Positions 1-40,772 of a stretch of 40,772 bases of DNA are shown here, piece after piece. The notes under the pieces were generated by a model. That model was given only the letters and a program-made list of their open reading frames with translations, was not told the DNA's origin and made no database searches. The position numbers and the translations under genes are program-made. Source of the DNA: a virus. Location of the stretch: the IMG/VR virus record IMGVR_UViG_3300045988_051055, positions 1 to 40,772 of that record; one strand, 5' to 3'. Within the stretch, counting starts at the first letter, position 1. The number at the start of each line of letters is the position of its first letter.

Positions 1-99
1 CTTTTTTTTCAAGGTCTACTGCTATATACGCAATACCCGAATCTTCAAAAGGTTCCCCGTCTGAATTGTTGTATGTTTCTATGTGACTCTCTAACGTCA
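1..99. repeat. Terminal overlap copy 1 (identical to 40674..40772)
   Basis: Compared by eye: cttttttttcaaggtctactgc...ctctaacgtca occurs at both ends. Confidence 0.95.
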
Positions 100-310
100 A
101 ATTTCCTGTCAGCGTGCCGCCTGAGAGCTGCAAATATCGCGCGTCGGCCTCTTCCTGCGTCATTCCGCCCGACGCGGCCTCGCCAACGATCTGCTCGCCC
201 GCTGCGTTGTGGGCAATGACGCCGGCCATGAGCGTCTCCGGCGTTACGGTGTCCCCGGTCAGGTCAAGCAGGACTGTTCCGTCGCTGAGCTGGACTTTGT
301 TGTTGGCCAT
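1..310 (-). CDS. Tail fibre / receptor-binding protein, N-terminal part; the ORF runs off the window start and continues in frame at 40673->40180 (267 aa on the circle)
   Basis: ATG at 310 with GGAGGTG upstream. Translation is MANNKVQLSDGTVLLDLTGDTV...ARYLQLSGGTLTGNLTL (a YLxLSGGTxTG-type fibre motif). Hand translation across the junction shows no stop and the same frame as ORF 40180..40620. Confidence 0.75.
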   Translation of the reverse strand, partial: MANNKVQLSDGTVLLDLTGDTVTPETLMAGVIAHNAAGEQIVGEAASGGMTQEEADARYLQLSGGTLTGNLTLESHIETYNNSDGEPFEDSGIAYIAVDLEKK

Positions 311-321
311 GCCGCACCTCC

Positions 322-912
322 TCAGCCGATGGTGACCGTCTTGCCTCCCTGCGCATTGTCGGTGTAGGCAATCGGGATCGCCGCCACCGTGACGGAGCTG
401 AGGCAATTGTACTCCTCGTCGGGCAGAACCTCCTGCGAGGCGAACGTGGGTGTGACGTTCTTGGCCTGCGGCTTCATGCCCTCGCTGCCGGACATCGTGC
501 CGAGCACGCCGAGGACGGTGATGCCCTCGCGAATGTTGGCGGGGATCAGCTTCGCCTCTTCGGCTGCGTCGATCTGCGCCTTGCCGCTGCCGTCGTGGTA
601 GCCCTGGGGGATGGTGACCGGCTTACCCTTTTCCGTGATGCTGAGCGTCTTGGCCCCGTTGTTCGGCATGGTACCGGTGACCTTGCTGCCGGTGACATAG
701 GCCGTCTTGCCGGTCAGAATTTCCGCCGCGCCCGCGGTGGCGTCGCCGGTGTCCGCGTCAAATTCGCAGGAGCCGGTGATGGGCGCGCCGTCCTTGCCGT
801 GCGCGGTAAAGCCCTTGAGGAGCTTGTCCGCGACCACGGTGTCCTGAGTGAGGTCCATGAGGACTTCGCCGCTCGAGAGTACGATTTTGCTGTTGTACTG
901 ATTTTCAGCCAT
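322..912 (-). CDS. Tail fibre-like protein, paralogue of the wrapping fibre gene (196 aa)
   Basis: ATG at 912 with GGAGGT upstream. The N-terminus MAENQYNSKIVLSSGEVLMDLTQDTV parallels that of the neighbouring fibre. The C-terminus ..NAQGGKTVTIG parallels ..NPSGGKTIFIG of 905..1153. Confidence 0.6.
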   Translation of the reverse strand: MAENQYNSKIVLSSGEVLMDLTQDTVVADKLLKGFTAHGKDGAPITGSCEFDADTGDATAGAAEILTGKTAYVTGSKVTGTMPNNGAKTLSITEKGKPVTIPQGYHDGSGKAQIDAAEEAKLIPANIREGITVLGVLGTMSGSEGMKPQAKNVTPTFASQEVLPDEEYNCLSSVTVAAIPIAYTDNAQGGKTVTIG

Positions 913-1153
913 TGAAAATACCTCCGATAAAAATCGTTTTTCCGCCCGAGGGGTTTTCCACACGGGCAACTGCAATGGGATCAACGGTCACATTGTCTTT
1001 CAGAAGCCTGTCCTTTGTGGCAAGCTCCTGCGTCTTAAAGTCGGGCGTCACGGTATATGGGCCGTCATACGGCTCGCCTCCGCCGCCCCCGCGGATGGTG
1101 ACGTCAAACGCTACCGAGAGCGCCGTTTTCTGCGTTAACTCGAACGTGACCAT
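905..1153 (-). CDS. Small tail-tip/baseplate-associated protein, function unknown (82 aa)
   Basis: ORF track. TGATG coupling to the upstream gene and an 8-nt overlap with the downstream gene. Shares the C-terminal GGKTxxIG motif with 322..912. Confidence 0.55.
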   Translation of the reverse strand: MVTFELTQKTALSVAFDVTIRGGGGGEPYDGPYTVTPDFKTQELATKDRLLKDNVTVDPIAVARVENPSGGKTIFIGGIFNG

Positions 1154-1449
1154 CAGATCACCTTCCTACTTAGCGCACGCTTGACGTCAAGGCGCTGCAT
1201 TTCCGAGCCGATCACGTCGCCGCTCGGAAACTTCACACGCACCTGCATGGGGCAGACGGTCGGAAGACCGAAGGTCTCCGTCTGCGTGAGGGGAAAGTGA
1301 AACTTTCCGTCGGAAAACGTGACATCGCCCGGATAGGTCTTGACGAGGTTCAGCAGCGCGATCTCGACCAGAGAGACGGCCGGGGGGCTGAGCGCCTGGC
1401 CCTCGTTGGTGATCTCCACGTCGATGGAGTAAGCGTCGCCCTGTACCAT
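1153..1449 (-). CDS. Hypothetical virion-module protein (98 aa)
   Basis: ORF track. GGAGGTGA RBS, tightly coupled within the tail-tip gene block. Confidence 0.5.
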   Translation of the reverse strand: MVQGDAYSIDVEITNEGQALSPPAVSLVEIALLNLVKTYPGDVTFSDGKFHFPLTQTETFGLPTVCPMQVRVKFPSGDVIGSEMQRLDVKRALSRKVI

Positions 1450-1622
1450 TACGTCGTCACCTCCGTTGCGCTGACGGCGCCGGTGTCGTCCACCGTCAGC
1501 TTGAATTTTTTCGTGCTGCCCGCCGTCGAGGAGGGGATGATGATCTCGCCCTCGTCCACGCGCTGCAATAGCTCGTCGGTCTTCTCGCCGGTGTAGAGCA
1601 TGGTGTAATAATCGTTCGGCAT
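1449..1622 (-). CDS. Small ORF (57 aa) MPNDYYTMLYTGEKTDELLQRVDEGEIIIPSSTAGSTKKFKLTVDDTGAVSATEVTT
   Basis: Hand-translated because it is below the ORF-track cutoff. ATG at 1622 follows AAGGAGG; the TAATG stop/start overlaps the next gene. Confidence 0.5.
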   Translation of the reverse strand: MPNDYYTMLYTGEKTDELLQRVDEGEIIIPSSTAGSTKKFKLTVDDTGAVSATEVTT

Positions 1623-1632
1623 AAAAACCTCC

Positions 1633-3888
1633 TTAAACGATCATTCTCCGCCCGAGGGAATCGAGCAGGCCAAGGTTGTTGCTGGTCACGAGCGGGCCGG
1701 ACTGCAGCTCTTTCTTTTTGCGGTAGTAAATGATGATGCAGCCGTCGCCCGCCTCGCCGCCGTCGGAGCCGCGACCGCCCGGGGCAGGTTGGGTGTCGCT
1801 TGCGGTTAGCGACGCCTGCGAGACCGATATATTTTCAGATGTCGTTTGGTGCGCTTCCGCTGTGCCGTTGGAGCCTGCGCCGCCGCCGCCGTGGCCGCTT
1901 GTGCCGCCGCAGCCGTAACGGCTCTCCTTGGCGGGCGGCGTTGCGTCTGCGCCCGCGCCGCCGCGCGCCGCCGTGACCGTCGCGAATGCGCTTGAGGAGC
2001 CGATATAAGCATCGCCGCTGCCGTTTGCAAGGCCGTCGTTTCCGTTGGAGCCTGCCGCCGCGCCGCCGCCGTAGCCGCCGAGCCATCTGTAGCCGACGTA
2101 ACCATAGGGCGCGGTGTTGTAGCGGCCCTGCCCGTCTTCTCCTTCGACCTCCTCCTTGTTTTTGCCCGCGGAGTAGGTCACACCGTCGACGGTGATCGAG
2201 GGGCTTGGCTGGTAGGTGTACTTCCCATCGCTCCATGTGTAGCCGTTGCCCGGGCTGCCCGCGATGCCGCTTTTGCCTTTGGCGGCAAAAACCTCGCCCG
2301 TGATCGTGTCGGTGTAGCCCGCCTCGCTCGACGAGCCTGTGTCGCTCGTTGCGCTGCCCATTGTGGTCGCGGTACCGGGTGCGCCCGCGTCGTTTCCTTG
2401 CGAAAAGACGCCGCCGTAGCCGCCCGTTCCGCAAGCATAGGAGACCTTTGCGCCCGGTACCGCGTCGGTGACGGTCTCGACCAGCACCTTGCCGCCTTCG
2501 CCCGGCACGCCGGGCATGCCGCCCTTGCCGCCCTCCATAGAGACGCCTTTGTTAAAGCCGACGTAGCGTCTGAGAGCGTCATATTTCTCGGTCCATGTCT
2601 TCGATGCGCGCACGGCGGGGCTTTCACCCTGATGGCCGCTGCTGCCGCCGTGACCGCCGCCGATAAGGACGCGGGTGTAGCTCGTCACGCCCTCCGGGAC
2701 CGTCCACTCGCCCGAGCCTGTGAGGATGACGCGCTCGTCGAAGTATTCCGTGGTTTCCGGCTGCGGGGGCAGAAAGCCGACGAGCGCCGCCATTTCGCTC
2801 TTGAGTGTGCCGCTCATGGTCGTGTCAAGGCTCACGATGCACGCAGAAACCATCTTCTTATCGTAGGGGTGATAGACGCTGACCACATGTCCGGGTTTCT
2901 CCTGCCCGCTTACAATGCCGTTGGTGATGGTCTCTCGGCACTTATAATAGTCCGCCAGCCTTTTGGCGACAGCGGAGGAATTGACAAGGGAGACGAGCGT
3001 GGCGTCCGTGACGGACTTGACGTTTTCCGCCGCGTTCTCTGTGACGGTTTGCGTCACAAGACGCGTGTTGTGGATGTACGTCTTGCCCTTGAGCGAGCCG
3101 GAGCCGGAGGAGATTTTGGCGTAGTTTGCGCCACTCTCCAAAATGGTGAAGCCTGTCGCGGTGAGTGAGTGCATCGGCTCGGAGAAGGTGATAATATCTC
3201 CTTGCTGAGATGTACCGGAAAACAGCTCCTTTTCGTTGGTTCCCGCGATGTACTGATGCTCTGTGACGGTAACGGCGGAGATGGGCTTTTCGGTCTCTAC
3301 ACTCCCGTCAAAATACATTCGCGTTTCGCCTATCGAGGAGGAAACTCCATCCCATAGCGGTTCTACTCGCAGCACACCGTTGTTGTCCGTGGTCAGCGCC
3401 GCGCCAATGGCATACAGCACTTGTGCCAGATTGTTCCGCGCCGAGCTTTCCGGCGGCTTACAATATGGAAGCCAGCCGTAGAGCTTGGTATCAGCAAAGA
3501 CAGTCTTTACGAGGATGGGGATATTCCCGCAGATTTCGTTCACCACTTCCTTTACCGTCTGACCGGTATAGATCCCGCCGACGTGCAAACGCTTCATCAG
3601 CAGGCCCATCGCGGAGTCCGCCGAAATGGTATACTTATCACCGCCGATCCGCTTGATGCTCTGCACATAATAAGTGCTTCGCAAAAGGTTCTCGCGGTAA
3701 TACTGCAGCGGCGCGTTTTCCGTGAATACGACGATGTTCTTGTCGCTGCACTTCACCTCAAGCTCGATGGTGTCCGCCTGCAGCTCGTCGGCAATCAAAG
3801 ACGTGATCTGGTATTCGTTCCCGCTTCGCAGCGTTTCGTCATCGTCGGAAAAGATGTAAGATGCATAAACGATTTTGTTTTTTGCCAT
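1633..3888 (-). CDS. Tail-associated (Tal / baseplate hub-position) protein with glycine-rich C-terminal domain (751 aa)
   Basis: Lies immediately after the TMP and Dit-position genes. The C-terminal half has GGGHGGSSG, GGKGGMPGVPGEGGK and GGYGGGAAAGSNGNDG tracts typical of glycine-rich phage tail proteins. AGGAGG RBS. Confidence 0.7.
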   Translation of the reverse strand: MAKNKIVYASYIFSDDDETLRSGNEYQITSLIADELQADTIELEVKCSDKNIVVFTENAPLQYYRENLLRSTYYVQSIKRIGGDKYTISADSAMGLLMKRLHVGGIYTGQTVKEVVNEICGNIPILVKTVFADTKLYGWLPYCKPPESSARNNLAQVLYAIGAALTTDNNGVLRVEPLWDGVSSSIGETRMYFDGSVETEKPISAVTVTEHQYIAGTNEKELFSGTSQQGDIITFSEPMHSLTATGFTILESGANYAKISSGSGSLKGKTYIHNTRLVTQTVTENAAENVKSVTDATLVSLVNSSAVAKRLADYYKCRETITNGIVSGQEKPGHVVSVYHPYDKKMVSACIVSLDTTMSGTLKSEMAALVGFLPPQPETTEYFDERVILTGSGEWTVPEGVTSYTRVLIGGGHGGSSGHQGESPAVRASKTWTEKYDALRRYVGFNKGVSMEGGKGGMPGVPGEGGKVLVETVTDAVPGAKVSYACGTGGYGGVFSQGNDAGAPGTATTMGSATSDTGSSSEAGYTDTITGEVFAAKGKSGIAGSPGNGYTWSDGKYTYQPSPSITVDGVTYSAGKNKEEVEGEDGQGRYNTAPYGYVGYRWLGGYGGGAAAGSNGNDGLANGSGDAYIGSSSAFATVTAARGGAGADATPPAKESRYGCGGTSGHGGGGAGSNGTAEAHQTTSENISVSQASLTASDTQPAPGGRGSDGGEAGDGCIIIYYRKKKELQSGPLVTSNNLGLLDSLGRRMIV

Positions 3889-3891
3889 GCC

Positions 3892-4281
3892 TTACCTCCT
3901 TTGCGGCGATTTTGCAACAAATTGGATTGTAAGACCTCGCCAATAGTTTTTGCCGCCTGCAATGCGGGAAATACTGTCTTGGCCCTCGGTCACATACGCC
4001 TGAAAGGTCAGTGTGCTCTGCCCATACGGAAACACGACCGTGTGGAAGTTGATCGGAGCGCTCAACACCTCGTAGAGCTGGTCGTATTCCGCAAGGCTCG
4101 CGCTTCGCGCATCGATCTGAAGCTCGTAGTTGTAAAACGTGCCGATGATGTCTCGCTCCATATCGCCGGAAAGCACACGGCCGGCGTTTTTCCCGTCTAG
4201 GACTTTGAAAGACCGTTTTAAGCCGCCTACCGGAACGGTGACGTTGTAGGCCGTCCCGTCGATTGTGAATGGTGCATTCAT
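3892..4281 (-). CDS. Distal-tail-protein (Dit)-position protein (129 aa)
   Basis: Sits between the tape measure and Tal genes. ATGA overlap with the TMP stop; GGAGGGAG RBS. The call rests on synteny. Confidence 0.55.
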   Translation of the reverse strand: MNAPFTIDGTAYNVTVPVGGLKRSFKVLDGKNAGRVLSGDMERDIIGTFYNYELQIDARSASLAEYDQLYEVLSAPINFHTVVFPYGQSTLTFQAYVTEGQDSISRIAGGKNYWRGLTIQFVAKSPQRR

Positions 4282-6758
4282 AAAGTGCTCCCTCCGATCG
4301 CAGGCCCGCGGCGCTGCCGCTCCACTTCGATCTGCGGGTAGATCGTCCGGACAAACTGCGCCATTGTGGTGTTGCCCTTGAAATTCACGGTCACGTCGCC
4401 GCCGAAGTCGGATTCCGCCAAAGCCTGCTTGAACATCTGCAGCATCGTAGCCGCAGGAGTCTCAATGTTCATGCCGCTCCTCTGGTCACCGAGCACAGCC
4501 AGAAACTCGTTGTTGGGCGAGATCACTGCGCCATTTGCAAGGTACGGATAGGCATCCATCAAGCTCTGCGGCGCAGCCGCGTATGTACGCGCTCCGCCGC
4601 CGGTGAAGGTTTCCAGAACGGCAGTGCCGAAACCAGAAAAGGCTCTTCCCAAGAAATCGGAAAGCGCATTTGCCGCCTCCGAGATCAAGTCGATAATGCT
4701 TGAAAGCGTATCGCCCAACCACTCGATCGCGGAGCCAAGGGCTTGTATCGCATCGATCAGCACACTTCCCAAAAACTCGGCGATCGGTTTGACGATCTCC
4801 CATATGGCGCTGAAAAGGTCAAACACTGACTGGAGGATGGGCGTAAGCGCTTTGAAGACAGAGCCGAGCAAATTGACCGCTGCGGGAGCCGCCTCTTCGA
4901 TCGTCCACTTGGCAAGAGGAAGCAGGATGTTCTCCCACGCCCAAGACAGCCCGCCGAGCAAAACGTCGACCAAAGGTTCAAACACTTCCAGCAGTGAGCG
5001 GAATGCGGTCACGATCGGCTCAAGGTTCAACCCCTGTGCCCAATTCAATGTTGCCGCGCTGATCTCGTTGAAGAAGTCTAAGATATCCTGCACGACATCA
5101 AGGATCACATTCCAGATCGCGACGCCGTTCTTGTTGGCTTCCCACGTCTCGCGCAAGCGATTTGCCAGCTCGCCCACCGTGTTGTTGACGTTTGCAATGA
5201 TACTCAGCAGCGTTTCCATGATCTGCACGCCGCTGCCGTCGTTCCACGCCTCACGAAATGCCTCTCCAATGCTGCGGAGTAGGTCCATGACCGACGTGAG
5301 TCGAAACGCAATGCTCTGGATCACCGCTTCGCCCGCGCCGGAGTTCCACGCCGTCGTAAACGCCGCTGCAATGTCCCCGATGATGCCGAGGATAGTCTGC
5401 AGGAGAAGCTGGAACGAATTGAGAACGGACAAGCCGGCGCCGCTCGTCCACACGTTTTTGAACGTCGCCCACAGAGAGGACGCGAGGTCTTTGAGTTTCT
5501 GGAACGCGCTTTTGGCCGCGTTGATGGTTGCCGTGCCGTACTGTTCCCAGCTTTTCTTGAATGGCTCCCAGAACGAAGAGAGACCGCCCGTGTCAAAGAC
5601 TGTAGAGAAGTCCGTATCAAACTTTGGCGCAGTCTTGTTTTCTTCTTTGCTTACCTTTTCGATCGTGTCGAACGAGGCCAGAAACTTCTCGGCATTTTTT
5701 GCCGCCTTGCCGGTCGCCTCGGTCGCGTCGGCCTGCTCGTAAAGGGCTTTGGCATTTTCCTGCGCCTGCTTGGCGGTCGTTCCAAAGATGGAGGCTACAA
5801 ACTGCGCCATCTGGGCCGTAAGCTGCTCCACCTTTTCGAGCATCGCCGTCAGAGCCGGTAAAACCGCCTCGTAGATCGGCTGGAACGCCGTGAGGAGATT
5901 GCTCTTGATGCCGCTGAGCGCCTTTGCAAAGTCGTCGTTAGCTGTCAGGTATTGCCCCATCTGCTGGGTCAGCTTGCGCAGAGCCTTGCTGATGACGTTG
6001 AACACCAACGCGCCAAGCACGATGGACTTTAAGCGTCTGCCGAATTTCTGCATGGAGCGGCTCGCCGTGTTCATGTCTTTGCTGCTCTTGCCGATGCAGC
6101 GCAGCTTGGCCAGAAGTGCAGCCGCGGCAAGCTTGGACTTGGTCAGTCCTGCCGCAATGCCAGTCTTAAGCTTTCCGCCGATGTTGCCGAGCACCGCACG
6201 GAGCTGCTCAAACTTGCTCGTGTAGCCGCCAGCCAAGTCGTTAATTGCCGCCCGGGTACCGCTTGCCTCCGCCTGCAGGCGTTCGAGCTTGCTCTCGGCA
6301 AGGGTAATGTCCTCCGCCAGATGCCGAGCCTCTGTCGTTGCTTCGGGGTTTCCTTTTAAGTCTGCGAGCCTTTGCTTTAAACCGTCTGCTTTTGCGTCGG
6401 CCTCTGCCAGTTTTTGTGCCAGCGTGTCGATCTGAGTTTGCGTCTGCGTATCTACTGAGCCGTTGGCCGCTTTGCTGATGTCCGCATATTCGCGGAGCTT
6501 CTGGTATTCCTGATCGAGTTTTTCCGCTTCTGCTTCGGCTTTTTTCAGCTCATCGGCCAGTTTTTTCGCGCCTTTTGGTTCCGCGTTTTCCGCAGTCAGC
6601 TCCGCATATTTTTCTTTTAGCCGATCGACCGCCGTCGCCTGCTTGTCTACGCTTTCCGTTTGGCGGCGCAGCTTGGCATTGAGCTGGTCGAGCTTCTTTT
6701 TCGCTTTTTCGTCACTGACGATGGCTTCGATGCGAATGCTGCCGTCAGCTTGTGCCAT
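4278..6758 (-). CDS. Tape measure protein (826 aa)
   Basis: Largest tail gene. Coiled-coil N-terminus, repeated W..SG.G helical motifs (TFKNVWTSGAG, TTAWNSGAG, REAWNDGSG) and canonical position. Confidence 0.9.
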   Translation of the reverse strand: MAQADGSIRIEAIVSDEKAKKKLDQLNAKLRRQTESVDKQATAVDRLKEKYAELTAENAEPKGAKKLADELKKAEAEAEKLDQEYQKLREYADISKAANGSVDTQTQTQIDTLAQKLAEADAKADGLKQRLADLKGNPEATTEARHLAEDITLAESKLERLQAEASGTRAAINDLAGGYTSKFEQLRAVLGNIGGKLKTGIAAGLTKSKLAAAALLAKLRCIGKSSKDMNTASRSMQKFGRRLKSIVLGALVFNVISKALRKLTQQMGQYLTANDDFAKALSGIKSNLLTAFQPIYEAVLPALTAMLEKVEQLTAQMAQFVASIFGTTAKQAQENAKALYEQADATEATGKAAKNAEKFLASFDTIEKVSKEENKTAPKFDTDFSTVFDTGGLSSFWEPFKKSWEQYGTATINAAKSAFQKLKDLASSLWATFKNVWTSGAGLSVLNSFQLLLQTILGIIGDIAAAFTTAWNSGAGEAVIQSIAFRLTSVMDLLRSIGEAFREAWNDGSGVQIMETLLSIIANVNNTVGELANRLRETWEANKNGVAIWNVILDVVQDILDFFNEISAATLNWAQGLNLEPIVTAFRSLLEVFEPLVDVLLGGLSWAWENILLPLAKWTIEEAAPAAVNLLGSVFKALTPILQSVFDLFSAIWEIVKPIAEFLGSVLIDAIQALGSAIEWLGDTLSSIIDLISEAANALSDFLGRAFSGFGTAVLETFTGGGARTYAAAPQSLMDAYPYLANGAVISPNNEFLAVLGDQRSGMNIETPAATMLQMFKQALAESDFGGDVTVNFKGNTTMAQFVRTIYPQIEVERQRRGPAIGGSTL

Positions 6759-6778
6759 AAGGGTTCACCCCTTTCCTG

Positions 6779-7324
6779 TTACTTGATCTGTGCCCAGAAT
6801 TCGTCAATGGCTTCCTGCTCTTCCTTGGTAAATTTAACCGGCGGAGTGAGCTTCTTTTTCAGCCGCTCGTACTGTGCTTTCTGCTTGGGCTTCATGCCGC
6901 TCGTGTCCGTCCCGCGGATCTGGATCGCATGAGACAGCGCGGAATCTTCATCCACGCATCCCAAAAGCTCCATAAATTCAAACCAGTGCATTTTCTGCTT
7001 GTGGATGTCGATGCCAAAGCTCTTTCGAAACGAGGAGCAAATGCGGCCGGCATCGAAGTCAAACCAAATGCATTGCTTTGCCTTGTCCGGTGCGTCCTGC
7101 GCCTCCGCTCCGCAACGCATAAACCACCCGAGGCCCTCCACCGCCGTCTCCAGCGGCGGAAGGCCCCGTCCGAAGAGGAGCGAAATAGCCGTGAACACAC
7201 GGTCGTTTTCGCTCAAGTCTTCATCTTGCAGGCAAAGTGCGATCTGAATGCCAATCCGATAATCCGGCCGGATCAAAAAGCCGTTGTAGTCCTCTGGAAG
7301 ATGGTCTAACAAAATGTCAAACAC
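6779..7324 (-). CDS. Tail assembly protein, Listeria A118 Gp15-like (181 aa), GTG start
   Basis: Lies directly upstream of the TMP. GTG at 7324 follows GGAGGGGA. Family assignment is from memory of Gp15-type proteins. Confidence 0.6.
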   Translation of the reverse strand: MFDILLDHLPEDYNGFLIRPDYRIGIQIALCLQDEDLSENDRVFTAISLLFGRGLPPLETAVEGLGWFMRCGAEAQDAPDKAKQCIWFDFDAGRICSSFRKSFGIDIHKQKMHWFEFMELLGCVDEDSALSHAIQIRGTDTSGMKPKQKAQYERLKKKLTPPVKFTKEEQEAIDEFWAQIK

Positions 7325-7712
7325 TCGATCCCCTCCGGCCGGCGCTATACTTGCTTATTGCTTCCGCACGGTCTTTTTTGTACTCTTCTAAATAGGGAGT
7401 CAGAAGCGTAAAGAATTCGAGGAACATCTCAACGCCCGGAAGAATATTGCCAAAAACCTTGTGGCAAGTCTCCGCGCCGAAAAGGCCGTCTACCCGCTCC
7501 ATCATGTACTTGTCAAACGCGACGATCACATCCATCGATCCGAGGATATCGTTGCTGTCCGTCTGGATCTCTGCCGCCTTTTTCTGCGCCTCATCGACCA
7601 AGGCATAGAAATTACGGAGGAATTGGTCATCGCCGACCGGAAGGAGGATGTATTCGCCCTCGTCGTTTACTTCAATGCGCTTTACGCCGTTCAGCCGAAT
7701 CACATTTGCCAT
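7317..7712 (-). CDS. Tail assembly chaperone-position protein (131 aa)
   Basis: Lies between the major tail protein and the Gp15-like gene. GGAGGGAAA RBS. Confidence 0.6.
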   Translation of the reverse strand: MANVIRLNGVKRIEVNDEGEYILLPVGDDQFLRNFYALVDEAQKKAAEIQTDSNDILGSMDVIVAFDKYMMERVDGLFGAETCHKVFGNILPGVEMFLEFFTLLTPYLEEYKKDRAEAISKYSAGRRGSSV

Positions 7713-7727
7713 CTTGTTTCCCTCCTA

Positions 7728-8240
7728 TCAGGCGGTCTTGGTAAAGGTGGGAGTACCGGACGTGATGGAGACCGTCCCGGGGATCGGGTCGCCCACATAG
7801 TTCAGCGTGTACTCCAACACGGGAGACTCACCGCCGTCGCCGCCGTAGGTGTCCACCTGAACAGAGACCTCCTGCACCTCTGCCGCGTAAGTAGCCGAAG
7901 CCTCAGAGCCGGTCTTGTCGTAAAGGTCGACGTTGAGGAGCCATGTGTGCGCGTCGCTCATGGTGGAGCGCTTGCGGCGCAGGCCGTTAACAAACTCGTA
8001 CACCTCGTCACCCTTGGTGCATTTCTGCGAAATGGGCATGGTCGGCTGATAGCCGGTCAGCTCTGTCGTGGCAGATTCGGAAATAATGTCCTGCTCCGTC
8101 TCCGTCTGCGGGTTATATTCCGTGGACGCGCTGTCTACGTTTTTACCAACGCGCTTCCACGCTGCATCTGCGTAGTCCGCGGCTTTTGAAGTATCCAGAA
8201 AGTGTGCGATCGCGCTTCTTTTAATTTTTTCGATTGCCAT
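7728..8240 (-). CDS. Major tail protein (170 aa)
   Basis: Position after the connector genes; sequence resembles TP901-1/phi13-type major tail proteins (AHFLDTS...NPQTETEQDI...). GGAGGT RBS. Confidence 0.75.
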   Translation of the reverse strand: MAIEKIKRSAIAHFLDTSKAADYADAAWKRVGKNVDSASTEYNPQTETEQDIISESATTELTGYQPTMPISQKCTKGDEVYEFVNGLRRKRSTMSDAHTWLLNVDLYDKTGSEASATYAAEVQEVSVQVDTYGGDGGESPVLEYTLNYVGDPIPGTVSITSGTPTFTKTA

Positions 8241-8276
8241 AAATTAGTACCTCCGTATGAATTTGGTTGAATTGAT

Positions 8277-8305
8277 TTGACATGGGAACCCCGGTATGTT
8301 ATGCT
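8277..8305 (+). promoter_or_regulatory. Sigma70-type promoter of the TM2 moron
   Basis: TTGACA (8277-8282), 17-nt spacer, TATGCT (8300-8305), about 20 nt before the AAGGAGGG RBS. Confidence 0.6.
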
Positions 8306-8324
8306 GTGCAAAGAAGGAGGGATC

Positions 8325-8717
8325 ATGATGTATTGCCAGAATTGCGGAAAGCAAATTAACGAAACGCCTTGCCCTTACTGCGGATTTTCGGATAAGCAGA
8401 AGATCAAAATGCCGACATTCGAAAAGAAACAGCCAGCACCTCAAGAGCAGCCGCAAACTCCGCAGCCGACAGTTGTCTTGCAGAACACTAACGTGATCGG
8501 CGGGTACCTTACCGTTGGCCCAAAAAAGAAAGTCACAGCCCTTTTGCTCTGCATCTTCCTCGGTTTCCTTGGCGCTCACCGCTTTTATGTTGGCAAAACC
8601 GGATCGGGTGTTTTGTACCTTTGCACAGCCGGTCTTTTAGGCATCGGATGGGTCGTCGACATTTTTATCATTGCCGTTGGCGGTTTCCGCGATGTAAACG
8701 GCATGTTTTTGCAATGA
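8325..8717 (+). CDS. Zinc-ribbon + TM2-domain membrane protein (130 aa), moron antisense to the structural operon
   Basis: ATGATG follows AAGGAGGG. N-terminal YCQNCGKQINETPCPYCG, then LLCIFLGFLGAHRFYVGKTGSGVLYLCTAGLLGIGWVVD, a TM2-type double-TM motif. Confidence 0.8.
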   Translation: MMYCQNCGKQINETPCPYCGFSDKQKIKMPTFEKKQPAPQEQPQTPQPTVVLQNTNVIGGYLTVGPKKKVTALLLCIFLGFLGAHRFYVGKTGSGVLYLCTAGLLGIGWVVDIFIIAVGGFRDVNGMFLQ

Positions 8718-8721
8718 CCTT

Positions 8722-8746
8722 GCCGCTCCTTCGGGAGCGGCTTTTT
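8722..8746 (+). terminator. Intrinsic terminator of the TM2 moron (plus-strand specific)
   Basis: GCCGCTCC-TTCG-GGAGCGGC followed by TTTTT. There is no U-tract in the minus orientation. Confidence 0.8.
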
Positions 8747-9203
8747 ATACCTCGACGTGGTATGTCATTTTCATCATGATCTGATGGTCTTCGTCGCCGT
8801 TTTCAAACACATCAAACATCACCGCCCTCGCAACCGGCTCGATGCTTACCACCGTGCGATTCCCCCCAATGTCTGGAAATTGTTTCTTTGCCCATTCCCC
8901 AATTGCATCCAGCACTTCGTCGGCCTTTAGCCGCTTATCTGTGCTGTTTCCAGGTTTGATACGGTAAATCAGCTTGAATTGATACTCCGTATCGTAGTTT
9001 CCGAGAATGTCATAATCAGGCGAATATGAGTTTTGAACCAGAGATAGAGCCATGCCTGGCGTATCTGCCGAAAGCTTGGATTCGTAATCAATCAATGCAA
9101 CGGGTTTGTCTGGGTAAGTATTGAGCCAAACTAAGATTTTCCGATTTAAGTCATCCTGCTCCTGCTTAGAATAAAGCATGATCGGCTTTTCATTTAAACT
9201 CAT
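8745..9203 (-). CDS. Tail terminator-position / minor capsid-family protein (152 aa)
   Basis: Last connector-block gene before the major tail protein. The call rests on synteny. Confidence 0.5.
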   Translation of the reverse strand: MSLNEKPIMLYSKQEQDDLNRKILVWLNTYPDKPVALIDYESKLSADTPGMALSLVQNSYSPDYDILGNYDTEYQFKLIYRIKPGNSTDKRLKADEVLDAIGEWAKKQFPDIGGNRTVVSIEPVARAVMFDVFENGDEDHQIMMKMTYHVEV

Positions 9204-9600
9204 GCCCCGCCGCCTTTCTCGCTACGCGCAACCATTTGCTTTCGTTTTCGGCCTTAGACGCTTCAAACCAGTGGTCGGTTGCCATGCCGTGATGGTCTTG
9301 CCGAAACACAAGGTTCCGGTCAGTCGCAACCTTTGTCCCGCCTTTTGGCGCATATGTACTGCCGGTGTTTGGGTCGACCATGACCTTGCCTTCATAGAGA
9401 AATCTTGCATAAGGTCCCGGATAAACAACAGCTCCGCCATCCACATAGGCCCGATTGGATAGGCCTGCCGCAGCGCCAGACATCGGAACATAGGGAGCCG
9501 TGTCCTTCAAGATTTGCGTGGCAACCACAGTCTCGATTTTTTGACTTGCCCGATCAAGGAAGCCCTTTGGCGTTTTGATTTTTACGCGATATGCAATCAT
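9190..9600 (-). CDS. Head-tail joining protein, HK97 gp10-like / minor-capsid family (136 aa)
   Basis: Start moved to ATG 9600 (GGAGGCAAGTGAA upstream, directly after the upstream stop). Carries a PYARFLYEG-type motif. Confidence 0.55.
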   Translation of the reverse strand: MIAYRVKIKTPKGFLDRASQKIETVVATQILKDTAPYVPMSGAAAGLSNRAYVDGGAVVYPGPYARFLYEGKVMVDPNTGSTYAPKGGTKVATDRNLVFRQDHHGMATDHWFEASKAENESKWLRVARKAAGHEFK

Positions 9601-9601
9601 T

Positions 9602-10051
9602 TCACTTGCCTCCGCATTCCCAATGCTGCATATCTTCGCTGCCAAAGTCCATTGCGTCTACCTTTGTCAGATTCCAGCAGTTATCCTGTGAAAGCGCCAC
9701 ATCTTCCTTGTCGGTGATAAACTCGCCCTTGATGAAAAACGTAACCCCACCGTTGCCGCTGACTGAAAGCGTCCACAGTCCGGTCTTATCTGTAGCACGG
9801 TAAAACTCCTGCGGCCCGACGTATTTCTTTGGCTTACCCGTCGCCCCGTCTATCGCTTCTACGGAAAACGGGATATACAGGTTGACCGCATCCGCGCCCT
9901 CTAACCCGGTCTTGCGCACATTTGCGCCCTTTGACGCTTCACACAGCACGCCGCGTAAAATCGTGACGTAGAGCTTAGTAACGTCCTTAAACGTTGCCGG
10001 ATCGGTTTCCTTGACGGAGTTGTAGATCGTTACAGTGTGGGGAGCGTACAT
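9602..10051 (-). CDS. Head closure / stopper-position protein (149 aa)
   Basis: GGGGAGGTG RBS. Position between the adaptor and the gp10-like gene. Confidence 0.55.
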   Translation of the reverse strand: MYAPHTVTIYNSVKETDPATFKDVTKLYVTILRGVLCEASKGANVRKTGLEGADAVNLYIPFSVEAIDGATGKPKKYVGPQEFYRATDKTGLWTLSVSGNGGVTFFIKGEFITDKEDVALSQDNCWNLTKVDAMDFGSEDMQHWECGGK

Positions 10052-10461
10052 TTGCAGTCACCTCCCCGATACAAAAGTCCGGTATGCGCCAGATACTCAT
10101 TGCACAGATTTGCAAGCATTTGTTTACTGGTGCTTACTGCATCCAGCACAGACTTTGCCGCTTCGCCACCGGTCGTAAGTGTGCGGGAATAGCTGCCTAC
10201 CGATTCGCTCTTGGTTTCCGGGTCGCCTGCATTGGCAAGGCTTTTTGTCGCCGCCTTCTGCGCCGCATCCAGCAAAGCGTACTGGTCGATCAACGCACAG
10301 CAGCACATCTTCACCGCGTCCAAATCGGCGTGACTTTCAGCCTTCCCCATCGTGTAGTAGTCGAGGAAGGAGCTGGCCCGAACAGCCAGACGCGGAAAAT
10401 CTCCCTCGCTCACAGAACCCACATAGATTCCGGCGTAGTATGCATAATCAGCGTATGTCAT
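10030..10461 (-). CDS. Head-tail adaptor (gp6-like head-tail connector family) (143 aa)
   Basis: First gene after the major capsid gene. Tyr-rich N-terminus MTYADYAYYAGIY is typical of the family. AAAGGAG RBS. Confidence 0.65.
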   Translation of the reverse strand: MTYADYAYYAGIYVGSVSEGDFPRLAVRASSFLDYYTMGKAESHADLDAVKMCCCALIDQYALLDAAQKAATKSLANAGDPETKSESVGSYSRTLTTGGEAAKSVLDAVSTSKQMLANLCNEYLAHTGLLYRGGDCKCTLPTL

Positions 10462-10481
10462 ACGGGTCAGCTCCTTTCATA

Positions 10482-11480
10482 TCAGGCCGTTGCCTTCGGC
10501 TTAAGAACAATGCCGTTCAGCGCGGCAGCTTTCAGCGTATTCTTAAGCACAACACCGGCCACGAGTTCGACTTCGCCAGTCTTGACCGCGCCGGGCGCGT
10601 TCATATCGGGCATATAGCTGGAAATGACGCTATTCCCAGTCGGAGAAATGCCGTGGAAGCCGTCAAGCCCGATGCTTACTGCGTAAATGCTGGAAGTACC
10701 GGCAACGGACGTGCTCGGCGCAGAAGTGCCGATAACGTCAACAGACGCAGAGCCGTTGTAATACTTGCCCATATCCATAAGCGGAATGCCGGCAAAGGTT
10801 TCCACAGTCTGGCCGAAGTCGTTCTTTGCGCGCTCGTAATAGCCAGCACGGCGAGCGGCGGCACGAACCTTAAGCAGCATATCGCCGTTCATCATCAGCA
10901 TGGAGACATTGCCATCCACAGCGTGAACAAGCTGGTCGAGCTGGTCGACAAAGGCGTTGCTGTTGCTGTCCAGCTTAGAAGCGTCGGACAGGTCGATATC
11001 GGTGGTAAACTCGTTGGAGCTGCCGTCAAGCAGCTTGCGCAGGCCGTCAAAGGTGTTGACAACATAGCCGGAACCGGAAGATGCCGCAACACCGTTGATG
11101 ACGGCATTGTGGAAGGTATTCCGAGTTGCCTTGATCTTTTCCGCCGCCTGGAACGCAAGCTCATCCACCGCGCCAGAAGTGTTCTGAAGAACACGGTCGA
11201 CCGCGAAGGAGCCGCCCATGATGATGGCCTTTGCGGTCTTCTCAACGCGCTTGGCCTCGTTAGCGGTGTACTCGCTGTTAATAGCGCGGACCGCAGCGGT
11301 GGAGGGGGTCTTGAGCTGAATGTACCCATAGGTCAGGGTGGAACCGCCGGTGCCCGGAGAGATGGCGTTATCAAATACCAGTCTGTCCAGCAGCAGAGAA
11401 CTGCGGCGAAATTCGTCGACGATCATCTGGTCGACCTTGTCGGCCATGCCGACTTTAGCTTCAGCAAGAGTAATAGCCAT
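10482..11480 (-). CDS. Major capsid protein (332 aa)
   Basis: Follows the scaffold gene; size and sequence fit a Firmicutes siphovirus major capsid. AAGGAG RBS. Confidence 0.9.
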   Translation of the reverse strand: MAITLAEAKVGMADKVDQMIVDEFRRSSLLLDRLVFDNAISPGTGGSTLTYGYIQLKTPSTAAVRAINSEYTANEAKRVEKTAKAIIMGGSFAVDRVLQNTSGAVDELAFQAAEKIKATRNTFHNAVINGVAASSGSGYVVNTFDGLRKLLDGSSNEFTTDIDLSDASKLDSNSNAFVDQLDQLVHAVDGNVSMLMMNGDMLLKVRAAARRAGYYERAKNDFGQTVETFAGIPLMDMGKYYNGSASVDVIGTSAPSTSVAGTSSIYAVSIGLDGFHGISPTGNSVISSYMPDMNAPGAVKTGEVELVAGVVLKNTLKAAALNGIVLKPKATA

Positions 11481-11495
11481 GTGTAAAAATCTCCT

Positions 11496-12062
11496 TTATT
11501 TGTCGTATTTTTCGTGGAGCGCACTGGCTAAGGTTGTGGGCTTGTCTTCGTGCTGTCCACCTTCAAGAGAACCTTGCGTGTCAACACGCGCCCCCGATTT
11601 AACAAATGCGCTCGGGTCTTCGGACTTTGCTTTCTCAAGATACTTATCGAACCCATCCAAAGCGCCGTCCTTCATTTCGAGCTTGCTGTCTCCGATACCC
11701 GCGCGGAAAGCCTTTTCCGCAGACTTGGAGGAAAACTTCACGCCGCTGTCGGCAATCGCCTTGTCAATGGCGGTCTGATAATCCCGCTGTGCAAGCTGTG
11801 CTTTGTACGCTTCGGTTTCCTTGTCGTACTTGCCCTGCAGCTCATCCAGCTTTTCCTGGATTTTGGCAGCGTCACCGCTGGTCTTTTTCAGCTCCGCGAT
11901 GTCCTTATCTCGGTCTGCGACCTGCTGTTCCAATGCGTCCTTGTCCGCCTTCGCGTCCTCTGCGGCTTTCTTGTGCTTCTCGATGTCCTTGCCGTTCATG
12001 GCAAAAACCTTTTCCGCCTGCTCTTCCGTCAGGCCGATGTTCAACAGCTCTTCTTTCTTCAT
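11496..12062 (-). CDS. Scaffolding protein (GP20-like) (188 aa)
   Basis: Highly charged K/E/D/A coiled-coil sequence upstream of the capsid gene. ATG at 12062 lies 6 nt after AAGGAG; the track start at 12068 is a TTG. Confidence 0.8.
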   Translation of the reverse strand: MKKEELLNIGLTEEQAEKVFAMNGKDIEKHKKAAEDAKADKDALEQQVADRDKDIAELKKTSGDAAKIQEKLDELQGKYDKETEAYKAQLAQRDYQTAIDKAIADSGVKFSSKSAEKAFRAGIGDSKLEMKDGALDGFDKYLEKAKSEDPSAFVKSGARVDTQGSLEGGQHEDKPTTLASALHEKYDK

Positions 12063-12217
12063 GTTCAACTCCTTACGGGATAGGCTTTTTAGGTCGTTGC
12101 CGTGACCGCCCCGCCTGCACTTTTAGGCTTGCAGATAGCCAATTTTGTATAAAATCCGCACACGCGGTTTTTACTGAAAAAACAAAGTCAACTAACACGC
12201 ACGATTTTTGTTGTCGA

Positions 12218-13393
12218 TCAATACAGCACCTTCATTCTCTCCCGCTGCTCCGGCAGCCCTGCCGCCGCGCTGAACGCCTTGTACTTTGCATTCAGGCGGC
12301 GCAGCTTGATATTTACGGCCTGTTCCTCGTCTGTCAGCCCTGCGGCGTTGTACGCTGTTTTCTCACGCTTGAGCTTGCGTATGGTGCGCTCCACCTTGCG
12401 CTGCTCCTGCGTGGCCTCGTATGCCGTATAGGTCTTGCCCTCAAACGTACAGCCCAAACCATCGTCGATATGCTCAAGCTGTTCGTCATTGTATGTGCGC
12501 TCACTTACGCCCTCCACCCAGGGGAAACGGCGGTGCCGGCAGTTGGCTCCTTCCAGCCCATCGACAGCGCCAAGGCCGCACACTTCGTATATGTTCGGGT
12601 AAATGTCCCCAGCGCGAATGCTGTACACTTTGCCTTGCCAGTCCTTATGGCTTGACCACGGTGACCGCCCCGGCACATCACGCGCCCCGGCGTGGGCAGA
12701 CACTTCATAATACGGCGTTTCCAGGTATTCCGCCGCTTGCTCCGTGTACTTACTGCACAACTGCGATACGCCTGTCATTACGGCGCGGCGTGCAGCTACA
12801 TCTACATAGTCACGGTGTCCGCTCTCATAGTCCACTACCCGCAGGCCACCGCTTGCAAGCTGCCTAACTGCGTCTTTGATGGCTTGCCCATAAGAGATAG
12901 CCCCGCTTTCTACTTTCAACGTAGCGGCATCTAAGGCCCACTGGTAAGCCTTTGCGGGAGGCAGCATCGTCCGCCCTGCGTCTACCAAGAACCCCATCGA
13001 AGCGGTGATGTTTCGGAACACGTCCCGCGTTTGCCGTTTAATGGCGTCAATGGTGGTTGCATCCACCAGCACGTCAGGCTGTGTTACACGGGCAAGGTCT
13101 ATGACTTCGGTGTAATACTTTTGATTGCGCTCCACCACATCGTCTATCAGCTCGTTTAGCTTTTTCTCGCTGATGCCGGCAGTCTGGCGTATAGCCTTCT
13201 CAATCTCTTTCAGATCGATGCCGTGTGACCGCAGCGCCTTTATGTCCTGGACTGTAACCTCGTTCAGCTCGTCCTGCAGCTTCAGCCGGGAACATATCTC
13301 CATCAGCAGGGTGTCCTCAAGGCCTCGGTACAACTCCGCCAGTTCTTCCGGCATGGTATCCAAAACAGAAGGGGAGAATGGGTATTTCGGCAC
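12218..13393 (-). CDS. Head morphogenesis / minor capsid protein (SPP1 gp7 / Mu F-like) (391 aa), GTG start
   Basis: Lies immediately after the portal gene. GTG at 13393 follows GAGGTGA. The C-terminal CRHRRFPW region is typical of MuF-like proteins. Confidence 0.8.
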   Translation of the reverse strand: MPKYPFSPSVLDTMPEELAELYRGLEDTLLMEICSRLKLQDELNEVTVQDIKALRSHGIDLKEIEKAIRQTAGISEKKLNELIDDVVERNQKYYTEVIDLARVTQPDVLVDATTIDAIKRQTRDVFRNITASMGFLVDAGRTMLPPAKAYQWALDAATLKVESGAISYGQAIKDAVRQLASGGLRVVDYESGHRDYVDVAARRAVMTGVSQLCSKYTEQAAEYLETPYYEVSAHAGARDVPGRSPWSSHKDWQGKVYSIRAGDIYPNIYEVCGLGAVDGLEGANCRHRRFPWVEGVSERTYNDEQLEHIDDGLGCTFEGKTYTAYEATQEQRKVERTIRKLKREKTAYNAAGLTDEEQAVNIKLRRLNAKYKAFSAAAGLPEQRERMKVLY

Positions 13394-13404
13394 TGCCCGT
13401 CACC

Positions 13405-14835
13405 TCACTCCACTTCGTTCTGCTGCTCCGTGGTCATGTCCTGCATCTTTGGCAAAGCCGACTTTGCAGTCTCTTCATCCTCATTAAACCAGCGCATACG
13501 GAACTCCCAATCATTCATAATTCCGGCGTTCAGCATTTGCACGTCCCGCTGGAAGTCCGTGTCTTTTGACTCAATGATGCTGTCATCAAAGTCGATGGAT
13601 ATCTCCACATCCTCATTCAGCCCAGCATTCATGGCCGTGTTGCCCAGCCGAAGCAGAATGCGGCACAGCTCCACGAGAGCCTGCTCGAGCACAATCTCAT
13701 GCTTCTTAATCGTGCGGAACATGGTAGAGTTTTCGCTGATGACCTGTGTGGCAGTTGCTACGCTGCCACCGTCAAAGCGGTAATAGGTCTCGCCGAAGCC
13801 GCACTTGCTGGAAAGGATATTGAGCTGATCCTGAATGCCTGTGTTGTGCTCCGCCGTCCGCAATGTCATATCAATTGGCGTAATAACCGCACCGTCGTTT
13901 ACGTCCTCCGGAAGAGCGTAAAACGCGACGTCGTTTGGATCAAATACAGGCTCTCCGTCAAGGTACTTCGTTGCGGCTGGTTTCACCATAATGCGCTTTT
14001 TACCGAGCTTGAACTCATTGACGTAGCTATCATAAGCAATATCCACGCCCTGCATTACGTCGATAGCATTTGCATAAACCGAAACGCCGGTTGGAAGCAA
14101 ATAGTTGAAGTTATTCGCAATGTTTGGTCTGTCAATGACAAATTGGCGCTTATCGCTTCCGGTATGTACAACCGGAGGGATGCGCTCAAAGCCCTTAACA
14201 TTGGTCAGCGCTTCGTCTGCAAGTTGCTCATTATCATACCGATAAATGCGGTTCTCAATGACGTATTCGCCGCTGTCCTCTTTGCGATGAATTTGCAGAT
14301 AGAGGTAATCGCGCCCGCCCCTTGTAACTACAGAGGAAAACGCGCACTCGCTGATATATCCGTTCTGCCATGCCAACGGGTAGATATTTTCGATGGTCAC
14401 ATAGTCCAGCACAATGCCGGAGGCGTTGCCTGGTACGATCTCGCCGCTCTCGTTGACCTCCTGCCCCACCACGCGGGGAATGTATGCCACCGTGCCAAGC
14501 GCGGACTTCATTTCCTGCATCTCGTTTGCCTTGACGGCAAAATTGTTCTCCGTCAAGATGCGGTCAATAAACTCCTGCTCCTTATTCCCTTCAAGCGTTA
14601 TCTGCACCTTCTCGTTCATGAGCAGATTCGCCCAATCCTCGCACAGCTTCTTTCCCATTCCAAGGGAATACCGCTTGCAATTGACCATGCTTTCACCGTT
14701 ACGGACGCGGTAATTGTGGAATCCTTTTACATTGCCCTGATACCAGCTTTTCCACTCCGCAACCTTGCTGTAAAACGATTCAGAGATCGTGGTATAGCCA
14801 AGCTCGTTAAGTTTTAAGATAACTGCATTGCTCAT
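13405..14835 (-). CDS. Portal protein (476 aa)
   Basis: Size, position after the terminase genes, and SPP1/A118-type portal-like sequence. Confidence 0.9.
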   Translation of the reverse strand: MSNAVILKLNELGYTTISESFYSKVAEWKSWYQGNVKGFHNYRVRNGESMVNCKRYSLGMGKKLCEDWANLLMNEKVQITLEGNKEQEFIDRILTENNFAVKANEMQEMKSALGTVAYIPRVVGQEVNESGEIVPGNASGIVLDYVTIENIYPLAWQNGYISECAFSSVVTRGGRDYLYLQIHRKEDSGEYVIENRIYRYDNEQLADEALTNVKGFERIPPVVHTGSDKRQFVIDRPNIANNFNYLLPTGVSVYANAIDVMQGVDIAYDSYVNEFKLGKKRIMVKPAATKYLDGEPVFDPNDVAFYALPEDVNDGAVITPIDMTLRTAEHNTGIQDQLNILSSKCGFGETYYRFDGGSVATATQVISENSTMFRTIKKHEIVLEQALVELCRILLRLGNTAMNAGLNEDVEISIDFDDSIIESKDTDFQRDVQMLNAGIMNDWEFRMRWFNEDEETAKSALPKMQDMTTEQQNEVE

Positions 14836-15290
14836 ATCATGCTACCCCAATATCTTAATTCTCCGTCTTTTCTCGCTTCCGCAGCCTCTGCCAATGTATT
14901 AAATATCCCCAGATGTATTTTTTTGCTGTCAACGTAAATCGTGGCTCTATATTTCCCATTCTCCATATGAACCCCGTTTACTCCCGTTTTGTTTATCTTT
15001 TCAATTCTTTTGTTTCTTGCCTGTTGTGTGTACGTTGCCCACCTGCAATTATCAGGCGTATAATCCCCGTTCACAGAAATCCTGTCAATTGTCAGATTAT
15101 CGGCATATCCATTTTCGAGTGCCCACTTGATAAACGCAATTGAAGAGTTATTCCACTCGCAACACACGCAAATCCCGCGACCACCATAAGCCGCATAATC
15201 TTTGTCGTTCGGGTTATTGCAGCGTTGCCGTATCCCTTGCCATATTTTATAAATCCTTGGGTGCCGCTTTTTAATGCCAAGTTTACGCAA
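14832..15290 (-). CDS. HNH-type homing-endonuclease-like protein with C-terminal AP2 DNA-binding domain (152 aa), TTG start
   Basis: YAAYGGRGICVCCEW...LTIDRISVNGDYTPDNCRWAT (HNH-like core) followed by GVNGVHMENGKYRATIYVDSKKIHLGIFNTLAEAAEARK (AP2). AT-rich island wedged between terL and portal with overlaps at both ends. Confidence 0.75.
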   Translation of the reverse strand: MRKLGIKKRHPRIYKIWQGIRQRCNNPNDKDYAAYGGRGICVCCEWNNSSIAFIKWALENGYADNLTIDRISVNGDYTPDNCRWATYTQQARNKRIEKINKTGVNGVHMENGKYRATIYVDSKKIHLGIFNTLAEAAEARKDGELRYWGSMI

Positions 15291-16524
15291 TTACGCCCAT
15301 CCTCCTATACAGCGGTTCCAGACCATACCGCGCAGCAGAAATGCAGTGGTCATTTGCGTCTGGGTAGCCGCTAATAATATCGCCATCTTTATTGCGCTCA
15401 TACTCATAGCTCACAAACTCATCGCAAGCGTGAGGCGTTCGCCGCCTATCAATTACGATTTTTGAGCGCCGCGCAAGGTATTTCATTGAATAATCCAAAG
15501 ATCCCGGCCCTTTTACCGCGCCTTTTGCGGGCAGACCCATTGCCCGGTAATCTGCAACGCTTTTAGGCTCCGCACTATCGCAAATAATGTAAGCGTCTGT
15601 ATACCCTTTATTGAGTATCCATTGCGCGGTTTCTGCATTGCTTTTCTTGTGGCAATAATATTCATCAAGAAAATACAGCGTGTTCCGTGCGCTGTCATAC
15701 GCCATACGCAAAAAAGCAAATGCATCTGGATAATACCCATAGTCAACGCCCTGATAAATGCGGTCGAAGTGCGACATTTCCTTGTCGGTGATTTCTCTCA
15801 GTTCCAAATTTTCAAACACATTGCCACCCGTGCCGACCGGAATGCCGAGGTATTCGTGCTGATATGCACGCTCGTCCGTCTCTTTGAGGTGTTCCGCTTC
15901 TGCAAGAAACTGTTCTCCCAGCCACTCAGGCGGCGCTTGCAGATACGTTGACTTGTGGCACAGGCGGTCATCGCGTTCCTCCAAGCTGTCCTTGTTTGCC
16001 CAGTTGTCGCGCGAAATCGGCGGGTTGTAGCTCTCAAAATTCCAGAACATCGAGCCGCCGCGCATGGTCGACTGCAAGATCGTTCGTATCTCCGCACGTC
16101 CAGCAAACTGGTCTTTTTCCTCAAAGTGCGTCACGGCGATATAGCCAAACGGTACTTTGATAGACTTGATCTTCATCGGGTCGTCAGCGCCGCGAAACAT
16201 GATCTTCTGCCCGGTCGGCTTATAGATCAGCTCCATCGGGGAGACCTTTGCTTCCCAATACGCCGCCATGCCCAGTTCACCGATTGCCCAGATATACTGC
16301 GCATACACGCTATCGCGGATCGTATTTGCCACCTTGCGCAGCACGAGCGCGTGCGTGCCTGGATTGTTTATTAGCAGCAGGGGGACGAGCACAGACACCG
16401 TGGACGACTTCAGCGAACCTCTCCCGCCGCTAAAATCGTAGTGCGTGTGCCCATGATGAAACACATCGTGAGCCACATCGTAAAAAGCCGAGCCGATTTT
16501 TTCTGACAAGAGAATATCAGACAT
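15283..16524 (-). CDS. terL: Terminase large subunit (PBSX-type) (413 aa)
   Basis: Walker A-like GGRGSLKSS and a nuclease C-terminus. ATG at 16524 lies 6 nt after AAGGTGG and overlaps the terS stop. Confidence 0.9.
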   Translation of the reverse strand: MSDILLSEKIGSAFYDVAHDVFHHGHTHYDFSGGRGSLKSSTVSVLVPLLLINNPGTHALVLRKVANTIRDSVYAQYIWAIGELGMAAYWEAKVSPMELIYKPTGQKIMFRGADDPMKIKSIKVPFGYIAVTHFEEKDQFAGRAEIRTILQSTMRGGSMFWNFESYNPPISRDNWANKDSLEERDDRLCHKSTYLQAPPEWLGEQFLAEAEHLKETDERAYQHEYLGIPVGTGGNVFENLELREITDKEMSHFDRIYQGVDYGYYPDAFAFLRMAYDSARNTLYFLDEYYCHKKSNAETAQWILNKGYTDAYIICDSAEPKSVADYRAMGLPAKGAVKGPGSLDYSMKYLARRSKIVIDRRRTPHACDEFVSYEYERNKDGDIISGYPDANDHCISAARYGLEPLYRRMGVIA

Positions 16525-16927
16525 CAATAACCACCTTGACGGAATCCGTGCTTATTTTTGTCTCGTTCATTTCACGCCACCCAAAATTACAGCCAAGCGA
16601 GAATTTCGCGCCGTTCGCACCGTCTTTGTCGTAGAGCCGAGATTCGGCATATTCTTCACATCTGGACTTTGCGCGCGTAACCGTGTCCGCAAACTCTGGC
16701 CTTGCTTGATAATCAATCAGCGCCTGCCGCCCTGTGAACCCAAGCGACAGCGCCAGCCCTGTTACCGTCGGCGGCTTTTCGTCTAAAATAATCGGCCTTC
16801 CGTATTTATCTGTGGCAACATTGCCGTCAATCATAAGCGGTGTTCCTTTGCAGCTCTCAAAGTAAGCGTCAATAGCTTCCTGCATTGCCTTTACGCTTTT
16901 CCATTTTCTTGGCGCTCCGCCAGCCAT
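16517..16927 (-). CDS. terS: Terminase small subunit (136 aa)
   Basis: PPTVTGLALSLGFTGRQALIDY HTH followed by NFGWRE, typical of small-terminase families. Lies directly upstream of terL. Confidence 0.8.
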   Translation of the reverse strand: MAGGAPRKWKSVKAMQEAIDAYFESCKGTPLMIDGNVATDKYGRPIILDEKPPTVTGLALSLGFTGRQALIDYQARPEFADTVTRAKSRCEEYAESRLYDKDGANGAKFSLGCNFGWREMNETKISTDSVKVVIDV

Positions 16928-17189
16928 ACGCTCACTCCCTTTCGTTTTGCTACCAGCCCCCGCCCCTTGGCCTTACATAGCAGACTTTACCCGCCCCGAA
17001 GGGCACATCTGGTACGGCATTGCAGCCCTGCCCTGCTTTAGCGCTTCAGCCATCATTCGGCGTCACTCGCTGTGGTCTCCCCTTACGGGGCGCCTATGCC
17101 GCATAAAGCAGAGGCGTGAAGAGCCTCGCCCCATCACGCCTCTATTTTTGCATAGGTTTTTCTTATTTTTCCCCTTAAAAGGGGAATTT
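16928..17189 (-). promoter_or_regulatory. Structured 262-nt leader/intergenic region upstream of terS (late promoter / pac-proximal region candidate)
   Basis: No ORF. Nested hairpins: CCTATGC...GCATAGG enclosing AGAGGCGTGA...TCACGCCTCT, plus CCCC-GTAA-GGGG, GCCC-TTCG-GGGC and CCCCTTTTAAGGGG. Confidence 0.4.
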
Positions 17190-17429
17190 TCAAAATTTTT
17201 TTAGATAATCGTCCACGGTCATCGGATTATCCGTCCTTCCGAGCAGATAATCGACCGACACCCCGAATTTGTCGGCAATGCTTTCCAATGCGTCCGTTGT
17301 GGGCGTAGCCTCCCCCGCCTCGTACCGCCTCACCGCGTCACGGTGCAAGCCGCACAGTTCAGATAGGACATATTGCTTTATTCTCTTTCTCTCCCGCAAG
17401 CGCTTCAAGCGCTCGGGAAACGCGTTCAT
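17190..17429 (-). CDS. XRE-family HTH protein (79 aa)
   Basis: Start moved to ATG 17429 (GGAGGAGG upstream, ATGA coupling). Sequence MNAFPERLKRLRERKRIKQYVLSELCGLHRDAVRRYEAGEATP...DYLLGRTDNP. Confidence 0.75.
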   Translation of the reverse strand: MNAFPERLKRLRERKRIKQYVLSELCGLHRDAVRRYEAGEATPTTDALESIADKFGVSVDYLLGRTDNPMTVDDYLKKF

Positions 17430-17596
17430 GCCAGCACCTCCTCCGGGTCGATGGTATGCTGATTGTTCCCCGACAGCCACCACCAGATGTTGCTTTTGGA
17501 AATGCCTACCGCCTCGGCAAGCTGGCGGCGCGTGTACTGCCGCTCGCAGAAAACCTTTTTCAGCGCCGGATAGACACAATAGGGAAATTCGATCAT
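17426..17596 (-). CDS. Small HTH-like protein (56 aa)
   Basis: ATG at 17596 follows GGAGGGTGGGGAG. RRQLAEAVGISKSNIWWWLSG is an HTH-like segment. Confidence 0.55.
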   Translation of the reverse strand: MIEFPYCVYPALKKVFCERQYTRRQLAEAVGISKSNIWWWLSGNNQHTIDPEEVLA

Positions 17597-17781
17597 TTTC
17601 TCCCCACCCTCCGTTTGTATCGGTCTTTTGACCTCTGAATGTAATTGATCATCGCGCTTTCTTCGGCTATGCTGGCCGTTTCGTTGCTTTTTGCCTCTTT
17701 CTTTTCTTTCAGCCACGCAGCGTATCGCTCACAGGTCGAATGACAGCCGACGTGCCGCTCCTGACAGTTAAAGCAGCTCAT
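17593..17781 (-). CDS. Small Cys-rich protein (62 aa)
   Basis: ATG at 17781 follows GAGGTGGG. Sequence begins MSCFNCQERHVGCHSTCERY. Confidence 0.5.
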   Translation of the reverse strand: MSCFNCQERHVGCHSTCERYAAWLKEKKEAKSNETASIAEESAMINYIQRSKDRYKRRVGRK

Positions 17782-17782
17782 A

Positions 17783-18004
17783 TCATCCCACCTCGTACTG
17801 CGGACAGGCCGTGACAATGTAGCTTGTTTCGTAATGCCTGCGAGCGCCGCCGCATGAATTCATCAAAACCTTTGTTCTGATCGCGTGCCACCCCTCGACC
17901 GGCTGCCACTTCAGCTTCCGCGTTTCCTTGTCGCATTCCGACCAGGGACATTTCCCGCAAGCGTATTTGCACGACCAGCAAAGCGTCGAACTTTGTTCTG
18001 CCAT
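17783..18004 (-). CDS. Small Cys-rich protein (73 aa)
   Basis: GGAGGAAG RBS. CWSCKYACGKCPWSEC cluster. Confidence 0.55.
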   Translation of the reverse strand: MAEQSSTLCWSCKYACGKCPWSECDKETRKLKWQPVEGWHAIRTKVLMNSCGGARRHYETSYIVTACPQYEVG

Positions 18005-18412
18005 TTATACTTCCTCCACCCAGATGCCGAATCGCTCCAGCATCAGCTTTTTCTTGATGATATAGTCCTTTGTCTTAAAGCCCTTTGCGTCCTCTACAAT
18101 CGTTTTCCCGTCGCGGGTATACACGAAGTCGGCTATGTATGTAACTGCCCTCACAGCGGCTCCTGTGGGCGCCCTCTGCGCCCCCACGAGCTTGTATGTC
18201 TGCTGCAGCTTCAAATCGTGTATTTCCCCCGCTTTCAGCAGCAGCCGCAGCTCATCATAGTGGTCTGCCTCGTGCTTGCTGTCAAACGTGATGCCATGCC
18301 GCACGGTTTTGCGGTTGTGGTACTTGCCCGTTTTCTGAGCAAGTACCTTTTCAACCACCTGTTTTTGTGCCGCAGGCCCAAGACGCGCAAGGTCAGATGC
18401 CGTCAGGCTCAT
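18005..18412 (-). CDS. DUF1064-family protein (putative nuclease/resolvase-like) (135 aa)
   Basis: KYHNRKTVRHGITFDSKHEADHYDELRLLLKAGEI..YIADFVY..VEDAKGFKT..Y.IKKKL matches the DUF1064 pattern as I recall it. Confidence 0.7.
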   Translation of the reverse strand: MSLTASDLARLGPAAQKQVVEKVLAQKTGKYHNRKTVRHGITFDSKHEADHYDELRLLLKAGEIHDLKLQQTYKLVGAQRAPTGAAVRAVTYIADFVYTRDGKTIVEDAKGFKTKDYIIKKKLMLERFGIWVEEV

Positions 18413-18537
18413 TTCTCCCTCCCGTCCGATACGAGGACCACGCGCACCTTGCCGAACTGCTCAAGCGCCATTGCCACGGCCTCCTTGGTCGCCAGCTTGT
18501 CGCCGTGTTCTTCGATGTCGATTATGATGCGGATCAT
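18409..18537 (-). CDS. Micro-ORF (42 aa) MIRIIIDIEEHGDKLATKEAVAMALEQFGKVRVVLVSDGREK
   Basis: Hand-translated. ATGA overlaps at both ends; GAGAGGAAGGA RBS. Confidence 0.4.
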   Translation of the reverse strand: MIRIIIDIEEHGDKLATKEAVAMALEQFGKVRVVLVSDGREK

Positions 18538-18833
18538 GCGCCGTCCTTCCTCTCGCCGTAGGAGCAGAAACCGTCCGGCGGCATCCTGTACTCTTCGTCG
18601 TACCGAGCCCGTCTATAACACCACCCAGCCTTAATGTTCTTTCCATCTATGCGTAGCGACGTCTTTCCGTAGTCCTTGAAGTGCTTACAGTCCTTGCATC
18701 GCGTCACGATCACGGCATCCACGGTGGGAGCAGCGGCCACGATGGGCAAAGCAATTTCGTCCCTATCTGCGTTGTCGTACCACGGCTCGTCTTCAAGCTT
18801 TTCCCATAAGGTATCACCATCAATCAGCCGCAT
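18534..18833 (-). CDS. Cys-rich protein, paralogue set member 3 (99 aa)
   Basis: ATG at 18833 follows GGAGGTGA. Sequence MRLIDGDTLWEKLE...APTVDAVIVTRCKDCKH...DGFCSYGERKDG. Confidence 0.6.
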   Translation of the reverse strand: MRLIDGDTLWEKLEDEPWYDNADRDEIALPIVAAAPTVDAVIVTRCKDCKHFKDYGKTSLRIDGKNIKAGWCYRRARYDEEYRMPPDGFCSYGERKDGA

Positions 18834-19140
18834 CGCTGTCACCTCCGTCCATCTTCGCGCCGCAGTTGGGGCAGTAATCCGACAACAATTCAAACCCATT
18901 TACAAGCACTTGCGCCGCATCGTGGCAAACAGAGCACTCGTGCCTGTCTGGTGAGGGAACAAAGTTTCCTGCTTCTTCCCACGAAATCCACCGCCCATGC
19001 ACCACGGGCGCAACGTCGGCAACGGGCGCAGAGCAAACCTTTTCCATAAAAGCACAGTTCGTAGCGCCGCAAAACGCTATCCCGCACGTTTCATAGCAAA
19101 TGCTGTCCAGCAACGCCTCCCGCTTAATGTATTCAGCCAT
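18820..19140 (-). CDS. Cys-rich zinc-ribbon protein, paralogue set member 2 (106 aa)
   Basis: ATG at 19140 follows GGAGGTG. Contains APVVHGRW and ends CPNCGAKMDGGDSDAAD. Confidence 0.6.
   Translation of the reverse strand: MAEYIKREALLDSICYETCGIAFCGATNCAFMEKVCSAPVADVAPVVHGRWISWEEAGNFVPSPDRHECSVCHDAAQVLVNGFELLSDYCPNCGAKMDGGDSDAAD
18841..18878. repeat. 38-nt direct repeat copy A at a gene junction
   Basis: acctccgtccatCttcgcGccgcagttggggcagtaa; 36/38 identical to 19148..19185. Confidence 0.9.
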
Positions 19141-19414
19141 TGTCCGCACCTCCGTCCATTTTCGCCCCGCAGTTGGGGCAGTAACCAAAATGGTTGATTA
19201 CCTGTGCGTAGTATTCCTTGCCGCAATTCGAGCATTTCGCAAAGCCCTGCCGCCAATTACCGTTCTCGTCAAAACACGGCTCGAAGCACCCATGCACCAC
19301 CGGCGCAGCATAGCCAGCCAACCGTGCCAATGCCCTTTCGCAGATCGGGCATAGGGACTCACGTTTATTTACTGCCGCAAACCACGACCCGCACGCTTTA
19401 CAATCAGGCATCAT
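19133..19414 (-). CDS. Cys-rich zinc-ribbon protein, paralogue set member 1 (93 aa)
   Basis: ATGATG at 19414. Begins MMPDCKACG, contains APVVHGCF and ends CPNCGAKMDGGADNG. Confidence 0.6.
   Translation of the reverse strand: MMPDCKACGSWFAAVNKRESLCPICERALARLAGYAAPVVHGCFEPCFDENGNWRQGFAKCSNCGKEYYAQVINHFGYCPNCGAKMDGGADNG
19148..19185. repeat. 38-nt direct repeat copy B at a gene junction
   Basis: acctccgtccatTttcgcCccgcagttggggcagtaa. Encodes CPNCGAKMDGG plus the RBS of the next gene. Confidence 0.9.
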
Positions 19415-19691
19415 TCTCCATCCTTTCCCGCAGCCGCTGGACCTTGTGTGCCCGCTGCTCCGCCACCGCGTCCTCGACCTCAAACTCGATCGCCATCTGG
19501 TCGAGCATGATCCCGACGTCGGCGATCTCCTCGGCAATGTTGGCAAGCGTGTCGCCGTCCACGCGCCCGCGCAGAAACTTGCACAGCACGTCCTGCAGCT
19601 CGGCCATCTCCTCAAAGGCCATCGTGATCTGCGCCTGCGCACCGTAGCGGCTGAGCGCCGTGCAGAAGGTTCTGCGTTCCATGTCAGTCAT
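19404..19691 (-). CDS. MazG-like nucleotide pyrophosphohydrolase (95 aa)
   Basis: AFEEMAELQDVLCKFLRGR...IAEEIADVGIMLDQM shows the EExxE/D-type helical MazG motifs. GGAGGCG RBS. Confidence 0.7.
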   Translation of the reverse strand: MTDMERRTFCTALSRYGAQAQITMAFEEMAELQDVLCKFLRGRVDGDTLANIAEEIADVGIMLDQMAIEFEVEDAVAEQRAHKVQRLRERMENDA

Positions 19692-20217
19692 CTTTCATCG
19701 CCTCCAATGCTTTCTCCGCCTCCTCGCGGGTGAGGAATACGGAGTGCCCAACACGATCCAAATCGCATAAAGTAAAGATACCCCTCTTAATTTCCGGTTC
19801 GCTTTCATCTGGGTAAACCGCAATCGGATAGTGGATATAATATGTCGCGGTTCCAACCTCGCACGGCAGCACCACCAGCCGACCGTCCTTGTCTGCCTCG
19901 GCCAGCTCGCGCAGGCGGACATCGTCATCTGTCTGCGCGAGCAACTTGTCGAGCCGTTCGATGATGCTGTCAGCGTGTTTGTTGATGGCGTATTCTGCTT
20001 CTGGCGATATTTCCCGCACACTCGCCAAATCGTTAATTTCTTCCGGCGTCAGCCCCGTGTCCTCGTAGGCGGCGAGGCGGCTCCACGCCGCTTCTTCCCA
20101 CTTGCAATTCATGGCGCAGTTCCCGCCAACTTCGAGGCATTCGGGGCCGCGAAAATGTGTGCAGCAGATACCGTTTTCGTGCGATGTTTGCTTGCTATGT
20201 TTTGTCAGGCGTTGCAT
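19684..20217 (-). CDS. Hypothetical Cys-rich protein (177 aa)
   Basis: ATG at 20217 follows AGGAGGTGGAG, with TGATG coupling. Confidence 0.55.
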   Translation of the reverse strand: MQRLTKHSKQTSHENGICCTHFRGPECLEVGGNCAMNCKWEEAAWSRLAAYEDTGLTPEEINDLASVREISPEAEYAINKHADSIIERLDKLLAQTDDDVRLRELAEADKDGRLVVLPCEVGTATYYIHYPIAVYPDESEPEIKRGIFTLCDLDRVGHSVFLTREEAEKALEAMKDD

Positions 20218-20564
20218 CACTCCACCTCCTGCATCCAAAACTCGCGGCGGCAAATATCACAGCCTCTTCCAGTCGGGCAATGCCCGCGTAACGTTGTATC
20301 AACAAGGCATGGGTCTAAAGCAACGTTATGTGTGTTCGTATATATTGGCGCATTTGGAAACTGCTCCAGAAACACGCTCTGCCGCGTCTTGCGCGGGTGC
20401 GCAGCAGACCAGTCCTCGACGATGGTCACAATGTTGTCATCATCAACCATTCCTTCCAATGCACTACACTCGCAGTCTTTTGCGGGGCATTGATAGCAGT
20501 CCCCGGCATGGTGGTAAAAGCGGCACATTCGGTCGCGTTCTTTGATAAACTTCACAGCGTCCAT
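20217..20564 (-). CDS. Hypothetical Cys-rich protein (115 aa)
   Basis: ATG at 20564 lies 7 nt after GGAGGG, with TGATG coupling to the upstream gene. Confidence 0.55.
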   Translation of the reverse strand: MDAVKFIKERDRMCRFYHHAGDCYQCPAKDCECSALEGMVDDDNIVTIVEDWSAAHPRKTRQSVFLEQFPNAPIYTNTHNVALDPCLVDTTLRGHCPTGRGCDICRREFWMQEVE

Positions 20565-20797
20565 CACATATCCCTCCATTTACACCCATCACAGGCGCCC
20601 CCGTGGGCCAGCGTGTAGTTTCCGCACTTTAGGCACAGTTCGTTCCGCAGTGCGTCAATTTCTTTCGTCTGCGCCTCGATCCGGTCAGCGGCTTCCGCCA
20701 GGTCTTTTTCCAGTCCTCCCAGCGGCTCCATCATGTCCCCATTTTCCCACCAATCCGCGTGCTCACGCAGCGCATTTACGAGGTTTTGATCTCTCAT
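20564..20797 (-). CDS. Hypothetical protein (77 aa)
   Basis: ATG at 20797 follows GGGGGAGGAA, with an ATGA overlap with the methylase stop. Confidence 0.5.
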   Translation of the reverse strand: MRDQNLVNALREHADWWENGDMMEPLGGLEKDLAEAADRIEAQTKEIDALRNELCLKCGNYTLAHGGACDGCKWRDM

Positions 20798-22050
20798 AAT
20801 TCCTCCCCCAATCTCCAATCATCGTCCCGCACCTGAAACGCATCACCCAGCTGGATGGTCTCTTGGAAATTGTGCTGTGTGGTCTGTACGGCGTACTTGT
20901 CGATTTCCGTCGCGTAGTAGGCGGTGATCTTCGCGCCCAGCTTGTCCAGCGCGATATGGCCGCAGCTCATACCGTCGTACATGGAGAGCACTTCAACCGG
21001 CTCCTCCGTCAGCCCCTCAAAGTGGCTCATGATATGCGCGATCACGTCCACCGTCCAGCCGTTGCCCAGCATTTTGTAGGCTTGGCTGTCGCTCACCGGG
21101 AAAACATACTCCTCCGGCACGGTTTGGAGGCGCATACACTCACGGACCGTCAGCTTGCGGATGATGTAGCAGCCGTCCCGCAGTTTGATGGGGTACTCCT
21201 TGCCCTTGATGGTGATACGCCCATCCCGCACCTGATAAATCGGCTTGTCCAGCGTCCCGCAGTATTCGTACATTTCGCAGGATGTCGTCAGGCAGTTGCT
21301 TTTCTCCCGCATGGCGCGGCCCCGTCTGGGCTTGCTCTGCGGCATCGCCATGTCCACGCGCTCCCCCGGGTAAATATCCACATACCCCTGCTTCGTCGCC
21401 TCCCGTACTCGCATGGGAGGAGCGGCTGGCGTTGCATATAGGCCCGTCTTGGCTCCCAGCTCCCCGCCGTTGCCGCAGAGGGTCACACTCTTATCGTCCG
21501 GTGAATAAACACGGTATTGCTGGCTGTCATAGCTCTGGTCCTTGGCGTCGTTCTCAATGGTGTCAATCCTCACCGGCTCTGCCGCCATGAGACGCGAATA
21601 ACTATGTTGCTTCTTGGGATTGTAAACGCCTGCCGATTTATAGTAATGCGCGTCCAGCGTATAGGACTTTTCCCTCCATGCACCGCCCGTCTCCAGAATA
21701 TCCCGCAGCAGGATACCCTTGTCCTCCGGCTGTTCCACACGGACTTGGCTGTATGTGCCGTCCGGGTTCCGTCTTCCCACCCAATACAGGCGCTGGCGGT
21801 TTTGTGCGCTTACCAGCGCGGAGTTGATAAGCACGGGTTCCACGCCCAGCTCCGCCGTGATCTGCGTCCGGATATCGGGCGACATGGATTTGTTGTTCTC
21901 GTAGAGAAAATAGTCCGGTTTGTATTTGTCGCGGGCAATGCGGTAGTTTAGAAATAGCTCCCAGCCGATGCCGCTGGCCTCGGTCTCGCGGTTCTTGGTC
22001 TGCGCGATACTCCAGCGCGTGCAGGGCGAACCGCCGATCAAAAGTTTCAT
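20794..22050 (-). CDS. DNA (cytosine-5) methyltransferase with circularly permuted motif order (418 aa)
   Basis: N-terminus MKLLIGGSPCTRWS (motif IV), YENN (VI), QNRQRLYW (VIII), RKLTVRECMRLQTVPEEY (IX), YKMLGNGWTVDV (X), then C-terminal VLSMYDGMSCGHIAL (I), YYATEID (II), IQLGD (III). AGGAGGAAAGT RBS, with an in-frame TAG just upstream of the ATG. Confidence 0.9.
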   Translation of the reverse strand: MKLLIGGSPCTRWSIAQTKNRETEASGIGWELFLNYRIARDKYKPDYFLYENNKSMSPDIRTQITAELGVEPVLINSALVSAQNRQRLYWVGRRNPDGTYSQVRVEQPEDKGILLRDILETGGAWREKSYTLDAHYYKSAGVYNPKKQHSYSRLMAAEPVRIDTIENDAKDQSYDSQQYRVYSPDDKSVTLCGNGGELGAKTGLYATPAAPPMRVREATKQGYVDIYPGERVDMAMPQSKPRRGRAMREKSNCLTTSCEMYEYCGTLDKPIYQVRDGRITIKGKEYPIKLRDGCYIIRKLTVRECMRLQTVPEEYVFPVSDSQAYKMLGNGWTVDVIAHIMSHFEGLTEEPVEVLSMYDGMSCGHIALDKLGAKITAYYATEIDKYAVQTTQHNFQETIQLGDAFQVRDDDWRLGEEL

Positions 22051-22074
22051 ACTTTCCTCCTAACGGGTATTCTT

Positions 22075-22800
22075 TCATTTCAGCCGGTAGTTTTTGGATC
22101 CGGTAATATTCAGCACGCAGCCTTTCGACCGCTCCGCAATGCGCGAGCCTATCGCCTCGTCCCAGTCCAGCACGCGCGAGATCGTCCACTCGGAGCTGAT
22201 GATTGTCAAAAGGCTTGGCTTGATATACCGCGCATTGAGCAGATCAAACGCAATGTTGCGATCGGCCTCTGTCGCCGTCCCCTTGAGAAAATCGTCGATG
22301 TACAGCACCTTGACGCTTTTCAGCGGGTCGATAGCATCTTGATATGCCTCAGCATCGTTGACCTTTGCTTTGATGGCCGGAATATCCGCCCGCCATTGCA
22401 CATAGCGTACCGGTAATCCGGCATCCATAAGCTTCCCGCACATCGCCGTGCAAAGATGCGTTTTCCCGCTTCCGGGGCTTCCTCCGGCGTAAAACCATCT
22501 TCCGCGCCAATCGGCAAGATAGCGTTCCGCTGCCTCTTTGGCCTGCTTCTGCCACGGCTCAGTCGCGCGGTAGTTCTCCATCGTGCATCTCTGCAAAAGC
22601 TCTTTAAGCCCGCTTCTTTCGATGCGTTGCAGATTCCTTTTGCGGATGGCGCATTCGCATTCCCGGTACTCCGCGTTTCCGTCTGCCGACCTCCGCACGG
22701 TGTATCCAACGCCGCCGCAGAGCGGACACTCGTTAGAGATTGACGGCTCCGGGGACGTTCCATTTTTTCGCATCTCTTCCAGTATCGTGACAATGTCCAT
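22075..22800 (-). CDS. DnaC/IstB-like AAA+ helicase loader (241 aa)
   Basis: N-terminal CPLCGG..C.C zinc motif. Walker A GGSPGSGKTHL, Walker B VLYIDDF. Confidence 0.85.
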   Translation of the reverse strand: MDIVTILEEMRKNGTSPEPSISNECPLCGGVGYTVRRSADGNAEYRECECAIRKRNLQRIERSGLKELLQRCTMENYRATEPWQKQAKEAAERYLADWRGRWFYAGGSPGSGKTHLCTAMCGKLMDAGLPVRYVQWRADIPAIKAKVNDAEAYQDAIDPLKSVKVLYIDDFLKGTATEADRNIAFDLLNARYIKPSLLTIISSEWTISRVLDWDEAIGSRIAERSKGCVLNITGSKNYRLK

Positions 22801-23320
22801 TCATCGCGCCCCCTTTCTTCTCCAGCTCGCGCTTTTCCCATAGCTGGAATTTCTGCTGCCAGTTGTAGACCGGCTTTCCCTCGGTATCCCTCCAACCGGC
22901 GACGGAGTAAAACTCGTAGAACGGCTTGGGGTCAATCAGCCCTCCGCGCAGCTTGGCATATTCGGCAACCTCGCCAAACGTGGGAGCCTTTCGTGAGAGA
23001 GATATAGAGAGAGAACTATCGTTCTCTTTCTCTCCCTCTTTCTCCCCCTCTTTCTCCTTGCCGGTTTGTTCCGATTTGTTTCCACTTTGTTCTTTTTTTG
23101 TTTTCGTTTTATTCTGTCGATTCGCTGCTTTGTTTCGACCACTGTCCAACGTTGGACGAATCAAAGTGAAAACAGCGCATGGAACTCCAGAAAGACATGG
23201 CTCGCTTTCATCAAGCGCATAATCGCAGATTGCCAGCACAACGGCCTTGAAATCTTTTGCGCTGAGCGCTCGCAGCGCGTCCCTGTAACTTCGGTAAAAA
23301 GTGAATTGATTACGCTCCAT
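22733..23320 (-). CDS. Replisome organizer / DnaD-like replication protein (195 aa)
   Basis: ATG at 23320 follows AAGGAG. Begins MERNQFTFYRSYRDAL, has a KEKEGEKEGEKEN linker and lies upstream of the loader. Confidence 0.6.
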   Translation of the reverse strand: MERNQFTFYRSYRDALRALSAKDFKAVVLAICDYALDESEPCLSGVPCAVFTLIRPTLDSGRNKAANRQNKTKTKKEQSGNKSEQTGKEKEGEKEGEKENDSSLSISLSRKAPTFGEVAEYAKLRGGLIDPKPFYEFYSVAGWRDTEGKPVYNWQQKFQLWEKRELEKKGGAMNGHCHDTGRDAKKWNVPGAVNL

Positions 23321-23324
23321 CGCT

Positions 23325-23471
23325 TTACTCCTTCGGCTTTGCCAGCAGGGAAACCGTCGCACCGTATCGCGTCATGACTTCTGCGATATCAGTCGCGTCA
23401 CTCTCGGACACTTCTTGCAAGACAATAATCGCCCTTTCGCGCGGCGAATCGATATGCACCTCGTATCTCAT
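23325..23471 (-). CDS. Micro-ORF (48 aa) MRYEVHIDSPRERAIIVLQEVSESDATDIAEVMTRYGATVSLLAKPKE
   Basis: Hand-translated. ATG at 23471 follows GGAGGTG. Confidence 0.4.
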   Translation of the reverse strand: MRYEVHIDSPRERAIIVLQEVSESDATDIAEVMTRYGATVSLLAKPKE

Positions 23472-23483
23472 GCCGCACCTCCA

Positions 23484-23882
23484 TCAAAACGGAAGCTCCC
23501 CGTCGTCCTCGACCTCGCTAAACTCGCCCGGGCTGCTTGATGCGGGACTGTATGTGGCGGGTCCCTCCTGCGGCTTGCTGTCGGCAAAGTACACGCTATT
23601 GGCGATGATCTCGACCGCGCGGCGCTTATTGCCGTCCTTGTCGGTCCAGTCTCGCGCCTGCAAGCGACCGTCTACCACTACCTTGCGCCCCTTGGCGCAG
23701 TATTGCGCGGCAAACTCCGCCGTGCGCTCCCACGCGACCACATCAAACCAGTCCGTTCCGGCATCCTTACCGTCGCGGTCGACGGCGATGGGAAAACTGG
23801 TGACCGCCTTGCCGCTCTGCGTGCGGCGCAGCTCAAGGTCCTTTCCAATGCGTCCCATGACGCTGATCCTGTTCAAGCTCAT
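23484..23882 (-). CDS. ssb: Single-stranded DNA-binding protein (132 aa)
   Basis: MSLNRISVMGRIGKDLELRRTQSGKAVTSF OB-fold start and an acidic DDGELPF tail. AGGGAGGAA RBS. Confidence 0.9.
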   Translation of the reverse strand: MSLNRISVMGRIGKDLELRRTQSGKAVTSFPIAVDRDGKDAGTDWFDVVAWERTAEFAAQYCAKGRKVVVDGRLQARDWTDKDGNKRRAVEIIANSVYFADSKPQEGPATYSPASSSPGEFSEVEDDGELPF

Positions 23883-23963
23883 TTCAATTCCTCCCTGTTT
23901 TTTCTGTAAACCATGTCTTCCCGTGTCCAACCCTTCAGCGCGTCAGGGTGCTTTGGCAGGTTG

Positions 23964-24659
23964 CTATAAACTTGTACCCAAGGTATCATGGGCGGCCTCC
24001 TCATCTTGGTGTTGGTGCAGATAGAACACACGGCTCTTACCGATGGCGGCGTTTTGGGCGAGCCATGCGCGCGCCTGCTCGCGGGATAGATGGCTCTCCA
24101 TCGCGCGACTCTCATAGCTGAACTCTCCCGCCGCCAGCTTGCGCTTCATGCGCTCCTGTATCTCCTCTTCGCCGTAGTTTGCTTCGATCAGATAAAGTTC
24201 GTAGTCCTGCGCCACAATGCCGTCCAGCGAGGCGCAGTCCGTCGCATAGAACACGCGCTCGCCGTTTGCAAATTCGATATGCCACGCACAATTCGGAACA
24301 TCGTGAGGAATGGAATTGTAGGACACACAGACGGGGTAGAGAAGGGAACAGGAGTAGAACAGCACATGGCCTGCCATGCCCTCGTCGGTCACGCGGCGGT
24401 CCACGCCGATGCGTCCCATCGGTTCCATGAGCCACGGAGGGACGCACCAGCGCAGCGCAGGGCGCAGGAAGTGCAGGCGCTTAATGGTCTCGGGGTTGAA
24501 GTGGTCGCCGTGAACGTGCGTCAGCAGGACGAGCCTCAATCCCTTGCAGTATGGTTCGAGTTCCCGAAAGGGAACGCCGCAGTCAATGAGGATTTCATCA
24601 TTCAGCAGTACGGCGTTCCCCTTGGAGCCGGTCGAAATGACCTTGACCTTACAGATCAT
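23964..24659 (-). CDS. MBL-fold metallo-hydrolase (231 aa)
   Basis: LLTHVHGDH motif. Common partner of SSAP/SSB modules in phages. Confidence 0.8.
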   Translation of the reverse strand: MICKVKVISTGSKGNAVLLNDEILIDCGVPFRELEPYCKGLRLVLLTHVHGDHFNPETIKRLHFLRPALRWCVPPWLMEPMGRIGVDRRVTDEGMAGHVLFYSCSLLYPVCVSYNSIPHDVPNCAWHIEFANGERVFYATDCASLDGIVAQDYELYLIEANYGEEEIQERMKRKLAAGEFSYESRAMESHLSREQARAWLAQNAAIGKSRVFYLHQHQDEEAAHDTLGTSL

Positions 24660-25536
24660 TCATGCTCACCTGCTTGGGGGTGCCGGTCTTTCCGTCGTCC
24701 GGCGTACCGAGGGCATCAGCGGGAGCGGGCAGCTCGCCCTTGACCTCGCCTGTGGTCTCGTCCACTTCGACGGTCGGGAGATCAAAATACTGCTCGCGGC
24801 TCGCGCGTCCCTCTTTCAGTGAGGTATACACATTACGCAGGCGCACGATGCTCTGCGCCGTGAACGCTTCGGCCTTGCAACCGATGTACTTTTCAAGGCA
24901 CTCCATTGGTACGCCGAAGTCGTCCTTGAACGCCTGTCCCATCTTGCGTACGCGGTCGATCATGGGTTCATCGCTCTTTCCCATCATCGTCTTGGTACAC
25001 GCCGCAAGAGCGGCGTCTACCACGTCGCCGGGGATAATGCCAAGAATGCACGCGCGCATACGGCGCGCGCCCTGATTGGCGACCATTTCATAGATGTCGC
25101 GCGGGTCGGTGAGGGCAACGCTTCCTTTCTTGGTGTAGCGGATATGCGGCACGGTGAAAATCTTCGTCTGGCGGGTGTTGGTCTCCAAATCCCAGCAGTA
25201 GGCCATGACGGTACTCTCGCCGTTCTTCTGCTCCAGCTCGGTAATGCCGAAGTCGAGGTTGCCCCAGTTCTGCGCCATGACCTCGGCGAGACGGATCGAG
25301 GGGCCGGTCACGTTCTCGCCGCCGCGCGGGTATTCATAGATCGCGCGCTCGGCAAGGCTCTTGCGCTTGCAGGCGTTGAGAATGCGGTTGTTCGCTTCAA
25401 TCTCGTCACGGGGAAAACGCTTGGCGACGACCATTGCCGCCTGTACCTCCTGCGCCTGACGGGAAATCATCATTTCGGTGTTCACGCTCTTGGCGCTCAC
25501 AACTTCGGTGCTGTTGTAGGTCTGCATTTCGTTCAT
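24649..25536 (-). CDS. Single-strand annealing recombinase (RecT/Redbeta-superfamily-like) (295 aa)
   Basis: ATG at 25536 follows AAGGAGGA. YEYPRGGENVTGPSIRLAEVMAQNWGN motif. Flanked by DUF1351-like, MBL and SSB genes. Confidence 0.7.
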   Translation of the reverse strand: MNEMQTYNSTEVVSAKSVNTEMMISRQAQEVQAAMVVAKRFPRDEIEANNRILNACKRKSLAERAIYEYPRGGENVTGPSIRLAEVMAQNWGNLDFGITELEQKNGESTVMAYCWDLETNTRQTKIFTVPHIRYTKKGSVALTDPRDIYEMVANQGARRMRACILGIIPGDVVDAALAACTKTMMGKSDEPMIDRVRKMGQAFKDDFGVPMECLEKYIGCKAEAFTAQSIVRLRNVYTSLKEGRASREQYFDLPTVEVDETTGEVKGELPAPADALGTPDDGKTGTPKQVSMNDL

Positions 25537-25558
25537 GGTAATATCCTCCTTAAAATAA

Positions 25559-26401
25559 TCATTCGTACTGATAGCCATTGCTGACAAGGAATTGCTTCAA
25601 AAGGCGCAGGCGCTCGCGCGTATCGGTCACGCGGAACGACACCGTGAGGCGTTCGACCGCCGCCTGCTCCACGCGCTTCGGGACGATCTGCGGGGCCGCT
25701 GCGCCGGTATCCTCGCGGGCGGGTACTCCGGCAGAGCGGGCTTCTTCCATTTCTGTGCGGCGCTTCGCGGCCTTGCGCTCCTCCTCGGCGCGGCGGTGGC
25801 GCTCGTTGACAACGGAGATCGCAAGCGAGAGGTCGAGGTTCTTTTTGTACTCCACCATGATCTCCGGCGCGTTCTCGCCCATCGTGCCGATGGTTTTCAT
25901 GTCCTGCGCCACGCCGTCCACCTTTAGCTTGATCTGCTCCATGAGCTTCTTCGGCGTCTTGGCTCTGGCGCTCGCCATATCGACCTTAACGCCGGTCTGC
26001 CCGAACGAAAGGAAGTCGATCTCGTTGACCGCGCACAGCTCCTGAAAATAGCACAGCAGCATTTCCTCGCAACGGCTCTTGATCTCGCTTTCCGTCGCGT
26101 CGATCTTGGCTTTCAGGTCTGCGTCGGCGCGCTTGTACGGGTCGGCGATGCACTCACGGTAGACGGCTTCGAAGCTGTCGTACTTCTCCATGATCGCGGC
26201 TTTAATGGCCTTGCGCTGGGTCTCGGCGTCGGCAAACTCGCGGTTCATTTCGGCGCGAATGTTCTTCACGCTGGTTAAGGTCTCGTCGGTGCAGACAAGG
26301 CTCATTGCCTCTGCGACGCGCTGCTCCGTCTGCTCCTTCCGGCTCCTCAAATGCTCCTCGATCACGGGGAGCTGCGTCACTTTCATCAGGGTGTTATCCA
26401 T
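25559..26401 (-). CDS. DUF1351-like recombination-module protein (280 aa)
   Basis: ATG at 26401 follows GGAGGAGA. Coiled-coil protein directly upstream of the SSAP, the usual DUF1351 context. Confidence 0.6.
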   Translation of the reverse strand: MDNTLMKVTQLPVIEEHLRSRKEQTEQRVAEAMSLVCTDETLTSVKNIRAEMNREFADAETQRKAIKAAIMEKYDSFEAVYRECIADPYKRADADLKAKIDATESEIKSRCEEMLLCYFQELCAVNEIDFLSFGQTGVKVDMASARAKTPKKLMEQIKLKVDGVAQDMKTIGTMGENAPEIMVEYKKNLDLSLAISVVNERHRRAEEERKAAKRRTEMEEARSAGVPAREDTGAAAPQIVPKRVEQAAVERLTVSFRVTDTRERLRLLKQFLVSNGYQYE

Positions 26402-26567
26402 CTTCGGTCTCCTCCAATTCTTCAAAATACATTTCCTCCGCCCCGCACTCGGGGCAGTAAAGGTCTGTCCGCCACTCGACGCCGTTCTCGCCGTCGAGGT
26501 TCTCGCGTACCTGATAAGTGTCCGGCTCAAAGAAGATCGCTCCGCAGGCTTCGCATTTGTAGACCAT
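26394..26567 (-). CDS. Zinc-ribbon micro-protein (57 aa) MVYKCEACGAIFFEPDTYQ...LYCPECGAEEMYFEE
   Basis: Hand-translated. CxxC...CxxC pattern; overlaps the next start. Confidence 0.55.
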   Translation of the reverse strand: MVYKCEACGAIFFEPDTYQVRENLDGENGVEWRTDLYCPECGAEEMYFEELEETEDG

Positions 26568-26572
26568 GTAAA

Positions 26573-26878
26573 TTACGACCTCCCCGCTTTCCGTATCATC
26601 TCCGACAGGCCGTATGTCCGCCCGACAATGGACGCTATCCGCGCCATCTCGATCTTGCGAAGCACCTCGGCTTCTGCCGGATCGTTTGATAAGTAGTAGC
26701 CCTTGCCAAAGTTCATAATGCAGTATTCATCGCCGTCCTCCTCGCATCGTGCCGCCTCGATCACCTTGCGCAAGTGCCGGTCTGTCCAACCGGTCATTTC
26801 GCAGAGCTGCCAACGGCGCAGCGCGTTCTGAGCGCCGACGCGAAGATGGTTTCGCAGAGTGATAACATCGTCCGTCAT
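26573..26878 (-). CDS. Hypothetical (winged-helix-like?) protein (101 aa)
   Basis: ORF track. GAGGTG RBS, ATGA coupling. Confidence 0.5.
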   Translation of the reverse strand: MTDDVITLRNHLRVGAQNALRRWQLCEMTGWTDRHLRKVIEAARCEEDGDEYCIMNFGKGYYLSNDPAEAEVLRKIEMARIASIVGRTYGLSEMIRKAGRS

Positions 26879-27558
26879 GGCGACACCTCGGTAAACTCTC
26901 CATCAATAAGTTTGTACCATGCGTCAGCCTTGATCCGCTCGCCGTCAACATACTCGGTCTTAACGCATTTTGGAACGCACCTATTCTTGGCTTCGGAATA
27001 TTCCCATTCAGCAAGAGTAATCCAGCTCCCCGCTTTTGCTTTAACCGCAGAGTCGTGACCTGCGCAGCAGATAACCGAGTCTTCTCCCGAGCTTTCGATC
27101 TTGGCGTAGTCGCCGCTGCTGCCGATCTGAACGGAGTAGCCGCTGCTGCCGATCTTGGCGTAGTCGCCGCTGCTGCCGATCTTGGCGGAGTCGCCGATGC
27201 TAACGGTAGAATTTGGCGCTTTTCCAATCGTTTCTTCCTTGAGATAATCGATGCAAGCTTTGACAAATCCGGGCAAGCCGAGCTTTACGCCAATGTGAAT
27301 CTTTTTCGTGGCGAATTTCCCGCCATCACCCGATACGGGCTCTTCCAAAGATTTAACTGCTGCAAAGTCGCTGACTTTTCCGCTATCATTTACAAGCGGG
27401 TAAAAATTAAGCACATCAAAAGGATTAACGCAATAATGCATCATACCTTTTTCACAAATCTCGCCGCCCTCTTCTTCATAGTCTGTGTTTTCCTGATACT
27501 GTTTCCCTTTGCAGATCATGCCAGGTTCAAAGGCTTTGTAGCCGTTCAAATTATCCAT
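26875..27558 (-). CDS. Repeat-containing protein, DUF7666-like N-terminus plus 9-aa GxxAxIGSS repeats (227 aa)
   Basis: ATG at 27558 follows GGAGGAAAACA. Begins MDNLNGYKAFEPGMICKGKQYQ. Repeat run is GDSAKIGSSGDYAKIGSSGYSVQIGSSGDYAKIESSGEDSV. Confidence 0.6.
   Translation of the reverse strand: MDNLNGYKAFEPGMICKGKQYQENTDYEEEGGEICEKGMMHYCVNPFDVLNFYPLVNDSGKVSDFAAVKSLEEPVSGDGGKFATKKIHIGVKLGLPGFVKACIDYLKEETIGKAPNSTVSIGDSAKIGSSGDYAKIGSSGYSVQIGSSGDYAKIESSGEDSVICCAGHDSAVKAKAGSWITLAEWEYSEAKNRCVPKCVKTEYVDGERIKADAWYKLIDGEFTEVSP
27097..27204. repeat. 27-nt tandem repeat x4 (coding)
   Basis: gatcttggcgtagtcgccgctgctgcc units. Units 1 and 3 are identical, units 2 and 4 diverged. In frame with the 9-aa repeat. 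Confidence 0.9.
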
Positions 27559-28078
27559 TGTTTTCCTCCATATAAACATAAGCGGTTTGGACGCCAAACT
27601 CCCGCGCGGCCTGATGGTCGTCAAAGAACACGTCGATGCGGTTTTCCTTGATCGCGCCGCCGCAATCCTCGGCGGTGTATGTATGGCTCGTGCCGTCGGC
27701 AAAGTAGATCGTGACAGAGGAGCCGTAAGGGATCACGCGAGGGTCAACCGCAATCGTGCGCCCCTCGGTGGCGGTCGTGCCGGTCGCCGTGATGCCGTCG
27801 TCCTTGCCGCAGCACTTCATGCACGGGCAATAGGCGGTCAGCCGGAACTCACCGAGCGGTTCGCCGATGTCGAGCACTGCGCATCCTTCTGCCGGCTTGT
27901 CCTCGCCGAAGAGCTTGTCCTCGATGACCGGCGGTTCGCCCTTGTACGGCTGCCCGGTGGTCTTGACCGTTAAGGCTGCGACGATGATAAGCAGCACCGC
28001 GAGGAACAGGCAGACGGCGGCGATGCGCGCCGAAGCGTCGGCCTTGCGCTGCTCGCGGGTGCGCCGGTCGCGCCTCAT
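27551..28078 (-). CDS. Membrane-anchored 3D-domain (RlpA/MltA-like double-psi beta-barrel) cell-wall protein (175 aa)
   Basis: ATG at 28078 follows GGAGGGAAGGGC. TM segment IAAVCLFLAVLLIIVAAL. 3D-domain pattern FRLTAYCPC..C.G...ITATGTTATEGRTIAVDPRVIPYGS...YTAEDCGGAIKENRIDVFF. Confidence 0.8.
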   Translation of the reverse strand: MRRDRRTREQRKADASARIAAVCLFLAVLLIIVAALTVKTTGQPYKGEPPVIEDKLFGEDKPAEGCAVLDIGEPLGEFRLTAYCPCMKCCGKDDGITATGTTATEGRTIAVDPRVIPYGSSVTIYFADGTSHTYTAEDCGGAIKENRIDVFFDDHQAAREFGVQTAYVYMEENNG

Positions 28079-28161
28079 GCCCTTCCCTCCAGCTTGTCCA
28101 GCGCCCGCATAAACCAATGCGTCACGGTGCCAATGCCGATAAAGATAAACAGCGTGCTCAT
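28075..28161 (-). CDS. Micro-ORF (28 aa) MSTLFIFIGIGTVTHWFMRALDKLEGRA (hydrophobic)
   Basis: Hand-translated. ATGA overlaps on both sides. Confidence 0.35.
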   Translation of the reverse strand: MSTLFIFIGIGTVTHWFMRALDKLEGRA

Positions 28162-28307
28162 GCCTTTTCCCCCTTCTTCTCGTTCGGCACAAGGCCGACA
28201 AACTCAAGGCCGCGACCGCGTGCATAAATCTCGCCTATAATCGTCCCCAGCTTTACAGGGTCAGGGGGCGTGACCCAAATGATCTTGTACTCTGGCTTTT
28301 TTCTCAT
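28158..28307 (-). CDS. Micro-ORF (49 aa) MRKKPEYKIIWVTPPDPVKLGTIIGEIYARGRGLEFVGLVPNEKKGEKA
   Basis: Hand-translated. GAAAGGAAAAGG RBS, ATGA coupling downstream. Confidence 0.4.
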   Translation of the reverse strand: MRKKPEYKIIWVTPPDPVKLGTIIGEIYARGRGLEFVGLVPNEKKGEKA

Positions 28308-28375
28308 TGCCTTTTCCTTTCTCCCGTGCTACAATAAGCACGGACACAATATCTTGTGGTAAGATTTGTCCGGTT

Positions 28376-28413
28376 GCCCTGTTCGGCCTGCTACGCTGAA
28401 CAGGGCTTTTCTT
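28376..28413 (+). terminator. Hairpin with a plus-strand T-tract inside the minus-strand early operon
   Basis: GCCCTGTTC-13 nt-GAACAGGGC followed by TTTTCTT. No U-tract in the minus orientation. Confidence 0.45.
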
Positions 28414-28421
28414 ATGCCATT

Positions 28422-28787
28422 TCATTCAATCGGCTCCAAGTCAAAAATGCTGTCGGGGTAAAAGCTCCAACTCCCGAATCGGGATTTGCTGCACTGTGCG
28501 TCATAAAGCCACTCATTCAGCTCGATTTTCTTGGAAGTCAGCGCTGCATCTTCCACGGCGTTTTTCGCTTCGTGCATTTCGATGTATGCCTTCTGGCGGT
28601 TAAAGTTATTAATGTTCTGTGGCGTTTCGAGCACGCCCACAAGGATAACCACTACCGCCGTGACTATGGCAATGATAGAGATTACTTCTACTGCCAACAG
28701 GCACAAAGAGGAATCTATCTTTCCCTCAAGCCAATGTGAAACGCAGATGCCGATGATGCCGAAAACAATCACAATAATCCAGTTCAT
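28422..28787 (-). CDS. Two-TM membrane protein (121 aa), AT-rich
   Basis: MNWIIVIVFGIIGICVSHW and VEVISIIAIVTAVVVILVGVL segments. GGAAGGAGAG RBS. Second gene of the early transcript. Confidence 0.6.
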   Translation of the reverse strand: MNWIIVIVFGIIGICVSHWLEGKIDSSLCLLAVEVISIIAIVTAVVVILVGVLETPQNINNFNRQKAYIEMHEAKNAVEDAALTSKKIELNEWLYDAQCSKSRFGSWSFYPDSIFDLEPIE

Positions 28788-28804
28788 ACTCTCTCCTTCC
28801 TCCT

Positions 28805-28996
28805 TTACTTTTCATCGGGCTTTAAAAGCTCGTCCACGGTCACGCCGTACATTTTCGCCAGTTTTTTGTGGTACTTCCGCAACGGTCGCCAGTCGCCAAG
28901 CTCCCAATGCGTCACGCAGGATGGGTCAACATTCAGTTTCTTCGCCACCTGTGCGCGGGTCAGTCCGGAGCGTTCTCGCAGCTCTCTCAATGTCAA
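28805..28996 (-). CDS. Cro-like XRE HTH protein (63 aa), TTG start
   Basis: TLRELRERSGLTRAQVAKKLNVDPSCVTHWELG. GGGAGGA lies 7 nt upstream. First gene of the minus-strand early operon, divergent from the plus-strand switch elements. Confidence 0.75.
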   Translation of the reverse strand: MTLRELRERSGLTRAQVAKKLNVDPSCVTHWELGDWRPLRKYHKKLAKMYGVTVDELLKPDEK

Positions 28997-29025
28997 ATTT
29001 GCGTCCTCCCTTCATTGTGAGTTAT

Positions 29026-29043
29026 CATTGACTGCGGCAGGGA
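29026..29043. repeat. 18-nt inverted-repeat arm 1 (CATTGACTGCGGCAGGGA)
   Basis: Its reverse complement occurs at 29435..29452 (17/18 identical). Overlaps the -35 of the plus-strand promoter. Confidence 0.9.
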
Positions 29044-29056
29044 GATTTGCTATACT
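29028..29056 (+). promoter_or_regulatory. Consensus sigma70-type promoter (lysogenic side of the switch)
   Basis: TTGACT (29028-33), 17-nt spacer, TATACT (29051-56). Its -10 overlaps back-to-back a minus-strand TATAGC / TTGCCC pair that could drive cro. Confidence 0.7.
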
Positions 29057-29062
29057 GCCATT

Positions 29063-29435
29063 AGCCCTCTTTGGGCAACTTCAAAGGAGGTGGTTTTCGT
29101 GACCAACCTTTTGATTTTGCCTGTTCCCTTCCCGTCGGGTCGCAACAGCGGTGCCAAAGCGCGTTAAACTGGCTAAATGTAGCAACTGATACGGCGGAGC
29201 ACTCAGTGAAGAGGTTAAAACTCACGGTGATATGCCAGTAATCATATCCCACCGTATCGGGTACTCCCGATGGCTTACCAGCGAGAAGGCCATGCGCAGA
29301 ACCAAAACTGCGAAAGTGGTAAGGCTCCCGAAGAACCTGTAGGCTGTTGCAGGCGGCGAAAGCCTGCAAGGGGCATTGGGTAAACAAATTTGGACATTGG
29401 CCGGTGAGGACAGCCCCTCGCCGGTCTTATGTTTT
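29063..29435 (+). ncRNA. Candidate structured non-coding RNA (~375 nt), family not recognised
   Basis: Bounded by the promoter above and a terminator (stem 29399-29409/29416-29426, then TTATGTTTT). Several hand-paired helices, listed in the findings. No credible ORF on either strand. Confidence 0.55.
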
Positions 29436-29452
29436 CCCCGCCGCAGTCAATG
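29435..29452. repeat. 18-nt inverted-repeat arm 2
   Basis: tccccgccgcagtcaatg is the reverse complement of CATTGACTGCGGCGGGGA. Confidence 0.9.
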
Positions 29453-29486
29453 CCCACCGAAACCTCATAAACATGAGAAATCACAC

Positions 29487-29515
29487 TTGACACCGCCCCG
29501 AAAGCGTATTACAAT
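29487..29515 (+). promoter_or_regulatory. Second consensus sigma70-type promoter
   Basis: TTGACA (29487-92), 17-nt spacer, TACAAT (29510-15). Confidence 0.7.
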
Positions 29516-29613
29516 GAAATCGCCAAAAGACATTGCAAAAGCCGCTTTTATGGGGGGCTGGTTTTTGTGTACCATTTTTTCGGTTGGCATGGTTATATGA
29601 TACCTCACTTTGC

Positions 29614-29646
29614 GGGGTAAGTCAATACTTGATACCCCATTTTTTT
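29614..29646 (+). terminator. Strong intrinsic terminator in the leader of the repressor-like gene
   Basis: GGGGTA(ag)TCAA-TAC-TTGATACCCC followed by A+T7. It is followed by a second hairpin GGGTTTT-GGC-AAAACCC and then the RBS. Confidence 0.8.
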
Positions 29647-29682
29647 GGGTTTTGGCAAAACCCACAAATTGAGGTGCGCGTT

Positions 29683-30063
29683 TTGATAAGATATGATAGA
29701 ATTCAAGAGCTTGTAAATCTTTGCGGGAAAAAGAAAAGCTTCCTTAGCGAAGCAATGGGGTTCTCATCGAGATATTTAATTGATGCCAAAAAGCAAAACA
29801 CAAATATCGCCGATGAACCGTTGCAAATTCTCGCAAAAGAGCTTAAAACCACTCCTGAATACCTCCGTGGCGAAACGGATGACCCGGGCATAAATGAAGC
29901 CCTCGATCCGAAGACCGAGGGCGTAAAAAAAGCCCTCGCCACAGAGGGCGAGGACTATACGGAGTTGCAGAAGGCCGCTATTCAGTTTGTGTTGTCATTG
30001 CCGCCGGAAAAGCTGGAGCGATTTATAAAAATGGGCCGCGCTGCTTTTGAGGAAGACCAATGA
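29683..30063 (+). CDS. XRE-family repressor-like protein (CI candidate) (126 aa), TTG start
   Basis: TTG lies 5 nt after GAGGTG. HTH segment KSFLSEAMGFSSRYLIDAKKQNTN...LAKELKTTPEYLRGETDDP. Divergent from the cro-like gene. Confidence 0.75.
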   Translation: MIRYDRIQELVNLCGKKKSFLSEAMGFSSRYLIDAKKQNTNIADEPLQILAKELKTTPEYLRGETDDPGINEALDPKTEGVKKALATEGEDYTELQKAAIQFVLSLPPEKLERFIKMGRAAFEEDQ

Positions 30064-30431
30064 AAGAAATAATCATTTCACTCGGCTGTGCTGCTATTTC
30101 CGGCATTGTCGCATGGGTCGTTGCAAAGCAAGCGGCAAAGGCAGAAATAAAGAAGCTGCAAACAATATGGGCGCACGAAAAGGAAACGGCCTGCGATGCC
30201 GATTTTGACAAAATGGTATCTGCCGTTTCCCTTTACGCAAAATACCCGTCTCCGAATGATTTCCATGCCGCGACCGATGCCGTCGCCGTTTATCGGGCAA
30301 GGGCAACCGAGGAAATGGCGGTCGAGGTCGACAAACTCAGCGAATTGATAGAGCGGTTCAAACCAAATTGCGACGCGATCTTGAAGCAGTTAAATGCCGT
30401 GATCGAGTGCAAGCGGAAAGCCAACGGTTAA
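30060..30431 (+). CDS. N-terminally membrane-anchored protein co-transcribed with the repressor (123 aa)
   Basis: ATGA overlap with the repressor stop. TM segment IIISLGCAAISGIVAWVVA. This is a typical position for a superinfection-exclusion gene; that reading is inference. Confidence 0.6.
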   Translation: MKEIIISLGCAAISGIVAWVVAKQAAKAEIKKLQTIWAHEKETACDADFDKMVSAVSLYAKYPSPNDFHAATDAVAVYRARATEEMAVEVDKLSELIERFKPNCDAILKQLNAVIECKRKANG

Positions 30432-30604
30432 AATGCGGCCTTTCCGGCTTCGCCCTCTTTCCAAAACACTTCAAGTTCCCCGGTAAACAGGTTTCGCGCC
30501 ATTCGGTAAAGCTCGGTCATTGCGGTCTCGCGATCCATGCCGTCACATTCCAGGCCGATTTCATACTCGGCGCCTTTTTCTTTACTGATCGCCCAAATTT
30601 TCAT
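30428..30604 (-). CDS. Micro-ORF (58 aa) MKIWAISKEKGAEYEIGLECDGMDRETAMTELYRMARNLFTGELEVFWKEGEAGKAAF
   Basis: Hand-translated. GGAGGC RBS, ATGA coupling. Convergent with 30060..30431, with a 4-nt overlap. Confidence 0.45.
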   Translation of the reverse strand: MKIWAISKEKGAEYEIGLECDGMDRETAMTELYRMARNLFTGELEVFWKEGEAGKAAF

Positions 30605-30723
30605 TTTAGAGCCTCCATGATTTTTTGAAGTTGTTCGTCGGATAACTTTTGGATTAAGTCAAAGGCTTCTGCCAGCATTTCTTGATACTCTATTGTATCA
30701 CATTTTGCGTCGTTACACAACAT
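30601..30723 (-). CDS. Micro-ORF (40 aa) MLCNDAKCDTIEYQEMLAEAFDLIQKLSDEQLQKIMEALK
   Basis: Hand-translated. GGAGGGA RBS. Confidence 0.4.
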   Translation of the reverse strand: MLCNDAKCDTIEYQEMLAEAFDLIQKLSDEQLQKIMEALK

Positions 30724-30865
30724 CTTGCGTCCCTCCGTTTGGCTCTAAGGCTATTTTTTGCTCCTCCTCCGCGAGGATGCGCTCAATCAGCGCGAGCATT
30801 TCGTCTTTCTGCTTCGGCGTTAGGAGCAGATAAAGAGCCGCCGCCGCTTGCACCTGTGCGTCCAT
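30713..30865 (-). CDS. Micro-ORF (50 aa) MDAQVQAAAALYLLLTPKQKDEMLALIERILAEEEQKIALEPNGGTQDVV
   Basis: Hand-translated. AAGGAGGTC RBS lies 7 nt upstream. Confidence 0.45.
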   Translation of the reverse strand: MDAQVQAAAALYLLLTPKQKDEMLALIERILAEEEQKIALEPNGGTQDVV

Positions 30866-31049
30866 GATTTGACCTCCTTTTCGGTATTCATATCTATTCC
30901 CACAACAGGCGTTTGCTGCACGGCGCTGTGCAACAATTTAGAAATATTGTGGAGCGGCGCGCAGCCGCGGGATCACTTTTTATTTTACTATATGTCGATT
31001 ATTGCACTTTGTGCAGTCGAAAATATAAACCAAAAAGGTGGTGCACCAA

Positions 31050-31202
31050 ATGGCGAAGAGCAAAATCCCCGGCCTGTCCTTTAGCTGGAAACGTGCGCTC
31101 GGAATCACGAAGATGAAAAGGAAAATTTCAAAAGGAACTGGGATCCCAACGACCAAAGCAGGGCGGCAAAGAAAACTTGGCAAGCTCCTTGGTATGAAGT
31201 AA
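31050..31202 (+). CDS. Small highly basic protein (50 aa) MAKSKIPGLSFSWKRALGITKMKRKISKGTGIPTTKAGRQRKLGKLLGMK
   Basis: Hand-translated. AAAGGTGGTG RBS, candidate promoter TTGCAC-16-TATAAA upstream, and its own terminator. Confidence 0.55.
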   Translation: MAKSKIPGLSFSWKRALGITKMKRKISKGTGIPTTKAGRQRKLGKLLGMK

Positions 31203-31206
31203 GGTT

Positions 31207-31244
31207 AGCCCTCGCCGCCTCTGCAACAACGGCGAGGGCTTTTT
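31207..31244 (+). terminator. Intrinsic terminator
   Basis: AGCCCTCGCCG-12 nt-CGGCGAGGGCT followed by TTTT. Confidence 0.85.
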
Positions 31245-31295
31245 GCAGCCAGCGGGGACCGGTCGCTGCTGCTTGTCTTTACCGTAGCCCACTTT

Positions 31296-31320
31296 GGCTT
31301 GGCAATTCAATGCCAAAGCC
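31296..31320. other. attP/operator candidate A: inverted repeat upstream of the HTH-int operon
   Basis: GGCTTGGCA-attcaa-TGCCAAAGCC, followed by the direct repeat GCTCGACA-tg-GCTCGACA at 31336..31353. Confidence 0.25.
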
Positions 31321-31408
31321 TTGCAATAAAACAGCGCTCGACATGGCTCGACAAGCCCTCATCTTGCGACTTTGCGGCGCGAAAATCGAAAAAATTAAGG
31401 TGGCGTAA

Positions 31409-31828
31409 ATGAACATCCAAGAAGTGTGTAGAATCCGTAAAGAAGAATTGAAACTGACCTATCAGGAAATTTCCGACGTTTCCGGCGTACCGCTGTCCAC
31501 CGTGCAGAATTTCTTTTCCAAGTTTTCAAAAGCTCCGTCCATCTACACCGTCGCGCCGATCTGCAAAGCGCTTGGAATATCGCTTGATGAAGCGTTCGGG
31601 ATTTCCGAACACTTGACGCCGACCGAGAAAACCTTGCAAGCGCGGAATGATGAGCTGGAACGCCATGTTGACGCAAAGGCCGATACCATTGAGATCATGC
31701 GGCGCGGTGTGCGTATCCGCAATGGCGTGATTGCTATATTGTTCCTCATCACCGTTTTTCTCGCTGCGTGGTGCGTGTACATCGATTTCCATTGCATAGA
31801 TTACGGATTTTGGAGGGGGGTTCGATGA
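31409..31828 (+). CDS. XRE HTH protein with coiled coil and C-terminal TM anchor (139 aa)
   Basis: AAGGTGG RBS. HTH segment LTYQEISDVSGVPLSTVQNFFS. TM segment VIAILFLITVFLAAWCVYI. ATGA overlap with the integrase start. Confidence 0.75.
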   Translation: MNIQEVCRIRKEELKLTYQEISDVSGVPLSTVQNFFSKFSKAPSIYTVAPICKALGISLDEAFGISEHLTPTEKTLQARNDELERHVDAKADTIEIMRRGVRIRNGVIAILFLITVFLAAWCVYIDFHCIDYGFWRGVR

Positions 31829-33123
31829 GAGCGGCATTGTATATCCGCGTCTCGAGCGAAGAACAAGCGCGGCATGGCCTGTCCCTGCAAGAGCAGCGGG
31901 ACGCGCTAATGAGATATGCCAAAGCAAATAAAATGTTGGTGGTTGGCATATATGAGGACGCGGGTATATCCGCGCGAAAGCCGTATAAACAGCGTCCTGC
32001 GCTTCTGCGGCTGCTGGATGATTGCAAAGCGGGAAAGGTAGACACGATCCTATTTATCAAGCTTGACCGATGGTTTCGCAATGTCGCAGGGTACTACGAT
32101 GTGCAGACGCAGTTGGACAAATACGGCGTGACATGGCAGGCGACGGAAGAAGACTACGAGACGCGCACCGCGTCCGGGCGCTTAAAGGTAAACATCATGC
32201 TTTCCGTCGCGCAGGACGAGGCCGACCGCACAAGCGAGCGGATCAAATTTATCAACGACGGCAAGCGCGCAAAAGGCCAACCGGCAGGATCAAAAGCCCC
32301 TTTAGGGTATATTGTTAAGGACAGGCAATACCAGATTGATAACGATACGGCAGATGCCGCGCGAGATATGTTTGCGGCGTATATCAGACTGCAAAGCGTG
32401 CTGGGCGTAAAGAAGTATATGCTTGAGACGTGGGGGATTGACAGGGCGTATACCAAATATGTAAACTATTTCCGCAATCGCCTTTATATCGGCGAGGTGT
32501 ACGGCATCGAGAACGCTTGCCCCGCCCTGGTGAGCAAGCAGGATTTTGACATTGTAAATGATATTCTTCGCCAGCGGTCGCAGCGCTGCGCGGGAGTTGA
32601 GACAGATCGCGTTTATCTGTTTTCGGGGTTGCTGCATTGCAAAGAGTGTGGGAAAACGATGCAGTCGGAAACGGCAAAGCATATCTATACCTACTACCGA
32701 TGCCGGACGCGAATGCTTGACAACTCCGCGTGCCAGCATAAAAAGAGGATCCGCGAAGACGCGCTGGAAGATTACTTATTGCATGAGCTTGAAGGGATTG
32801 CCGAGCGAAACAATCGCTATTACAAAAAGGCAGAAAAAAAGCCCACGCAAAGCGCGGACGCGATACGAAAGAAAATGAGCAAGCTGAAAACGCTTTATCT
32901 GAATGATTTGATCGAGTTGGACGAATACAAGCGGGAGTATGCGAGCTTGAAGAAATCCCTTGAAGCGGTAGAGGAAAAGCCGAAGACAAACCTTGATGCG
33001 CTCCGAAATGGGCTTGCTGAATATGACACTTACTCCCGGGAAGAGAAAAAGGAATTTTGGACGCGCTTTATCCGGAGAATTGACGCAGATGACGACGGCG
33101 CGTTTTTTGTAACGCCACGTTAG
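31825..33123 (+). CDS. int: Large serine recombinase (phage integrase) (432 aa)
   Basis: MRAALYIRVSSEEQ catalytic Ser motif, a resolvase domain, then a recombinase/zinc-ribbon region (CKECGKTM...YYRC) and a coiled coil. GGAGGGGGG RBS. Confidence 0.92.
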   Translation: MRAALYIRVSSEEQARHGLSLQEQRDALMRYAKANKMLVVGIYEDAGISARKPYKQRPALLRLLDDCKAGKVDTILFIKLDRWFRNVAGYYDVQTQLDKYGVTWQATEEDYETRTASGRLKVNIMLSVAQDEADRTSERIKFINDGKRAKGQPAGSKAPLGYIVKDRQYQIDNDTADAARDMFAAYIRLQSVLGVKKYMLETWGIDRAYTKYVNYFRNRLYIGEVYGIENACPALVSKQDFDIVNDILRQRSQRCAGVETDRVYLFSGLLHCKECGKTMQSETAKHIYTYYRCRTRMLDNSACQHKKRIREDALEDYLLHELEGIAERNNRYYKKAEKKPTQSADAIRKKMSKLKTLYLNDLIELDEYKREYASLKKSLEAVEEKPKTNLDALRNGLAEYDTYSREEKKEFWTRFIRRIDADDDGAFFVTPR

Positions 33124-33127
33124 GCAT

Positions 33128-33156
33128 ATTTGCCCTTGGTGTTCCCAAAGGTAAAT
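33128..33156. other. attP candidate B: imperfect inverted repeat just after int
   Basis: ATTTGCCCTTGG-tgttc-CCAAAGGTAAAT (10/12 arm matches). Confidence 0.3.
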
Positions 33157-33171
33157 TTTGCCCAAAAGAAT

Positions 33172-33204
33172 CCCCCGCCTTACGACGGGGGTGTTCTTAT
33201 TTTT
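33172..33204. terminator. Bidirectional terminator between int and the convergent cassette
   Basis: CCCCCG-8 nt-CGGGGG, with T-rich tracts on both strands. Confidence 0.7.
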
Positions 33205-33532
33205 CGAGCTTCCGCATCACGCTGTTGTACACGCGCTCGTTTACGATTTTCAAGCTGTCCATCAGCTCGTCCATGATCTCCCACGCCTTGTCCGGTGAAA
33301 CATCTGCCACTGCGCGCAAAAAATCGCTGTCGCCGTAGCTGCCTACCGTTTCAGACGCATAGGTCTTGACCGGCGCCGGAGCTGCCGAATACAACATTGG
33401 CCTTTCCGGTTCTTTTGGCGCGTTTTGATTTTGGATGATGTACAGCGCCGCCAGCTTTTGATAATTGGGCCAGCTCGATTCCTCCGTCTCAAGCCGCGAT
33501 ATCCACAGATTGACCTCGTTTTCGTCGATCAA
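33197..33532 (-). CDS. Cassette protein 8, hypothetical (111 aa), TTG start
   Basis: AAGGGGGTG lies 7 nt upstream of the TTG. Last gene before the bidirectional terminator. Confidence 0.55.
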   Translation of the reverse strand: MIDENEVNLWISRLETEESSWPNYQKLAALYIIQNQNAPKEPERPMLYSAAPAPVKTYASETVGSYGDSDFLRAVADVSPDKAWEIMDELMDSLKIVNERVYNSVMRKLEK

Positions 33533-33547
33533 GGGGACGCACCCCCT

Positions 33548-33991
33548 TTATTCCTCCATCAGGCTCGCGGCACGACGCAGCGCTTCCTTTACGCGGTCGT
33601 CGTCCGTCTCGCGCATCATGTCGTTGATTTGCTCGCGCAGGTGCTCCATGCTGTCGGCGCGGCTGTAGTGCCCGCGGACGTAATGCGTGCCGCGGCGAGC
33701 ATAGGAGCTGCCCCTGCCGTAAGTGCCGCGCATATCGGCCTGCCAGTCGCCGCCGCGAGAATACTCACCGTCGCGGGAATAATCGCCATCGCGGGAATAG
33801 CGACGCGAATAGTCTCCGTCGCGAGAGTAACCGTCGTCCTCCATCATCTCGATCTTGTCGATGTTCTTGATGGTGTCGGTCAGCTTGTGCGCGATCTCAA
33901 GGTCGCCCGCGCCCAGGTCGCCCTTACGCGCCAGCTCGTCGAGTTCGTCGCACAGCATATTGCGAAGCTCGTACATTGCTTTCTTACTCAT
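33548..33991 (-). CDS. Cassette protein 7: helical protein with YSRDG-type repeats (147 aa)
   Basis: ATG at 33991 follows AAAGGAGAA. Repeat run is DGYSRDGDYSRRYSRDGDYSRDGEYSRGGD. Confidence 0.6.
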   Translation of the reverse strand: MSKKAMYELRNMLCDELDELARKGDLGAGDLEIAHKLTDTIKNIDKIEMMEDDGYSRDGDYSRRYSRDGDYSRDGEYSRGGDWQADMRGTYGRGSSYARRGTHYVRGHYSRADSMEHLREQINDMMRETDDDRVKEALRRAASLMEE

Positions 33992-34004
33992 GTCCATTCT
34001 CCTT

Positions 34005-34427
34005 TCACGCGATTCTCTCAACCGTCAGGTTCGAGTTGGCGAAGTTGACGGCCTGAGTGCTGGTGTTTTCCATTGCGACCGTCAGGCAGCAGCCTTTCGG
34101 GACGCAGACCTGTGCGGAAACATAAATGTTAAAGTAGTTTCCTACCGCCGCAGGCGTGACGGTAGCTGTTGCGCTGGTCAGCGGCTCTCCGTTGATGGCA
34201 AGCGCCGCCGTGATGGCCTCAACCGTGCCTCCGGTGGGAATAGCGATGTTGCCGCCATAGGAGACCCGAAACAGAGCGCGGTTTTGATTGGTGATGCCGC
34301 GCAGCGTGATCTGGCCGCTTCCTTCTCTATGCACGATACAGGGCTTGCTATTGACCGCCGTTTCGGTCAGGGGAACGTTCTGGCCAGCAGCAACGGTCTG
34401 AATTGCCGCAGAAGTAAATTCTGCCAT
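34005..34427 (-). CDS. Cassette protein 6: C1q/TNF-like (BclA C-terminal-domain-like) beta-sandwich candidate (140 aa)
   Basis: Sequence pattern QNVPLTETAVNS..I.HREGSGQITLRG....LFRVSYGGNIA...AITAALAINGEPL......NIYVSAQVCVPKGCCLTV.N.S...V.F.NSNLTVERI. Alternative ATG at 34436. Confidence 0.5.
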   Translation of the reverse strand: MAEFTSAAIQTVAAGQNVPLTETAVNSKPCIVHREGSGQITLRGITNQNRALFRVSYGGNIAIPTGGTVEAITAALAINGEPLTSATATVTPAAVGNYFNIYVSAQVCVPKGCCLTVAMENTSTQAVNFANSNLTVERIA

Positions 34428-34449
34428 TAAAATCATTCCTTTCTCAGTT

Positions 34450-34480
34450 AAAATAAGCGGCGGAGCTATTGCCCCGCCGC
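34450..34480 (-). terminator. Hairpin plus U-tract directly upstream of the cassette protein 6 RBS
   Basis: GCGGCGG-10 nt-CCGCCGC, followed on the minus strand by TTATTTT. Confidence 0.5.
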
Positions 34481-34511
34481 GTTGTTGTCAATATCGGCAC
34501 GGGGCCGAACA

Positions 34512-34531
34512 TTTTGTTGACGTCAACAAAA
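34512..34531. promoter_or_regulatory. 20-nt perfect palindrome TTTTGTTGACGTCAACAAAA
   Basis: Checked by eye. Intergenic position, with TTGAC in both orientations. Confidence 0.5.
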
Positions 34532-34563
34532 CATTGCCAACAAAAAGCTATGCTATGCAGTTG

Positions 34564-35298
34564 TCAGCAGCCGCAGCCCTGATTGCAGCCGCAGCCGCCG
34601 TAACCGCTGCCCGCCCACGGGTTACAGGTAATGTAGGCAGGCGAAGGGCACGGACGCAGCTGCGAGATCAGATAGTTGTTCTGCGCGGCCTGAGATGCCG
34701 CCAGTTTCAGATTCTGATTCTCGGTCTGGAGGTCGGACAGCTTGCTCTGCGTCAGGAAGTCGAGGATGGCGCGGCTGTTCTGGTTGTTCGCGTCAATGAT
34801 GTCGCGTGTGGCGTTCTGCACGGTGTTGCGCGTGTCGCACGCCTGCGCCGCCATGTCGTAGCGCACCTGGGCGATAGCTGCACGGTTTTCGCAGCAACAA
34901 TTAGCGGCCTGCATCTGCATGGCGTTGAGCTGCTGCATCAGCGCCGCCTGCTGGTTTGCGCGGGACAGCTCGGACTGTGCAAAGCCGTTTGCCATCGCCA
35001 TGTTGGTGCCGTTGACAAGCTGCGCCTGCTGGTAGAATCCGTCGCAAAGGCCCTGATTTACACTGTCGATCTTGCGCTCGACATTGGCAAAATCAGAGGT
35101 CAGCACATAGCCGTCGACCACGCCGCCGCTGTTGCCGTTGTTCCCCCAGCCGCCATTTCCCCAACCGAGAAATGCGAAAAGGAACAAGATAATAATAAAC
35201 CAGCTGCCTTCTCCGCCCCAGCCAAAGCCGCCGCCGTTGCTGGAATTTACGGGCGCAACAGGCATAGTGGCCTGAACGCCGCCGTCAGAAAGAGACAT
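34564..35298 (-). CDS. Cassette protein 5: Gly/Trp-rich single-TM protein with Gln/Asn-rich coiled coil and Cys-rich C-terminus (244 aa)
   Basis: AAAGGAG RBS. Segments: NGGGFGWGGEGSWFIIILFLFAFLGWGNGGWGNNGNSGG; ..AANCCCENR..; C-terminus CNPWAGSGYGGCGCNQGCGC. Confidence 0.65.
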   Translation of the reverse strand: MSLSDGGVQATMPVAPVNSSNGGGFGWGGEGSWFIIILFLFAFLGWGNGGWGNNGNSGGVVDGYVLTSDFANVERKIDSVNQGLCDGFYQQAQLVNGTNMAMANGFAQSELSRANQQAALMQQLNAMQMQAANCCCENRAAIAQVRYDMAAQACDTRNTVQNATRDIIDANNQNSRAILDFLTQSKLSDLQTENQNLKLAASQAAQNNYLISQLRPCPSPAYITCNPWAGSGYGGCGCNQGCGC

Positions 35299-35364
35299 AG
35301 TATCACTCCTTTGAAAAATTTTTATTCATCAAATCGTGGCCACGATGTTGATTTATGTTGATGA

Positions 35365-35583
35365 TTACTGCATTAGACTTTGAAACTGCTTCGCCATCTG
35401 TTGCAGCTGGTTCAACTGCTGCTGGTTCAGCCTACCGCTCTGCAAGAGCTTTTCGACCTCCGCTTTGGGGTCGCCATGAAAATTTGCCTTGAATTGCTGG
35501 AACTGCTGCATCATGCGCTGGAACTGGCCTACCGGTCCGGGCATTTGCCCGCCGCCAAGCGCGGTCATAAAGGGATTACTCAT
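35365..35583 (-). CDS. Cassette protein 4: small Gln-rich helical protein (72 aa)
   Basis: GAGGAGGA RBS, 8-nt overlap with the upstream gene. Sequence includes QFQRMMQQFQQFK...LNQQQLNQLQQMAKQFQSLMQ. Confidence 0.6.
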   Translation of the reverse strand: MSNPFMTALGGGQMPGPVGQFQRMMQQFQQFKANFHGDPKAEVEKLLQSGRLNQQQLNQLQQMAKQFQSLMQ

Positions 35584-36007
35584 CGTCCTCGTCCTCCTCG
35601 ACCTTGCGCTTCTTCTTGCCCTTTATTTCGCCCACAAGCGCCGCCAGACGGTCGAACTCCTCGCGTGTGACAAATTCCACTCCCGGCTTTTGCGACGCGT
35701 TAGAGGCCGTTTCTGTGCGCTCTACGAGGTCGTAAATCTTGAGCGTCGGTTTGCCGCTTGCGTCTGCCTGCTTGAGGTACACGGTGGGGGCGGTGGAATC
35801 CCACAACGCTACGGCAGAGTTGGGCGCGATCAGGTAGCCTCTCGCCTCCTGCTCGCTGCTCACCCATTGCACGCCGCCGGTCGCAACAGGATTTTGCGGC
35901 ACGGAAGGCGGAGCAGGCTGCATCATCTGCTGCTGCCGCATCTGCATGAGGTTATCCGGCATCGGCTGTGGATAATAAGGGTTTTGATAGTACGGATTAA
36001 AAGCCAT
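35576..36007 (-). CDS. Cassette protein 3: Pro/Tyr/Gln-rich N-terminus, beta-rich core, KKKRKVEEDEDDE tail (143 aa)
   Basis: ORF track. N-terminus MAFNPYYQNPYYPQPMPDNLMQMRQQQMMQ. Confidence 0.6.
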   Translation of the reverse strand: MAFNPYYQNPYYPQPMPDNLMQMRQQQMMQPAPPSVPQNPVATGGVQWVSSEQEARGYLIAPNSAVALWDSTAPTVYLKQADASGKPTLKIYDLVERTETASNASQKPGVEFVTREEFDRLAALVGEIKGKKKRKVEEDEDDE

Positions 36008-36008
36008 G

Positions 36009-36389
36009 TCATTCAGTCTCCTTTACCCAAAAATAAATCACAGTCTCATTGCTGCTGTCCCACGAGTCAAAGATCGTCCCGTCCTGCACGCACACCACAT
36101 GGCCGGACAGGGCTAAAATGTATGTGCCTGCCGGATGCTCGTCCGCAAACTGCCCGACGGTATAGCAAAGAGGACAGGTGTCCGGCACGATGTAGCGCCG
36201 ATAGCCGAGAGAGTGCAGATACGCGCCCCAGGTCGCATTGGCCGACGGCATGTCTCCGTCTAAGTAGCCTTGTATGGCGAGCGCGAGATACGTTTCGCCC
36301 CAGTCTTTTCCGGTCGCTTTGGAGATCGCCCGAACGGTGCAGTCGCCCACGTTCTTGCCATAAGGCGACGGGTTATAATAGCTATACAT
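36009..36389 (-). CDS. Cassette protein 2: putative papain-fold Cys/His peptidase-like protein (126 aa)
   Basis: NVGDCTVRAISKATG (candidate nucleophile Cys) and LALSGHVVCVQDGTIFDSWDS (candidate His/Asp). The function is inferred from this pattern only. Confidence 0.5.
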   Translation of the reverse strand: MYSYYNPSPYGKNVGDCTVRAISKATGKDWGETYLALAIQGYLDGDMPSANATWGAYLHSLGYRRYIVPDTCPLCYTVGQFADEHPAGTYILALSGHVVCVQDGTIFDSWDSSNETVIYFWVKETE

Positions 36390-36504
36390 GGAGCAGCTCC
36401 GCGAAGAAGACGTAGGTGCGCAGCTCGTCCGGCTCGGAGAACAGCACCAAAATATCCCTCGCCATCTGCTCGGTGAAGCCCAATGCCAAAAGCCGTTCGT
36501 ACAT
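36382..36504 (-). CDS. Cassette protein 1: micro-ORF (40 aa) MYERLLALGFTEQMARDILVLFSEPDELRTYVFFAELLHV
   Basis: AAGGAGGTG lies 6 nt upstream of ATG 36504. A 93-aa in-frame extension to 36663 is possible but would span a terminator hairpin. Confidence 0.45.
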   Translation of the reverse strand: MYERLLALGFTEQMARDILVLFSEPDELRTYVFFAELLHV

Positions 36505-36534
36505 ACAGCGCACCTCCTTTTCTGCCTCTATGGT

Positions 36535-36571
36535 ACAAGAAAACCCCTTTTCCAAAGTGCCGGGAAAGGGG
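36535..36571 (-). terminator. Leader terminator/attenuator ~30 nt before the cassette RBS
   Basis: Minus strand reads CCCCTTTCCC-ggcacttt-GGAAAAGGGG, followed by TTTTCTTGT. Confidence 0.6.
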
Positions 36572-36680
36572 ATGAAAAGTGTACGGCGAAATTCGTCGAA
36601 CGATTGCGCTTGCAAATTCTGACGGGATATGCTATTTTTGTCACGACGTGCTCCATGCGTCATTCATACCCCCCCATAAA

Positions 36681-36716
36681 GGAAAAGAGCCTCACCGTTT
36701 GGTGAAGCTCTTTTCC
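36681..36716 (-). terminator. Long stem-loop at the stop codon of the sigma-like gene
   Basis: GGAAAAGAGCCTCACC-gttt-GGTGAAGCTCTTTTCC (16 bp, 1 mismatch), followed on the minus strand by TTTATG. Confidence 0.55.
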
Positions 36717-36952
36717 TATTCAAAGACTTCCGATGCGATTTTGCGGTACGCCTTTCGGCGATACTTTTTGACCGTATCAGGCGACAGGTTCATTTCAAAT
36801 GCCACCTGTACGCAGGAGCGGCCCCGCACGTCGCACTCGACGAGGCACGCCATTTCGTCGGGCGGAAGCTCAAAAGACCGAATGTATGCCACGGCCCGCC
36901 GCGGGGCCATAGAGGATAATTTTGCGCGGATCGCTCGGTGCTGCTTGTCCAT
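36716..36952 (-). CDS. Small sigma-70 region-4-like HTH protein (78 aa; alternative GTG start at 36982)
   Basis: LPPDEMACLVECDVRGRSCVQVAFEMNLSPDTVKKYRRKAYRKI resembles sigma region 4 / LuxR-type HTH. No clear SD, so the start is uncertain. Confidence 0.55.
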   Translation of the reverse strand: MDKQHRAIRAKLSSMAPRRAVAYIRSFELPPDEMACLVECDVRGRSCVQVAFEMNLSPDTVKKYRRKAYRKIASEVFE

Positions 36953-37019
36953 GCTGTGCGCCGGGGCTTGCAGAGCGCTCACGCGAGGGGAGGCATGCCT
37001 CCCGCCCGTTTTCCTTTCG

Positions 37020-37682
37020 TTATTTTAGAATTTTTTCGAGATATGCGTAAACATATTCCCCCCACGCTCTTTGCGTCGCGGGGCCGAAGGAGTTATCCAC
37101 ATCCAGCTCATAGCCGCAAGCGTTAAGAAGCTCTTGCAGCTTGCCGACCGCCGCGCCCTTGTCGCCGCGCGTGAGCACGGTCTTGTCCGCTGGATATTTC
37201 GGCACGCCGAAGCCGCGGATATAGCGCCCGTTGATCTCCAGCGTCCGGTAGCCGCACTCATGCTTGCTGCCCTTGTTCCCCTCGAACACATTGACGCAGT
37301 TCCCGACCACGCGCGTCACGATGCCCGTGTGGTTGGGCGCGCCCGTGCAGTCCGTGAGGGCGTAGTCCTTGCGGTCGTTCCAATGGTAGAAGACCTGTTC
37401 GCCGATTTTGGGAACGTGTGCGTCGTCCTCGACCCATTGGCCGCGCGCCTGATACCACCGCATCTGCTCGCCGCAGCTGCACTCGATGGGGAGCACCTCT
37501 GTCAGGCCGCAGAGGATCGCCGCCGCGGACACCATCGCCGCGCAGTAGTCGTCCGAATAGGCGAGCTTGTAGCCGCGCGGGTGCGGGAGGTAGCTGTTGT
37601 AGGCGTCCACGATGCTTTTATGCACCGCATCGCCGCGTACAGCGCCGACCCAGCCCGTCATGGTCTCAAGAAATTTCTTCAT
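37020..37682 (-). CDS. Endolysin: CHAP/NlpC-P60-like catalytic domain plus PG_binding_1-like C-terminus (220 aa)
   Basis: DDYCAAMVS (Cys) and APNHTGIV (His). C-terminal LTRGDKGAAVGKLQELLNACGYELDVDNSFGPATQRA. Lies directly after the holin gene. Confidence 0.85.
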   Translation of the reverse strand: MKKFLETMTGWVGAVRGDAVHKSIVDAYNSYLPHPRGYKLAYSDDYCAAMVSAAAILCGLTEVLPIECSCGEQMRWYQARGQWVEDDAHVPKIGEQVFYHWNDRKDYALTDCTGAPNHTGIVTRVVGNCVNVFEGNKGSKHECGYRTLEINGRYIRGFGVPKYPADKTVLTRGDKGAAVGKLQELLNACGYELDVDNSFGPATQRAWGEYVYAYLEKILK

Positions 37683-37854
37683 TTTTGCGTTTCTCGGTCT
37701 GCGTGCCGAAGTAGAAGGCGATGATGGTCGTGAAGATCGTCAGAAACTCCGTCCCGCTGATGCTGCCGCGCAGGGCAAGCACCGAGAAAACCGCCGTGAG
37801 CACGATGGTCACGATGCTCTTGACTGTGAGAAGATTGGCAATTCGATTTTGCAT
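37666..37854 (-). CDS. Holin (62 aa, two TM segments, charged C-terminus)
   Basis: LLTVKSIVTIVLTAVFSVLAL and FLTIFTTIIAFYFG, followed by TQTEKRKNEEIS. AAAGGAGG RBS. Overlaps the endolysin start. Confidence 0.75.
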   Translation of the reverse strand: MQNRIANLLTVKSIVTIVLTAVFSVLALRGSISGTEFLTIFTTIIAFYFGTQTEKRKNEEIS

Positions 37855-37865
37855 TTCTGCCTCCT

Positions 37866-38573
37866 TTACAGAAACCGCACGGCGTAAAATTGCCGCGTCT
37901 GTGTGTTGATCTTGTTACACGCGCCGTTGATGGCGGCGACGTGCCCGCCGTCGAGCATGACGGCGTATTCCAGCTTGAGCTTGTCCCGACAAAAGGCGTT
38001 GACCTGCTGCGCGGTCATGTTCTTGCAGTACACGCCGTAGAGCAGCCCGCCCTTGTAGCCAAGGACGGTGTGGTTGGTCTTGCGCAGCACATCGGAGTAA
38101 GCGCCCACAAAGCCCTCCGCCGCGGGGGCATAGCGGTCAAGCAAGCCAAGCCCACCGACCGCCCACACGACGCCGCCCAGCGCCGCCGCCGAGGACACGC
38201 GGGCCATGCGCACCGCGCCGTCCGTGGTCTTGTAGAGCACGCTCTCGGGGCGAGGATAGTGACAGCTCATGCCGCGCACGACCTTGCCGCCGCGCACCAG
38301 GATGGAGCAGGGCTGCCCCTGCCAAGAAAAGCTCCCCGAGATGGCGTTTCTCGGCAGCGGCCCGCTCATGTTGACGGGCTCGATGTCCCGCGCGATAATG
38401 CAGGGCTGACCGTACAGCTCGACGTTAAGCGGGAAGCAGTCTGCGCCGAGCTTGGCCGCGATGTCGCTCAAGGTCTGGTTGCCGATCCAGCCGTTGTCCA
38501 GCGCCCCGACGGAGCGCTGGATGGCGCGGATCATGCGCACCTCTTCCGAGGTAGCGCCCTTGACGTCTCTCAT
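37866..38573 (-). CDS. Second wall-active enzyme candidate, phosphodiester-glycosidase (NAGPA/DUF2233)-like (235 aa)
   Basis: ATG at 38573 follows GGGAGGTAA. The C-terminal YAVMLDGGHVAAING resembles the LDGGGS motif of that family. Assignment is from memory. Confidence 0.55.
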   Translation of the reverse strand: MRDVKGATSEEVRMIRAIQRSVGALDNGWIGNQTLSDIAAKLGADCFPLNVELYGQPCIIARDIEPVNMSGPLPRNAISGSFSWQGQPCSILVRGGKVVRGMSCHYPRPESVLYKTTDGAVRMARVSSAAALGGVVWAVGGLGLLDRYAPAAEGFVGAYSDVLRKTNHTVLGYKGGLLYGVYCKNMTAQQVNAFCRDKLKLEYAVMLDGGHVAAINGACNKINTQTRQFYAVRFL

Positions 38574-38875
38574 GACATTACCTCCCACTCGTCGATCTCG
38601 CTTTTGATGCGGTCAATAAAGCTGTTGCCGCCGAGGGCCTTGTAGCCCCGATAAAGGTAGATGAAATCCTCAAGCTCATACTGGCGGATCGTCTGGCTCT
38701 CGCGGTGCTTGTAGTAGGTGTGCAGCATGTCGTGCCGGAGCTGGCATTTGAGCGCGTCGGTCAGCTTGTCCAGCCCGAGCAGCTTGTTGCGCAGCGGCTT
38801 GACGAGCATGGCGACCGCCGCGAGGATCACCGTCACCTCCGAGCACAGCGCCGCCAATTTCGATAAACTTTCCAT
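38570..38875 (-). CDS. N-terminally TM-anchored protein at the head of the lysis cassette (101 aa)
   Basis: TM segment LAALCSEVTVILAAVAMLV. ATGA coupling to the next gene. Confidence 0.5.
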   Translation of the reverse strand: MESLSKLAALCSEVTVILAAVAMLVKPLRNKLLGLDKLTDALKCQLRHDMLHTYYKHRESQTIRQYELEDFIYLYRGYKALGGNSFIDRIKSEIDEWEVMS

Positions 38876-38903
38876 AGGCGTTGTCTCTCTTTCCGGCGGC
38901 GCG

Positions 38904-38937
38904 AAAAAAGCCGCCTTGTCGTGCTTGACAAAGCGGC
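38904..38937 (-). terminator. Terminator of the toxin mRNA
   Basis: Minus strand reads GCCGCTTTGTC-aagcac-GACAAGGCGGC (one G-U pair), followed by TTTTTT. Confidence 0.7.
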
Positions 38938-38954
38938 TTTAGGTGTGCTATATT
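38925..38954 (+). promoter_or_regulatory. Promoter of the antisense (antitoxin) RNA
   Basis: TTGACA (38925-30), 18-nt spacer, TATATT (38949-54). Confidence 0.75.
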
Positions 38955-38960
38955 TAGGCC

Positions 38961-39057
38961 AGTAAGAACGGCTGCCATTGCTGGTGGCGGTCGTCCCTCA
39001 GTGAGTTTATAGCTCGAAGGAAACGCCGCTTACCGCTATGGTGGGCGGTTATTTCTT
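38961..39057 (+). ncRNA. Candidate antisense antitoxin sRNA (~100 nt; a read-through form could end at 39249)
   Basis: Runs from the promoter above to the terminator CCGCTTACC-gctat-GGTGGGCGG plus TTATTTCTT (39026-39057). Complementary to the 3' UTR and the last codons of the toxin mRNA. Confidence 0.6.
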
Positions 39058-39138
39058 ATGTCTTGTGACCGTGAAGATCAGAGACGCAAGACCGATGAGC
39101 ACAAGCGAATATGTGAACATATCAGCGTATGTAACCAT
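39049..39138 (-). CDS. Type I toxin-like hydrophobic peptide (29 aa) MVTYADMFTYSLVLIGLASLIFTVTRHKK
   Basis: Hand-translated. AAGGAGGTG lies 5 nt upstream and is buried in the hairpin CACTTCCT-GCAA-AGGAGGTG. Single TM plus a KK tail, as in holin-like toxin peptides. Confidence 0.7.
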   Translation of the reverse strand: MVTYADMFTYSLVLIGLASLIFTVTRHKK

Positions 39139-39192
39139 CGCGCACCTCCTTTGCAGGAAGTGGACAACCTTGCCGTTCTTACCGGCAGGCGA

Positions 39193-39222
39193 ATTATAGC
39201 ACAGTCTGCCGCGCTTTGTCAA
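39193..39222 (-). promoter_or_regulatory. Promoter of the toxin mRNA
   Basis: Minus strand TTGACA (39222-17), 18-nt spacer, TATAAT (39198-93). Confidence 0.75.
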
Positions 39223-39225
39223 TTT

Positions 39226-39249
39226 GCCGCCTTCCGAGGCGGCTTTTTT
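39226..39249 (+). terminator. Plus-strand terminator at the far side of the toxin locus
   Basis: GCCGCC-ttccga-GGCGGC followed by TTTTTT. Confidence 0.7.
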
Positions 39250-39508
39250 ACTTGTTCAGCTCTATGAGCTTAGCTGCAACATCCTCCGGGATGTGGCACT
39301 TCTCCTTCTTGACGCAGTAGCCGTTCTCATCGTAGGTGAGCTTGTACTGCGGCAGGACGTAGATCTCCGTGCCGGCGCGGGAAAGGTCGCGCGCCATGAC
39401 GGGCTGCACGATGCTGTTCTTGACACCCGCGCTCTCGCTCAGGCCCGCGGGAATGTCCGTGACCTCGATGGGCTTGCCGTCGGATGCGATTCTCTTGTAA
39501 GTAGCCAT
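39248..39508 (-). CDS. Hypothetical protein (86 aa)
   Basis: ATG at 39508 follows AAGGAGAAC. Begins MATYKRIASDGKPIEVTDIPAG. Confidence 0.6.
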   Translation of the reverse strand: MATYKRIASDGKPIEVTDIPAGLSESAGVKNSIVQPVMARDLSRAGTEIYVLPQYKLTYDENGYCVKKEKCHIPEDVAAKLIELNK

Positions 39509-39868
39509 AGTTTTGTTCTCCTTTTCTTTGTTCAAAATTTATTTATCATCGGCGTAGCTTTCGCCGGTGATCTCCTTGATGCTGGATTTTCTTATGCTGA
39601 CCATGATTTAGCTCGTCAAAAAGGTTTGCAGCGCGTTCCGCGTCTCCGCCACATGTTCGCGTGCGCGTTCGGCGTAGGTTTTCTTCATGTCACTTCTCCT
39701 CCATCAAAAGAATTTTCGTGGCGTGTTCTGCGTCCTCAAGCTGCGCCCGCAGAGGCCATGACATTTGGATTGAAGATTATGCCGCACCGCCTTTTGTGAA
39801 ATGCGACGAAGCAACGTTAGGAGCTGCCCCCGGATTTTAGCATGCTAAAGTTGTACATATTGCACTCC

Positions 39869-40168
39869 TTACTGTTTCACAGCGTTTGCCTGTAACCATG
39901 TGAGCAGGTCACCGGTCGGCGGCTCAAAAAATGTGATGGTGCGATATGCCTCGTTAACCCAACCGTTGGCGTTCCAAGCATTAATTGCGTCATAATATAT
40001 ACCGAAACCAGGAAAAAAGTTTCCACGCACTTCAATTTTTTGAAAACTCGTAGAATTAGATTCGAAAGGAATCTCCATTGTTATTGAGTCGTACATAAGT
40101 TCTGGGGATTGTTTGATAACCCACGTTTCCTCAAACTTCGCTTTCTTCCTCGGCAAATTATAAATCAT
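39869..40168 (-). CDS. Hypothetical AT-rich gene after the tail fibre (99 aa); fibre chaperone/accessory candidate by position
   Basis: GAGGTGAAC RBS. Noticeably lower GC than its flanks. Confidence 0.55.
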   Translation of the reverse strand: MIYNLPRKKAKFEETWVIKQSPELMYDSITMEIPFESNSTSFQKIEVRGNFFPGFGIYYDAINAWNANGWVNEAYRTITFFEPPTGDLLTWLQANAVKQ

Positions 40169-40179
40169 CGCCGTTCACC

Positions 40180-40772
40180 TCACGAAAACGCCACCGGCAT
40201 AACCGTCACATAAACGTCAATGCTCGCCGTTGGCACAGTCTCGCACTGGAACGTCAGCTTTCCTGCCGCCTGTGCCACGCACTGAATACCTGCATCATTG
40301 TATGTCGGCCTACTTGCCGCCGCAGGCATGGGCAGGATAAGCTGTGCCGTTTCGTCTGCTTCAACGCCCGCGACGGATACAGTCTGCTGTTTCGTCGAGC
40401 TGTCCCAGCCTGCAACTGTCAGCGTTACCTTGTGTGCTTTGGTGCCAACGGATTTTTTGACATCGTACATGGTGGGGAGATAGAAGTCGTTTTCGCCCAA
40501 GCCGTTTATGTCCTGTGAACCTGCGTTAACGAACTGTACGCCGCTGCAATCAACACGCCTAAAGTCACCAAGATTTCCAATACCTTCTTCTGCCTTAACT
40601 CGCCACGGAAAATCAAACATAAACAGGGTATCGCGATCAACAGATGCGCCAATCAGCGGGAATTTCCCCCTGCCTTTTTTTTCAAGGTCTACTGCTATAT
40701 ACGCAATACCCGAATCTTCAAAAGGTTCCCCGTCTGAATTGTTGTATGTTTCTATGTGACTCTCTAACGTCA
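40180..40772 (-). CDS. Tail fibre / receptor-binding protein, C-terminal part of the gene that starts at 310 (40674..40772 duplicates 1..99)
   Basis: No stop between 40772 and 40620 in the frame of ORF 40180..40620. The junction translation reads ...VDLEKKGRGKFPLIGASVDRDTLFMFDFPW... Confidence 0.75.
   Translation of the reverse strand, partial: TLESHIETYNNSDGEPFEDSGIAYIAVDLEKKGRGKFPLIGASVDRDTLFMFDFPWRVKAEEGIGNLGDFRRVDCSGVQFVNAGSQDINGLGENDFYLPTMYDVKKSVGTKAHKVTLTVAGWDSSTKQQTVSVAGVEADETAQLILPMPAAASRPTYNDAGIQCVAQAAGKLTFQCETVPTASIDVYVTVMPVAFS
40674..40772. repeat. Terminal overlap copy 2 (identical to 1..99)
   Basis: Same 99-nt string as the window start. An overlap of this kind is typical of a circular contig. 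Confidence 0.95.

Follow-up and report, generated by a model that had tools for sequence, protein, structure and literature searches.

Cytosine-5 DNA methyltransferases (C5-MTases) have so far been treated as topologically uniform. A gene in a viral DNA stretch of 40,772 nucleotides (IMG/VR record IMGVR_UViG_3300045988_051055, positions 1 to 40,772), hereafter the window, raises the question of whether such an enzyme can naturally begin at its catalytic motif IV and end with the AdoMet-binding motifs I to III, or whether a gene of this appearance is broken or misassembled. Judged from its sequence, the encoded protein is very probably a unit-length circular permutant of a DNA cytosine-5 methyltransferase, complete and most likely active. 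It would be a solitary enzyme, carried by a temperate siphovirus or a prophage whose hosts are gut Clostridia.

Gene boundaries and genomic context

The ORF listing gives a single ORF with an ATG start, coding for 418 residues on the minus strand of the window at 20794-22050. Together with profile and PDB sequence alignments, it identifies the product as a circularly permuted C5 cytosine DNA methyltransferase of the order IV-V-VI-VII-VIII-TRD-IX-X-I-II-III. An earlier note on this DNA, which gave no strand, had described one intact ORF with a well-supported start, and the elements that it invoked are all seen. A ribosome-binding site read from the sequence (AGGAGGAAAGT; 22051-22061, minus strand) lies immediately 5' of the ATG, and a TAG stands in frame 12 nt 5' of the start (minus strand ...CGT TAG GAG GAA AGT ATG). 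The TGA of the upstream DnaC-like gene is located at 22075-22077, 24 nt ahead of the methyltransferase start. At the other end, the methyltransferase TGA and the ATG of the downstream gene overlap as ATGA (20794-20797). Every motif string quoted in the earlier note was found in the ORF.

The neighbouring genes code for the DnaC-like loader, a DUF6291 protein, an SSB, a MazG-like protein, other replication proteins and small unknown ORFs. Comparison of the neighbouring ORFs with PHROGs and Pfam, in which the small unknown ORFs had no match, detected no nuclease gene nearby. The replication-gene neighbours and the undetected nuclease support the description of the gene as a solitary phage methylase, and the adjacent cognate endonuclease of a Type II restriction-modification system is missing from this picture.

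The unusual order could in principle stem from an assembly error or a local tandem duplication, or the gene could be a canonical one that is frameshifted and has its real I-III block further upstream. A tandem duplication in the region had been named earlier as an observation that would overturn the permutation. Within the window, each module occurs only once when all frames are considered, a DNA repeat related to the gene is likewise absent, and upstream there are 24 nt before the stop of the DnaC-like gene is reached. Moreover, independent contigs, the longest measuring 37 kb, encode a protein that is 99% identical (P0001), the same colinear order recurs in 65 loci from genomes and 71 from viruses, and purifying selection acts on 63 intact ORFs. 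Since hundreds of independent contigs have the same motif order, a chimeric locus is unlikely. An artefact or a broken gene is effectively refuted, with a negligible residual probability.

Motif order and position of the break

The Pfam profile PF00145 matches residues 2-342 of the protein at profile positions 63-320 of 324 (110 bits for a cut-off of 22), and the C-terminal 70 residues by themselves match profile positions 2-55 (E 1.3e-3). The profile alignment proposed earlier as a check on the C-terminal segment therefore returns the motif I-III end of the profile. When residues 349-418 were placed in silico at the front of the protein, the de-permuted sequence gave one colinear, near-full-length match (5-412 to profile positions 2-320, 123.7 bits). 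The TIGR00675 score of 92.6 bits remains below the cut-off of 100.65, as expected since the wrapped order breaks the alignment. The significant profile matches are all to C5-MTase families (PF00145, TIGR00675 and NF007772). Beyond PF00145, Pfam yields only a weak, sub-threshold match to DUF6406 (E 0.038), and no extra domain is present. By its family profile and its catalytic and cofactor motifs, the protein can be assigned to the PF00145/TIGR00675 dcm superfamily.

Pairwise alignments are wrapped in the same manner. In PDB sequences of DNMT3 catalytic domains, motifs I-II (residues 4-52) align with residues 349-396 of the viral protein, and motifs IV-VIII (residues 75-169) with its residues 3-92; alignments to DNMT3 and M.HhaI together span motifs I-II, IV-VIII and IX-X. 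Residues 1-56 of a canonical Bacteroides phage enzyme map to window positions 20997-20830, at the 3' end of the gene, and its residues 62-77 to 22056-22009, at the 5' end. The order IV-VI-VIII-TRD-IX-X-I-II-III put forward in the earlier note is borne out by the wrapped PF00145 match that becomes colinear once de-permuted, and profile, pairwise and structural evidence agree with its placement of the break between motifs III and IV. The protein departs from the canonical I-to-X linear order in topology only, its homology not being in doubt.

Landmarks of all ten motifs are present, all coordinates below referring to the minus strand. Motif IV occupies the extreme N-terminus (residues 1-14, MKLLIGGSPCTRWS; 22009-22050), as indicated by PDB alignment, conservation and the structural model, in which beta-strand 4 begins at residue 2. 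It includes the catalytic dipeptide Pro9-Cys10. Motif VI was placed by alignment and conservation at residues 48-55 (FLYENNKS, with YENN at 50-53; 21886-21909) with Glu51 as the ENV-type catalytic glutamate, and motif VIII by conservation at residues 81-90 (SAQNRQRLYW, with QNRQRLYW at 83-90; 21781-21810) with invariant Q83, R85 and R87. There follows the variable region or TRD, at about residues 95-285 (21196-21768), whose length and content differ among relatives and whose model confidence is low. Motifs IX (residues 298-315, RKLTVRECMRLQTVPEEY; 21106-21159) and X (residues 325-341, YKMLGNGWTVDVIAHIM; 21028-21078) were both identified by alignment and conservation. The latter contains invariant G329, N330 and W332, and the string by which the earlier note had recognized it, YKMLGNGWTVDV, covers residues 325-336.

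A linker of residues 342-353 (SHFEGLTEEPVE; 20992-21027) connects motif X, originally the C-terminal helix, with beta-1, originally the N-terminal strand, and a pattern like ...DEE(I/L)xVLSMYDG is common to all permuted relatives examined. Motif I, the AdoMet-binding loop, comes next (residues 354-368, VLSMYDGMSCGHIAL; 20947-20991; alignment, conservation and profile) with invariant S356, M357, D359 and G360. It is followed by motif II (residues 378-384, YYATEID; 20899-20919; alignment and conservation) with invariant E382, and by motif III (residues 399-405, IQLGDAF, with IQLGD at 399-403; 20836-20856; conservation) with invariant G402 and F405 and a nearly invariant D403. The C-terminal tail (residues 406-418, QVRDDDWRLGEEL, and the stop; 20794-20835) is the former III-to-IV connecting loop. 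Among 63 permuted homologues with identities down to 47%, P9 and C10 are at least 90% conserved, and E51, Q83/R85/R87, G329/N330, D359/G360, E382 and G402/D403 are likewise invariant or conserved at that level.

Predicted structure

Modelling had been recommended as a further check, and the AlphaFold2 model (pTM 0.78) is confident in the catalytic domain, where block means of pLDDT are 74-97 for residues 1-120 and 85-96 for residues 301-410. The TRD is poorly modelled, with pLDDT below 50 at residues 123-155, 194-200 and 238-262. As expected, beta4 opens the chain in the model and the succession beta1-alphaA-beta2-alphaB-beta3 closes it. In an order-dependent Foldseek search, the best PDB fold matches were M.HhaI, DNMT3A/B/C and DRM, with a probability of 1.00, and the best 50 PDB matches listed were C5-MTases without exception. 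The protein is predicted to adopt a class I methyltransferase fold with a small TRD domain.

Comparison with known methyltransferases

Canonical phage C5-MTases of the same family include Dmt of Bacteroides phage BC669P3, NVP1132O_50 of Vibrio phage 1.132.O, gp7 of Proteus phage Saba and the metagenomic proteins P0187 and P0152. Their homology to the permuted protein is clear across all modules, and P0187 aligns with its residues 3-342, TRD included (53%). Permuted and canonical proteins have in common the DNMT3-like signatures LS(L/M)(F/Y)DG, GGSPC, ENN/ENV, SAQNRQR and GNGW, and the canonical relatives are likewise solitary genes of phage early or replication modules. They carry motifs I-III N-terminally, connected to motif IV by a loop of ~10-20 residues (e.g. 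GDVFxADFTxYKGxDxLxGGSPC). In the permuted protein, in contrast, this III-IV loop is cut and a new linker connects motif X to motif I. That relatives with LS(L/M)(F/Y)DG(I/M)SCG bear this motif at the N-terminus, as remarked in the earlier note, was verified in the Bacteroides, Vibrio and Proteus phage enzymes.

Plant DRM proteins are DNMT3-related permuted C5-MTases that are also fold matches of the viral protein. Their order is VI-X then I-V, with the break after motif V, and they are eukaryotic enzymes with UBA domains involved in RNA-directed DNA methylation. Across the X-to-I-II-III junction, residues 319-409 of the viral protein are colinear with residues 197-286 of the DRM2 chain, and with about residues 197-288 when NtDRM is included (E about 1e-6). 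About 67 DRM residues extend beyond the aligned stretch, as would fit an order in which motifs IV-V of DRM come last. The viral protein differs in having motif IV at residues 1-14 rather than C-terminally and in lacking any extra domain; it is not a DRM enzyme, and the DRM order cannot be derived from its order without further rearrangement.

The M.BssHII-type enzymes ('Type H': M.BssHII, M.Alw26I, M2.Eco31I, M.Esp3I and M2.BsaI) are natural bacterial permutants in which motif X precedes motif I as in the viral protein. They start in the variable region (PMC5944983) and for this reason have motifs IX-X first. The viral protein falls outside Type H, with its N-terminus at motif IV and motifs IV-VIII ahead of the TRD; unlike in these enzymes, the break falls within its large domain, between beta-3 and beta-4. 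The earlier claim that known permuted m5C enzymes break elsewhere holds for both groups, M.BssHII-type enzymes starting in the variable region and DRM being colinear only across the X-to-I-III junction.

The same linear order IV-TRD-I is found in class beta N6-adenine and N4-cytosine methyltransferases (M.PvuII, M.RsrI, CcrM and M.EcoGII), in which motif IV is followed by the TRD and then by motif I (PMC7544214). They belong to another family with another chemistry, however, as their motif IV is (D/N/S)PP(Y/F/W) and their target an exocyclic amino group, whereas motif IV of the viral protein is SPC. The likeness is one of topology alone.

C5-MTases whose N-terminus was placed between motifs III and IV, by engineering or laboratory evolution, stay active (PMC5944983). 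The new N-terminus of cp122M.MpeI (Albert et al. 2018) lies just ahead of motif IV, in the same class of permutation site as in the viral protein, and its in vivo activity is weak (PMC5944983, Table 1). The artificial M.HaeIII permutants, as PMC5944983 presents them (its reference 14), fall into this class as well. These engineered permutants are artificial and unrelated in sequence family but demonstrate that a C5-MTase can be active in this topology.

Distribution and selection

Whether the permuted form is a clade or a singleton had been asked in the earlier note, and the homologue search revealed a large clade. The permuted order was found in about 190 of the 270 retrieved relatives. Among loci, it is present at 65 of 80 from bacterial genomes, for the most part prophages of Oscillospiraceae and Lachnospiraceae, and at 71 of 80 from IMG/VR. 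Permuted relatives also agree in the start (MKLLIGGSPC), in the linker between motifs X and I and in the C-terminal tail. Across 173 pairs among the 63 intact ORFs, the gene as a whole has a median dN/dS of 0.133; the median is 0.124 in the relocated I-III module and 0.046 in the IV-VIII block. The permuted order is common in gut-bacterial viruses and conserved by selection.

Matches in cultured phages of Bacteroides, Vibrio, Proteus, Roseobacter, Cellulophaga and others were at first taken as permuted, since tblastn places join non-colinear pieces. They were rejected as such: the three that were module-mapped are all canonical. Phage nd4, which matches as a single colinear piece and was module-mapped, is the only confirmed permuted member in the GenBank phage set. 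The fecal-virome contig MT836645 matches as a single colinear piece as well, and contig MT835543 in two tblastn pieces, possibly non-colinear, at 74.6% identity. A near-identity DNA search with the 15 kb around the gene found no close sequenced phage and returned only short patches, in fecal-virome contigs and Faecalibacterium phage FP_Brigit.

Origin of the permutation

Canonical-order relatives reach about 66% identity in conserved blocks. The family also contains head-to-tail fused double enzymes (P0126 and P0256), and locus L057 carries tandem permuted genes whose products differ in the TRD only; head-to-tail arrays thus occur in the family. The permuted order would have evolved from a canonical ancestor within this DNMT3-like family of phage C5-MTases. 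Its likeliest route would be the formation of two head-to-tail copies, their in-frame fusion and the loss of the first I-III and second IV-X blocks. A duplication or fusion followed by truncation fits the fused doubles, the tandem genes and the canonical relatives, without being proven by them. The duplication and truncation suggested in the earlier note is therefore plausible, with suggestive natural intermediates, but not demonstrated, and the fused proteins cannot be demonstrated to be the actual ancestors. Canonical relatives at 50-65% identity, fused doubles and tandem genes together offer a tractable natural test of this duplication-fusion-truncation model.

Permuted and canonical groups are interleaved in a neighbor-joining (NJ) tree based on BLOSUM distances. 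In the Kimura-distance NJ tree one topology change suffices, at least two being needed in 68 of 100 bootstrap replicates, and internal branches are very short. A single origin is tentatively favoured by the start, linker and tail that permuted relatives have in common. It is possible, though rather doubtful, that one phage family keeps every stage alive (canonical, tandem, fused double and unit-length permutant) and that the order switched more than once, possibly in both directions, via tandem arrays. If true, this would provide a natural system for the stepwise reconstruction of protein-topology evolution.

Proposed function and alternative readings

The chain would begin at beta-4 with the catalytic Pro-Cys (residues 9-10) and proceed through motifs VI and VIII, the TRD and motifs IX-X. 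A linker of ~12 residues would then lead to beta-1 with motif I and to motifs II and III, the chain ending in what is usually the III-to-IV loop. As the termini are merely moved to a surface loop, the Rossmann-like fold and the active site would be rebuilt unchanged. By analogy with the family, Cys10 would attack C6 of the flipped-out cytosine, Glu51 and Arg85/Arg87 would activate the base, and AdoMet, held by motifs I-III and X, would donate the methyl group. The methyltransferase may be expressed together with the replication module and methylate the phage DNA at a TRD-set sequence, which would protect it from host restriction. Among characterised enzymes, none with a related TRD was identified.

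Alternatively, the fold could be completed in trans: two chains would form an obligate domain-swapped dimer, the C-terminal I-III module of one pairing with the IV-X core of the other. A parallel would be the obligate dimers known from class beta amino-methyltransferases; these enzymes likewise have the order IV-TRD-I and are typically dimeric (PMC7544214). Of the relatives with solved structures, DNMT3 and DRM are nearest in sequence and work as dimers or tetramers, and the X-to-I linker is short, at about 12 residues. The AlphaFold2 monomer is, however, confident in both halves at its pTM of 0.78, and a swapped dimer appears improbable. Somewhat less probable still is a protein that resembles a methyltransferase but has lost the ability to methylate cytosine in DNA, for instance a catalytically dead DNA binder or an RNA enzyme like Dnmt2. 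For the viral protein, enzymatic activity, target base and target sequence are predictions, and motif VI reads ENN, not ENV. The engineered III|IV permutant of M.MpeI is only weakly active in vivo, so that topology alone is no guarantee of full activity (PMC5944983). Nevertheless, ENN also occurs in canonical-order members of the family such as P0187 and P0152, the clade as a whole keeps the catalytic Cys, Glu and Arg together with the residues that bind AdoMet, and dN/dS values are 0.05-0.13. A large variable TRD and tandem paralogues differing in the TRD only are typical of sequence-specific DNA methyltransferases. An active, unit-length permuted methyltransferase is the preferred reading.

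Implications for methyltransferase topology

Among the papers covered by literature searches, none describes a natural C5-MTase that starts at motif IV. In a 2018 survey of REBASE, every natural bacterial permutant breaks in the variable region and none at III|IV, which was read as selection for pathways leaving both domains intact (PMC5944983). A 2020 review cites a single alternative order (PMC7544214). In these two reviews, the M.BssHII-type break is the only one known in bacteria. The III|IV break had been known only from engineered enzymes. An abundant and selected clade cut within the large domain implies that the variable-region generalisation reflects sampling and not a structural rule. 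It provides a natural counterpart to topologies until now obtained from engineering or directed evolution only, and 5mC enzymes thereby gain the IV-TRD-I order of class beta amino-methyltransferases. A chain start at the catalytic loop may help split or fusion designs of targeted methyltransferases. Colinear profile models under-score permuted enzymes, as with TIGR00675 here, and methylome and restriction-modification surveys of gut phages may consequently miss or mis-split them. The permuted copy of Phage nd4 is annotated as 'hypothetical protein'.

Motif order and gene boundaries

The C5 cytosine methyltransferase (C5-MTase) is encoded on the minus strand as a 418-aa ORF (window 20794-22050), and its motif order is truly permuted, as four agreeing lines of evidence indicate. 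The Pfam profile PF00145 matches aa 2-342 with its positions 63-320 of 324 (110 bits). Because this match begins at profile position 63, the protein lacks the first 62 profile positions at its front; on their own, its C-terminal 70 residues match positions 2-55 (E 1.3e-3). De-permuting the protein in silico (aa 349-418 placed before aa 1-348) yields a single colinear match, 5-412 to profile 2-320, and raises the score to 123.7 bits. Comparison with PDB sequences pairs aa 349-396 with residues 4-52 (motifs I-II) and aa 3-92 with residues 75-169 (motifs IV-VIII) of the DNMT3A/B/C catalytic domains; motifs IX-X of M.HhaI and M.HaeIII align with aa 270-342. Likewise, when a canonical Bacteroides phage enzyme is mapped on the window, its first 56 residues fall on the 3' end of the gene (20997-20830) and its residues 62-77 on the 5' end (22056-22009). 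In no frame does the window contain a second copy of any methyltransferase module, and it has no DNA repeat connected with the gene, which excludes both a canonical gene disrupted by a frameshift and a local duplication, the latter a concern of the earlier note.

On the minus strand the start region reads CGT TAG GAG GAA AGT ATG; the ATG follows a strong Shine-Dalgarno sequence (AGGAGG), and 12 nt before it stands an in-frame TAG. The preceding gene, coding for a DnaC-like helicase loader (22075-22800, minus), ends 24 nt before this start. On the same strand, the methyltransferase stop overlaps the ATG of the next gene as ATGA. The earlier note, which had described a well-supported start, this overlap and one intact ORF rather than a fragment, was correct in its observation and in most of its interpretation; all the motif strings it quoted were found in the relative positions it described.

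Predicted activity and genomic context

Conservation, selection and structure prediction strongly argue that the permuted methyltransferase is functional. Alignment of 63 permuted homologues (identity down to 47%) shows complete or at least 90% conservation of P9/C10, E51/N52, Q83/R85/R87, G329/N330/W332, S356/M357/D359/G360, E382 and G402/D403. Over 173 pairs from 63 intact ORFs (median dS 0.61), median dN/dS was 0.133 across the full gene and 0.046 in the IV-VIII block; the relocated I-III module gave 0.124. The AlphaFold2 model built from the 63-homologue alignment (pTM 0.78; pLDDT block means 74-97 over aa 1-120 and 85-96 over aa 301-410) places beta-4 at residues 2-7 and beta1-alphaA-beta2-alphaB-beta3 at 351-400; the target recognition domain (TRD) is weakly modelled. 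The best 50 Foldseek PDB matches listed are all C5-MTases (M.HhaI, DNMT3A/B/C, DRM, M.MpeI). Their TM-scores are modest, which is to be expected of an order-dependent aligner applied to a permuted chain.

By its predicted gene content, which includes a large terminase, a portal, a major head protein and a tape measure protein, the window represents a temperate siphovirus or prophage. Its temperate nature is marked by a large serine recombinase/integrase (31768-33123, plus; PHROG 95, E 4e-99), encoded on the strand opposite to that of the structural and replication genes. The methyltransferase lies within the replication module, in the neighbourhood of the DnaC-like loader, a DUF6291 protein (22733-23362, minus, overlapping the start of the loader ORF by 68 nt as listed), an SSB and a MazG-like pyrophosphohydrolase. 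No nuclease was detected among the neighbouring genes, in agreement with the solitary methylase proposed earlier. The enzyme is most likely an orphan protective methylase whose specificity would be set by a fast-changing TRD. Two small Cys-rich ORFs lie downstream (19133-19642, minus, with a faint HypA-like match; 20217-20579, minus, with no family match), and the CxxC pairs in both are suggestive of zinc ribbons.

Distribution of the permuted order

The earlier note left a choice between a clade and a singleton; the permuted form is a large clade. Among 1.84 billion representatives, searched exhaustively, 1,700 matched at E up to 1e-30, and the best 120 clusters (90% identity) are all 61-99% identical to the query, most of them over the full length. 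Three query segments (A, IV-VIII; B, IX-X; C, I-III) were mapped on all 270 retrieved proteins: about 190 have the permuted order A-B-C, about 40 the canonical C-A-B, and two double enzymes have C-A-B-C-A-B. Complete representatives at 50% identity comprise 49 permuted and 36 canonical enzymes. Among the best 80 loci in species-representative bacterial genomes, 65 are colinear A-B-C; they belong mostly to Oscillospiraceae and Lachnospiraceae, including the cultured isolates Oscillibacter sp. 1-3, Flavonifractor sp. An92, Anaerotruncus colihominis, Robinsoniella peoriensis and Acutalibacter caecimuris. IMG/VR holds at least 588 matching viral contigs, with A-B-C in 71 of the best 80 loci. The permuted topology is widespread in gut prophages.

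Phage nd4 is the only phage of the GenBank collection whose permuted order was confirmed by module mapping. Its enzyme (locus L001, 2998-4674; OR777945.1, protein WRQ08028.1) is annotated 'hypothetical protein' and continues for about 100 aa beyond motif III in an additional C-terminal extension that is acidic and possibly coiled-coil. The enzymes of Bacteroides BC669P3, Vibrio 1.132.O and Proteus Saba were rejected as permuted homologues, module mapping showing them to be canonical. The tblastn matches in cultured phages joined non-colinear pieces, and canonical enzymes looked like 95-99% coverage of the permuted query; such coverage is misleading and, with any permuted query, motif order needs a separate check. 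The fecal-virome contig MT836645 matched as a single colinear piece, and MT835543 matched in two pieces.

Comparison with known permuted enzymes

In the REBASE survey of Albert et al. (2018, PMC5944983), the 27 natural permuted C5-MTases are all cut in the variable region, like M.BssHII; those authors noted that permutants of other kinds are active when engineered, yet 'do not seem to occur' in nature. The present enzyme is instead cut between motifs III and IV. A III|IV-type break is shared by cp122M.MpeI and some M.HaeIII variants, but these are engineered or laboratory-evolved (Albert et al. 2018). Only one alternative 5mC order is mentioned by Woodcock et al. (2020, PMC7544214), who define class beta amino-MTases as IV-TRD-I, the same block order with a different chemistry. 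In sequence comparison with plant DRM, the X-to-I junction was the only stretch in common. No description of a natural C5-MTase beginning at motif IV turned up in searches of the published literature; an earlier mention, for example in REBASE, may exist. This is an ordinary enzyme family with an unusual and apparently undescribed natural topology, whose value lies mainly in annotating phage methylases and in the study of how protein topology evolves.

Origin of the permutation

All permuted relatives examined, including the most distant ones (P0205, P0164, P0161 and nd4), share the start M(K)(K)(L/I)L(I/F)(G/A)G(S/F)PC, a linker of about 12 residues behind motif X (type ...DEE(I/L)xVLSMYDG) and the end GDAFQ(V/L)RxxxW with a few further residues. 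From III to IV, the sequence of the closest canonical relatives is GDVFxADFTxYKGxDxLxGGSPC; compared with the permuted ends, this makes the permutant unit-length. To judge from these junctions, the former III-to-IV loop is retained at the C-terminus and the chain opens at beta-4. As shared derived characters they favour a single origin of the permuted order. Resolution is poor in the distance trees built from the conserved blocks: a single topology change suffices in one tree, and at least two are needed in 68 of 100 bootstrap replicates.

The permutation probably arose by duplication, fusion and truncation, a model discussed by Albert et al. (2018) and Woodcock et al. (2020): in a tandem array, a new start and a new stop would cut out a permutant, and the same kind of array could turn it back into a canonical gene. 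The duplication and truncation put forward earlier fit with fused and tandem genes in the family, though none of the fusions is identifiable as an ancestor. Two proteins, P0126 (962 aa) and P0256 (618 aa), are head-to-tail fusions of two complete canonical units (I-X then I-X); in P0126 the second unit, not the first, is nearest to the query. Adjacent, separately encoded permuted genes occur at loci L057 (4756-5931 and 6001-7527; 391 and 508 aa) and L042 (480-2504). Their catalytic parts are nearly identical and their TRDs different, which suggests two specificities in one prophage and a tandem arrangement through which the topology could change again.

Several relatives contain inteins exactly between the Pro and Cys of the catalytic PC (GGSP|CFTKG...IVHN|CTYWS), and the +1 splice nucleophile is therefore the catalytic cysteine. 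The canonical P0132 (1047 aa) carries one with Hint and LAGLIDADG domains (residues about 75-425), and the permuted P0162 (547 aa) a mini-intein (about 11-156) with an N-extein of only 10 residues. Alignment offsets point to the same insertion in P0178, P0179, P0193, P0197 and P0168.

What the first reader, a model, noticed from the sequence alone, without database searches (positions are those of the whole stretch)
29026..29452. ~375-nt promoter-to-terminator structured RNA in the middle of the lysis/lysogeny switch, bracketed by an 18-nt inverted repeat
The cro-like gene (TTG 28996, minus) and the repressor-like gene (TTG 29683, plus) are separated by 686 nt with no credible ORF. That is unusually long for a phage switch. 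On the plus strand a near-consensus promoter (TTGACT-17-TATACT, 29028-29056) is followed ~345 nt later by an intrinsic terminator (29399-09/29416-26 plus TTATGTTTT). The transcribed stretch pairs into many helices by hand: 29066-73/29082-90 (burying an AAGGAGG), 29225-34/29243-54, 29256-61/29266-71, long-range CTTACCA/TGGTAAG 29274-80/29317-23, 29295-99/29308-12, and 29347-54/29362-69 with a GAAA-containing loop. CATTGACTGCGGC(A/G)GGGA overlaps the -35 (29026-43) and recurs inverted just past the terminator (29435-52), so the unit has matching ends. These could be operators, possibly for looping, or module boundaries. The -10 overlaps back-to-back with a plausible cro promoter, so this RNA would come from the lysogenic side of the switch yet terminate before the repressor gene. 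Possible roles are an RNA-based immunity factor (compare P4 CI RNA and P1 c4 RNA), a ligand- or protein-controlled attenuator gating read-through toward the repressor, or a new phage ncRNA class.
Basis: partly seen in the sequence, partly recalled or inferred. Interest (0 to 1): 0.8.

Follow-up and report, generated by a model that had tools for sequence, protein, structure and literature searches.

The report
Known FuFi-1 RNA inside phage switch
The stretch is a real, strongly conserved ~370-nt structured RNA gene whose core is the already catalogued FuFi-1 RNA of unknown function; new here are a conserved ribosome-binding leader and a position pointing backwards inside the start of the prophage's lytic transcript, which makes its function testable.

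Summary
A near-consensus promoter (29028-29056), an intrinsic terminator (29399-29436) and an 18-nt inverted repeat (29026-43 / 29435-52) bracket a ~370-nt RNA with strong covariation support.

It is not a new class. Bases 29274-29430 are a full-length match to Rfam RF02986, FuFi-1 (118.8 bits, cut-off 59.6), an orphan RNA whose function is unknown.

Four points go beyond the Rfam model:
1. Conservation runs from the promoter to the terminator in more than 110 gut-phage contigs and 12 Clostridia genomes.
2. Every form carries a 5' hairpin, a Shine-Dalgarno sequence, a start codon and a short leader ORF. There is no codon periodicity, so ribosome loading seems selected rather than the peptide.
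3. Helices A-C (29133-29272) are an optional expansion.
4. The unit is a discrete 435-bp cassette in the 5' part of the early lytic (cro) transcript, on the opposite strand. A relative with the same switch lacks it. There cro can only be read from the promoter equivalent to window 29625-29597.

Best reading: an independently transcribed countertranscript opposing early lytic expression. Its conserved fold implies an additional host partner, possibly the ribosome. The mechanism is inferred, not shown.

The attenuator, inverton, operator and missed-protein-gene readings are disfavoured.

The parts
29018..29452 (.). FuFi cassette as an insertion/deletion unit (435 bp). It is bounded by the microhomology TCATTG (29012-17) / TCAATG (29447-52).
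   Evidence: Alignment with L197. L197 has the same cro and a switch region aligning with few mismatches, and reads CCTCCTT|TCAATACCC at the junction.
29026..29043 (.). Left arm of the 18-nt inverted repeat, CATTGACTGCGGCAGGGA. It overlaps the -35 of the RNA promoter.
   Evidence: Lineage-specific repeats sit in the same positions in other phages.
29028..29056 (+). Promoter of the RNA: -35 TTGACT 29028-33, TG 29048-49, -10 TATACT 29051-56.
   Evidence: The -35 and the extended -10 are conserved in alignment A1. A + promoter sits at this position in 27 of 32 lineages.
29063..29434 (+). Full-length FuFi RNA, about 370 nt. The ends are inferred from the promoter and terminator, not mapped.
   Evidence: nhmmer full-length matches in more than 110 viral loci and 12 genomes. 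Structure support. G.U against A.C cells are 102-132 against 24, which favours the + strand.
29064..29076 (+). 5'-terminal hairpin, GCCC/GGGC.
   Evidence: Helix 1. It is conserved as GCC..GGC in all lineages.
29083..29093 (+). Shine-Dalgarno-type sequence AAAGGAGGTGG, 8 nt before the GTG.
   Evidence: An AAGGAG-type SD is present in essentially all 76 unique homologues.
29099..29167 (+). Leader mini-ORF: GTG, 22 codons (MTNLLILPVPFPSGRNSGAKAR), stop TAA.
   Evidence: The start codon (TTG/GTG/ATG) is kept in 75 of 76 unique sequences. An in-frame ATG compensates where TTG became TTA. No codon periodicity.
29133..29272 (+). Optional middle domain. Helix A 29133-39/29266-72; helix B 29147-50/29160-63; helix C 29185-96/29250-62; hairpin V 29229-34/29243-48.
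   Evidence: Covariation, coordinates. The domain is absent from the short forms L190, L206, L129 and L254.
29274..29430 (+). Rfam FuFi-1 core (RF02986). P1 29274-80/29317-23; P2 29295-99/29308-12; P3 29324-28/29370-74; P4 29336-42/29347-54; P5 29355-57/29362-64.
   Evidence: cmscan 118.8 bits against cut-off 59.6, E 1.9e-25, model positions 1-175. Pair counts.
29302..29393 (+). Pseudoknot: P2 loop CCAAA (29302-06) with UUUGG (29389-93).
   Evidence: 100% paired, with C-G to U-A covariation 11:5 (helix 9). The pairing is also kept, as CCGGA:UCUGG, in the short form L190 (read).
29399..29436 (+). Intrinsic terminator: stem 29399-409/29417-27 plus a U-tract.
   Evidence: All 9 pairs covary (helix 13).
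29435..29452 (.). Right arm of the inverted repeat, TCCCCGCCGCAGTCAATG. It ends exactly at the cassette junction.
29487..29515 (+). Promoter of the repressor-like gene, TTGACA-17-TACAAT (11/12).
   Evidence: The same promoter is present in cassette-less L197.
29597..29625 (-). Early lytic (cro) promoter, TTGACT-17-TATCAT (10/12). It points leftwards through the cassette.
   Evidence: It is the only minus-strand promoter upstream of cro in L197. Equivalent 10-12/12 minus-strand promoters lie downstream of the RNA in 22 of 32 lineages.
28805..28996 (-). cro-like HTH gene (63 aa). It is the first gene of the minus-strand lytic operon.
   Evidence: Pfam HTH_31 at 1.4e-12 and HTH_3; PHROG repressor/regulator families.
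29683..30063 (+). Repressor-like HTH gene (126 aa).
   Evidence: PHROG 8 at 3.8e-6. Proteins at the equivalent position in other loci are HTH_3 (11/20), Peptidase_S24 (5) and Phage_CI_repr (3).

Best explanation
Bases 29028-29436 are a complete gene for a long-form member of the FuFi-1 RNA family. Its parts, in order, are:
- its own sigma-A-type promoter;
- a 5' hairpin;
- a Shine-Dalgarno sequence plus start codon with a short leader ORF;
- an optional three-helix expansion;
- the pseudoknotted FuFi-1 core;
- an intrinsic terminator.

The gene is a discrete 435-bp cassette lying in the 5' untranslated leader of the early lytic (cro) transcript, on the opposite strand. The cro promoter is at 29625-29597, next to the repressor gene. 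Its transcript must read leftwards through the whole cassette to reach cro.

The RNA is therefore made convergently to, and is fully complementary to, about 370 nt of the cro leader. The most likely function is that of a countertranscript. It would be made from its own promoter while the lytic promoter is repressed. It would then damp any early lytic expression in two ways: RNA polymerase collision, and duplex formation with the leader followed by cleavage of the duplex.

The conserved ribosome-binding leader most likely loads a ribosome, which would stabilise the RNA or remodel its fold. The leader ORF always runs into the first closing helix.

Identity and anatomy are shown. The direction of the regulatory effect, expression in lysogens and the role of the ribosome are inferred.
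For: Identity:
- Rfam FuFi-1, 118.8 bits, full model.

Whole-unit conservation and structure:
- Conservation from promoter to terminator.
- 92.4% of cells paired, 52 compensatory pairs, slid controls 37-43%.
- G.U cells 102-132 against A.C 24, which fixes the + strand.

Leader:
- SD plus start codon in 75 of 76 unique homologues, with a compensating in-frame ATG where TTG became TTA.
- No codon periodicity.
- The leader is retained in short forms that lack helices A-C.

Position in the cro leader:
- L197 has the same cro and switch but no cassette. The only minus-strand promoter there is the equivalent of 29625-29597.
- No usable minus-strand promoter lies between the RNA promoter and cro in the window.
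- 22 of 32 diverged lineages have a 10-12/12 minus-strand promoter just beyond the RNA terminator.
- Where a small gene lies between that promoter and the cassette, its sequence reads as a Cro-like HTH protein. This is by inspection; no domain search was run.
- Downstream + strand genes are CI-type repressors.

The same layout occurs in a cultured strain, Vescimonas fastidiosa MM35.

Ribosome binding to an SD near a 5' end is an established RNA stabiliser in Firmicutes (STAB-SD, PMC4113751).
Against: - No transcript data exist. Promoters and ends are consensus predictions.
- The predicted duplex ends about 55 nt upstream of the cro SD (29003-29010). It would not occlude the ribosome-binding site directly, so the sign of any effect is open.
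- A plain antisense RNA does not need an invariant pseudoknotted fold kept across more than 20 lineages with unrelated repressors. This points to a structure-dependent partner that the model does not name.
- One family member (L144, Acetatifactor) lies between chromosomal genes (DUF6783 and rplM-rpsI) with no convergent gene.
- The antisense orientation could merely be the only orientation in which a terminator-bearing insert does not kill the early operon.
- FuFi-1 RNAs showed no self-cleavage, and no other activity has been reported (PMC5737381).
Confidence: 0.45

Rival explanations
1. Trans-acting RNA 'moron'. The cassette would be a self-contained, prophage-expressed RNA whose conserved fold binds a conserved host component such as the ribosome, an RNase or another protein. 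It would act on the host or on superinfecting phages, for example in exclusion or physiology. Its place in the cro leader would be only a tolerated harbour next to the immunity region, and the antisense orientation would simply avoid terminating the early operon.
For: - Deep conservation of sequence and fold that antisense action does not require.
- A chromosomal copy with no phage genes and no convergent gene.
- Presence, absence or swapping of the cassette among phages with the same switch.
- A promoter-gene-terminator layout typical of morons.
- A conserved ribosome-binding site.
- Weinberg et al. judged the motif to have features of a sophisticated biochemical function.
Against: - The cassette always sits in the promoter-proximal part of the early lytic operon, before or just after cro, in lineages whose flanking proteins are unrelated. 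A generic moron would be expected at many sites.
- No partner protein gene co-occurs.
- No trans target was found in the window.
Confidence: 0.3
2. Conditional attenuator or establishment leader. The RNA would be a long leader whose terminator is read through under some condition, such as a ligand or stalling on the leader ORF. Transcription from 29028-56 would then continue into the repressor gene, as from lambda P_RE.
For: - Same orientation as the repressor gene in all phage loci, 190-500 nt upstream of it.
- The leader ORF is reminiscent of leader-peptide attenuation.
- The fold has riboswitch-like complexity.
Against: - An 11/12 promoter for the repressor gene lies between the terminator and the gene, and so does the convergent cro promoter.
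- RNAalifold found no conserved alternative pairing involving the terminator arms, which covary only with each other.
- The leader ORF ends about 230 nt before the terminator in the long form.
- The chromosomal copy has no repressor gene downstream.
- Weinberg et al. considered a riboswitch role improbable.
Confidence: 0.08
3. Dual-function RNA or micropeptide mRNA. The product that matters would be the 12-40-aa peptide (MT[KQNE][LF]LxLP..), and the structured remainder would be a regulatory or stabilising 3' UTR.
For: - SD, spacing and start codon are conserved, with a compensatory ATG.
- The N-terminal roughly 10 residues are similar across lineages, including the diverged form L129.
Against: - Third codon positions are as constrained as first and second positions: 0.125/0.125/0.119.
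- Stop position and C-terminus drift freely between 12 and 40 aa.
- Frame-shifting indels occur after codon 8 in the L002 group.
- There is no signal peptide, and 12 aa cannot span a membrane.
- The most conserved bases lie outside the ORF.
Confidence: 0.07
4. The inverted repeat would define an invertible DNA switch, or be the terminal repeats of a mobile element, with the RNA as cargo.
For: - 18-34-nt inverted repeats flank the promoter-bearing cassette in 8-11 lineages.
- The cassette is an indel with its junction at the repeat end and 6-bp microhomology.
Against: - The inverted-orientation junction was found in 0 viral contigs, against 27 with the native junction.
- Repeat sequences differ between lineages while the cargo is conserved. 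This is the opposite of a transposase-recognised end.
- About 20 of 31 lineages have no such repeat.
- No dedicated invertase or transposase lies nearby.
Confidence: 0.05

Closest known systems
FuFi-1 RNA motif (Rfam RF02986; Weinberg et al. 2017, PMC5737381)
   Same: Bases 29274-29430 match the whole 175-position model at twice the gathering score. They show the same helices, the invariant GCAGAACCAAAACUGC hairpin, the GGGUAAACAAAUUUGG stretch and a 3' intrinsic terminator. The relatives are in Firmicutes (Clostridia).
   Different: The Rfam model starts at P1. It does not include three features seen here:
- the conserved promoter-proximal leader (5' hairpin, SD, start codon, leader ORF), found in every homologue collected;
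- the 140-nt expansion (helices A-C);
- the placement antisense in the early lytic operon of prophages.
No function is known for the family. No self-cleavage was observed.
Phage countertranscripts: lambda OOP RNA, P22 sar RNA, the lambda P_RE transcript (from my own knowledge)
   Same: Short RNAs made from their own promoter on the strand opposite an early lytic message in the immunity region. They are fully complementary to it and lower its expression.
   Different: Those RNAs are 69-77 nt (OOP, sar) and simple hairpins. They overlap coding sequence or the ribosome-binding site, and they are not conserved between unrelated phages. Here the RNA is about 370 nt with a pseudoknotted fold kept across lineages and a ribosome-binding site. 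It stops short of the cro ribosome-binding site.
P4 CI RNA and P1/P7 c4 RNA immunity factors (from my own knowledge)
   Same: RNA rather than protein contributes to prophage immunity, and the RNA is encoded in the early leader region.
   Different: CI and c4 are cut out of the leader transcript itself. They act on repeated complementary target sites on that same transcript. Here the RNA has its own convergent promoter and terminator. No repeated complementary sites exist in the window.
Convergent-promoter switches of coliphages 186 and P2 (from my own knowledge)
   Same: Face-to-face lytic and lysogenic promoters whose transcripts overlap. Transcriptional interference is part of the switch. 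In the window the promoters at 29487-29515 (+) and 29625-29597 (-) already face each other, and the RNA promoter adds a second one firing against the lytic promoter.
   Different: In 186 and P2 the convergent transcript is the repressor mRNA. Here the extra convergent unit makes a terminated, structured non-coding RNA.
STAB-SD and ribosome-mediated 5' stabilisers of Firmicutes RNAs (cry3A; PMC4113751)
   Same: A strong SD close to the 5' end that binds a 30S subunit and blocks 5'-3' decay by RNase J1. The window has AAAGGAGGTGG about 20 nt from the predicted 5' end, after a 5' hairpin.
   Different: [quoted passage not shown] Here a correctly spaced start codon is also conserved, so a full initiation complex or short translation is probably involved.
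Morons: prophage genes with their own promoter and terminator, expressed in lysogens (from my own knowledge)
   Same: A compact promoter-gene-terminator unit that is present or absent among otherwise near-identical phages.
   Different: The cargo is an RNA, and the insertion site is constant rather than scattered.

Membership tests
FuFi-1 RNA (RF02986) | Covariance-model score at or above the curated gathering score over the whole model. | tested here: met
   118.8 bits against 59.6, model positions 1-175, E 1.9e-25.
FuFi-1 RNA (RF02986) | Helices of the model are kept through compensatory changes in homologues. | tested here: met
   P1-P5 are 91-100% paired, with 2-6 compensatory pairs per helix.
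FuFi-1 RNA (RF02986) | Rho-independent terminator at the 3' end. | tested here: met
   29399-29436. All 9 stem pairs covary.
FuFi-1 RNA (RF02986) | Occurrence in Firmicutes or Fusobacteria. | tested here: met
   True homologues lie in Oscillospiraceae, Lachnospiraceae, Acutalibacteraceae and Vescimonas. No Fusobacteria were among my pattern hits.
cis-antisense countertranscript (OOP/sar type) | Encoded opposite a target transcript that reads through it. | tested here: met
   This rests on prediction and comparison only. The cro promoter lies beyond the cassette in the window and in 22 of 32 lineages. The cassette-less relative L197 uses the same promoter.
cis-antisense countertranscript (OOP/sar type) | Both transcripts exist, and pairing changes target expression. 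| not testable with these tools
   This needs RNA-seq or Northern blots plus mutants.
cis-antisense countertranscript (OOP/sar type) | The duplex covers the target's ribosome-binding site or coding region. | tested here: not met
   The RNA 5' end is near 29063 and the cro SD is at 29003-29010, a gap of about 55 nt. In lineages where the cassette follows cro, it is intercistronic.
P4 CI / P1 c4 immunity RNA | Processed from the leader transcript, and acts on repeated complementary sites elsewhere on it. | tested here: not met
   The RNA has its own promoter and terminator. The best complementarity elsewhere in the window is 12 nt, E 0.72.
Riboswitch or transcription attenuator | Lies in the 5' UTR of the regulated gene with no intervening promoter, and has a terminator/antiterminator alternative. 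| tested here: not met
   An 11/12 + promoter and the convergent - promoter lie between the terminator and the repressor gene. No alternative pairing appears in the consensus fold.
T-box leader / tmRNA / tRNA-like | A match to the curated models. | tested here: not met
   cmscan at E up to 10 over 28950-29750 gave only FuFi-1 and one chance hit. ARAGORN found no tRNA or tmRNA.
Invertible promoter segment (inverton) | Inverted repeats flank the segment, and both orientations are present in populations. | tested here: not met
   The repeats are present. The inverted junction occurs in 0 viral contigs against 27 with the native junction. Read-level data were not available.
Protein-coding gene | Codon-periodic substitution pattern and a conserved reading frame. 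| tested here: not met
   Variability by phase is 0.25/0.24/0.22 over the RNA and 0.125/0.125/0.119 in the leader ORF. Indels are not multiples of three.

The most novel reading that the evidence does not exclude
FuFi RNAs would be a widespread RNA layer of the lysis-lysogeny decision in temperate phages of gut Clostridia. They would be ribosome-loaded countertranscripts embedded in the early lytic operon. Their pseudoknotted fold, and hence their ability to pair with or interfere with the lytic transcript, would be toggled by initiation or translation on a conserved leader ORF that runs into the closing helix. The host's translational state would thereby be coupled to early lytic expression. 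The flanking inverted repeat would form a long-range stem that packages the complementary domain in the cro leader.
Probability: 0.18. Interest if true: 0.85.

Novelty: new member of a known kind. Interest (0 to 1): 0.6.

Why it matters
FuFi-1 is one of a handful of orphan bacterial RNAs that Weinberg et al. (2017) singled out as having features of a sophisticated biochemical function. The searchable literature reports nothing more about it.

The family now has a concrete context:
- a fixed genomic niche, antisense and promoter-proximal in the early lytic operon, next to CI-type repressors;
- a previously unmodelled conserved ribosome-binding leader;
- natural cassette-plus, cassette-short and cassette-minus phages that share one switch;
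- a cultured carrier, Vescimonas fastidiosa MM35.

Together these turn an open question into a set of simple genetic and transcriptomic experiments. If the RNA does gate early lytic expression, it would be a common, unrecognised control element in prophages of dominant human-gut Firmicutes.

The Rfam model should also be extended in the 5' direction.

Tried and rejected
- Rfam at a permissive threshold over the gap gave only FuFi-1, with no hit for the 5' 215 nt. There was no tRNA or tmRNA.
- T-box idea. GTGGTnCC in helix B resembles the T-box core. There is no model hit, and the motif lies 270 nt from the terminator. Dropped.
- Missed protein gene, including the 108-aa minus-strand ORF 29061-29387. 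There is no periodicity, the indels break the frame, and covariation is present.
- Inverton. The inverted-junction pattern was absent.
- Operators shared with the switch. The repeat arms occur only twice per locus in 8 lineages. The window's operator-like repeats (TGATACCYCAYTTT) are a different sequence.
- G.U bias test on the repeat mismatches. Six single-mismatch lineages favour pairing in the minus-strand (cro leader) RNA, but L047 and L102 favour the other strand. Inconclusive.
- Long-range pairing UGCCU (29118-22) with GGGUA (29378-82). RNAalifold predicts it, but the bases are invariant and the pairing is missing in L129. Not established.
- Trans targets in the window: none.
- Strand-bias of flanking ORFs as an orientation test was too noisy in G+C-rich DNA.
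- Literature: four searches found no functional work on FuFi-1 beyond the 2017 paper. Its supplementary text is not held.
- Annotated collections. The phage collection gave only one unannotated record. The plasmid collection gave the Vescimonas prophage.
- A covariance model of the full RNA was not built, because the length exceeds the tool's practical limit. An nhmmer profile was used instead.
Full report
**1. The observation.**
- The consensus scan finds a + strand promoter, TTGACT-17-TATACT, at 29028-29056. It scores 10/12 and has a TG extension. It also finds an intrinsic terminator at 29399-29426 with 11 pairs, 8 of them G-C, and the tail TTATGTTTTC. The scan found six promoter-like sites in 1.1 kb, against 1.0 expected.
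- The 18-nt inverted repeat lies at 29026-43 / 29435-52 and is 17/18 complementary. No other copy occurs in the window beyond 3-mismatch chance hits.
- The flanking genes are a 63-aa HTH protein (28805-28996, minus strand; Pfam HTH_31 at 1.4e-12) and a 126-aa HTH-like protein (29683-30063, plus strand; PHROG 8).
- The rest of the window is a siphovirus-type prophage with its lytic genes on the minus strand. A large serine recombinase lies on the plus strand.

**2. What it is.**
cmscan against Rfam places 29274-29430 (+) in RF02986, FuFi-1. The score is 118.8 bits against a gathering score of 59.6, over the complete 175-position model, with E = 1.9e-25. FuFi-1 was described by Weinberg et al. 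2017. [quoted passage not shown] They judged it an improbable riboswitch, and it showed no self-cleavage (PMC5737381). Four literature searches found nothing later on its function. The claim of a new ncRNA class therefore fails. The RNA itself is real.

**3. The family is larger than its Rfam model.**
- A pattern built from two invariant stretches retrieved at least 119 IMG/VR contigs and 68 genome contigs.
- blastn shows that similarity to diverged loci starts at window position ~29072-29083 and runs to ~29435. It is not confined to 29274-29430.
- After clustering at 90% there are 26 clusters, of which 3 are chance matches. The alignment shows conservation of the -35, an extended -10, a 5' hairpin, GAAAGGAGG, a start codon, a block ACCAAACTTTTGAnTTTGCCTGCTCCC, further blocks, the FuFi-1 core and the terminator.
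- A full-length profile matches end to end in about 110 viral loci and 12 Clostridia genomes. The taxa are Oscillospiraceae, Faecousia, Agathobacter, Eubacterium, Acutalibacteraceae, Lachnospiraceae and Acetatifactor. The other genome hits are chance.

**4. Structure.**
- RNAalifold on 16 diverged sequences gives 63 pairs, 45 of them with compensatory changes.
- On a 78-pair structure that includes a pseudoknot, 92.4% of cells pair. Sliding the partners gives 37-43%. None of 500 shuffles reached any observed measure, and 52 pairs change on both sides.
- New, supported helices lie in the 5' half (coordinates):
  - A: 29133-39/29266-72
  - B: 29147-50/29160-63
  - C: 29185-96/29250-62
  - hairpin V: 29229-34/29243-48
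- The P2 loop CCAAA (29302-06) pairs with UUUGG (29389-93). The C-G to U-A covariation is 11:5 and no pair is broken.
- G.U cells outnumber A.C cells by 102-132 to 24, so the plus strand is the structured one.
They are lineage-specific alternatives that conflict with covarying helices. Details are in the observation check.

**5. The leader.**
- In 75 of 76 unique homologues, an AAGGAG-type SD is followed after 7-9 nt by TTG, GTG or ATG. The exception is L127, which has CTG.
- In the three lineages where TTG has become TTA or CTT, an ATG sits one codon upstream in frame.
- The ORF begins MT(K/Q/N/E)(L/F)LxLP. It ends anywhere from codon 12, the commonest case, to codon 40. In the window it spans 29099-29167, giving 22 aa.
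- Variability by codon phase is flat: 0.125/0.125/0.119 for the first 11 codons and 0.25/0.24/0.22 for the whole RNA.
- I conclude that ribosome loading is selected, that the bases are constrained as RNA, and that the peptide probably is not the product.
- A 5' hairpin plus a strong SD is how Firmicutes RNAs are protected from RNase J1 (STAB-SD; PMC4113751). That this applies here is inference.
- The ORF always runs into the 5' strand of the first closing helix, which is helix A here and P1 in the short forms. Translation and folding should therefore compete. This too is inference.

**6. Variants.**
- Relatives of the window's repressor gene carry one of three states: the same long cassette, a short one, or none.
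- The short form (L190, L206) keeps the same flanks, inverted repeat, promoter, hairpin, SD and ATG leader. It joins them directly to a diverged FuFi-1 core (103-108 bits) with no helices A-C.
- Other variants exist:
  - L129 is another short form, with an MKALISALLP leader.
  - L253 has a ~95-nt insertion in P5.
  - L106 and the L002 group have reduced middle domains.
- The core of the family is therefore leader plus FuFi-1. Helices A-C are a peripheral expansion.

**7. Where it sits.**
- L197 has a cro gene about 85% identical in protein (my reading) and a switch region that aligns with few mismatches, but no cassette. Its cro SD abuts the sequence that follows the window's right repeat arm: CCTCCTT|TCAATACCC.
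- Between cro and the repressor gene in L197 there are only two strong promoters. These are + TTGACA-17-TACAAT and - TTGACT-17-TATCAT, the equivalents of window 29487-29515 and 29625-29597. The minus-strand one must therefore be the cro promoter.
- In the window, no acceptable minus-strand promoter lies between the RNA promoter and cro. The cro transcript must therefore cross the 435-bp cassette (29018-29452). That makes the RNA a convergent, fully complementary countertranscript of the cro leader.
- The pattern is general:
  - 22 of 32 diverged lineages have a 10-12/12 minus-strand promoter shortly beyond the RNA terminator.
  - The next plus-strand gene is a CI-type repressor: HTH_3 in 11/20, Peptidase_S24 in 5, Phage_CI_repr in 3.
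  - A small divergent gene starts 52-91 nt upstream of the RNA.
  - In 13 or so lineages a small gene lies between the lytic promoter and the cassette, so the cassette follows cro instead of preceding it. Its sequence reads as a Cro-like HTH protein by inspection. No domain search was run.
- The common denominator is antisense and promoter-proximal in the early lytic operon.
- The same layout is present in a cultured strain, Vescimonas fastidiosa MM35.
- One exception is L144 (Acetatifactor). There the RNA lies between DUF6783 and rplM-rpsI, with no phage genes nearby.

**8. The inverted repeat.**
- It is perfect (18/18) in most close relatives, for both the long and the short cassette.
- Repeats of different sequence occupy the same two positions in L017, L047, L102, L004, L037, L126 and L180, with weaker cases in three more lineages. 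The left arm lies over or beside the -35, and the right arm lies 0-70 nt after the terminator. About 20 lineages have none.
- Each arm occurs only once per locus, and never near the switch promoters.
- The inverted-orientation junction is absent from viral contigs: 0 against 27 native junctions.
- Only the minus-strand cro leader contains both arms. Its predicted fold closes the whole complementary domain with this stem, in both the MFE and the centroid structure.
- The mismatch pattern is inconclusive.
- I regard a long-range stem in the cro leader, possibly an RNase III site, as the leading idea. Dedicated protein sites are the alternative. Neither is shown.

**9. Mechanism and rivals.**
- Best supported (confidence 0.45): a countertranscript made from its own promoter that opposes early lytic expression by polymerase collision and duplex formation, with a ribosome-binding leader for stability or remodelling.
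- The weakness is that antisense action alone explains neither the invariant fold nor the chromosomal copy. A structure-dependent host partner is therefore likely.
- The main rival is a trans-acting RNA moron (0.3).
- The attenuator, micropeptide and inverton/mobile-element readings are each below 0.1, for the reasons given in their entries.

**10. Verdict.**
This is a typical long-form member of a known orphan family, so it is not categorically new. The anatomy and context worked out here go beyond the Rfam model and the 2017 description as far as I could check. They cover the leader, the expansion, the pseudoknot covariation, the cassette boundaries, the convergent placement in the switch and a cultured carrier. 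The 2017 supplementary text was not available. These results make the family's function directly testable.

Noticed in passing
window 12081-12140 (-): GP20-b RNA (Rfam RF03003, 55.8 bits against a cut-off of 36.2). It lies directly upstream of the scaffold protein gene 11496-12068 (-), which matches Pfam Phage_scaffold at 3.2e-32. This is the expected position for this cis-regulatory motif.
   Followed up: partly
window 29487-29515 (+) and 29597-29625 (-): The repressor-gene promoter and the cro promoter face each other, and their transcripts would overlap by about 70 nt. This is a coliphage 186/P2-like convergent geometry. Other lineages have the two promoters back to back.
   Followed up: partly
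window 29598-29611, 29630-29643 (+); 29470-29483, 29014-29027 (-): The direct repeats TGATACCTCACTTT and TGATACCCCATTTT flank the hexamers of the cro promoter. Two 3-mismatch copies lie beside the repressor-gene promoter and beside the left repeat arm. They are candidate operators.
   Followed up: partly
L144 3576-4007 (-), Acetatifactor sp. MAG: A FuFi RNA with the leader ORF MKAILNLPAPLIQGRIIKTEQR sits in a chromosomal setting with no phage genes. The gene order is truA, MBOAT, unknown, DUF6783, FuFi, rplM, rpsI. L123 carries a close relative next to a 544-aa gene that by eye resembles a cardiolipin synthase, which was not checked.
   Followed up: partly
L190 1951-2251; L206; L254 3968-4300 (Vescimonas fastidiosa MM35 pMM35_01, record about 218.9-219.3 kb): A short-form cassette joins the same promoter and leader directly to a diverged FuFi-1 core. 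In L190 and L206 it has the same inverted repeat as the window. The Vescimonas copy lies in a cultured, sequenced strain, between two annotated HTH regulators of a prophage with an integrase.
   Followed up: yes
L253 1621-1884 (MT835537.1, human faecal phage): A FuFi-1 core with an insertion of about 95 nt in hairpin P5. This is another site where the family tolerates an expansion.
   Followed up: no
window 29169-29173 and 29233-29237: A possible extra pseudoknot in the middle domain: the joiner ACUGG with the hairpin-V loop CCAGU. By eye it covaries in L017 (ACCGG/CCGGU) and is G.U-compatible in L010. It is absent in several lineages.
   Followed up: no
window 31409-31828 (+) and 31768-33123 (+): A second HTH_3 protein with a hydrophobic C-terminus overlaps the start of a large serine recombinase (Resolvase plus Zn_ribbon_recom; PHROG 95 integrase at 4e-99). 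It may be the real maintenance repressor or an excision regulator.
   Followed up: no
window 29003-29010 versus 29083-29091 (minus-strand transcript): The complement of the RNA's SD places CCUCCUUU in the cro leader, about 75 nt upstream of the cro SD AAGGGAGG. The two could pair over 8 bp. Pairing of the FuFi RNA with the leader could therefore free, rather than block, the cro ribosome-binding site.
   Followed up: no

Follow-up and report, generated by a model that had tools for sequence, protein, structure and literature searches.

The locus described here raises the question of what role is served by a compact block of phage genes whose products resemble no standard phage function. The window, i.e. 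the whole analysed stretch of 40,772 nucleotides (IMG/VR virus record IMGVR_UViG_3300045988_051055), carries on the minus strand, at 33197-36982, nine co-oriented ORFs (P1 to P9), four hairpin/U-run elements and two palindromes (Table 1). The initial annotation had described an eight-gene block; the ORFs are all present at the places given, on the minus strand, whereas the count is nine when the regulator is included. A serine recombinase gene (31768-33123, plus strand) is convergent with the cassette.

Table 1. Features of the cassette and of its downstream border in the window.
Feature	Position	Strand	Description
P1	36716..36982	-	88 aa; stand-alone sigma-70 region-4 / LuxR-GerE-type HTH; start GTG 36982 or ATG 36952
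T1 stem-loop	36680..36717	-	at P1 stop codon; 17-bp arms, 4-nt loop, then UUU; intrinsic-terminator-like
T2 leader hairpin and U-run	36544..36571	-	~25 nt upstream of P2 Shine-Dalgarno
P2	36382..36504	-	40 aa (MYERLLALGFTEQMARDIL...); translationally coupled to P3; stop overlaps P3 ATG
P3	36009..36389	-	126 aa; minimal papain-like Cys-His-Asp protein (C17, H97, D108)
P4	35576..36007	-	143 aa; Tyr/Pro/Gln-rich head, ~50-aa conserved beta-rich core, helix, Lys/Glu/Asp tail
P5	35365..35583	-	72 aa; Met/Gln-rich head and helical hairpin; overlaps P4 stop
P5-P6 gap hairpin	35328..35352	-	contains palindrome ATCGTGGCCACGAT, then A/U-rich run
P6	34564..35298	-	244 aa; signature protein; one-TM, coiled-coil, Cys-cluster
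20-bp perfect palindrome TTTTGTTGACGTCAACAAAA	34512..34531	-	P6-P7 gap; overlaps promoter-like TTGGCA-18-CAAAAT
T3 GC-rich hairpin and UUAUUUU	34457..34480	-	~20 nt before P7 Shine-Dalgarno
P7	34005..34427	-	140 aa; TNF/C1q-fold jelly-roll (ExsFA/BxpB/BclA-CTD-like)
P8	33548..33991	-	147 aa; helical ends flank YSRDG/RG-rich low-complexity centre; start inferred from orthologues
P9	33197..33532	-	111 aa; predicted helical; conserved C-terminal GDSDFL...ELMD..+..N.RVYN motif
Bidirectional terminator	33172..33191	.	between P9 and convergent serine recombinase gene; cassette end

Cassette organization and distribution

Seven of the nine ORFs (P3-P9) match PHROG families, none of them with an assigned function and P9 marginally (E 0.03), and related phages keep all nine, so that P1-P9 are genes and not chance ORFs. 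The overlaps of P2 with P3 (at ATGTATAG) and of P4 with P5 (8 nt) imply coupled translation. No Pfam, NCBIfam or PADLOC family accounts for P3-P9, the PADLOC search giving nothing beyond one noise-level match of P6 (E 0.04), in agreement with the earlier remark that the block fits no standard phage function. In a gene-neighbourhood comparison of 88 diverse loci from IMG/VR and GenBank and 44 from MAGs, the order P3-P4-P5-P6-P7-P8-P9, on one strand, never varied; this synteny, which bears out the proposed co-inheritance as a discrete unit, holds down to ~30-45% protein identity, in phages of 33-160 kb and at different genome positions. The module core is P4-(P5)-P6-P7, and in close relatives P1-P9 are intact while the endolysin is swapped. 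That there is no functional unit, merely adjacent unrelated small accessory ORFs, would suit the lack of assigned functions for P3-P9 and the dispensability of P3, P8 and P9 in part of the family, but has a negligible probability given the overlapping stop and start codons and the identical gene order in more than 130 loci, a census by which chance adjacency is refuted. P1 and P2-P9 form a single autonomous, co-inherited phage operon.

The cassette, which fits no described system, belongs to a very large and previously undescribed family of modules in phages of anaerobic gut microbes; the module recurs, its gene order unchanged, in the genomes of thousands of gut phages and was found in gut viromes only. 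The cassette directly follows holin and endolysin genes in the window phage, Dulem virus 33, bajarodcaudo virus 5 and Butyrivibrio virus Ceridwen, and lies ~3.5 kb downstream of the amidase and holin in CPD1. The post-lysis, integrase-adjacent 'classic moron' position noted initially is the usual one, but it does not apply to Dulem virus 35, where the cassette is found inside the head module between the minor and major capsid genes with the endolysin elsewhere, or to integrase-less phages. Among the latter, Ceridwen (isolated on B. fibrisolvens) has the full P3-P9 set, and lytic growth alone was seen. B. fibrisolvens is a non-spore-former. C. perfringens phages have the module core, and in TAG-recoded phage contigs of ~148 kb with PolIII-alpha and NrdD the core comes last in the tail-fibre operon.

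Regulatory elements

P1 matched Pfam Sigma70_r4_2 at 1.1e-6 (28.6 bits, cutoff 25.7) and GerE at 6e-5. Close relatives carry it together with P2-P9, including those that have exchanged the endolysin. Dulem virus 35 and bajarodcaudo virus 5 have an analogous small region-4-type HTH ORF directly ahead of the cassette, and CPD1 has one ~2.5 kb upstream of it. P1 is a putative dedicated regulator of the cassette; the label 'sigma-like factor' used previously is too strong, since a protein of 88 aa with region 4 only cannot be a sigma factor.

The stem-loop T1 (dG -29.1 kcal/mol, z -8.7) shares its position with relatives despite differing stem sequences. T2 is preceded by a conserved ACACTTTTCA motif, its U-run is followed by a -10-like TGTACCAT, and the Shine-Dalgarno sequence of P2 is strong (AAAGGAGG); T2 matches no Rfam family and is weak in the window (dG -13.1, z -1.3), though six other related lineages have a hairpin and U-run at this position with unrelated stems (z -3.5 to -5.7). 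The P5-P6 gap is an insertion site of HNH endonuclease genes in other phages. In the P6-P7 gap, T3 (dG -22.5, z -6.4) lies beside the palindrome TTTTGTTGACGTCAACAAAA, a candidate operator which is unique in the window and whose position is shared by 38 related loci. The region-4-type gene, the stem-loop at its stop codon and the intergenic hairpin/U-tract elements and palindromes of the initial annotation are real; its second terminator before a strong Shine-Dalgarno sequence corresponds to the weak T2. Own regulation is supported by the HTH of P1, the recurrent upstream region-4 ORFs, the structural conservation of T1 and T2, and the palindrome with T3.

Cassette proteins

P6 (phrog_16490, 1.3e-41) begins with a short acidic tail, followed by one hydrophobic segment flanked by Gly/Trp; no other cassette protein has a hydrophobic segment. 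A long helical part rich in Gln, Asn and Ala, with CCC as an invariant motif, leads to a Cys/Pro tail (RPCPxPAY..GCGC). The family comprises 1,666 clusters at 50% identity (E<=1e-3); as the best 150 of the 1,666 cluster representatives are all 89-340 aa long, there are no apparent fusion partners. Its membrane topology is predicted from charge bias only, the N-tail having on average 0.4 K/R against 2.9 D/E; if the C-terminal part lay outside the cell, P4, P5, P7, P8 and P9, which are without signal peptides, could not meet P6 before lysis. HNH homing endonuclease genes, typical neighbours of conserved, important genes, adjoin P6 in three unrelated phages. In four crAss-like phages (two families) holin, LysB-like and carboxypeptidase genes precede P6 by 1-2 kb; the neighbours of P6 there have no detectable kinship with P4, P5, P7, P8 or P9, so P6 may act in differing contexts. 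P6 also occurs in viruses assigned to archaea and in Bacteroides phages, in one of which (C3_41T2LP) it is found among recombination genes and not lysis genes.

P7 matched phrog_20016 at 6.8e-54, and five of 20 homologues matched Pfam BclA_C (best 5e-7). The AF2 model (pLDDT 87.8, pTM 0.80) gave as top Foldseek matches in the PDB 7r1m, 9h3d, 9h38, 8d02 and 1wck (E ~2e-6, TM ~0.7), the best being ExsFA/BxpB and BclA/F-BclA C-terminal domains, and in BFVD uncharacterised phage proteins of ~135 aa (TM 0.8-0.9); the cyanophage A-1(L) fibre, the phi812 spike knob and tail fibres were matched as well. The earlier 'C1q/BclA-CTD-like' call agrees with this predicted structure, and the cassette does contain Cys-rich proteins, as stated there. 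P7 shares the C-terminal-domain fold of BclA-type exosporium proteins but is without collagen repeats. Exosporium proteins with this fold trimerise and dock the peptide tails of their partners (PMC12357932, PMC10470788), and from its modelled fold P7 is expected to be a homotrimer. In ~20% of modules an unrelated Cys-rich protein occupies the P7 slot.

P3 matched phrog_3754 at 1.8e-34, and the GDC...GH pattern previously noticed in it corresponds to the invariant Cys17/His97/Asp108 set, the invariant residues being GDC..RA, H97, D108 and W110. In the AF2 model (pLDDT 92.5) the Cys is at a helix N-terminus and the His and Asp are on adjacent strands. Foldseek gave weak matches only, mostly to papain-fold proteases, DUBs and amidases, with no significant structural neighbour and no close solved relative; P3 may be a peptidase, an amidase or an enzyme of the transglutaminase type. 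It is missing from about half of the modules and also occurs standalone in Tsamsa-like Bacillus phages, GBK2 and Lak phages. Orthologues of P2 in diverged lineages (40-46 aa) retain an LGFT.QMA.DI motif and still overlap P3.

The low-complexity proteins were counted over 88 P6-containing loci. P4 (phrog_21718, 3.3e-32; no Pfam or PDB match) is a core member of the module, found in 78 loci and every time upstream of P6. P5 (phrog_22984, 1.5e-20) was present in 43, always in the P4-P6 interval, P8 (phrog_28802, 2e-17) in 37, always downstream of P7, and P9 in 31, always as the last gene, with orthologues in Dulem virus 33, Ceridwen and CPD1.

Possible function

Our best guess, a tentative one, is a late, P1-gated, membrane-anchored multiprotein assembly at the host envelope which acts together with lysis and whose function is not spore-specific. 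Late in infection the module would build this assembly on the host cytoplasmic membrane, with P6 as single-pass anchor and stalk recruiting P7 and the Gln/Tyr/Gly/Arg-rich proteins P4, P5, P8 and P9, and with P3, co-produced with P2, processing or cross-linking these partners. T1 would insulate cassette transcription from the late operon, P1 would gate transcription via read-through of the promoter-proximal hairpins T2 and T3, and the assembly could serve to time or finish the disruption of the cell, or to shield the infected cell or progeny. An assembly is supported by the sole hydrophobic segment in P6, the trimer/docking fold of P7, the start/stop overlaps and the HNH genes beside P6, and a link to lysis by the location of the cassette or of P6 downstream of lysis genes in several phages. 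Against this reading stand the constraint that P6 topology may set on its partners, the placement of P6 in C3_41T2LP and its unrelated neighbours in crAss-like phages, the conventional small holin and endolysin that the window phage already has, the lack of a significant structural neighbour of P3 and the absence of P3 from about half of the modules.

T1 and the own regulation are equally the anatomy of a prophage-expressed moron, which counts against the proposed late timing. A moron acting at the membrane, be it in superinfection exclusion, in the masking of receptors or in some other defence or protection of the host, would agree with the place between lysis genes and integrase, the terminators on both sides, the dedicated regulator, the membrane protein P6 as hub and the ability of the module to relocate as a whole within genomes. 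We consider it unlikely: the module is present in integrase-less phages with lytic growth only and in 148-kb phages that encode replication machinery of their own, P6 occurs in crAss-like phages, no PADLOC family was matched above noise, low-complexity coat-like proteins are atypical of defence systems, and P7 is the most conserved cassette gene (among loci selected by P7 similarity) and not a fast-evolving one.

Of similarly low probability is a virion accessory or decoration, in which P7 trimers with P4, P5, P8 and P9 as linkers would sit on capsids or tails and serve stability or gut adhesion, with mucus or host glycans as possible targets. Phage fibres and receptor-binding tips often carry TNF/C1q-like domains, as the Foldseek matches illustrate, the locations in Dulem virus 35 and the 148-kb phages adjoin structural genes, proteins without signal peptides would meet virions in the cytoplasm, and the module is confined to gut viromes. 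The usual post-lysis place, strong terminator and own regulation are, however, unusual for structural genes, P6 has a membrane-type hydrophobic segment, P7 is without a recognisable attachment domain, and its slot may hold an unrelated protein.

The first reading, in which the prophage encodes a module that remodels the spore coat or exosporium under a sigma-like factor, is now very improbable. It drew on the best structural matches of P7, the GerE/LuxR HTH match of P1, the module core in C. perfringens phages, a papain-like enzyme with conceivable transglutaminase-type activity, and a coat-like composition (Cys clusters, Gln-rich head, Tyr/Arg/Ser repeats); GerQ has a Gln-rich head like that in the cassette. 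However, none of P3-P6, P8 and P9 matches a Pfam or NCBIfam family of coat or exosporium proteins, P7 is missing the collagen repeats and P1 is without sigma region 2. A spore-specific or purely lysogenic-conversion role is further disfavoured because the full cassette occurs in Ceridwen, a phage of a non-sporulating Butyrivibrio, the module in the ~148-kb TAG-recoded phages, and P6 in crAss-like and Bacteroides phages and viruses assigned to archaea. The fold of P7 is shared with the exosporium of spore formers, whereas the module is also carried by phages of non-sporulating bacteria.

Genome setting and organization of the cassette

By its appearance the window is an entire phage genome (~40.8 kb). 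Its minus strand carries packaging, head and tail genes and then the lysis genes; no tRNA genes were found in the window. At 0.55-0.58, the cassette does not differ in GC content from the remaining genome, so it is not a recent foreign insert. All ORFs named in the initial annotation are present and co-oriented on the minus strand, but the count of eight becomes nine once the regulator P1, first of the series P1 to P9, is included. The genes are as tightly coupled as had been described: the P2 stop codon overlaps the P3 start at CATGTATAG, P3 and P4 are 1 nt apart, and P4 and P5 overlap by 8 nt.

Coordinates of features in and around the cassette and in related loci
Genome or locus	Feature	Position	Strand	Remarks
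Window	Serine recombinase	31768-33123	plus	
Window	Bidirectional terminator	33172-33191		Closes the block
Window	Cassette (P1-P9)	33197-36982	minus	
Window	20-bp perfect palindrome TTTTGTTGACGTCAACAAAA	34512-34531		P6-P7 gap
Window	Equivalent of HNH/HmuI insertion site	35299-35364		P5-P6 gap
Window	Hairpin containing palindrome ATCGTGGCCACGAT, with A/U run			P5-P6 gap
Window	Endolysin	37020-37682		Upstream of cassette; phrog_21357 at 2.3e-22; weak CHAP and PG_binding_1 matches
Window	Holin-like ORF, 62 aa	37666-37854		Upstream of cassette
Window	240-aa ORF	37866-38588		Directly upstream of holin
Window	101-aa ORF X101	38570-38875		
Dulem virus 33 (L001)	HNH/HmuI endonuclease	7046-7597		Immediately upstream of P6
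CPD1 (L002)	HNH/HmuI endonuclease	5044-5667		Immediately upstream of P6
Bacteroides phage C3_41T2LP (L222)	HNH/HmuI endonuclease	4270-4890		Immediately upstream of P6
CPD1 (L002)	alt-P7	6376-6753		P7 slot
bajarodcaudo virus 5 (L084)	alt-P7	8734-9153		P7 slot
CPD1 (L002)	Helical domain, ~175 aa	7334-7861		P8/P9 region
bajarodcaudo virus 5 (L084)	Helical domain, ~175 aa	9167-10165		P8/P9 region
L085	Reverse transcriptase	449-1471		Just upstream of lysis/P6 region
L220 (crAss-like)	Reverse transcriptase	72-1094		Just upstream of lysis/P6 region
L223 (vir215)	Reverse transcriptase	3152-4186		Just upstream of lysis/P6 region
L213	Cassette-free P3-like protein	4974-5369		
L214	Cassette-free P3-like protein	4983-5372		

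The 240-aa ORF gave a weak Pfam match to NAGPA (phosphodiester glycosidase; E 0.023), and its product could be tail-associated or a second enzyme active on the wall. X101 has an N-terminal hydrophobic segment and no family match; in 13 further diverse loci it lies upstream of the cassette by 0.5-1.2 kb. An XhlA-like identity, assigned by eye to small transmembrane/coiled-coil ORFs beside the cassette, was dropped because Pfam gave no support.

Conservation of the cassette

The census took in 88 diverse loci, drawn from IMG/VR and GenBank phages, in which P6 has a homologue (lowest identities to the query ~30-40%); they were searched iteratively with each cassette protein. P4 was found in 78/88 loci, P7 in 64/88, P5 in 43/88, P3 in 41/88, P8 in 37/88 and P9 in 31/88, the minimal core being P4-(P5)-P6-P7. 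The order P3-P4-P5-P6-P7-P8-P9 on a single strand was kept without exception in these loci and likewise in 44 MAG contigs, which bears out the expectation that the cassette is inherited as a unit; a chance run of adjacent ORFs forming no functional unit is essentially excluded. Among the matches listed, P1 and P2 were retained in 80 close relatives, even where the endolysin had been swapped for an unrelated one. P2 orthologues (40-46 aa) from three diverged lineages keep the motif LGFT.QMA.DI and the overlap with P3, and the 40-aa ORF is therefore real. Comparison of rates among P1-P9 is biased by the selection of loci. It is firmly established that the cassette is a single conserved module, mobile and under separate regulation, carried by phages of anaerobic gut communities.

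P3 to P8 matched PHROG families (E 2e-17 to 7e-54), every one labelled 'unknown function', and the PHROG match of P9 was marginal (E 0.03). Against Pfam, NCBIfam and PADLOC, no meaningful match was obtained for P3 to P9, and nothing beyond the HTH of P1 for all nine proteins.

In ~20% of modules the P7 slot is occupied by a different Cys-rich beta protein of ~130 aa, here termed alt-P7 (CPD1, bajarodcaudo virus 5 and loci L094-L137; alignment A9), with an N-terminal C..C motif, AQxIP, YPL and IRTRTRY motifs and an Ala/Pro/Thr tail. By hhalign it has no detectable relation to P7 (probability 0.5%), and it matched nothing in Pfam or the PDB. Assignment of alt-P7 to DUF3992 (Ena) or DUF4183 (F-ENA) was rejected, with 0/14 members matching in Pfam.

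Distribution and genomic position

The module lies directly after the holin and endolysin genes in the window, Dulem virus 33, bajarodcaudo virus 5 and Butyrivibrio virus Ceridwen, and ~3.5 kb downstream of the lysis genes in the C. perfringens phage CPD1. In Dulem virus 35 the whole module is found between the minor-capsid and the scaffold/major-capsid genes, with the endolysin and integrase at their usual place away from it, which indicates that the module moves as a block. A location beside both lysis genes and integrase is not constant, as it holds neither for the head-region module of Dulem virus 35 nor for Ceridwen, which was isolated on B. fibrisolvens DSM 3071, was seen to grow only lytically and lacks an integrase (PMC7372960).

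In phages of ~148 kb, which encode their own DNA polymerase III alpha and NrdD, P4-P5-P6-P7-P8 are located at the far end of the tail-fibre operon. TAG is a sense codon in cassette-core contigs of up to ~148 kb (L215-L217), with in-frame TAGs in the tail-fibre, RuvC, P4 and P5 genes; as a clock of late expression this recoding was uninformative, in-frame TAGs occurring in late and early-looking genes alike.

Searches for homologues of P6, P7 and P3 returned at least about 8,000 matches, nearly all of them unnamed gut-metagenome proteins; the only organism name among the matches listed was Hominenteromicrobium sp. A scan of the genome collection with the profile of family alignment A5 yielded MAG contigs only, many of them phage-sized and probably mis-binned, so that the host range of the module is loosely defined.

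Regulatory features

P1 (88 aa) matched Pfam Sigma70_r4_2 over residues 38-82 (1.1e-6, 28.6 bits against a cutoff of 25.7) and, less well, GerE/LuxR. Sigma region 2 was absent from P1 in Pfam and NCBIfam, the sigma models matching the last ~50 positions only. As it has region 4 alone, P1 is no sigma factor but an HTH regulator: the region-4-type HTH recognized initially stands, whereas the sigma-like factor built upon it does not. Small region-4-type HTH ORFs also immediately precede the cassette in Dulem virus 35 (47 aa; Sigma70_r4 7e-4) and in bajarodcaudo virus 5 (78 aa; above cutoff at 3.9e-6), and one is found ~2.5 kb upstream in CPD1 (86 aa; Sigma70_r4_2 6e-5).

The stem-loop noted at the P1 stop codon (T1) was recovered with 17-bp arms (dG -29.1, z -8.7). 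The second leader element (T2), ~25 nt before the P2 ribosome-binding site, is present but weak in this genome (dG -13.1, z -1.3). Hairpin/U-tract elements and palindromes had also been reported in two intergenic gaps, and correspond to the P5-P6 hairpin, to T3 (~20 nt before the P7 ribosome-binding site; dG -22.5, z -6.4) and to the 20-bp palindrome. In seven lineages including that of the window, the leader keeps a terminator at the regulator stop and a GC-rich hairpin with U-run ~25 nt before the first ribosome-binding site, the stem sequences being quite different. A conserved ACACTTTTCA-like motif lies upstream of the leader hairpin and a TGTA..AT -10-like element just downstream. Since there is no room for a promoter between leader hairpin and ribosome-binding site, the operon transcript must cross the hairpin. 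RNAalifold found no consensus structure in the leader alignment because the stems sit in different registers, and leader structure was assessed by per-lineage folding; Rfam gave no family for the region.

This layout recalls antitermination or attenuation control, with the lambda Q/PR'-tR' unit as an analogy only. In the lambda unit the regulator gene is followed by a promoter, a promoter-proximal terminator and the operon; here P1, a small DNA-binding regulator gene, is followed by a leader with a structure-conserved hairpin and U-run to be read through. P1 has an HTH of r4/LuxR type and no similarity to Q; it is predicted to control this cassette only, whereas Q governs the whole late operon. 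Sigma-70-like sites were weak only (4 against 2.3 expected). The arrangement recurs in the P6-P7 gap, where the palindrome, overlapped by a promoter-like site, is followed by T3 and the ribosome-binding site. This palindrome is a candidate operator; no further copies were found within the window, but 38 related loci keep it at the corresponding position.

The membrane protein P6

P6, the sole membrane protein of the cassette, has a conserved N-terminus followed by a hydrophobic segment (~residues 30-45) flanked by Gly/Trp/Asn, a Gln/Asn/Ala-rich helical region with an invariant CCC motif and a further Cys ~18 residues on, and a Pro/Cys-rich tail ending in GCGC repeats. The N-terminal tail averages 0.4 K/R against 2.9 D/E, a charge bias that weakly favours an N-out/C-in topology, by which the long domain would share a compartment with its signal-peptide-less partners. 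A double-glycine leader and an F-ENA-type N-terminal hook were both considered and rejected, the conserved N-terminus being M-x-[LM]-[ST]-[DE]-G and 'MPV.PV' internal.

At 50% identity the family falls into 1,666 representative clusters (E<=1e-3; 812 at 1e-10). The best 150 of these representatives are all 89-340 aa long, so no fused architectures are apparent. P6 occurs without other cassette genes in crAss-like phages (Suoliviridae and Steigviridae), where genes for a holin, a LysB-like protein and an L,D-carboxypeptidase invariably lie 1-2 kb upstream of it. It also stands by itself in a Bacteroides uniformis phage isolate and in viruses assigned to Methanomassiliicoccales. The homologues outside the module (L085, L219-L221, L222, L223) belong to phrog_16490, the PHROG family of P6 ('unknown function'). 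Those of crAss-like phages are annotated 'spike protein/glycoprotein' or 'outer capsid protein/viral fiber', labels that appear to be coiled-coil artefacts. By hhalign, the crAss neighbours of P6 (gp41, gp42, gp44 and gp45) showed no detectable relation to the other cassette families. Reverse-transcriptase genes were observed near three P6 loci, two of them (L085, L220) crAss-like phages and one (L223) the archaeal-virus candidate vir215.

In three phages unrelated to one another, a free-standing HNH/HmuI homing endonuclease gene precedes P6. The same endonuclease genes probably occupy the P5-P6 gap of several IMG/VR loci, where it measures 600-1300 nt. Endonucleases adjoining P6 would fit a pattern typical of conserved, important phage genes.

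The class III holin T of phage T4 and i-spanins consist of ~30 N-terminal residues, one transmembrane segment and a large C-terminal domain. P6 resembles them in outline (~30 N-terminal residues, one transmembrane segment, a ~190-aa C-terminal domain with conserved cysteines) and in gene position near lysis genes. It differs from them in lacking sequence or profile similarity, in a charge bias suggesting the opposite topology and in being tied to cytoplasmic-type partners; furthermore, the window already has a holin, and the Gram-positive hosts have no outer membrane. P6 matched no Pfam holin or spanin family, and its profile yielded noise only against PDB sequences.

P7 and its relation to exosporium proteins

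The AF2 model of P7, built from 120 homologues, has a pLDDT of 87.8 and a pTM of 0.80 and shows the fold of the TNF/C1q superfamily, BclA_C type, in which a jelly-roll beta-sandwich of ten strands spans ~130-140 aa. The best Foldseek matches in the PDB were ExsFA, BxpB and F-BclA and BclA C-terminal domains (7r1m, 9h3d, 9h38, 8d02, 1wck; probability 1.00, TM 0.64-0.76, E ~2e-6), followed by TNF/C1q members, and those in BFVD were uncharacterised gut-phage proteins of ~135 aa (TM 0.8-0.9). Pfam BclA_C was matched by 5/20 family members (best 5e-7), though not by the P7 of the window, and was the only Pfam match among whole family alignments; the P7 profile gave noise only against PDB sequences. 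Fold and family matches together confirm the 'C1q/BclA-CTD-like' call. A homotrimer, typical of the superfamily, would be expected from this fold.

Like ExsFA/BxpB-BclA of the Bacillus exosporium (and F-Anchor/F-BclA), P7 is a stand-alone jelly-roll of ~140 aa, made without a signal peptide and encoded beside Cys-rich proteins. Trimers of ExsF/BxpB bind N-terminal peptides of partner proteins and anchor them (PMC12357932, PMC10470788), and this likeness suggests that P7 may have a docking role. In contrast to the exosporium system, sequence identity to the ExsFA/BxpB/BclA structures is 11-16%, P7 (140 aa) is the globular domain alone, and its sequence and alignment A2 show none of the collagen-like GXX repeats that, after an exosporium-targeting leader, come before this domain in BclA-type nap glycoproteins, the cassette has no ExsY/CotY-type basal-layer protein, and P4, P5, P6, P8 and P9 have no exosporium counterparts. 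Nothing relevant was found in the literature on phage-encoded BclA/ExsF-like systems. An exosporium-like fold in a non-spore context bears on the spread of TNF/C1q-type anchoring modules between phages and spore-formers.

P3 and the remaining proteins

In the P3 family GDC..RA, His97, Asp108 and Trp110 are invariant, C17, H97 and D108 being so in 121 sequences. In the AF2 model (pLDDT 92.5) C17 begins helix 17-26, H97 begins strand 97-102 and D108 ends strand 105-108, which in the model is a papain-like arrangement, with Cys at a helix N-terminus and His/Asp on the sheet. Foldseek gave no PDB match at E<=0.001 (best E 0.09). The weak matches were mostly papain-fold proteases, deubiquitinases and amidases (Josephin-2, TssM, MCF, Tae4, the CHAP domain of LysGH15), the best papain-fold neighbour being Josephin-2 (probability 0.54, TM 0.46). 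Pfam, NCBIfam and PDB sequences gave no match, and thus no characterised member. P3 accordingly shares its Cys/His/Asp placement with C39-like peptidases, Josephin-type DUBs, CHAP/Tae4 amidases and transglutaminases, but has no significant structural or sequence match to them and, at 126 aa, is smaller than each. The transglutaminase Tgl acts on the Gln-rich GerQ, and P3 is encoded beside Gln-rich and Lys-rich proteins.

P3-like mini papain-fold proteins were also observed without the remaining cassette in Tsamsa-like Bacillus phages (~165 kb), Geobacillus GBK2 and Lak megaphages (~540 kb; Lak phage records besides L213 and L214). Homologues in some Tsamsa-like phages are annotated 'putative peptidase'. 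Occurring apart from the cassette, P3 is predicted to be an accessory enzyme.

P4 consists of a Tyr/Pro/Gln head, a conserved ~50-aa core, a helix and a charged tail; P5 of a head rich in Met/Gln followed by a helical hairpin; in P8, helical ends enclose a YSRDG/RG-rich centre, and P9 is helical. None of the four gave an informative match, and the P4 profile produced noise only against PDB sequences. The helical domain seen in the P8/P9 region of CPD1 and bajarodcaudo virus 5 looked ferritin-like by eye but had no Pfam match.

Possible role of the module

The cassette had been placed in the classic moron position, and shares with Hendrix-type morons its location between lysis genes and integrase, insulation by terminators (T1 upstream, the bidirectional terminator downstream), an apparently separate regulator and mobility as a block. 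It departs from them in comprising nine genes with deep synteny, in occurring in phages without integrase, in large virulent-type phages and, for P6, in crAss-like phages, and in the homing endonucleases drawn to P6. Synteny, the range of carriers and endonucleases at P6 speak for a function intrinsic to the phage and against a host-benefit gene.

An envelope- or lysis-linked role is favoured because the module recurrently adjoins lysis genes (for P6, across phyla) and P6 is its only membrane protein. A late, P1-gated membrane assembly acting with the lysis system is tentatively proposed, in which P6 would be the anchor, P7 the head, P4, P5, P8 and P9 the matrix and P3 a maturation enzyme. A broader and more doubtful possibility is that phages of gut anaerobes carry a self-assembling, spore-coat-like lattice of Cys/Gln-rich proteins as a previously unrecognised late function. 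Here P6 would serve as membrane anchor and stalk, the low-complexity proteins as matrix, and either an ExsFA/BclA-like trimer or the unrelated Cys-rich beta protein as head; P3 would act as a papain-fold maturation or cross-linking enzyme, and the dedicated r4-type regulator would turn the system on via terminator read-through.

Decoration of the virion by the cassette proteins is considered unlikely; the places among head genes in Dulem virus 35 and at the end of the tail-fibre operon in the ~148-kb phages speak for it, the usual place after the lysis genes against it. Nothing relevant was found in the literature on proteomics of carrier phages. Exclusion or defence expressed from a prophage is likewise considered unlikely: the moron-like position and own regulator speak for it, integrase-less carriers against it, and PADLOC defence models gave nothing at E<=1 for the cassette proteins save a noise-level match of P6 (E 0.04). 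Butyrivibrio is non-sporulating, and the full cassette in Ceridwen, its core in ~148-kb phages and P6 in crAss-like phages argue against the spore-specific reading of the initial annotation. A module remodelling the spore coat or exosporium is very improbable for phage genes that occur in non-sporulating hosts, although the cassette does recall coat and exosporium proteins in its composition and in the fold of P7. In Pfam and NCBIfam, no coat or exosporium family (CotY/ExsY, CdeC, GerQ, YjcZ etc.) was matched by P3-P6, P8 or P9 at E<=0.1.

Biological significance

Only two folds and one HTH are recognisable in the cassette, and its composition matches no described lysis, structural, defence or coat system; nothing on the module was found in the literature. 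That it stands apart from known systems reflects absence of knowledge and not a demonstrated new mechanism. In the gut viromes of humans and animals the module ranks among the commoner gene sets that lack an explanation, reaching from ~40 kb siphoviruses to ~150 kb recoded phages and, for P6, crAss-like phages. Two systems can be cultured: Butyrivibrio virus Ceridwen with B. fibrisolvens DSM 3071 as host, and phages of the CPD1 type with C. perfringens. Assignment of a function would annotate seven PHROG 'unknown' families together. If the lattice exists, it would be a new class of phage-host envelope machinery, serving control of lysis and release or protection of progeny, with a hub, P6, common to Firmicutes phages, crAss-like phages and viruses assigned to methanogenic archaea. 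Knowing what the module does could uncover a new, anaerobe-specific step in the release of phages or in their manipulation of the host envelope.

Follow-up and report, generated by a model that had tools for sequence, protein, structure and literature searches.

Sequence analysis of a 40,772-nt stretch of phage DNA (IMG/VR record IMGVR_UViG_3300045988_051055, positions 1 to 40,772; the window) showed an accessory cassette of 346 bases at 38904–39249, which very probably represents a self-contained insertion (moron) of type I toxin-antitoxin-like organization. In a siphophage of Oscillospirales from the human gut, the cassette separated the tail-fibre accessory genes from the lysis genes; the phage was considered temperate because it encodes a serine recombinase. 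Judged from sequence comparison, such cassettes appear to form a real, well-supported and previously unannotated family with a type I toxin-antitoxin build in Oscillospirales phages. The hallmarks found at the sequence level were a hydrophobic peptide ORF with a ribosome-binding site, an antisense gene and an mRNA structure predicted to restrain translation; a small transmembrane (TM) peptide, sequestration of the Shine-Dalgarno sequence (SD) and long-distance mRNA pairing are hallmarks of type I toxin mRNAs (PMC8594479). The promoters, terminators, SD hairpin, ORF and inverted blocks described in an earlier note on this DNA were all located where it had placed them. The arrangement was more than a chance one, as shown by the fold z-scores and by covariation across dozens of independent contigs. 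The GC content was 0.51 for the cassette and 0.50 for its right-hand neighbours, so composition gave no argument for a foreign origin.

Two convergent near-consensus promoters were confirmed. The toxin promoter, TTGACA-18-(TG)TATAAT (39193–39222, minus strand), matched the consensus at 12/12 positions and was the best site in the 19.8 kb scanned, while the antitoxin (sRNA) promoter, TTGACA-18-(TG)TATATT (38925–38954, plus strand), matched at 11/12 positions and had a TG extension. Only three sites of at least 11/12 were found in the scanned 19.8 kb, and two of these were the cassette promoters. Both were kept in 60/60 unique cassettes: all had the -35 TTGACA and a score of 10–12/12 on the toxin side, and a score of 11–12/12 with constant spacing from the arm of helix H1 (see below) on the sRNA side.

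Three terminators were located, two on the plus strand and one on the minus strand, in agreement with the earlier note. The outer intrinsic terminator (GCCGCCTTCCGAGGCGGC + T6; 39226–39249, plus strand; stem 39226–39243) formed the cassette edge, and its stem was kept in related contigs through compensatory T-A to C-G changes; it may block antisense read-through from reaching the tail genes. Read in the toxin direction, it was an A6 tract followed by a hairpin, with no U-tract. The sRNA terminator (39025–39059, plus strand) consisted of a hairpin at 39025–39049 and a tail with the U-tract UUAUUUCUU. The toxin mRNA terminator (GCCGCUUUGUC-AAGCAC-GACAAGGCGGC + U6; 38937–38904, minus strand) had a 14-bp hairpin followed by U6; it was not listed by the consensus scanner and was plain from the sequence and the fold. 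The -35 hexamer of the antitoxin promoter sat inside the stem of this terminator. Repeat search found inverted blocks, of which I1 (38958–38972/39172–39186), I2, I4 and I5 accounted for the blocks that the two sides were said to share; I2 was the outer plus-strand terminator and I3 the toxin mRNA terminator.

Three to four terminator hairpins within 346 bp would also suit a locus acting as a transcriptional insulator only, in which back-to-back terminators separate two late operons and the promoter-like hexamers are fortuitous. This explanation was considered hardly credible, since perfect or near-perfect promoters with fixed spacing occurred on both strands in 60/60 variants, the ORF was conserved and the long-range helices covaried, while relatives without the cassette do with a 40-nt spacer.

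The putative toxin was a 29-aa ORF (MVTYADMFTYSLVLIGLASLIFTVTRHKK + TAA; 39138–39049, minus strand) with one TM segment (best 17-aa hydropathy window of 2.08) and a basic C-terminus (KK), as previously described. A 57-aa mechanical ORF, which started at the TTG of the -35 hexamer itself, contained this ORF as its 3' part; the longer ORF served as the query in homology searches, the 29-aa peptide being too short. Databases over-call the cassette ORF, and gene callers label the cassette as hypothetical proteins of 57–95 aa. Among 15 unique nucleotide versions of the 29-aa ORF none was disrupted, and the pN/pS ratio was 0.39. Across the family, an open frame was found in each of the 22 unique nucleotide versions and pN/pS stayed below 0.4 (0.12–0.39 for the three peptide types that could be measured), which indicates that the cassette ORF is under purifying selection. 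One RNA frame held four different small hydrophobic peptides of 25–31 aa, three of which ended in KK. The sRNA terminator U-tract was the reverse complement of the KK-stop codons (AAG AAA TAA), and AAGAAATAACCGCC at this terminator was invariant in three unrelated peptide types.

The SD (AAGGAGGUG) was 6 nt upstream of the AUG and was paired in an 8-bp hairpin, CACUUCCU-GCAA-AGGAGGUG (39163–39144, minus strand), found from both sequence and fold. The proposed sequestration was well borne out by comparison: the anti-SD hairpin was kept in 21/21 unique 5' UTR variants (-8.3 to -14.5 kcal/mol), with sequences that differed among the variants, e.g., UCCCCC/GGGGGUGA. The SD was predicted to be unpaired with a probability of 0.12, and the AUG with one of 0.003. 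Both were sequestered in every predicted conformer, including those after simulated trimming, which counts against the toxin-antitoxin reading.

The predicted toxin mRNA was about 283 nt in length (39186–38904, minus strand), with the start site placed at G39186, 7 nt past the -10 hexamer. Its predicted fold had an energy of -123 kcal/mol, compared with -80.8 ± 5.2 kcal/mol for shuffled sequences (z = -8.1). The 5' end (nt 1–15, GCCGGUAAGAACGGC; 39186–39172) was complementary to a site in its own 3' UTR (GCCGUUCUUACUGGC; 38972–38958), as the earlier note had observed; these two arms of block I1 form the predicted closing helix H1, and the complement of the 3' arm was the 5' end of the sRNA, so that the fold-back site is also the predicted sRNA target. 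A second predicted long-range helix, H2', joined GUUGUCC (nt 19–25; 39168–39162), just upstream of the SD hairpin, to GGACGAC in the 3' UTR (38996–38990), within the sRNA target. The single-sequence minimum free energy (MFE) fold instead paired GGUUGU with AUAACC at the stop codon; the comparative data favoured the H2' pairing, and forcing H2' cost 2.1 kcal/mol relative to the MFE.

Compensatory changes support the 5'-3' closing helix, the second long-range helix and the SD hairpin as predicted in the mRNA. In H1 (columns 1–13 with 230–242), CG was exchanged for UA in 6 sequences and AU for GC in 10, and AU/GU alternation was present in 14/10 sequences. The H1 arms of cassettes 1 and 4 in contig L076 had wholly different sequences with complementarity kept. 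The H2' columns (22–28 with 203–209) were 100% paired in the RNAalifold analysis, with CG exchanged for UA in 9 sequences. Overall, the mRNA helices were 99% paired compared with 35–56% in slid controls, and the covariation score was 0.247 compared with at most 0.098 in the controls, with 49 doubly changed cells. The covariation in H1 would arise equally if both RNAs needed one and the same 5' leader; intramolecular pairing appears to be argued for specifically by the wobble pairs and by helix H2' only. An inverted repeat acting as an operator at the DNA level was considered less likely, as the arms changed fully between cassette types and remained complementary, wobble pairs occurred, and H2' covaried at unequal distances from the two start sites.

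The predicted antisense sRNA was about 99 nt in length with three stem-loops (38961–39059, plus strand), and was delimited by promoter, terminator, fold and covariation. Over its full length it was complementary to the toxin mRNA, in a stretch that begins with the final three amino-acid codons (HKK), includes the stop codon and reaches the H1 3' arm, as expected from the earlier claim of a convergent antisense RNA over the stop codon and 3' UTR. The z-score of its fold was -3.7, seven pairs showed double changes, and the second stem-loop (SL2) covaried heavily; these compensatory changes support the three predicted stem-loops. Of the 29 pairs, 10 (about a third) were predominantly G.U, which is possible on the plus strand only, so the structure was strand-specific; in all 20 variants, the sRNA folded 9–16 kcal/mol better than its own reverse complement.

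The stronger strand-specific structural signal in the sRNA, with its G.U pairs and the SL2 covariation, would fit a locus whose main product is the structured RNA of about 100 nt, e.g., a trans-acting regulator of host or phage genes, with the ORF secondary. Such a role was judged very improbable. The ORF was open in every one of the 22 unique versions with low pN/pS, and the SD and anti-SD hairpin were maintained despite sequence turnover. The 5' arms of H1 and H2' lie outside the sRNA, yet they covaried with the sRNA target. Finally, no convincing second copy or trans target of the sRNA seed and no other strong match to its 5' seed was found within the window.

The cassette was detected in at least 62 IMG/VR phage contigs, many of them from a single dataset (3300045988), and in 8 Oscillospirales genome contigs, giving 60 unique copies. 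The genome contigs came from Oscillospiraceae, Butyricicoccaceae, Ca. Pseudoscilispira and Clostridiales UBA4644. Among 80 phage loci with the 101-aa lysis-region gene, 47 carried the cassette and 33 lacked it, with clean empty sites and a 40-nt spacer in its place; many cassette-less loci kept the same upstream 95-aa gene. Comparison with these syntenic phages indicates that the cassette is a discrete insertion of about 340 bp. It also occurred away from the lysis genes in other phage contexts (L033/34 and L037–40), and as a four-copy tandem array in L076. An architecture-only search of 0.93 Mb of sequence found nothing beyond these cassettes, and blastn in distant mode with 38850–39300 gave no match among GenBank phages.

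The location of the cassette raises the question of a function for the phage itself. The adjoining lysis module consisted of the 101-aa gene, a 240-aa gene, a 62-aa holin candidate and a CHAP endolysin. Being immediately upstream of this module, the peptide could be an antisense-tuned membrane factor in lysis timing, as a holin accessory or in superinfection exclusion; late transcripts could read into the ORF through the upstream hairpin, which has no sense U-tract, and a sister peptide had a weak match to Hol_Tox. This explanation was regarded as improbable. The cassette was missing from 33/80 loci that have the 101-aa gene, was found in settings remote from lysis genes and in tandem, and has its own constitutive-type promoters and terminators, and unrelated peptides were interchangeable inside it. 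A holin or another component of the lysis cassette was rejected on its absence from these relatives, its other contexts and the lack of a PHROG or Pfam match; a separate 62-aa holin candidate was present at 37666–37854.

Neither the peptide nor its sister peptides matched anything above threshold in Pfam, NCBIfam, PHROGs and PADLOC, which counts against the toxin-antitoxin reading. The earlier suggestion that the peptide resembles the 'putative holin-like toxin' family was not demonstrated: the window peptide had no match to Hol_Tox (PF16935) or to any other Pfam model even at E ≤ 10, and the best Hol_Tox match in the cassette family, that of the C-type sister peptide, reached 12.1 bits (E = 0.19) against a cut-off of 23.3 bits. 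The Pfam model of Fst was likewise not matched by the peptide. Alignment to TxpA, which carries PF16935, with hhalign gave a probability of 24% over 17 N-terminal columns, with a TxpA profile of only 3 sequences; the word-indexed search for TxpA relatives had returned 3 near-identical proteins, and tblastn of TxpA against phages gave no match. An Rfam cmscan of 38500–39700 at E ≤ 10 returned sub-threshold noise only (best 21.5 bits, gathering score 46).

In architecture, the closest known design is bsrG/SR4 (or bsrE/SR5), more than hok/sok. Experimental probing of the bsrG mRNA showed that a helix, P1, joins its 5' and 3' ends, that the SD lies in a hairpin and that the sRNA overlaps the 3' end; the mRNA is about 290 nt, its terminator directly follows P1, and SR4 is 183 nt (PMC3834814). 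SR4-type convergent sRNAs have their own promoter, extend over the 3' UTR into the last part of the ORF, and invade the 3' strand of P1; toxin exchange on the conserved RNA scaffold is also known, with bsrG loci encoding BsrE/H (PMC6562991). The cassette shares with bsrG/SR4 the P1-like helix, an SD hairpin in the first stem-loop, a 3' sRNA predicted to pair with the P1 3' strand, a small TM toxin with a Lys-rich C-terminus, and toxins swapped in a conserved scaffold, with four peptide types in the cassette. Like the cassette, bsrG/SR4 and bsrE/SR5 are prophage-borne (SPbeta and P6 of Bacillus subtilis). However, no Pfam or Rfam similarity between bsrG/SR4 and the cassette was detectable. BsrG has 38 aa, whereas the cassette peptides have 25–31 aa, and the predicted sRNA is shorter than SR4 and wholly complementary to the mRNA. 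Unlike in bsrG/SR4, the predicted sRNA starts within the P1-like 3' arm and so repeats the 5' end of the mRNA at its own; in addition, the SD hairpin has 8 bp already, the KK-stop codons also serve as the U-tract of the sRNA terminator, and the hosts are Oscillospirales gut bacteria.

The fold-back had been called 'hok-like'; the 5'-3' closure stood, while hok as the analogue gave way to the bsrG/SR4 plan (PMC3834814). The hok/sok system of plasmid R1 also has a fold-back that closes the full-length mRNA and a small membrane peptide, and its role in stabilising a mobile element is among those proposed for the cassette. However, it is a Gram-negative system that is not homologous to the cassette. 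Sok targets the 5' leader via the coupled mok frame, whereas in the cassette the antisense RNA covers the 3' end and there is no leader ORF; with the start site about 48 nt before the AUG, the transcript has no room for an upstream one. Moreover, hok is activated by 3' trimming, whereas the cassette SD and AUG stayed sequestered after simulated trimming.

Partial likenesses to other type I systems were found. The txpA/RatA system has a 3'-overlapping antisense RNA, a sequestered ribosome-binding site and a prophage-like location, and the cassette N-terminus M-x-T-Y-x-x-[LM] resembles MSTYESL of TxpA; however, TxpA has 59 aa. TxpA-family proteins are those annotated as holin-like toxins (PMC2887945). 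In fst/RNAII (par of pAD1), as in the cassette, convergent transcripts meet at a terminator just past the toxin stop codon and the toxin has about 30 aa, but the par RNAs interact via 5' direct repeats outside the overlap (PMC8594479), whereas complementarity in the cassette is continuous. The Clostridioides difficile prophage modules (e.g., CD0977.1/RCd11) are type I systems in prophages of Clostridia with TM toxins that have charged C-termini; likened here by description, their toxins have 34–59 aa (PMC6563280). For these modules, mobile-element maintenance has been proposed and shown (PMC6563280; PMC7699646). Among the top-ranked literature matches, none linked type I toxin-antitoxin systems to Oscillospiraceae, Ruminococcaceae or Faecalibacterium.

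According to the proposed type I mechanism, the strong sigma-A-type promoter would drive the mRNA of about 283 nt for the single-TM peptide. The mRNA would close by pairing of nt 1–15 and nt 19–25 with the two 3' UTR sites, in a bsrG-P1-like manner; with the SD and AUG in local hairpins, the message would be poorly translatable and without a free 5' end. The convergent promoter would drive the three-hairpin sRNA, which would pair with the mRNA over the stretch that runs from the end of the coding region to the closing-helix 3' arm. With bsrG/SR4, txpA/RatA and hok/sok as analogues, RNase III would cut the duplex, and the sRNA would displace the mRNA 5' end from the clamp and make it accessible to 5' exonuclease; on sRNA pairing, the probability that this end is unpaired was predicted to rise from 0.001 to 0.5. 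Duplex cleavage and 5' decay might thus keep the toxin message low in lysogens. After loss of the cassette or a stop in transcription, the sRNA would decay first, the stable folded mRNA would be translated and the peptide would damage the membrane. By the same analogy, the likely benefit would be prophage retention or abortive exclusion of other phages.

A further possibility, which we put forward tentatively and consider rather unlikely, is that the locus is a plug-and-play RNA chassis whose antitoxin works by 5'-end mimicry. The sRNA and the mRNA 5' end would then be rivals for one 3' UTR site, and the freed mRNA 5' end would be open to exonuclease besides the duplex being an RNase III substrate. 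At least four unrelated peptides would have been swapped on the same chassis, and the need to encode the sRNA terminator U-tract would keep the KK-stop codons invariant. With a single terminator in between, the cassette is directed towards the lysis genes; it might gate read-through into lysis and so couple antitoxin loss to lysis or abortive infection.

Type I toxin-antitoxin systems are hard to find because their toxins and RNAs both evolve fast and, to our knowledge, nearly all curated families are from Proteobacteria, Bacilli and C. difficile. The design is very similar to that of bsrG/SR4 and reveals no new principle. The family that the cassette defines is unannotated and belongs to uncultured Oscillospirales and to temperate phages of these bacteria from the human gut; its natural variation suffices for covariation-supported structures of both RNAs. 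The family may serve as a natural experiment in how toxins are swapped while the RNA scaffold stays fixed, and as a marker of accessory (moron) content in gut phages; for use in Clostridia, it could provide a compact kill switch under RNA control that is possibly portable.

The window represented a temperate siphophage genome in circularly permuted form, with genes for a large terminase, an SPP1-type portal, a major capsid protein and a large serine recombinase. Its closest relatives were uncultured human-faecal phages, and the nearest cultured phage was Blautia phage Montmirail (TerL identity 56%). The minus-strand order was tail and tail-fibre genes, a 95-aa gene, the cassette (38904-39249), a 101-aa gene, a 240-aa gene, a 62-aa holin candidate and a CHAP endolysin.

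Sequence reading of 38700-39500, ORF listing and a signal scan recovered all the elements described in the earlier note, including the two convergent promoters. The candidate toxin promoter TTGACA-18-TATAAT (39222-39193, minus) matched at 12/12 positions and had a TG extension; the promoter of the antisense RNA (sRNA), TTGACA-18-TATATT (38925-38954, plus), matched at 11/12. Only three sites of at least 11/12 were present in the 19.8 kb of the window scanned, and the cassette promoters were two of these. Promoters of 10-12/12 with a TTGACA -35 were found on both strands in 60/60 unique cassettes, in which the promoter-to-conserved-arm distance was fixed though the spacer and flank sequences varied. 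The signal scan placed plus-strand terminators at 39025-39049 and 39226-39243. The candidate toxin mRNA terminator (38937-38904, minus) was recognized in the sequence (inverted repeat I3) and in the fold, where a 14-bp stem preceded U6; the consensus terminator scan missed this clear 11-14-bp hairpin with its U6, and its negatives therefore need caution. The four inverted blocks were recovered by inverted-repeat analysis as I1, I2, I4 and I5. The hairpin after the stop codon (39022-39060) was flanked on both strands by A-rich and U-rich runs (AAGAAAUAA-hairpin-GUUUCCUUC); as a bidirectional terminator it could give a short (~170-nt) toxin mRNA without the 3' arms of the closing helices.

The 29-codon ORF (39138-39049, minus), with the SD AAGGAGGTG upstream, was undisrupted in 22/22 unique nucleotide versions. 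Three peptide types occurred in one common RNA frame: A (MVTYADMFTYSLVLIGLASLIFTVTRHKK and variants, 29 aa), B (MSTEATIALLMLVIAAIKLGIDLKK, 25 aa) and C (MTTMEVLTLLLLLAAVIFGILGYIKK, 26 aa), with pN/pS of 0.39, 0.31 and 0.12, respectively. A fourth, type D (MGDGRRAKALRFAVCFLMILAVMVYISPKAC), came from a tandem array in UBA4644, and hydropathy showed that all four were single-TM peptides. The KK-stop nucleotides were identical in the three unrelated types and AAGAAATAACCGCC was invariant; all three end in KK-stop because AAG AAA TAA is the reverse complement of the sRNA terminator U-tract UUAUUUCUU. Public gene calls (P0001-P0009) lengthened the ORF to 57-95 aa by placing its start 5' of the point where the cassette's own transcript begins; for the 57-aa ORF of the window (39049-39222, minus), the TTG start was the -35 hexamer. 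These 'hypothetical proteins' of 57-95 aa are probably over-called forms of the 29-aa product. In A-type cassettes of L042, L071, L075 and L076 the conserved peptide frame began at GTG, and a 2-nt insertion shifted the ATG out of frame, giving a 22-aa ORF MWSHMQICLHIRWCSSVLRLWS; this ATG may be a decoy start attenuating toxin translation.

The predicted toxin mRNA (39186-38898) folded at -123 kcal/mol, compared with -80.8 +/- 5.2 for shuffles (z = -8.1). As the earlier note had read it, the SD was sequestered in the hairpin CACUUCCU-GCAA-AGGAGGUG, which was kept in 21/21 unique 5' UTR variants despite sequence turnover, e.g., CACUUCCU/AGGAGGUG to UCCCCC/GGGGGUGA. The 5'-3' fold-back was analyzed by RNAalifold and explicit pair counting in an alignment of 24 non-redundant mRNA cores, and two covarying long-range helices were found. 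H1 paired nt 1-13 with the distal 3' UTR, with CG<->UA in 6 sequences, AU<->GC in 10, and one position AU in 14 and GU in 10. H2' paired GUUGUCC, directly 5' of the SD hairpin, with GGACGAC in the 3' UTR; it was 100% paired, with CG<->UA in 9 sequences, and forcing it in the window sequence cost +2.1 kcal/mol relative to the MFE. Overall, 99.0% of cells were paired versus 35-56% with partners slid 1-3 columns, the covariation score was 0.247 versus at most 0.098, and doubly changed cells numbered 49 versus 0-11. In the tandem array, the H1 arms of the type C and type D cassettes were wholly different yet complementary (GCCAACAGGAATG/CCATTCCTGTTGGC and GGCGCTGTTGTA/TACAACAGCGCC). H1 covariation alone could be explained by a 5' leader common to both RNAs; intramolecular 5'-3' pairing in the mRNA is favoured by the wobble pairs and by H2', whose distances to the two start sites are unequal. 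In a C-type copy (L064/L070, IMG/VR) the closing-helix arms were mismatched (5' GCCAGTAAGAGCG, 3' CCGTTCCTGCTGAC) and the 3' arm was similar to that of the first L076 cassette; this copy resembles a product of recombination between cassette lineages, possibly a defective one.

The predicted sRNA (38961-39059, plus) had a promoter, a terminator and a conserved fold (z = -3.7), with three stem-loops in 20/20 variants. It was 9-16 kcal/mol more stable than its own reverse complement in these 20 variants, and RNAalifold showed double changes at 7 pairs, with heavy covariation in the second stem-loop. At 10 of the 29 pairs G.U predominated, and the equivalents of these on the toxin strand would be C.A mismatches, so the fold is antisense-specific. 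The plus promoter, the terminator and these covarying, strand-specific stem-loops support the convergent antisense RNA proposed previously. Both cassette genes are under selection, as seen in the conserved promoters, the intact ORF and the maintained SD hairpin.

Complementarity between sRNA and mRNA was complete, starting at the last codons and extending to include the 3' arms of H2' and H1. The predicted cofold energy was -280.9 kcal/mol versus -165.7 for the separate RNAs. With the target region blocked, the mRNA 5' end was predicted to go from an unpaired probability of 0.001 to one of 0.5, and the SD (0.12) and AUG (0.003) remained sequestered. Sequence and comparison point to convergent transcription of two units, to a closed mRNA whose 5' end is paired and whose SD and AUG are sequestered, and to a structured sRNA. 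If it works like the B. subtilis systems (PMC6562991), the sRNA would drive mRNA decay through RNase III and the exposed 5' end, and the folded mRNA would survive longer than the sRNA once the cassette was lost or transcription halted.

Among Gram-positive type I toxin mRNAs, an antisense RNA overlapping the 3' end, an anti-SD hairpin and long-distance pairing of 5' and 3' regions are all recognised determinants (PMC8594479). In the experimentally probed 296-nt bsrG mRNA, helix P1 is formed by nt 1-35 and nt 232-262, SL1 contains the SD, and the terminator is one nucleotide beyond P1 (PMC3834814); SR4 invades the P1 3' strand (PMC3834814, PMC6562991). The cassette, known here from its sequence, has the same plan of 5'-3' helix, SD hairpin and sRNA directed onto the 3' strand, so bsrG/SR4 is a closer analogue than the hok/sok system invoked earlier. 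Exchange of toxins on a conserved scaffold of the bsrG/SR4 type is already on record (PMC6562991). The suggested kinship with 'putative holin-like toxins' was not established as TxpA/BsrG (Hol_Tox, PF16935) membership: the window peptide had no PF16935 match at E<=10, the type C peptide scored 12.1 bits (cut-off 23.3 bits), and hhalign against TxpA gave 24% probability. [quoted passage not shown]

An exact 29-mer search found near-identical cassettes in 32 IMG/VR contigs, and the 57-aa mechanical ORF as query retrieved divergent versions and one locus with the same leader and a different peptide. A gapped pattern combining conserved RNA elements matched 62 IMG/VR loci and 8 genome contigs, the latter from Oscillospiraceae MAGs, Butyricicoccaceae, Ca. 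Pseudoscilispira faecavium, Clostridiales UBA4644 and a human-gut MAG with what is essentially the window's prophage. The UBA4644 contig L076 (DHMK01000032.1, reverse strand ~490-2000) held four head-to-tail cassettes of types C, A, A and D; more copies lay on two further contigs of that genome (L075, L079). Among 80 phage loci encoding the 101-aa gene, the cassette was directly upstream of it in 47 and absent there in 33. Several cassette-less loci (e.g., L117, L125 and L155) had the same 95-aa gene, followed by no more than a 40-nt spacer and then by an identical ribosome-binding region GGAAAGAGAGACAACGCCTATG. The cassette is a discrete accessory insertion. It was also present elsewhere in phage-like contexts (L033/34, L037-39, L040) and is therefore not part of the lysis module.

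The 101-aa and 240-aa genes lay between the cassette and the holin candidate (37866-38875, minus). The 101-aa protein (phrog_4105) had a hydrophobic N-terminal segment; the 240-aa protein had a sub-threshold NAGPA (phosphodiester glycosidase) match and nothing else, and is possibly a second wall-degrading enzyme. The 12/12 promoter (39193-39222) faced the lysis genes, and the toxin terminator and 28 nt alone intervened (38875-38937), leaving no room for a separate lysis promoter; late transcription must therefore pass the strong toxin terminator, which in lysogens must block read-through. At the corresponding position, cassette-less relatives had a hairpin lacking a U-tract.

The type I TA-like interpretation of the earlier note was supported by the conserved promoters, the intact ORF and the covarying mRNA and sRNA structures, and the cassette is probably such a module; a phage membrane peptide that is not toxic and is controlled by antisense RNA takes most of the remaining weight. 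As a type I TA-like module, the cassette is best regarded as a new and so far unannotated family among prophage-borne type I TA systems of bsrG/SR4 design. No new principle is demonstrated; the host clade is new, and the computational support is excellent.
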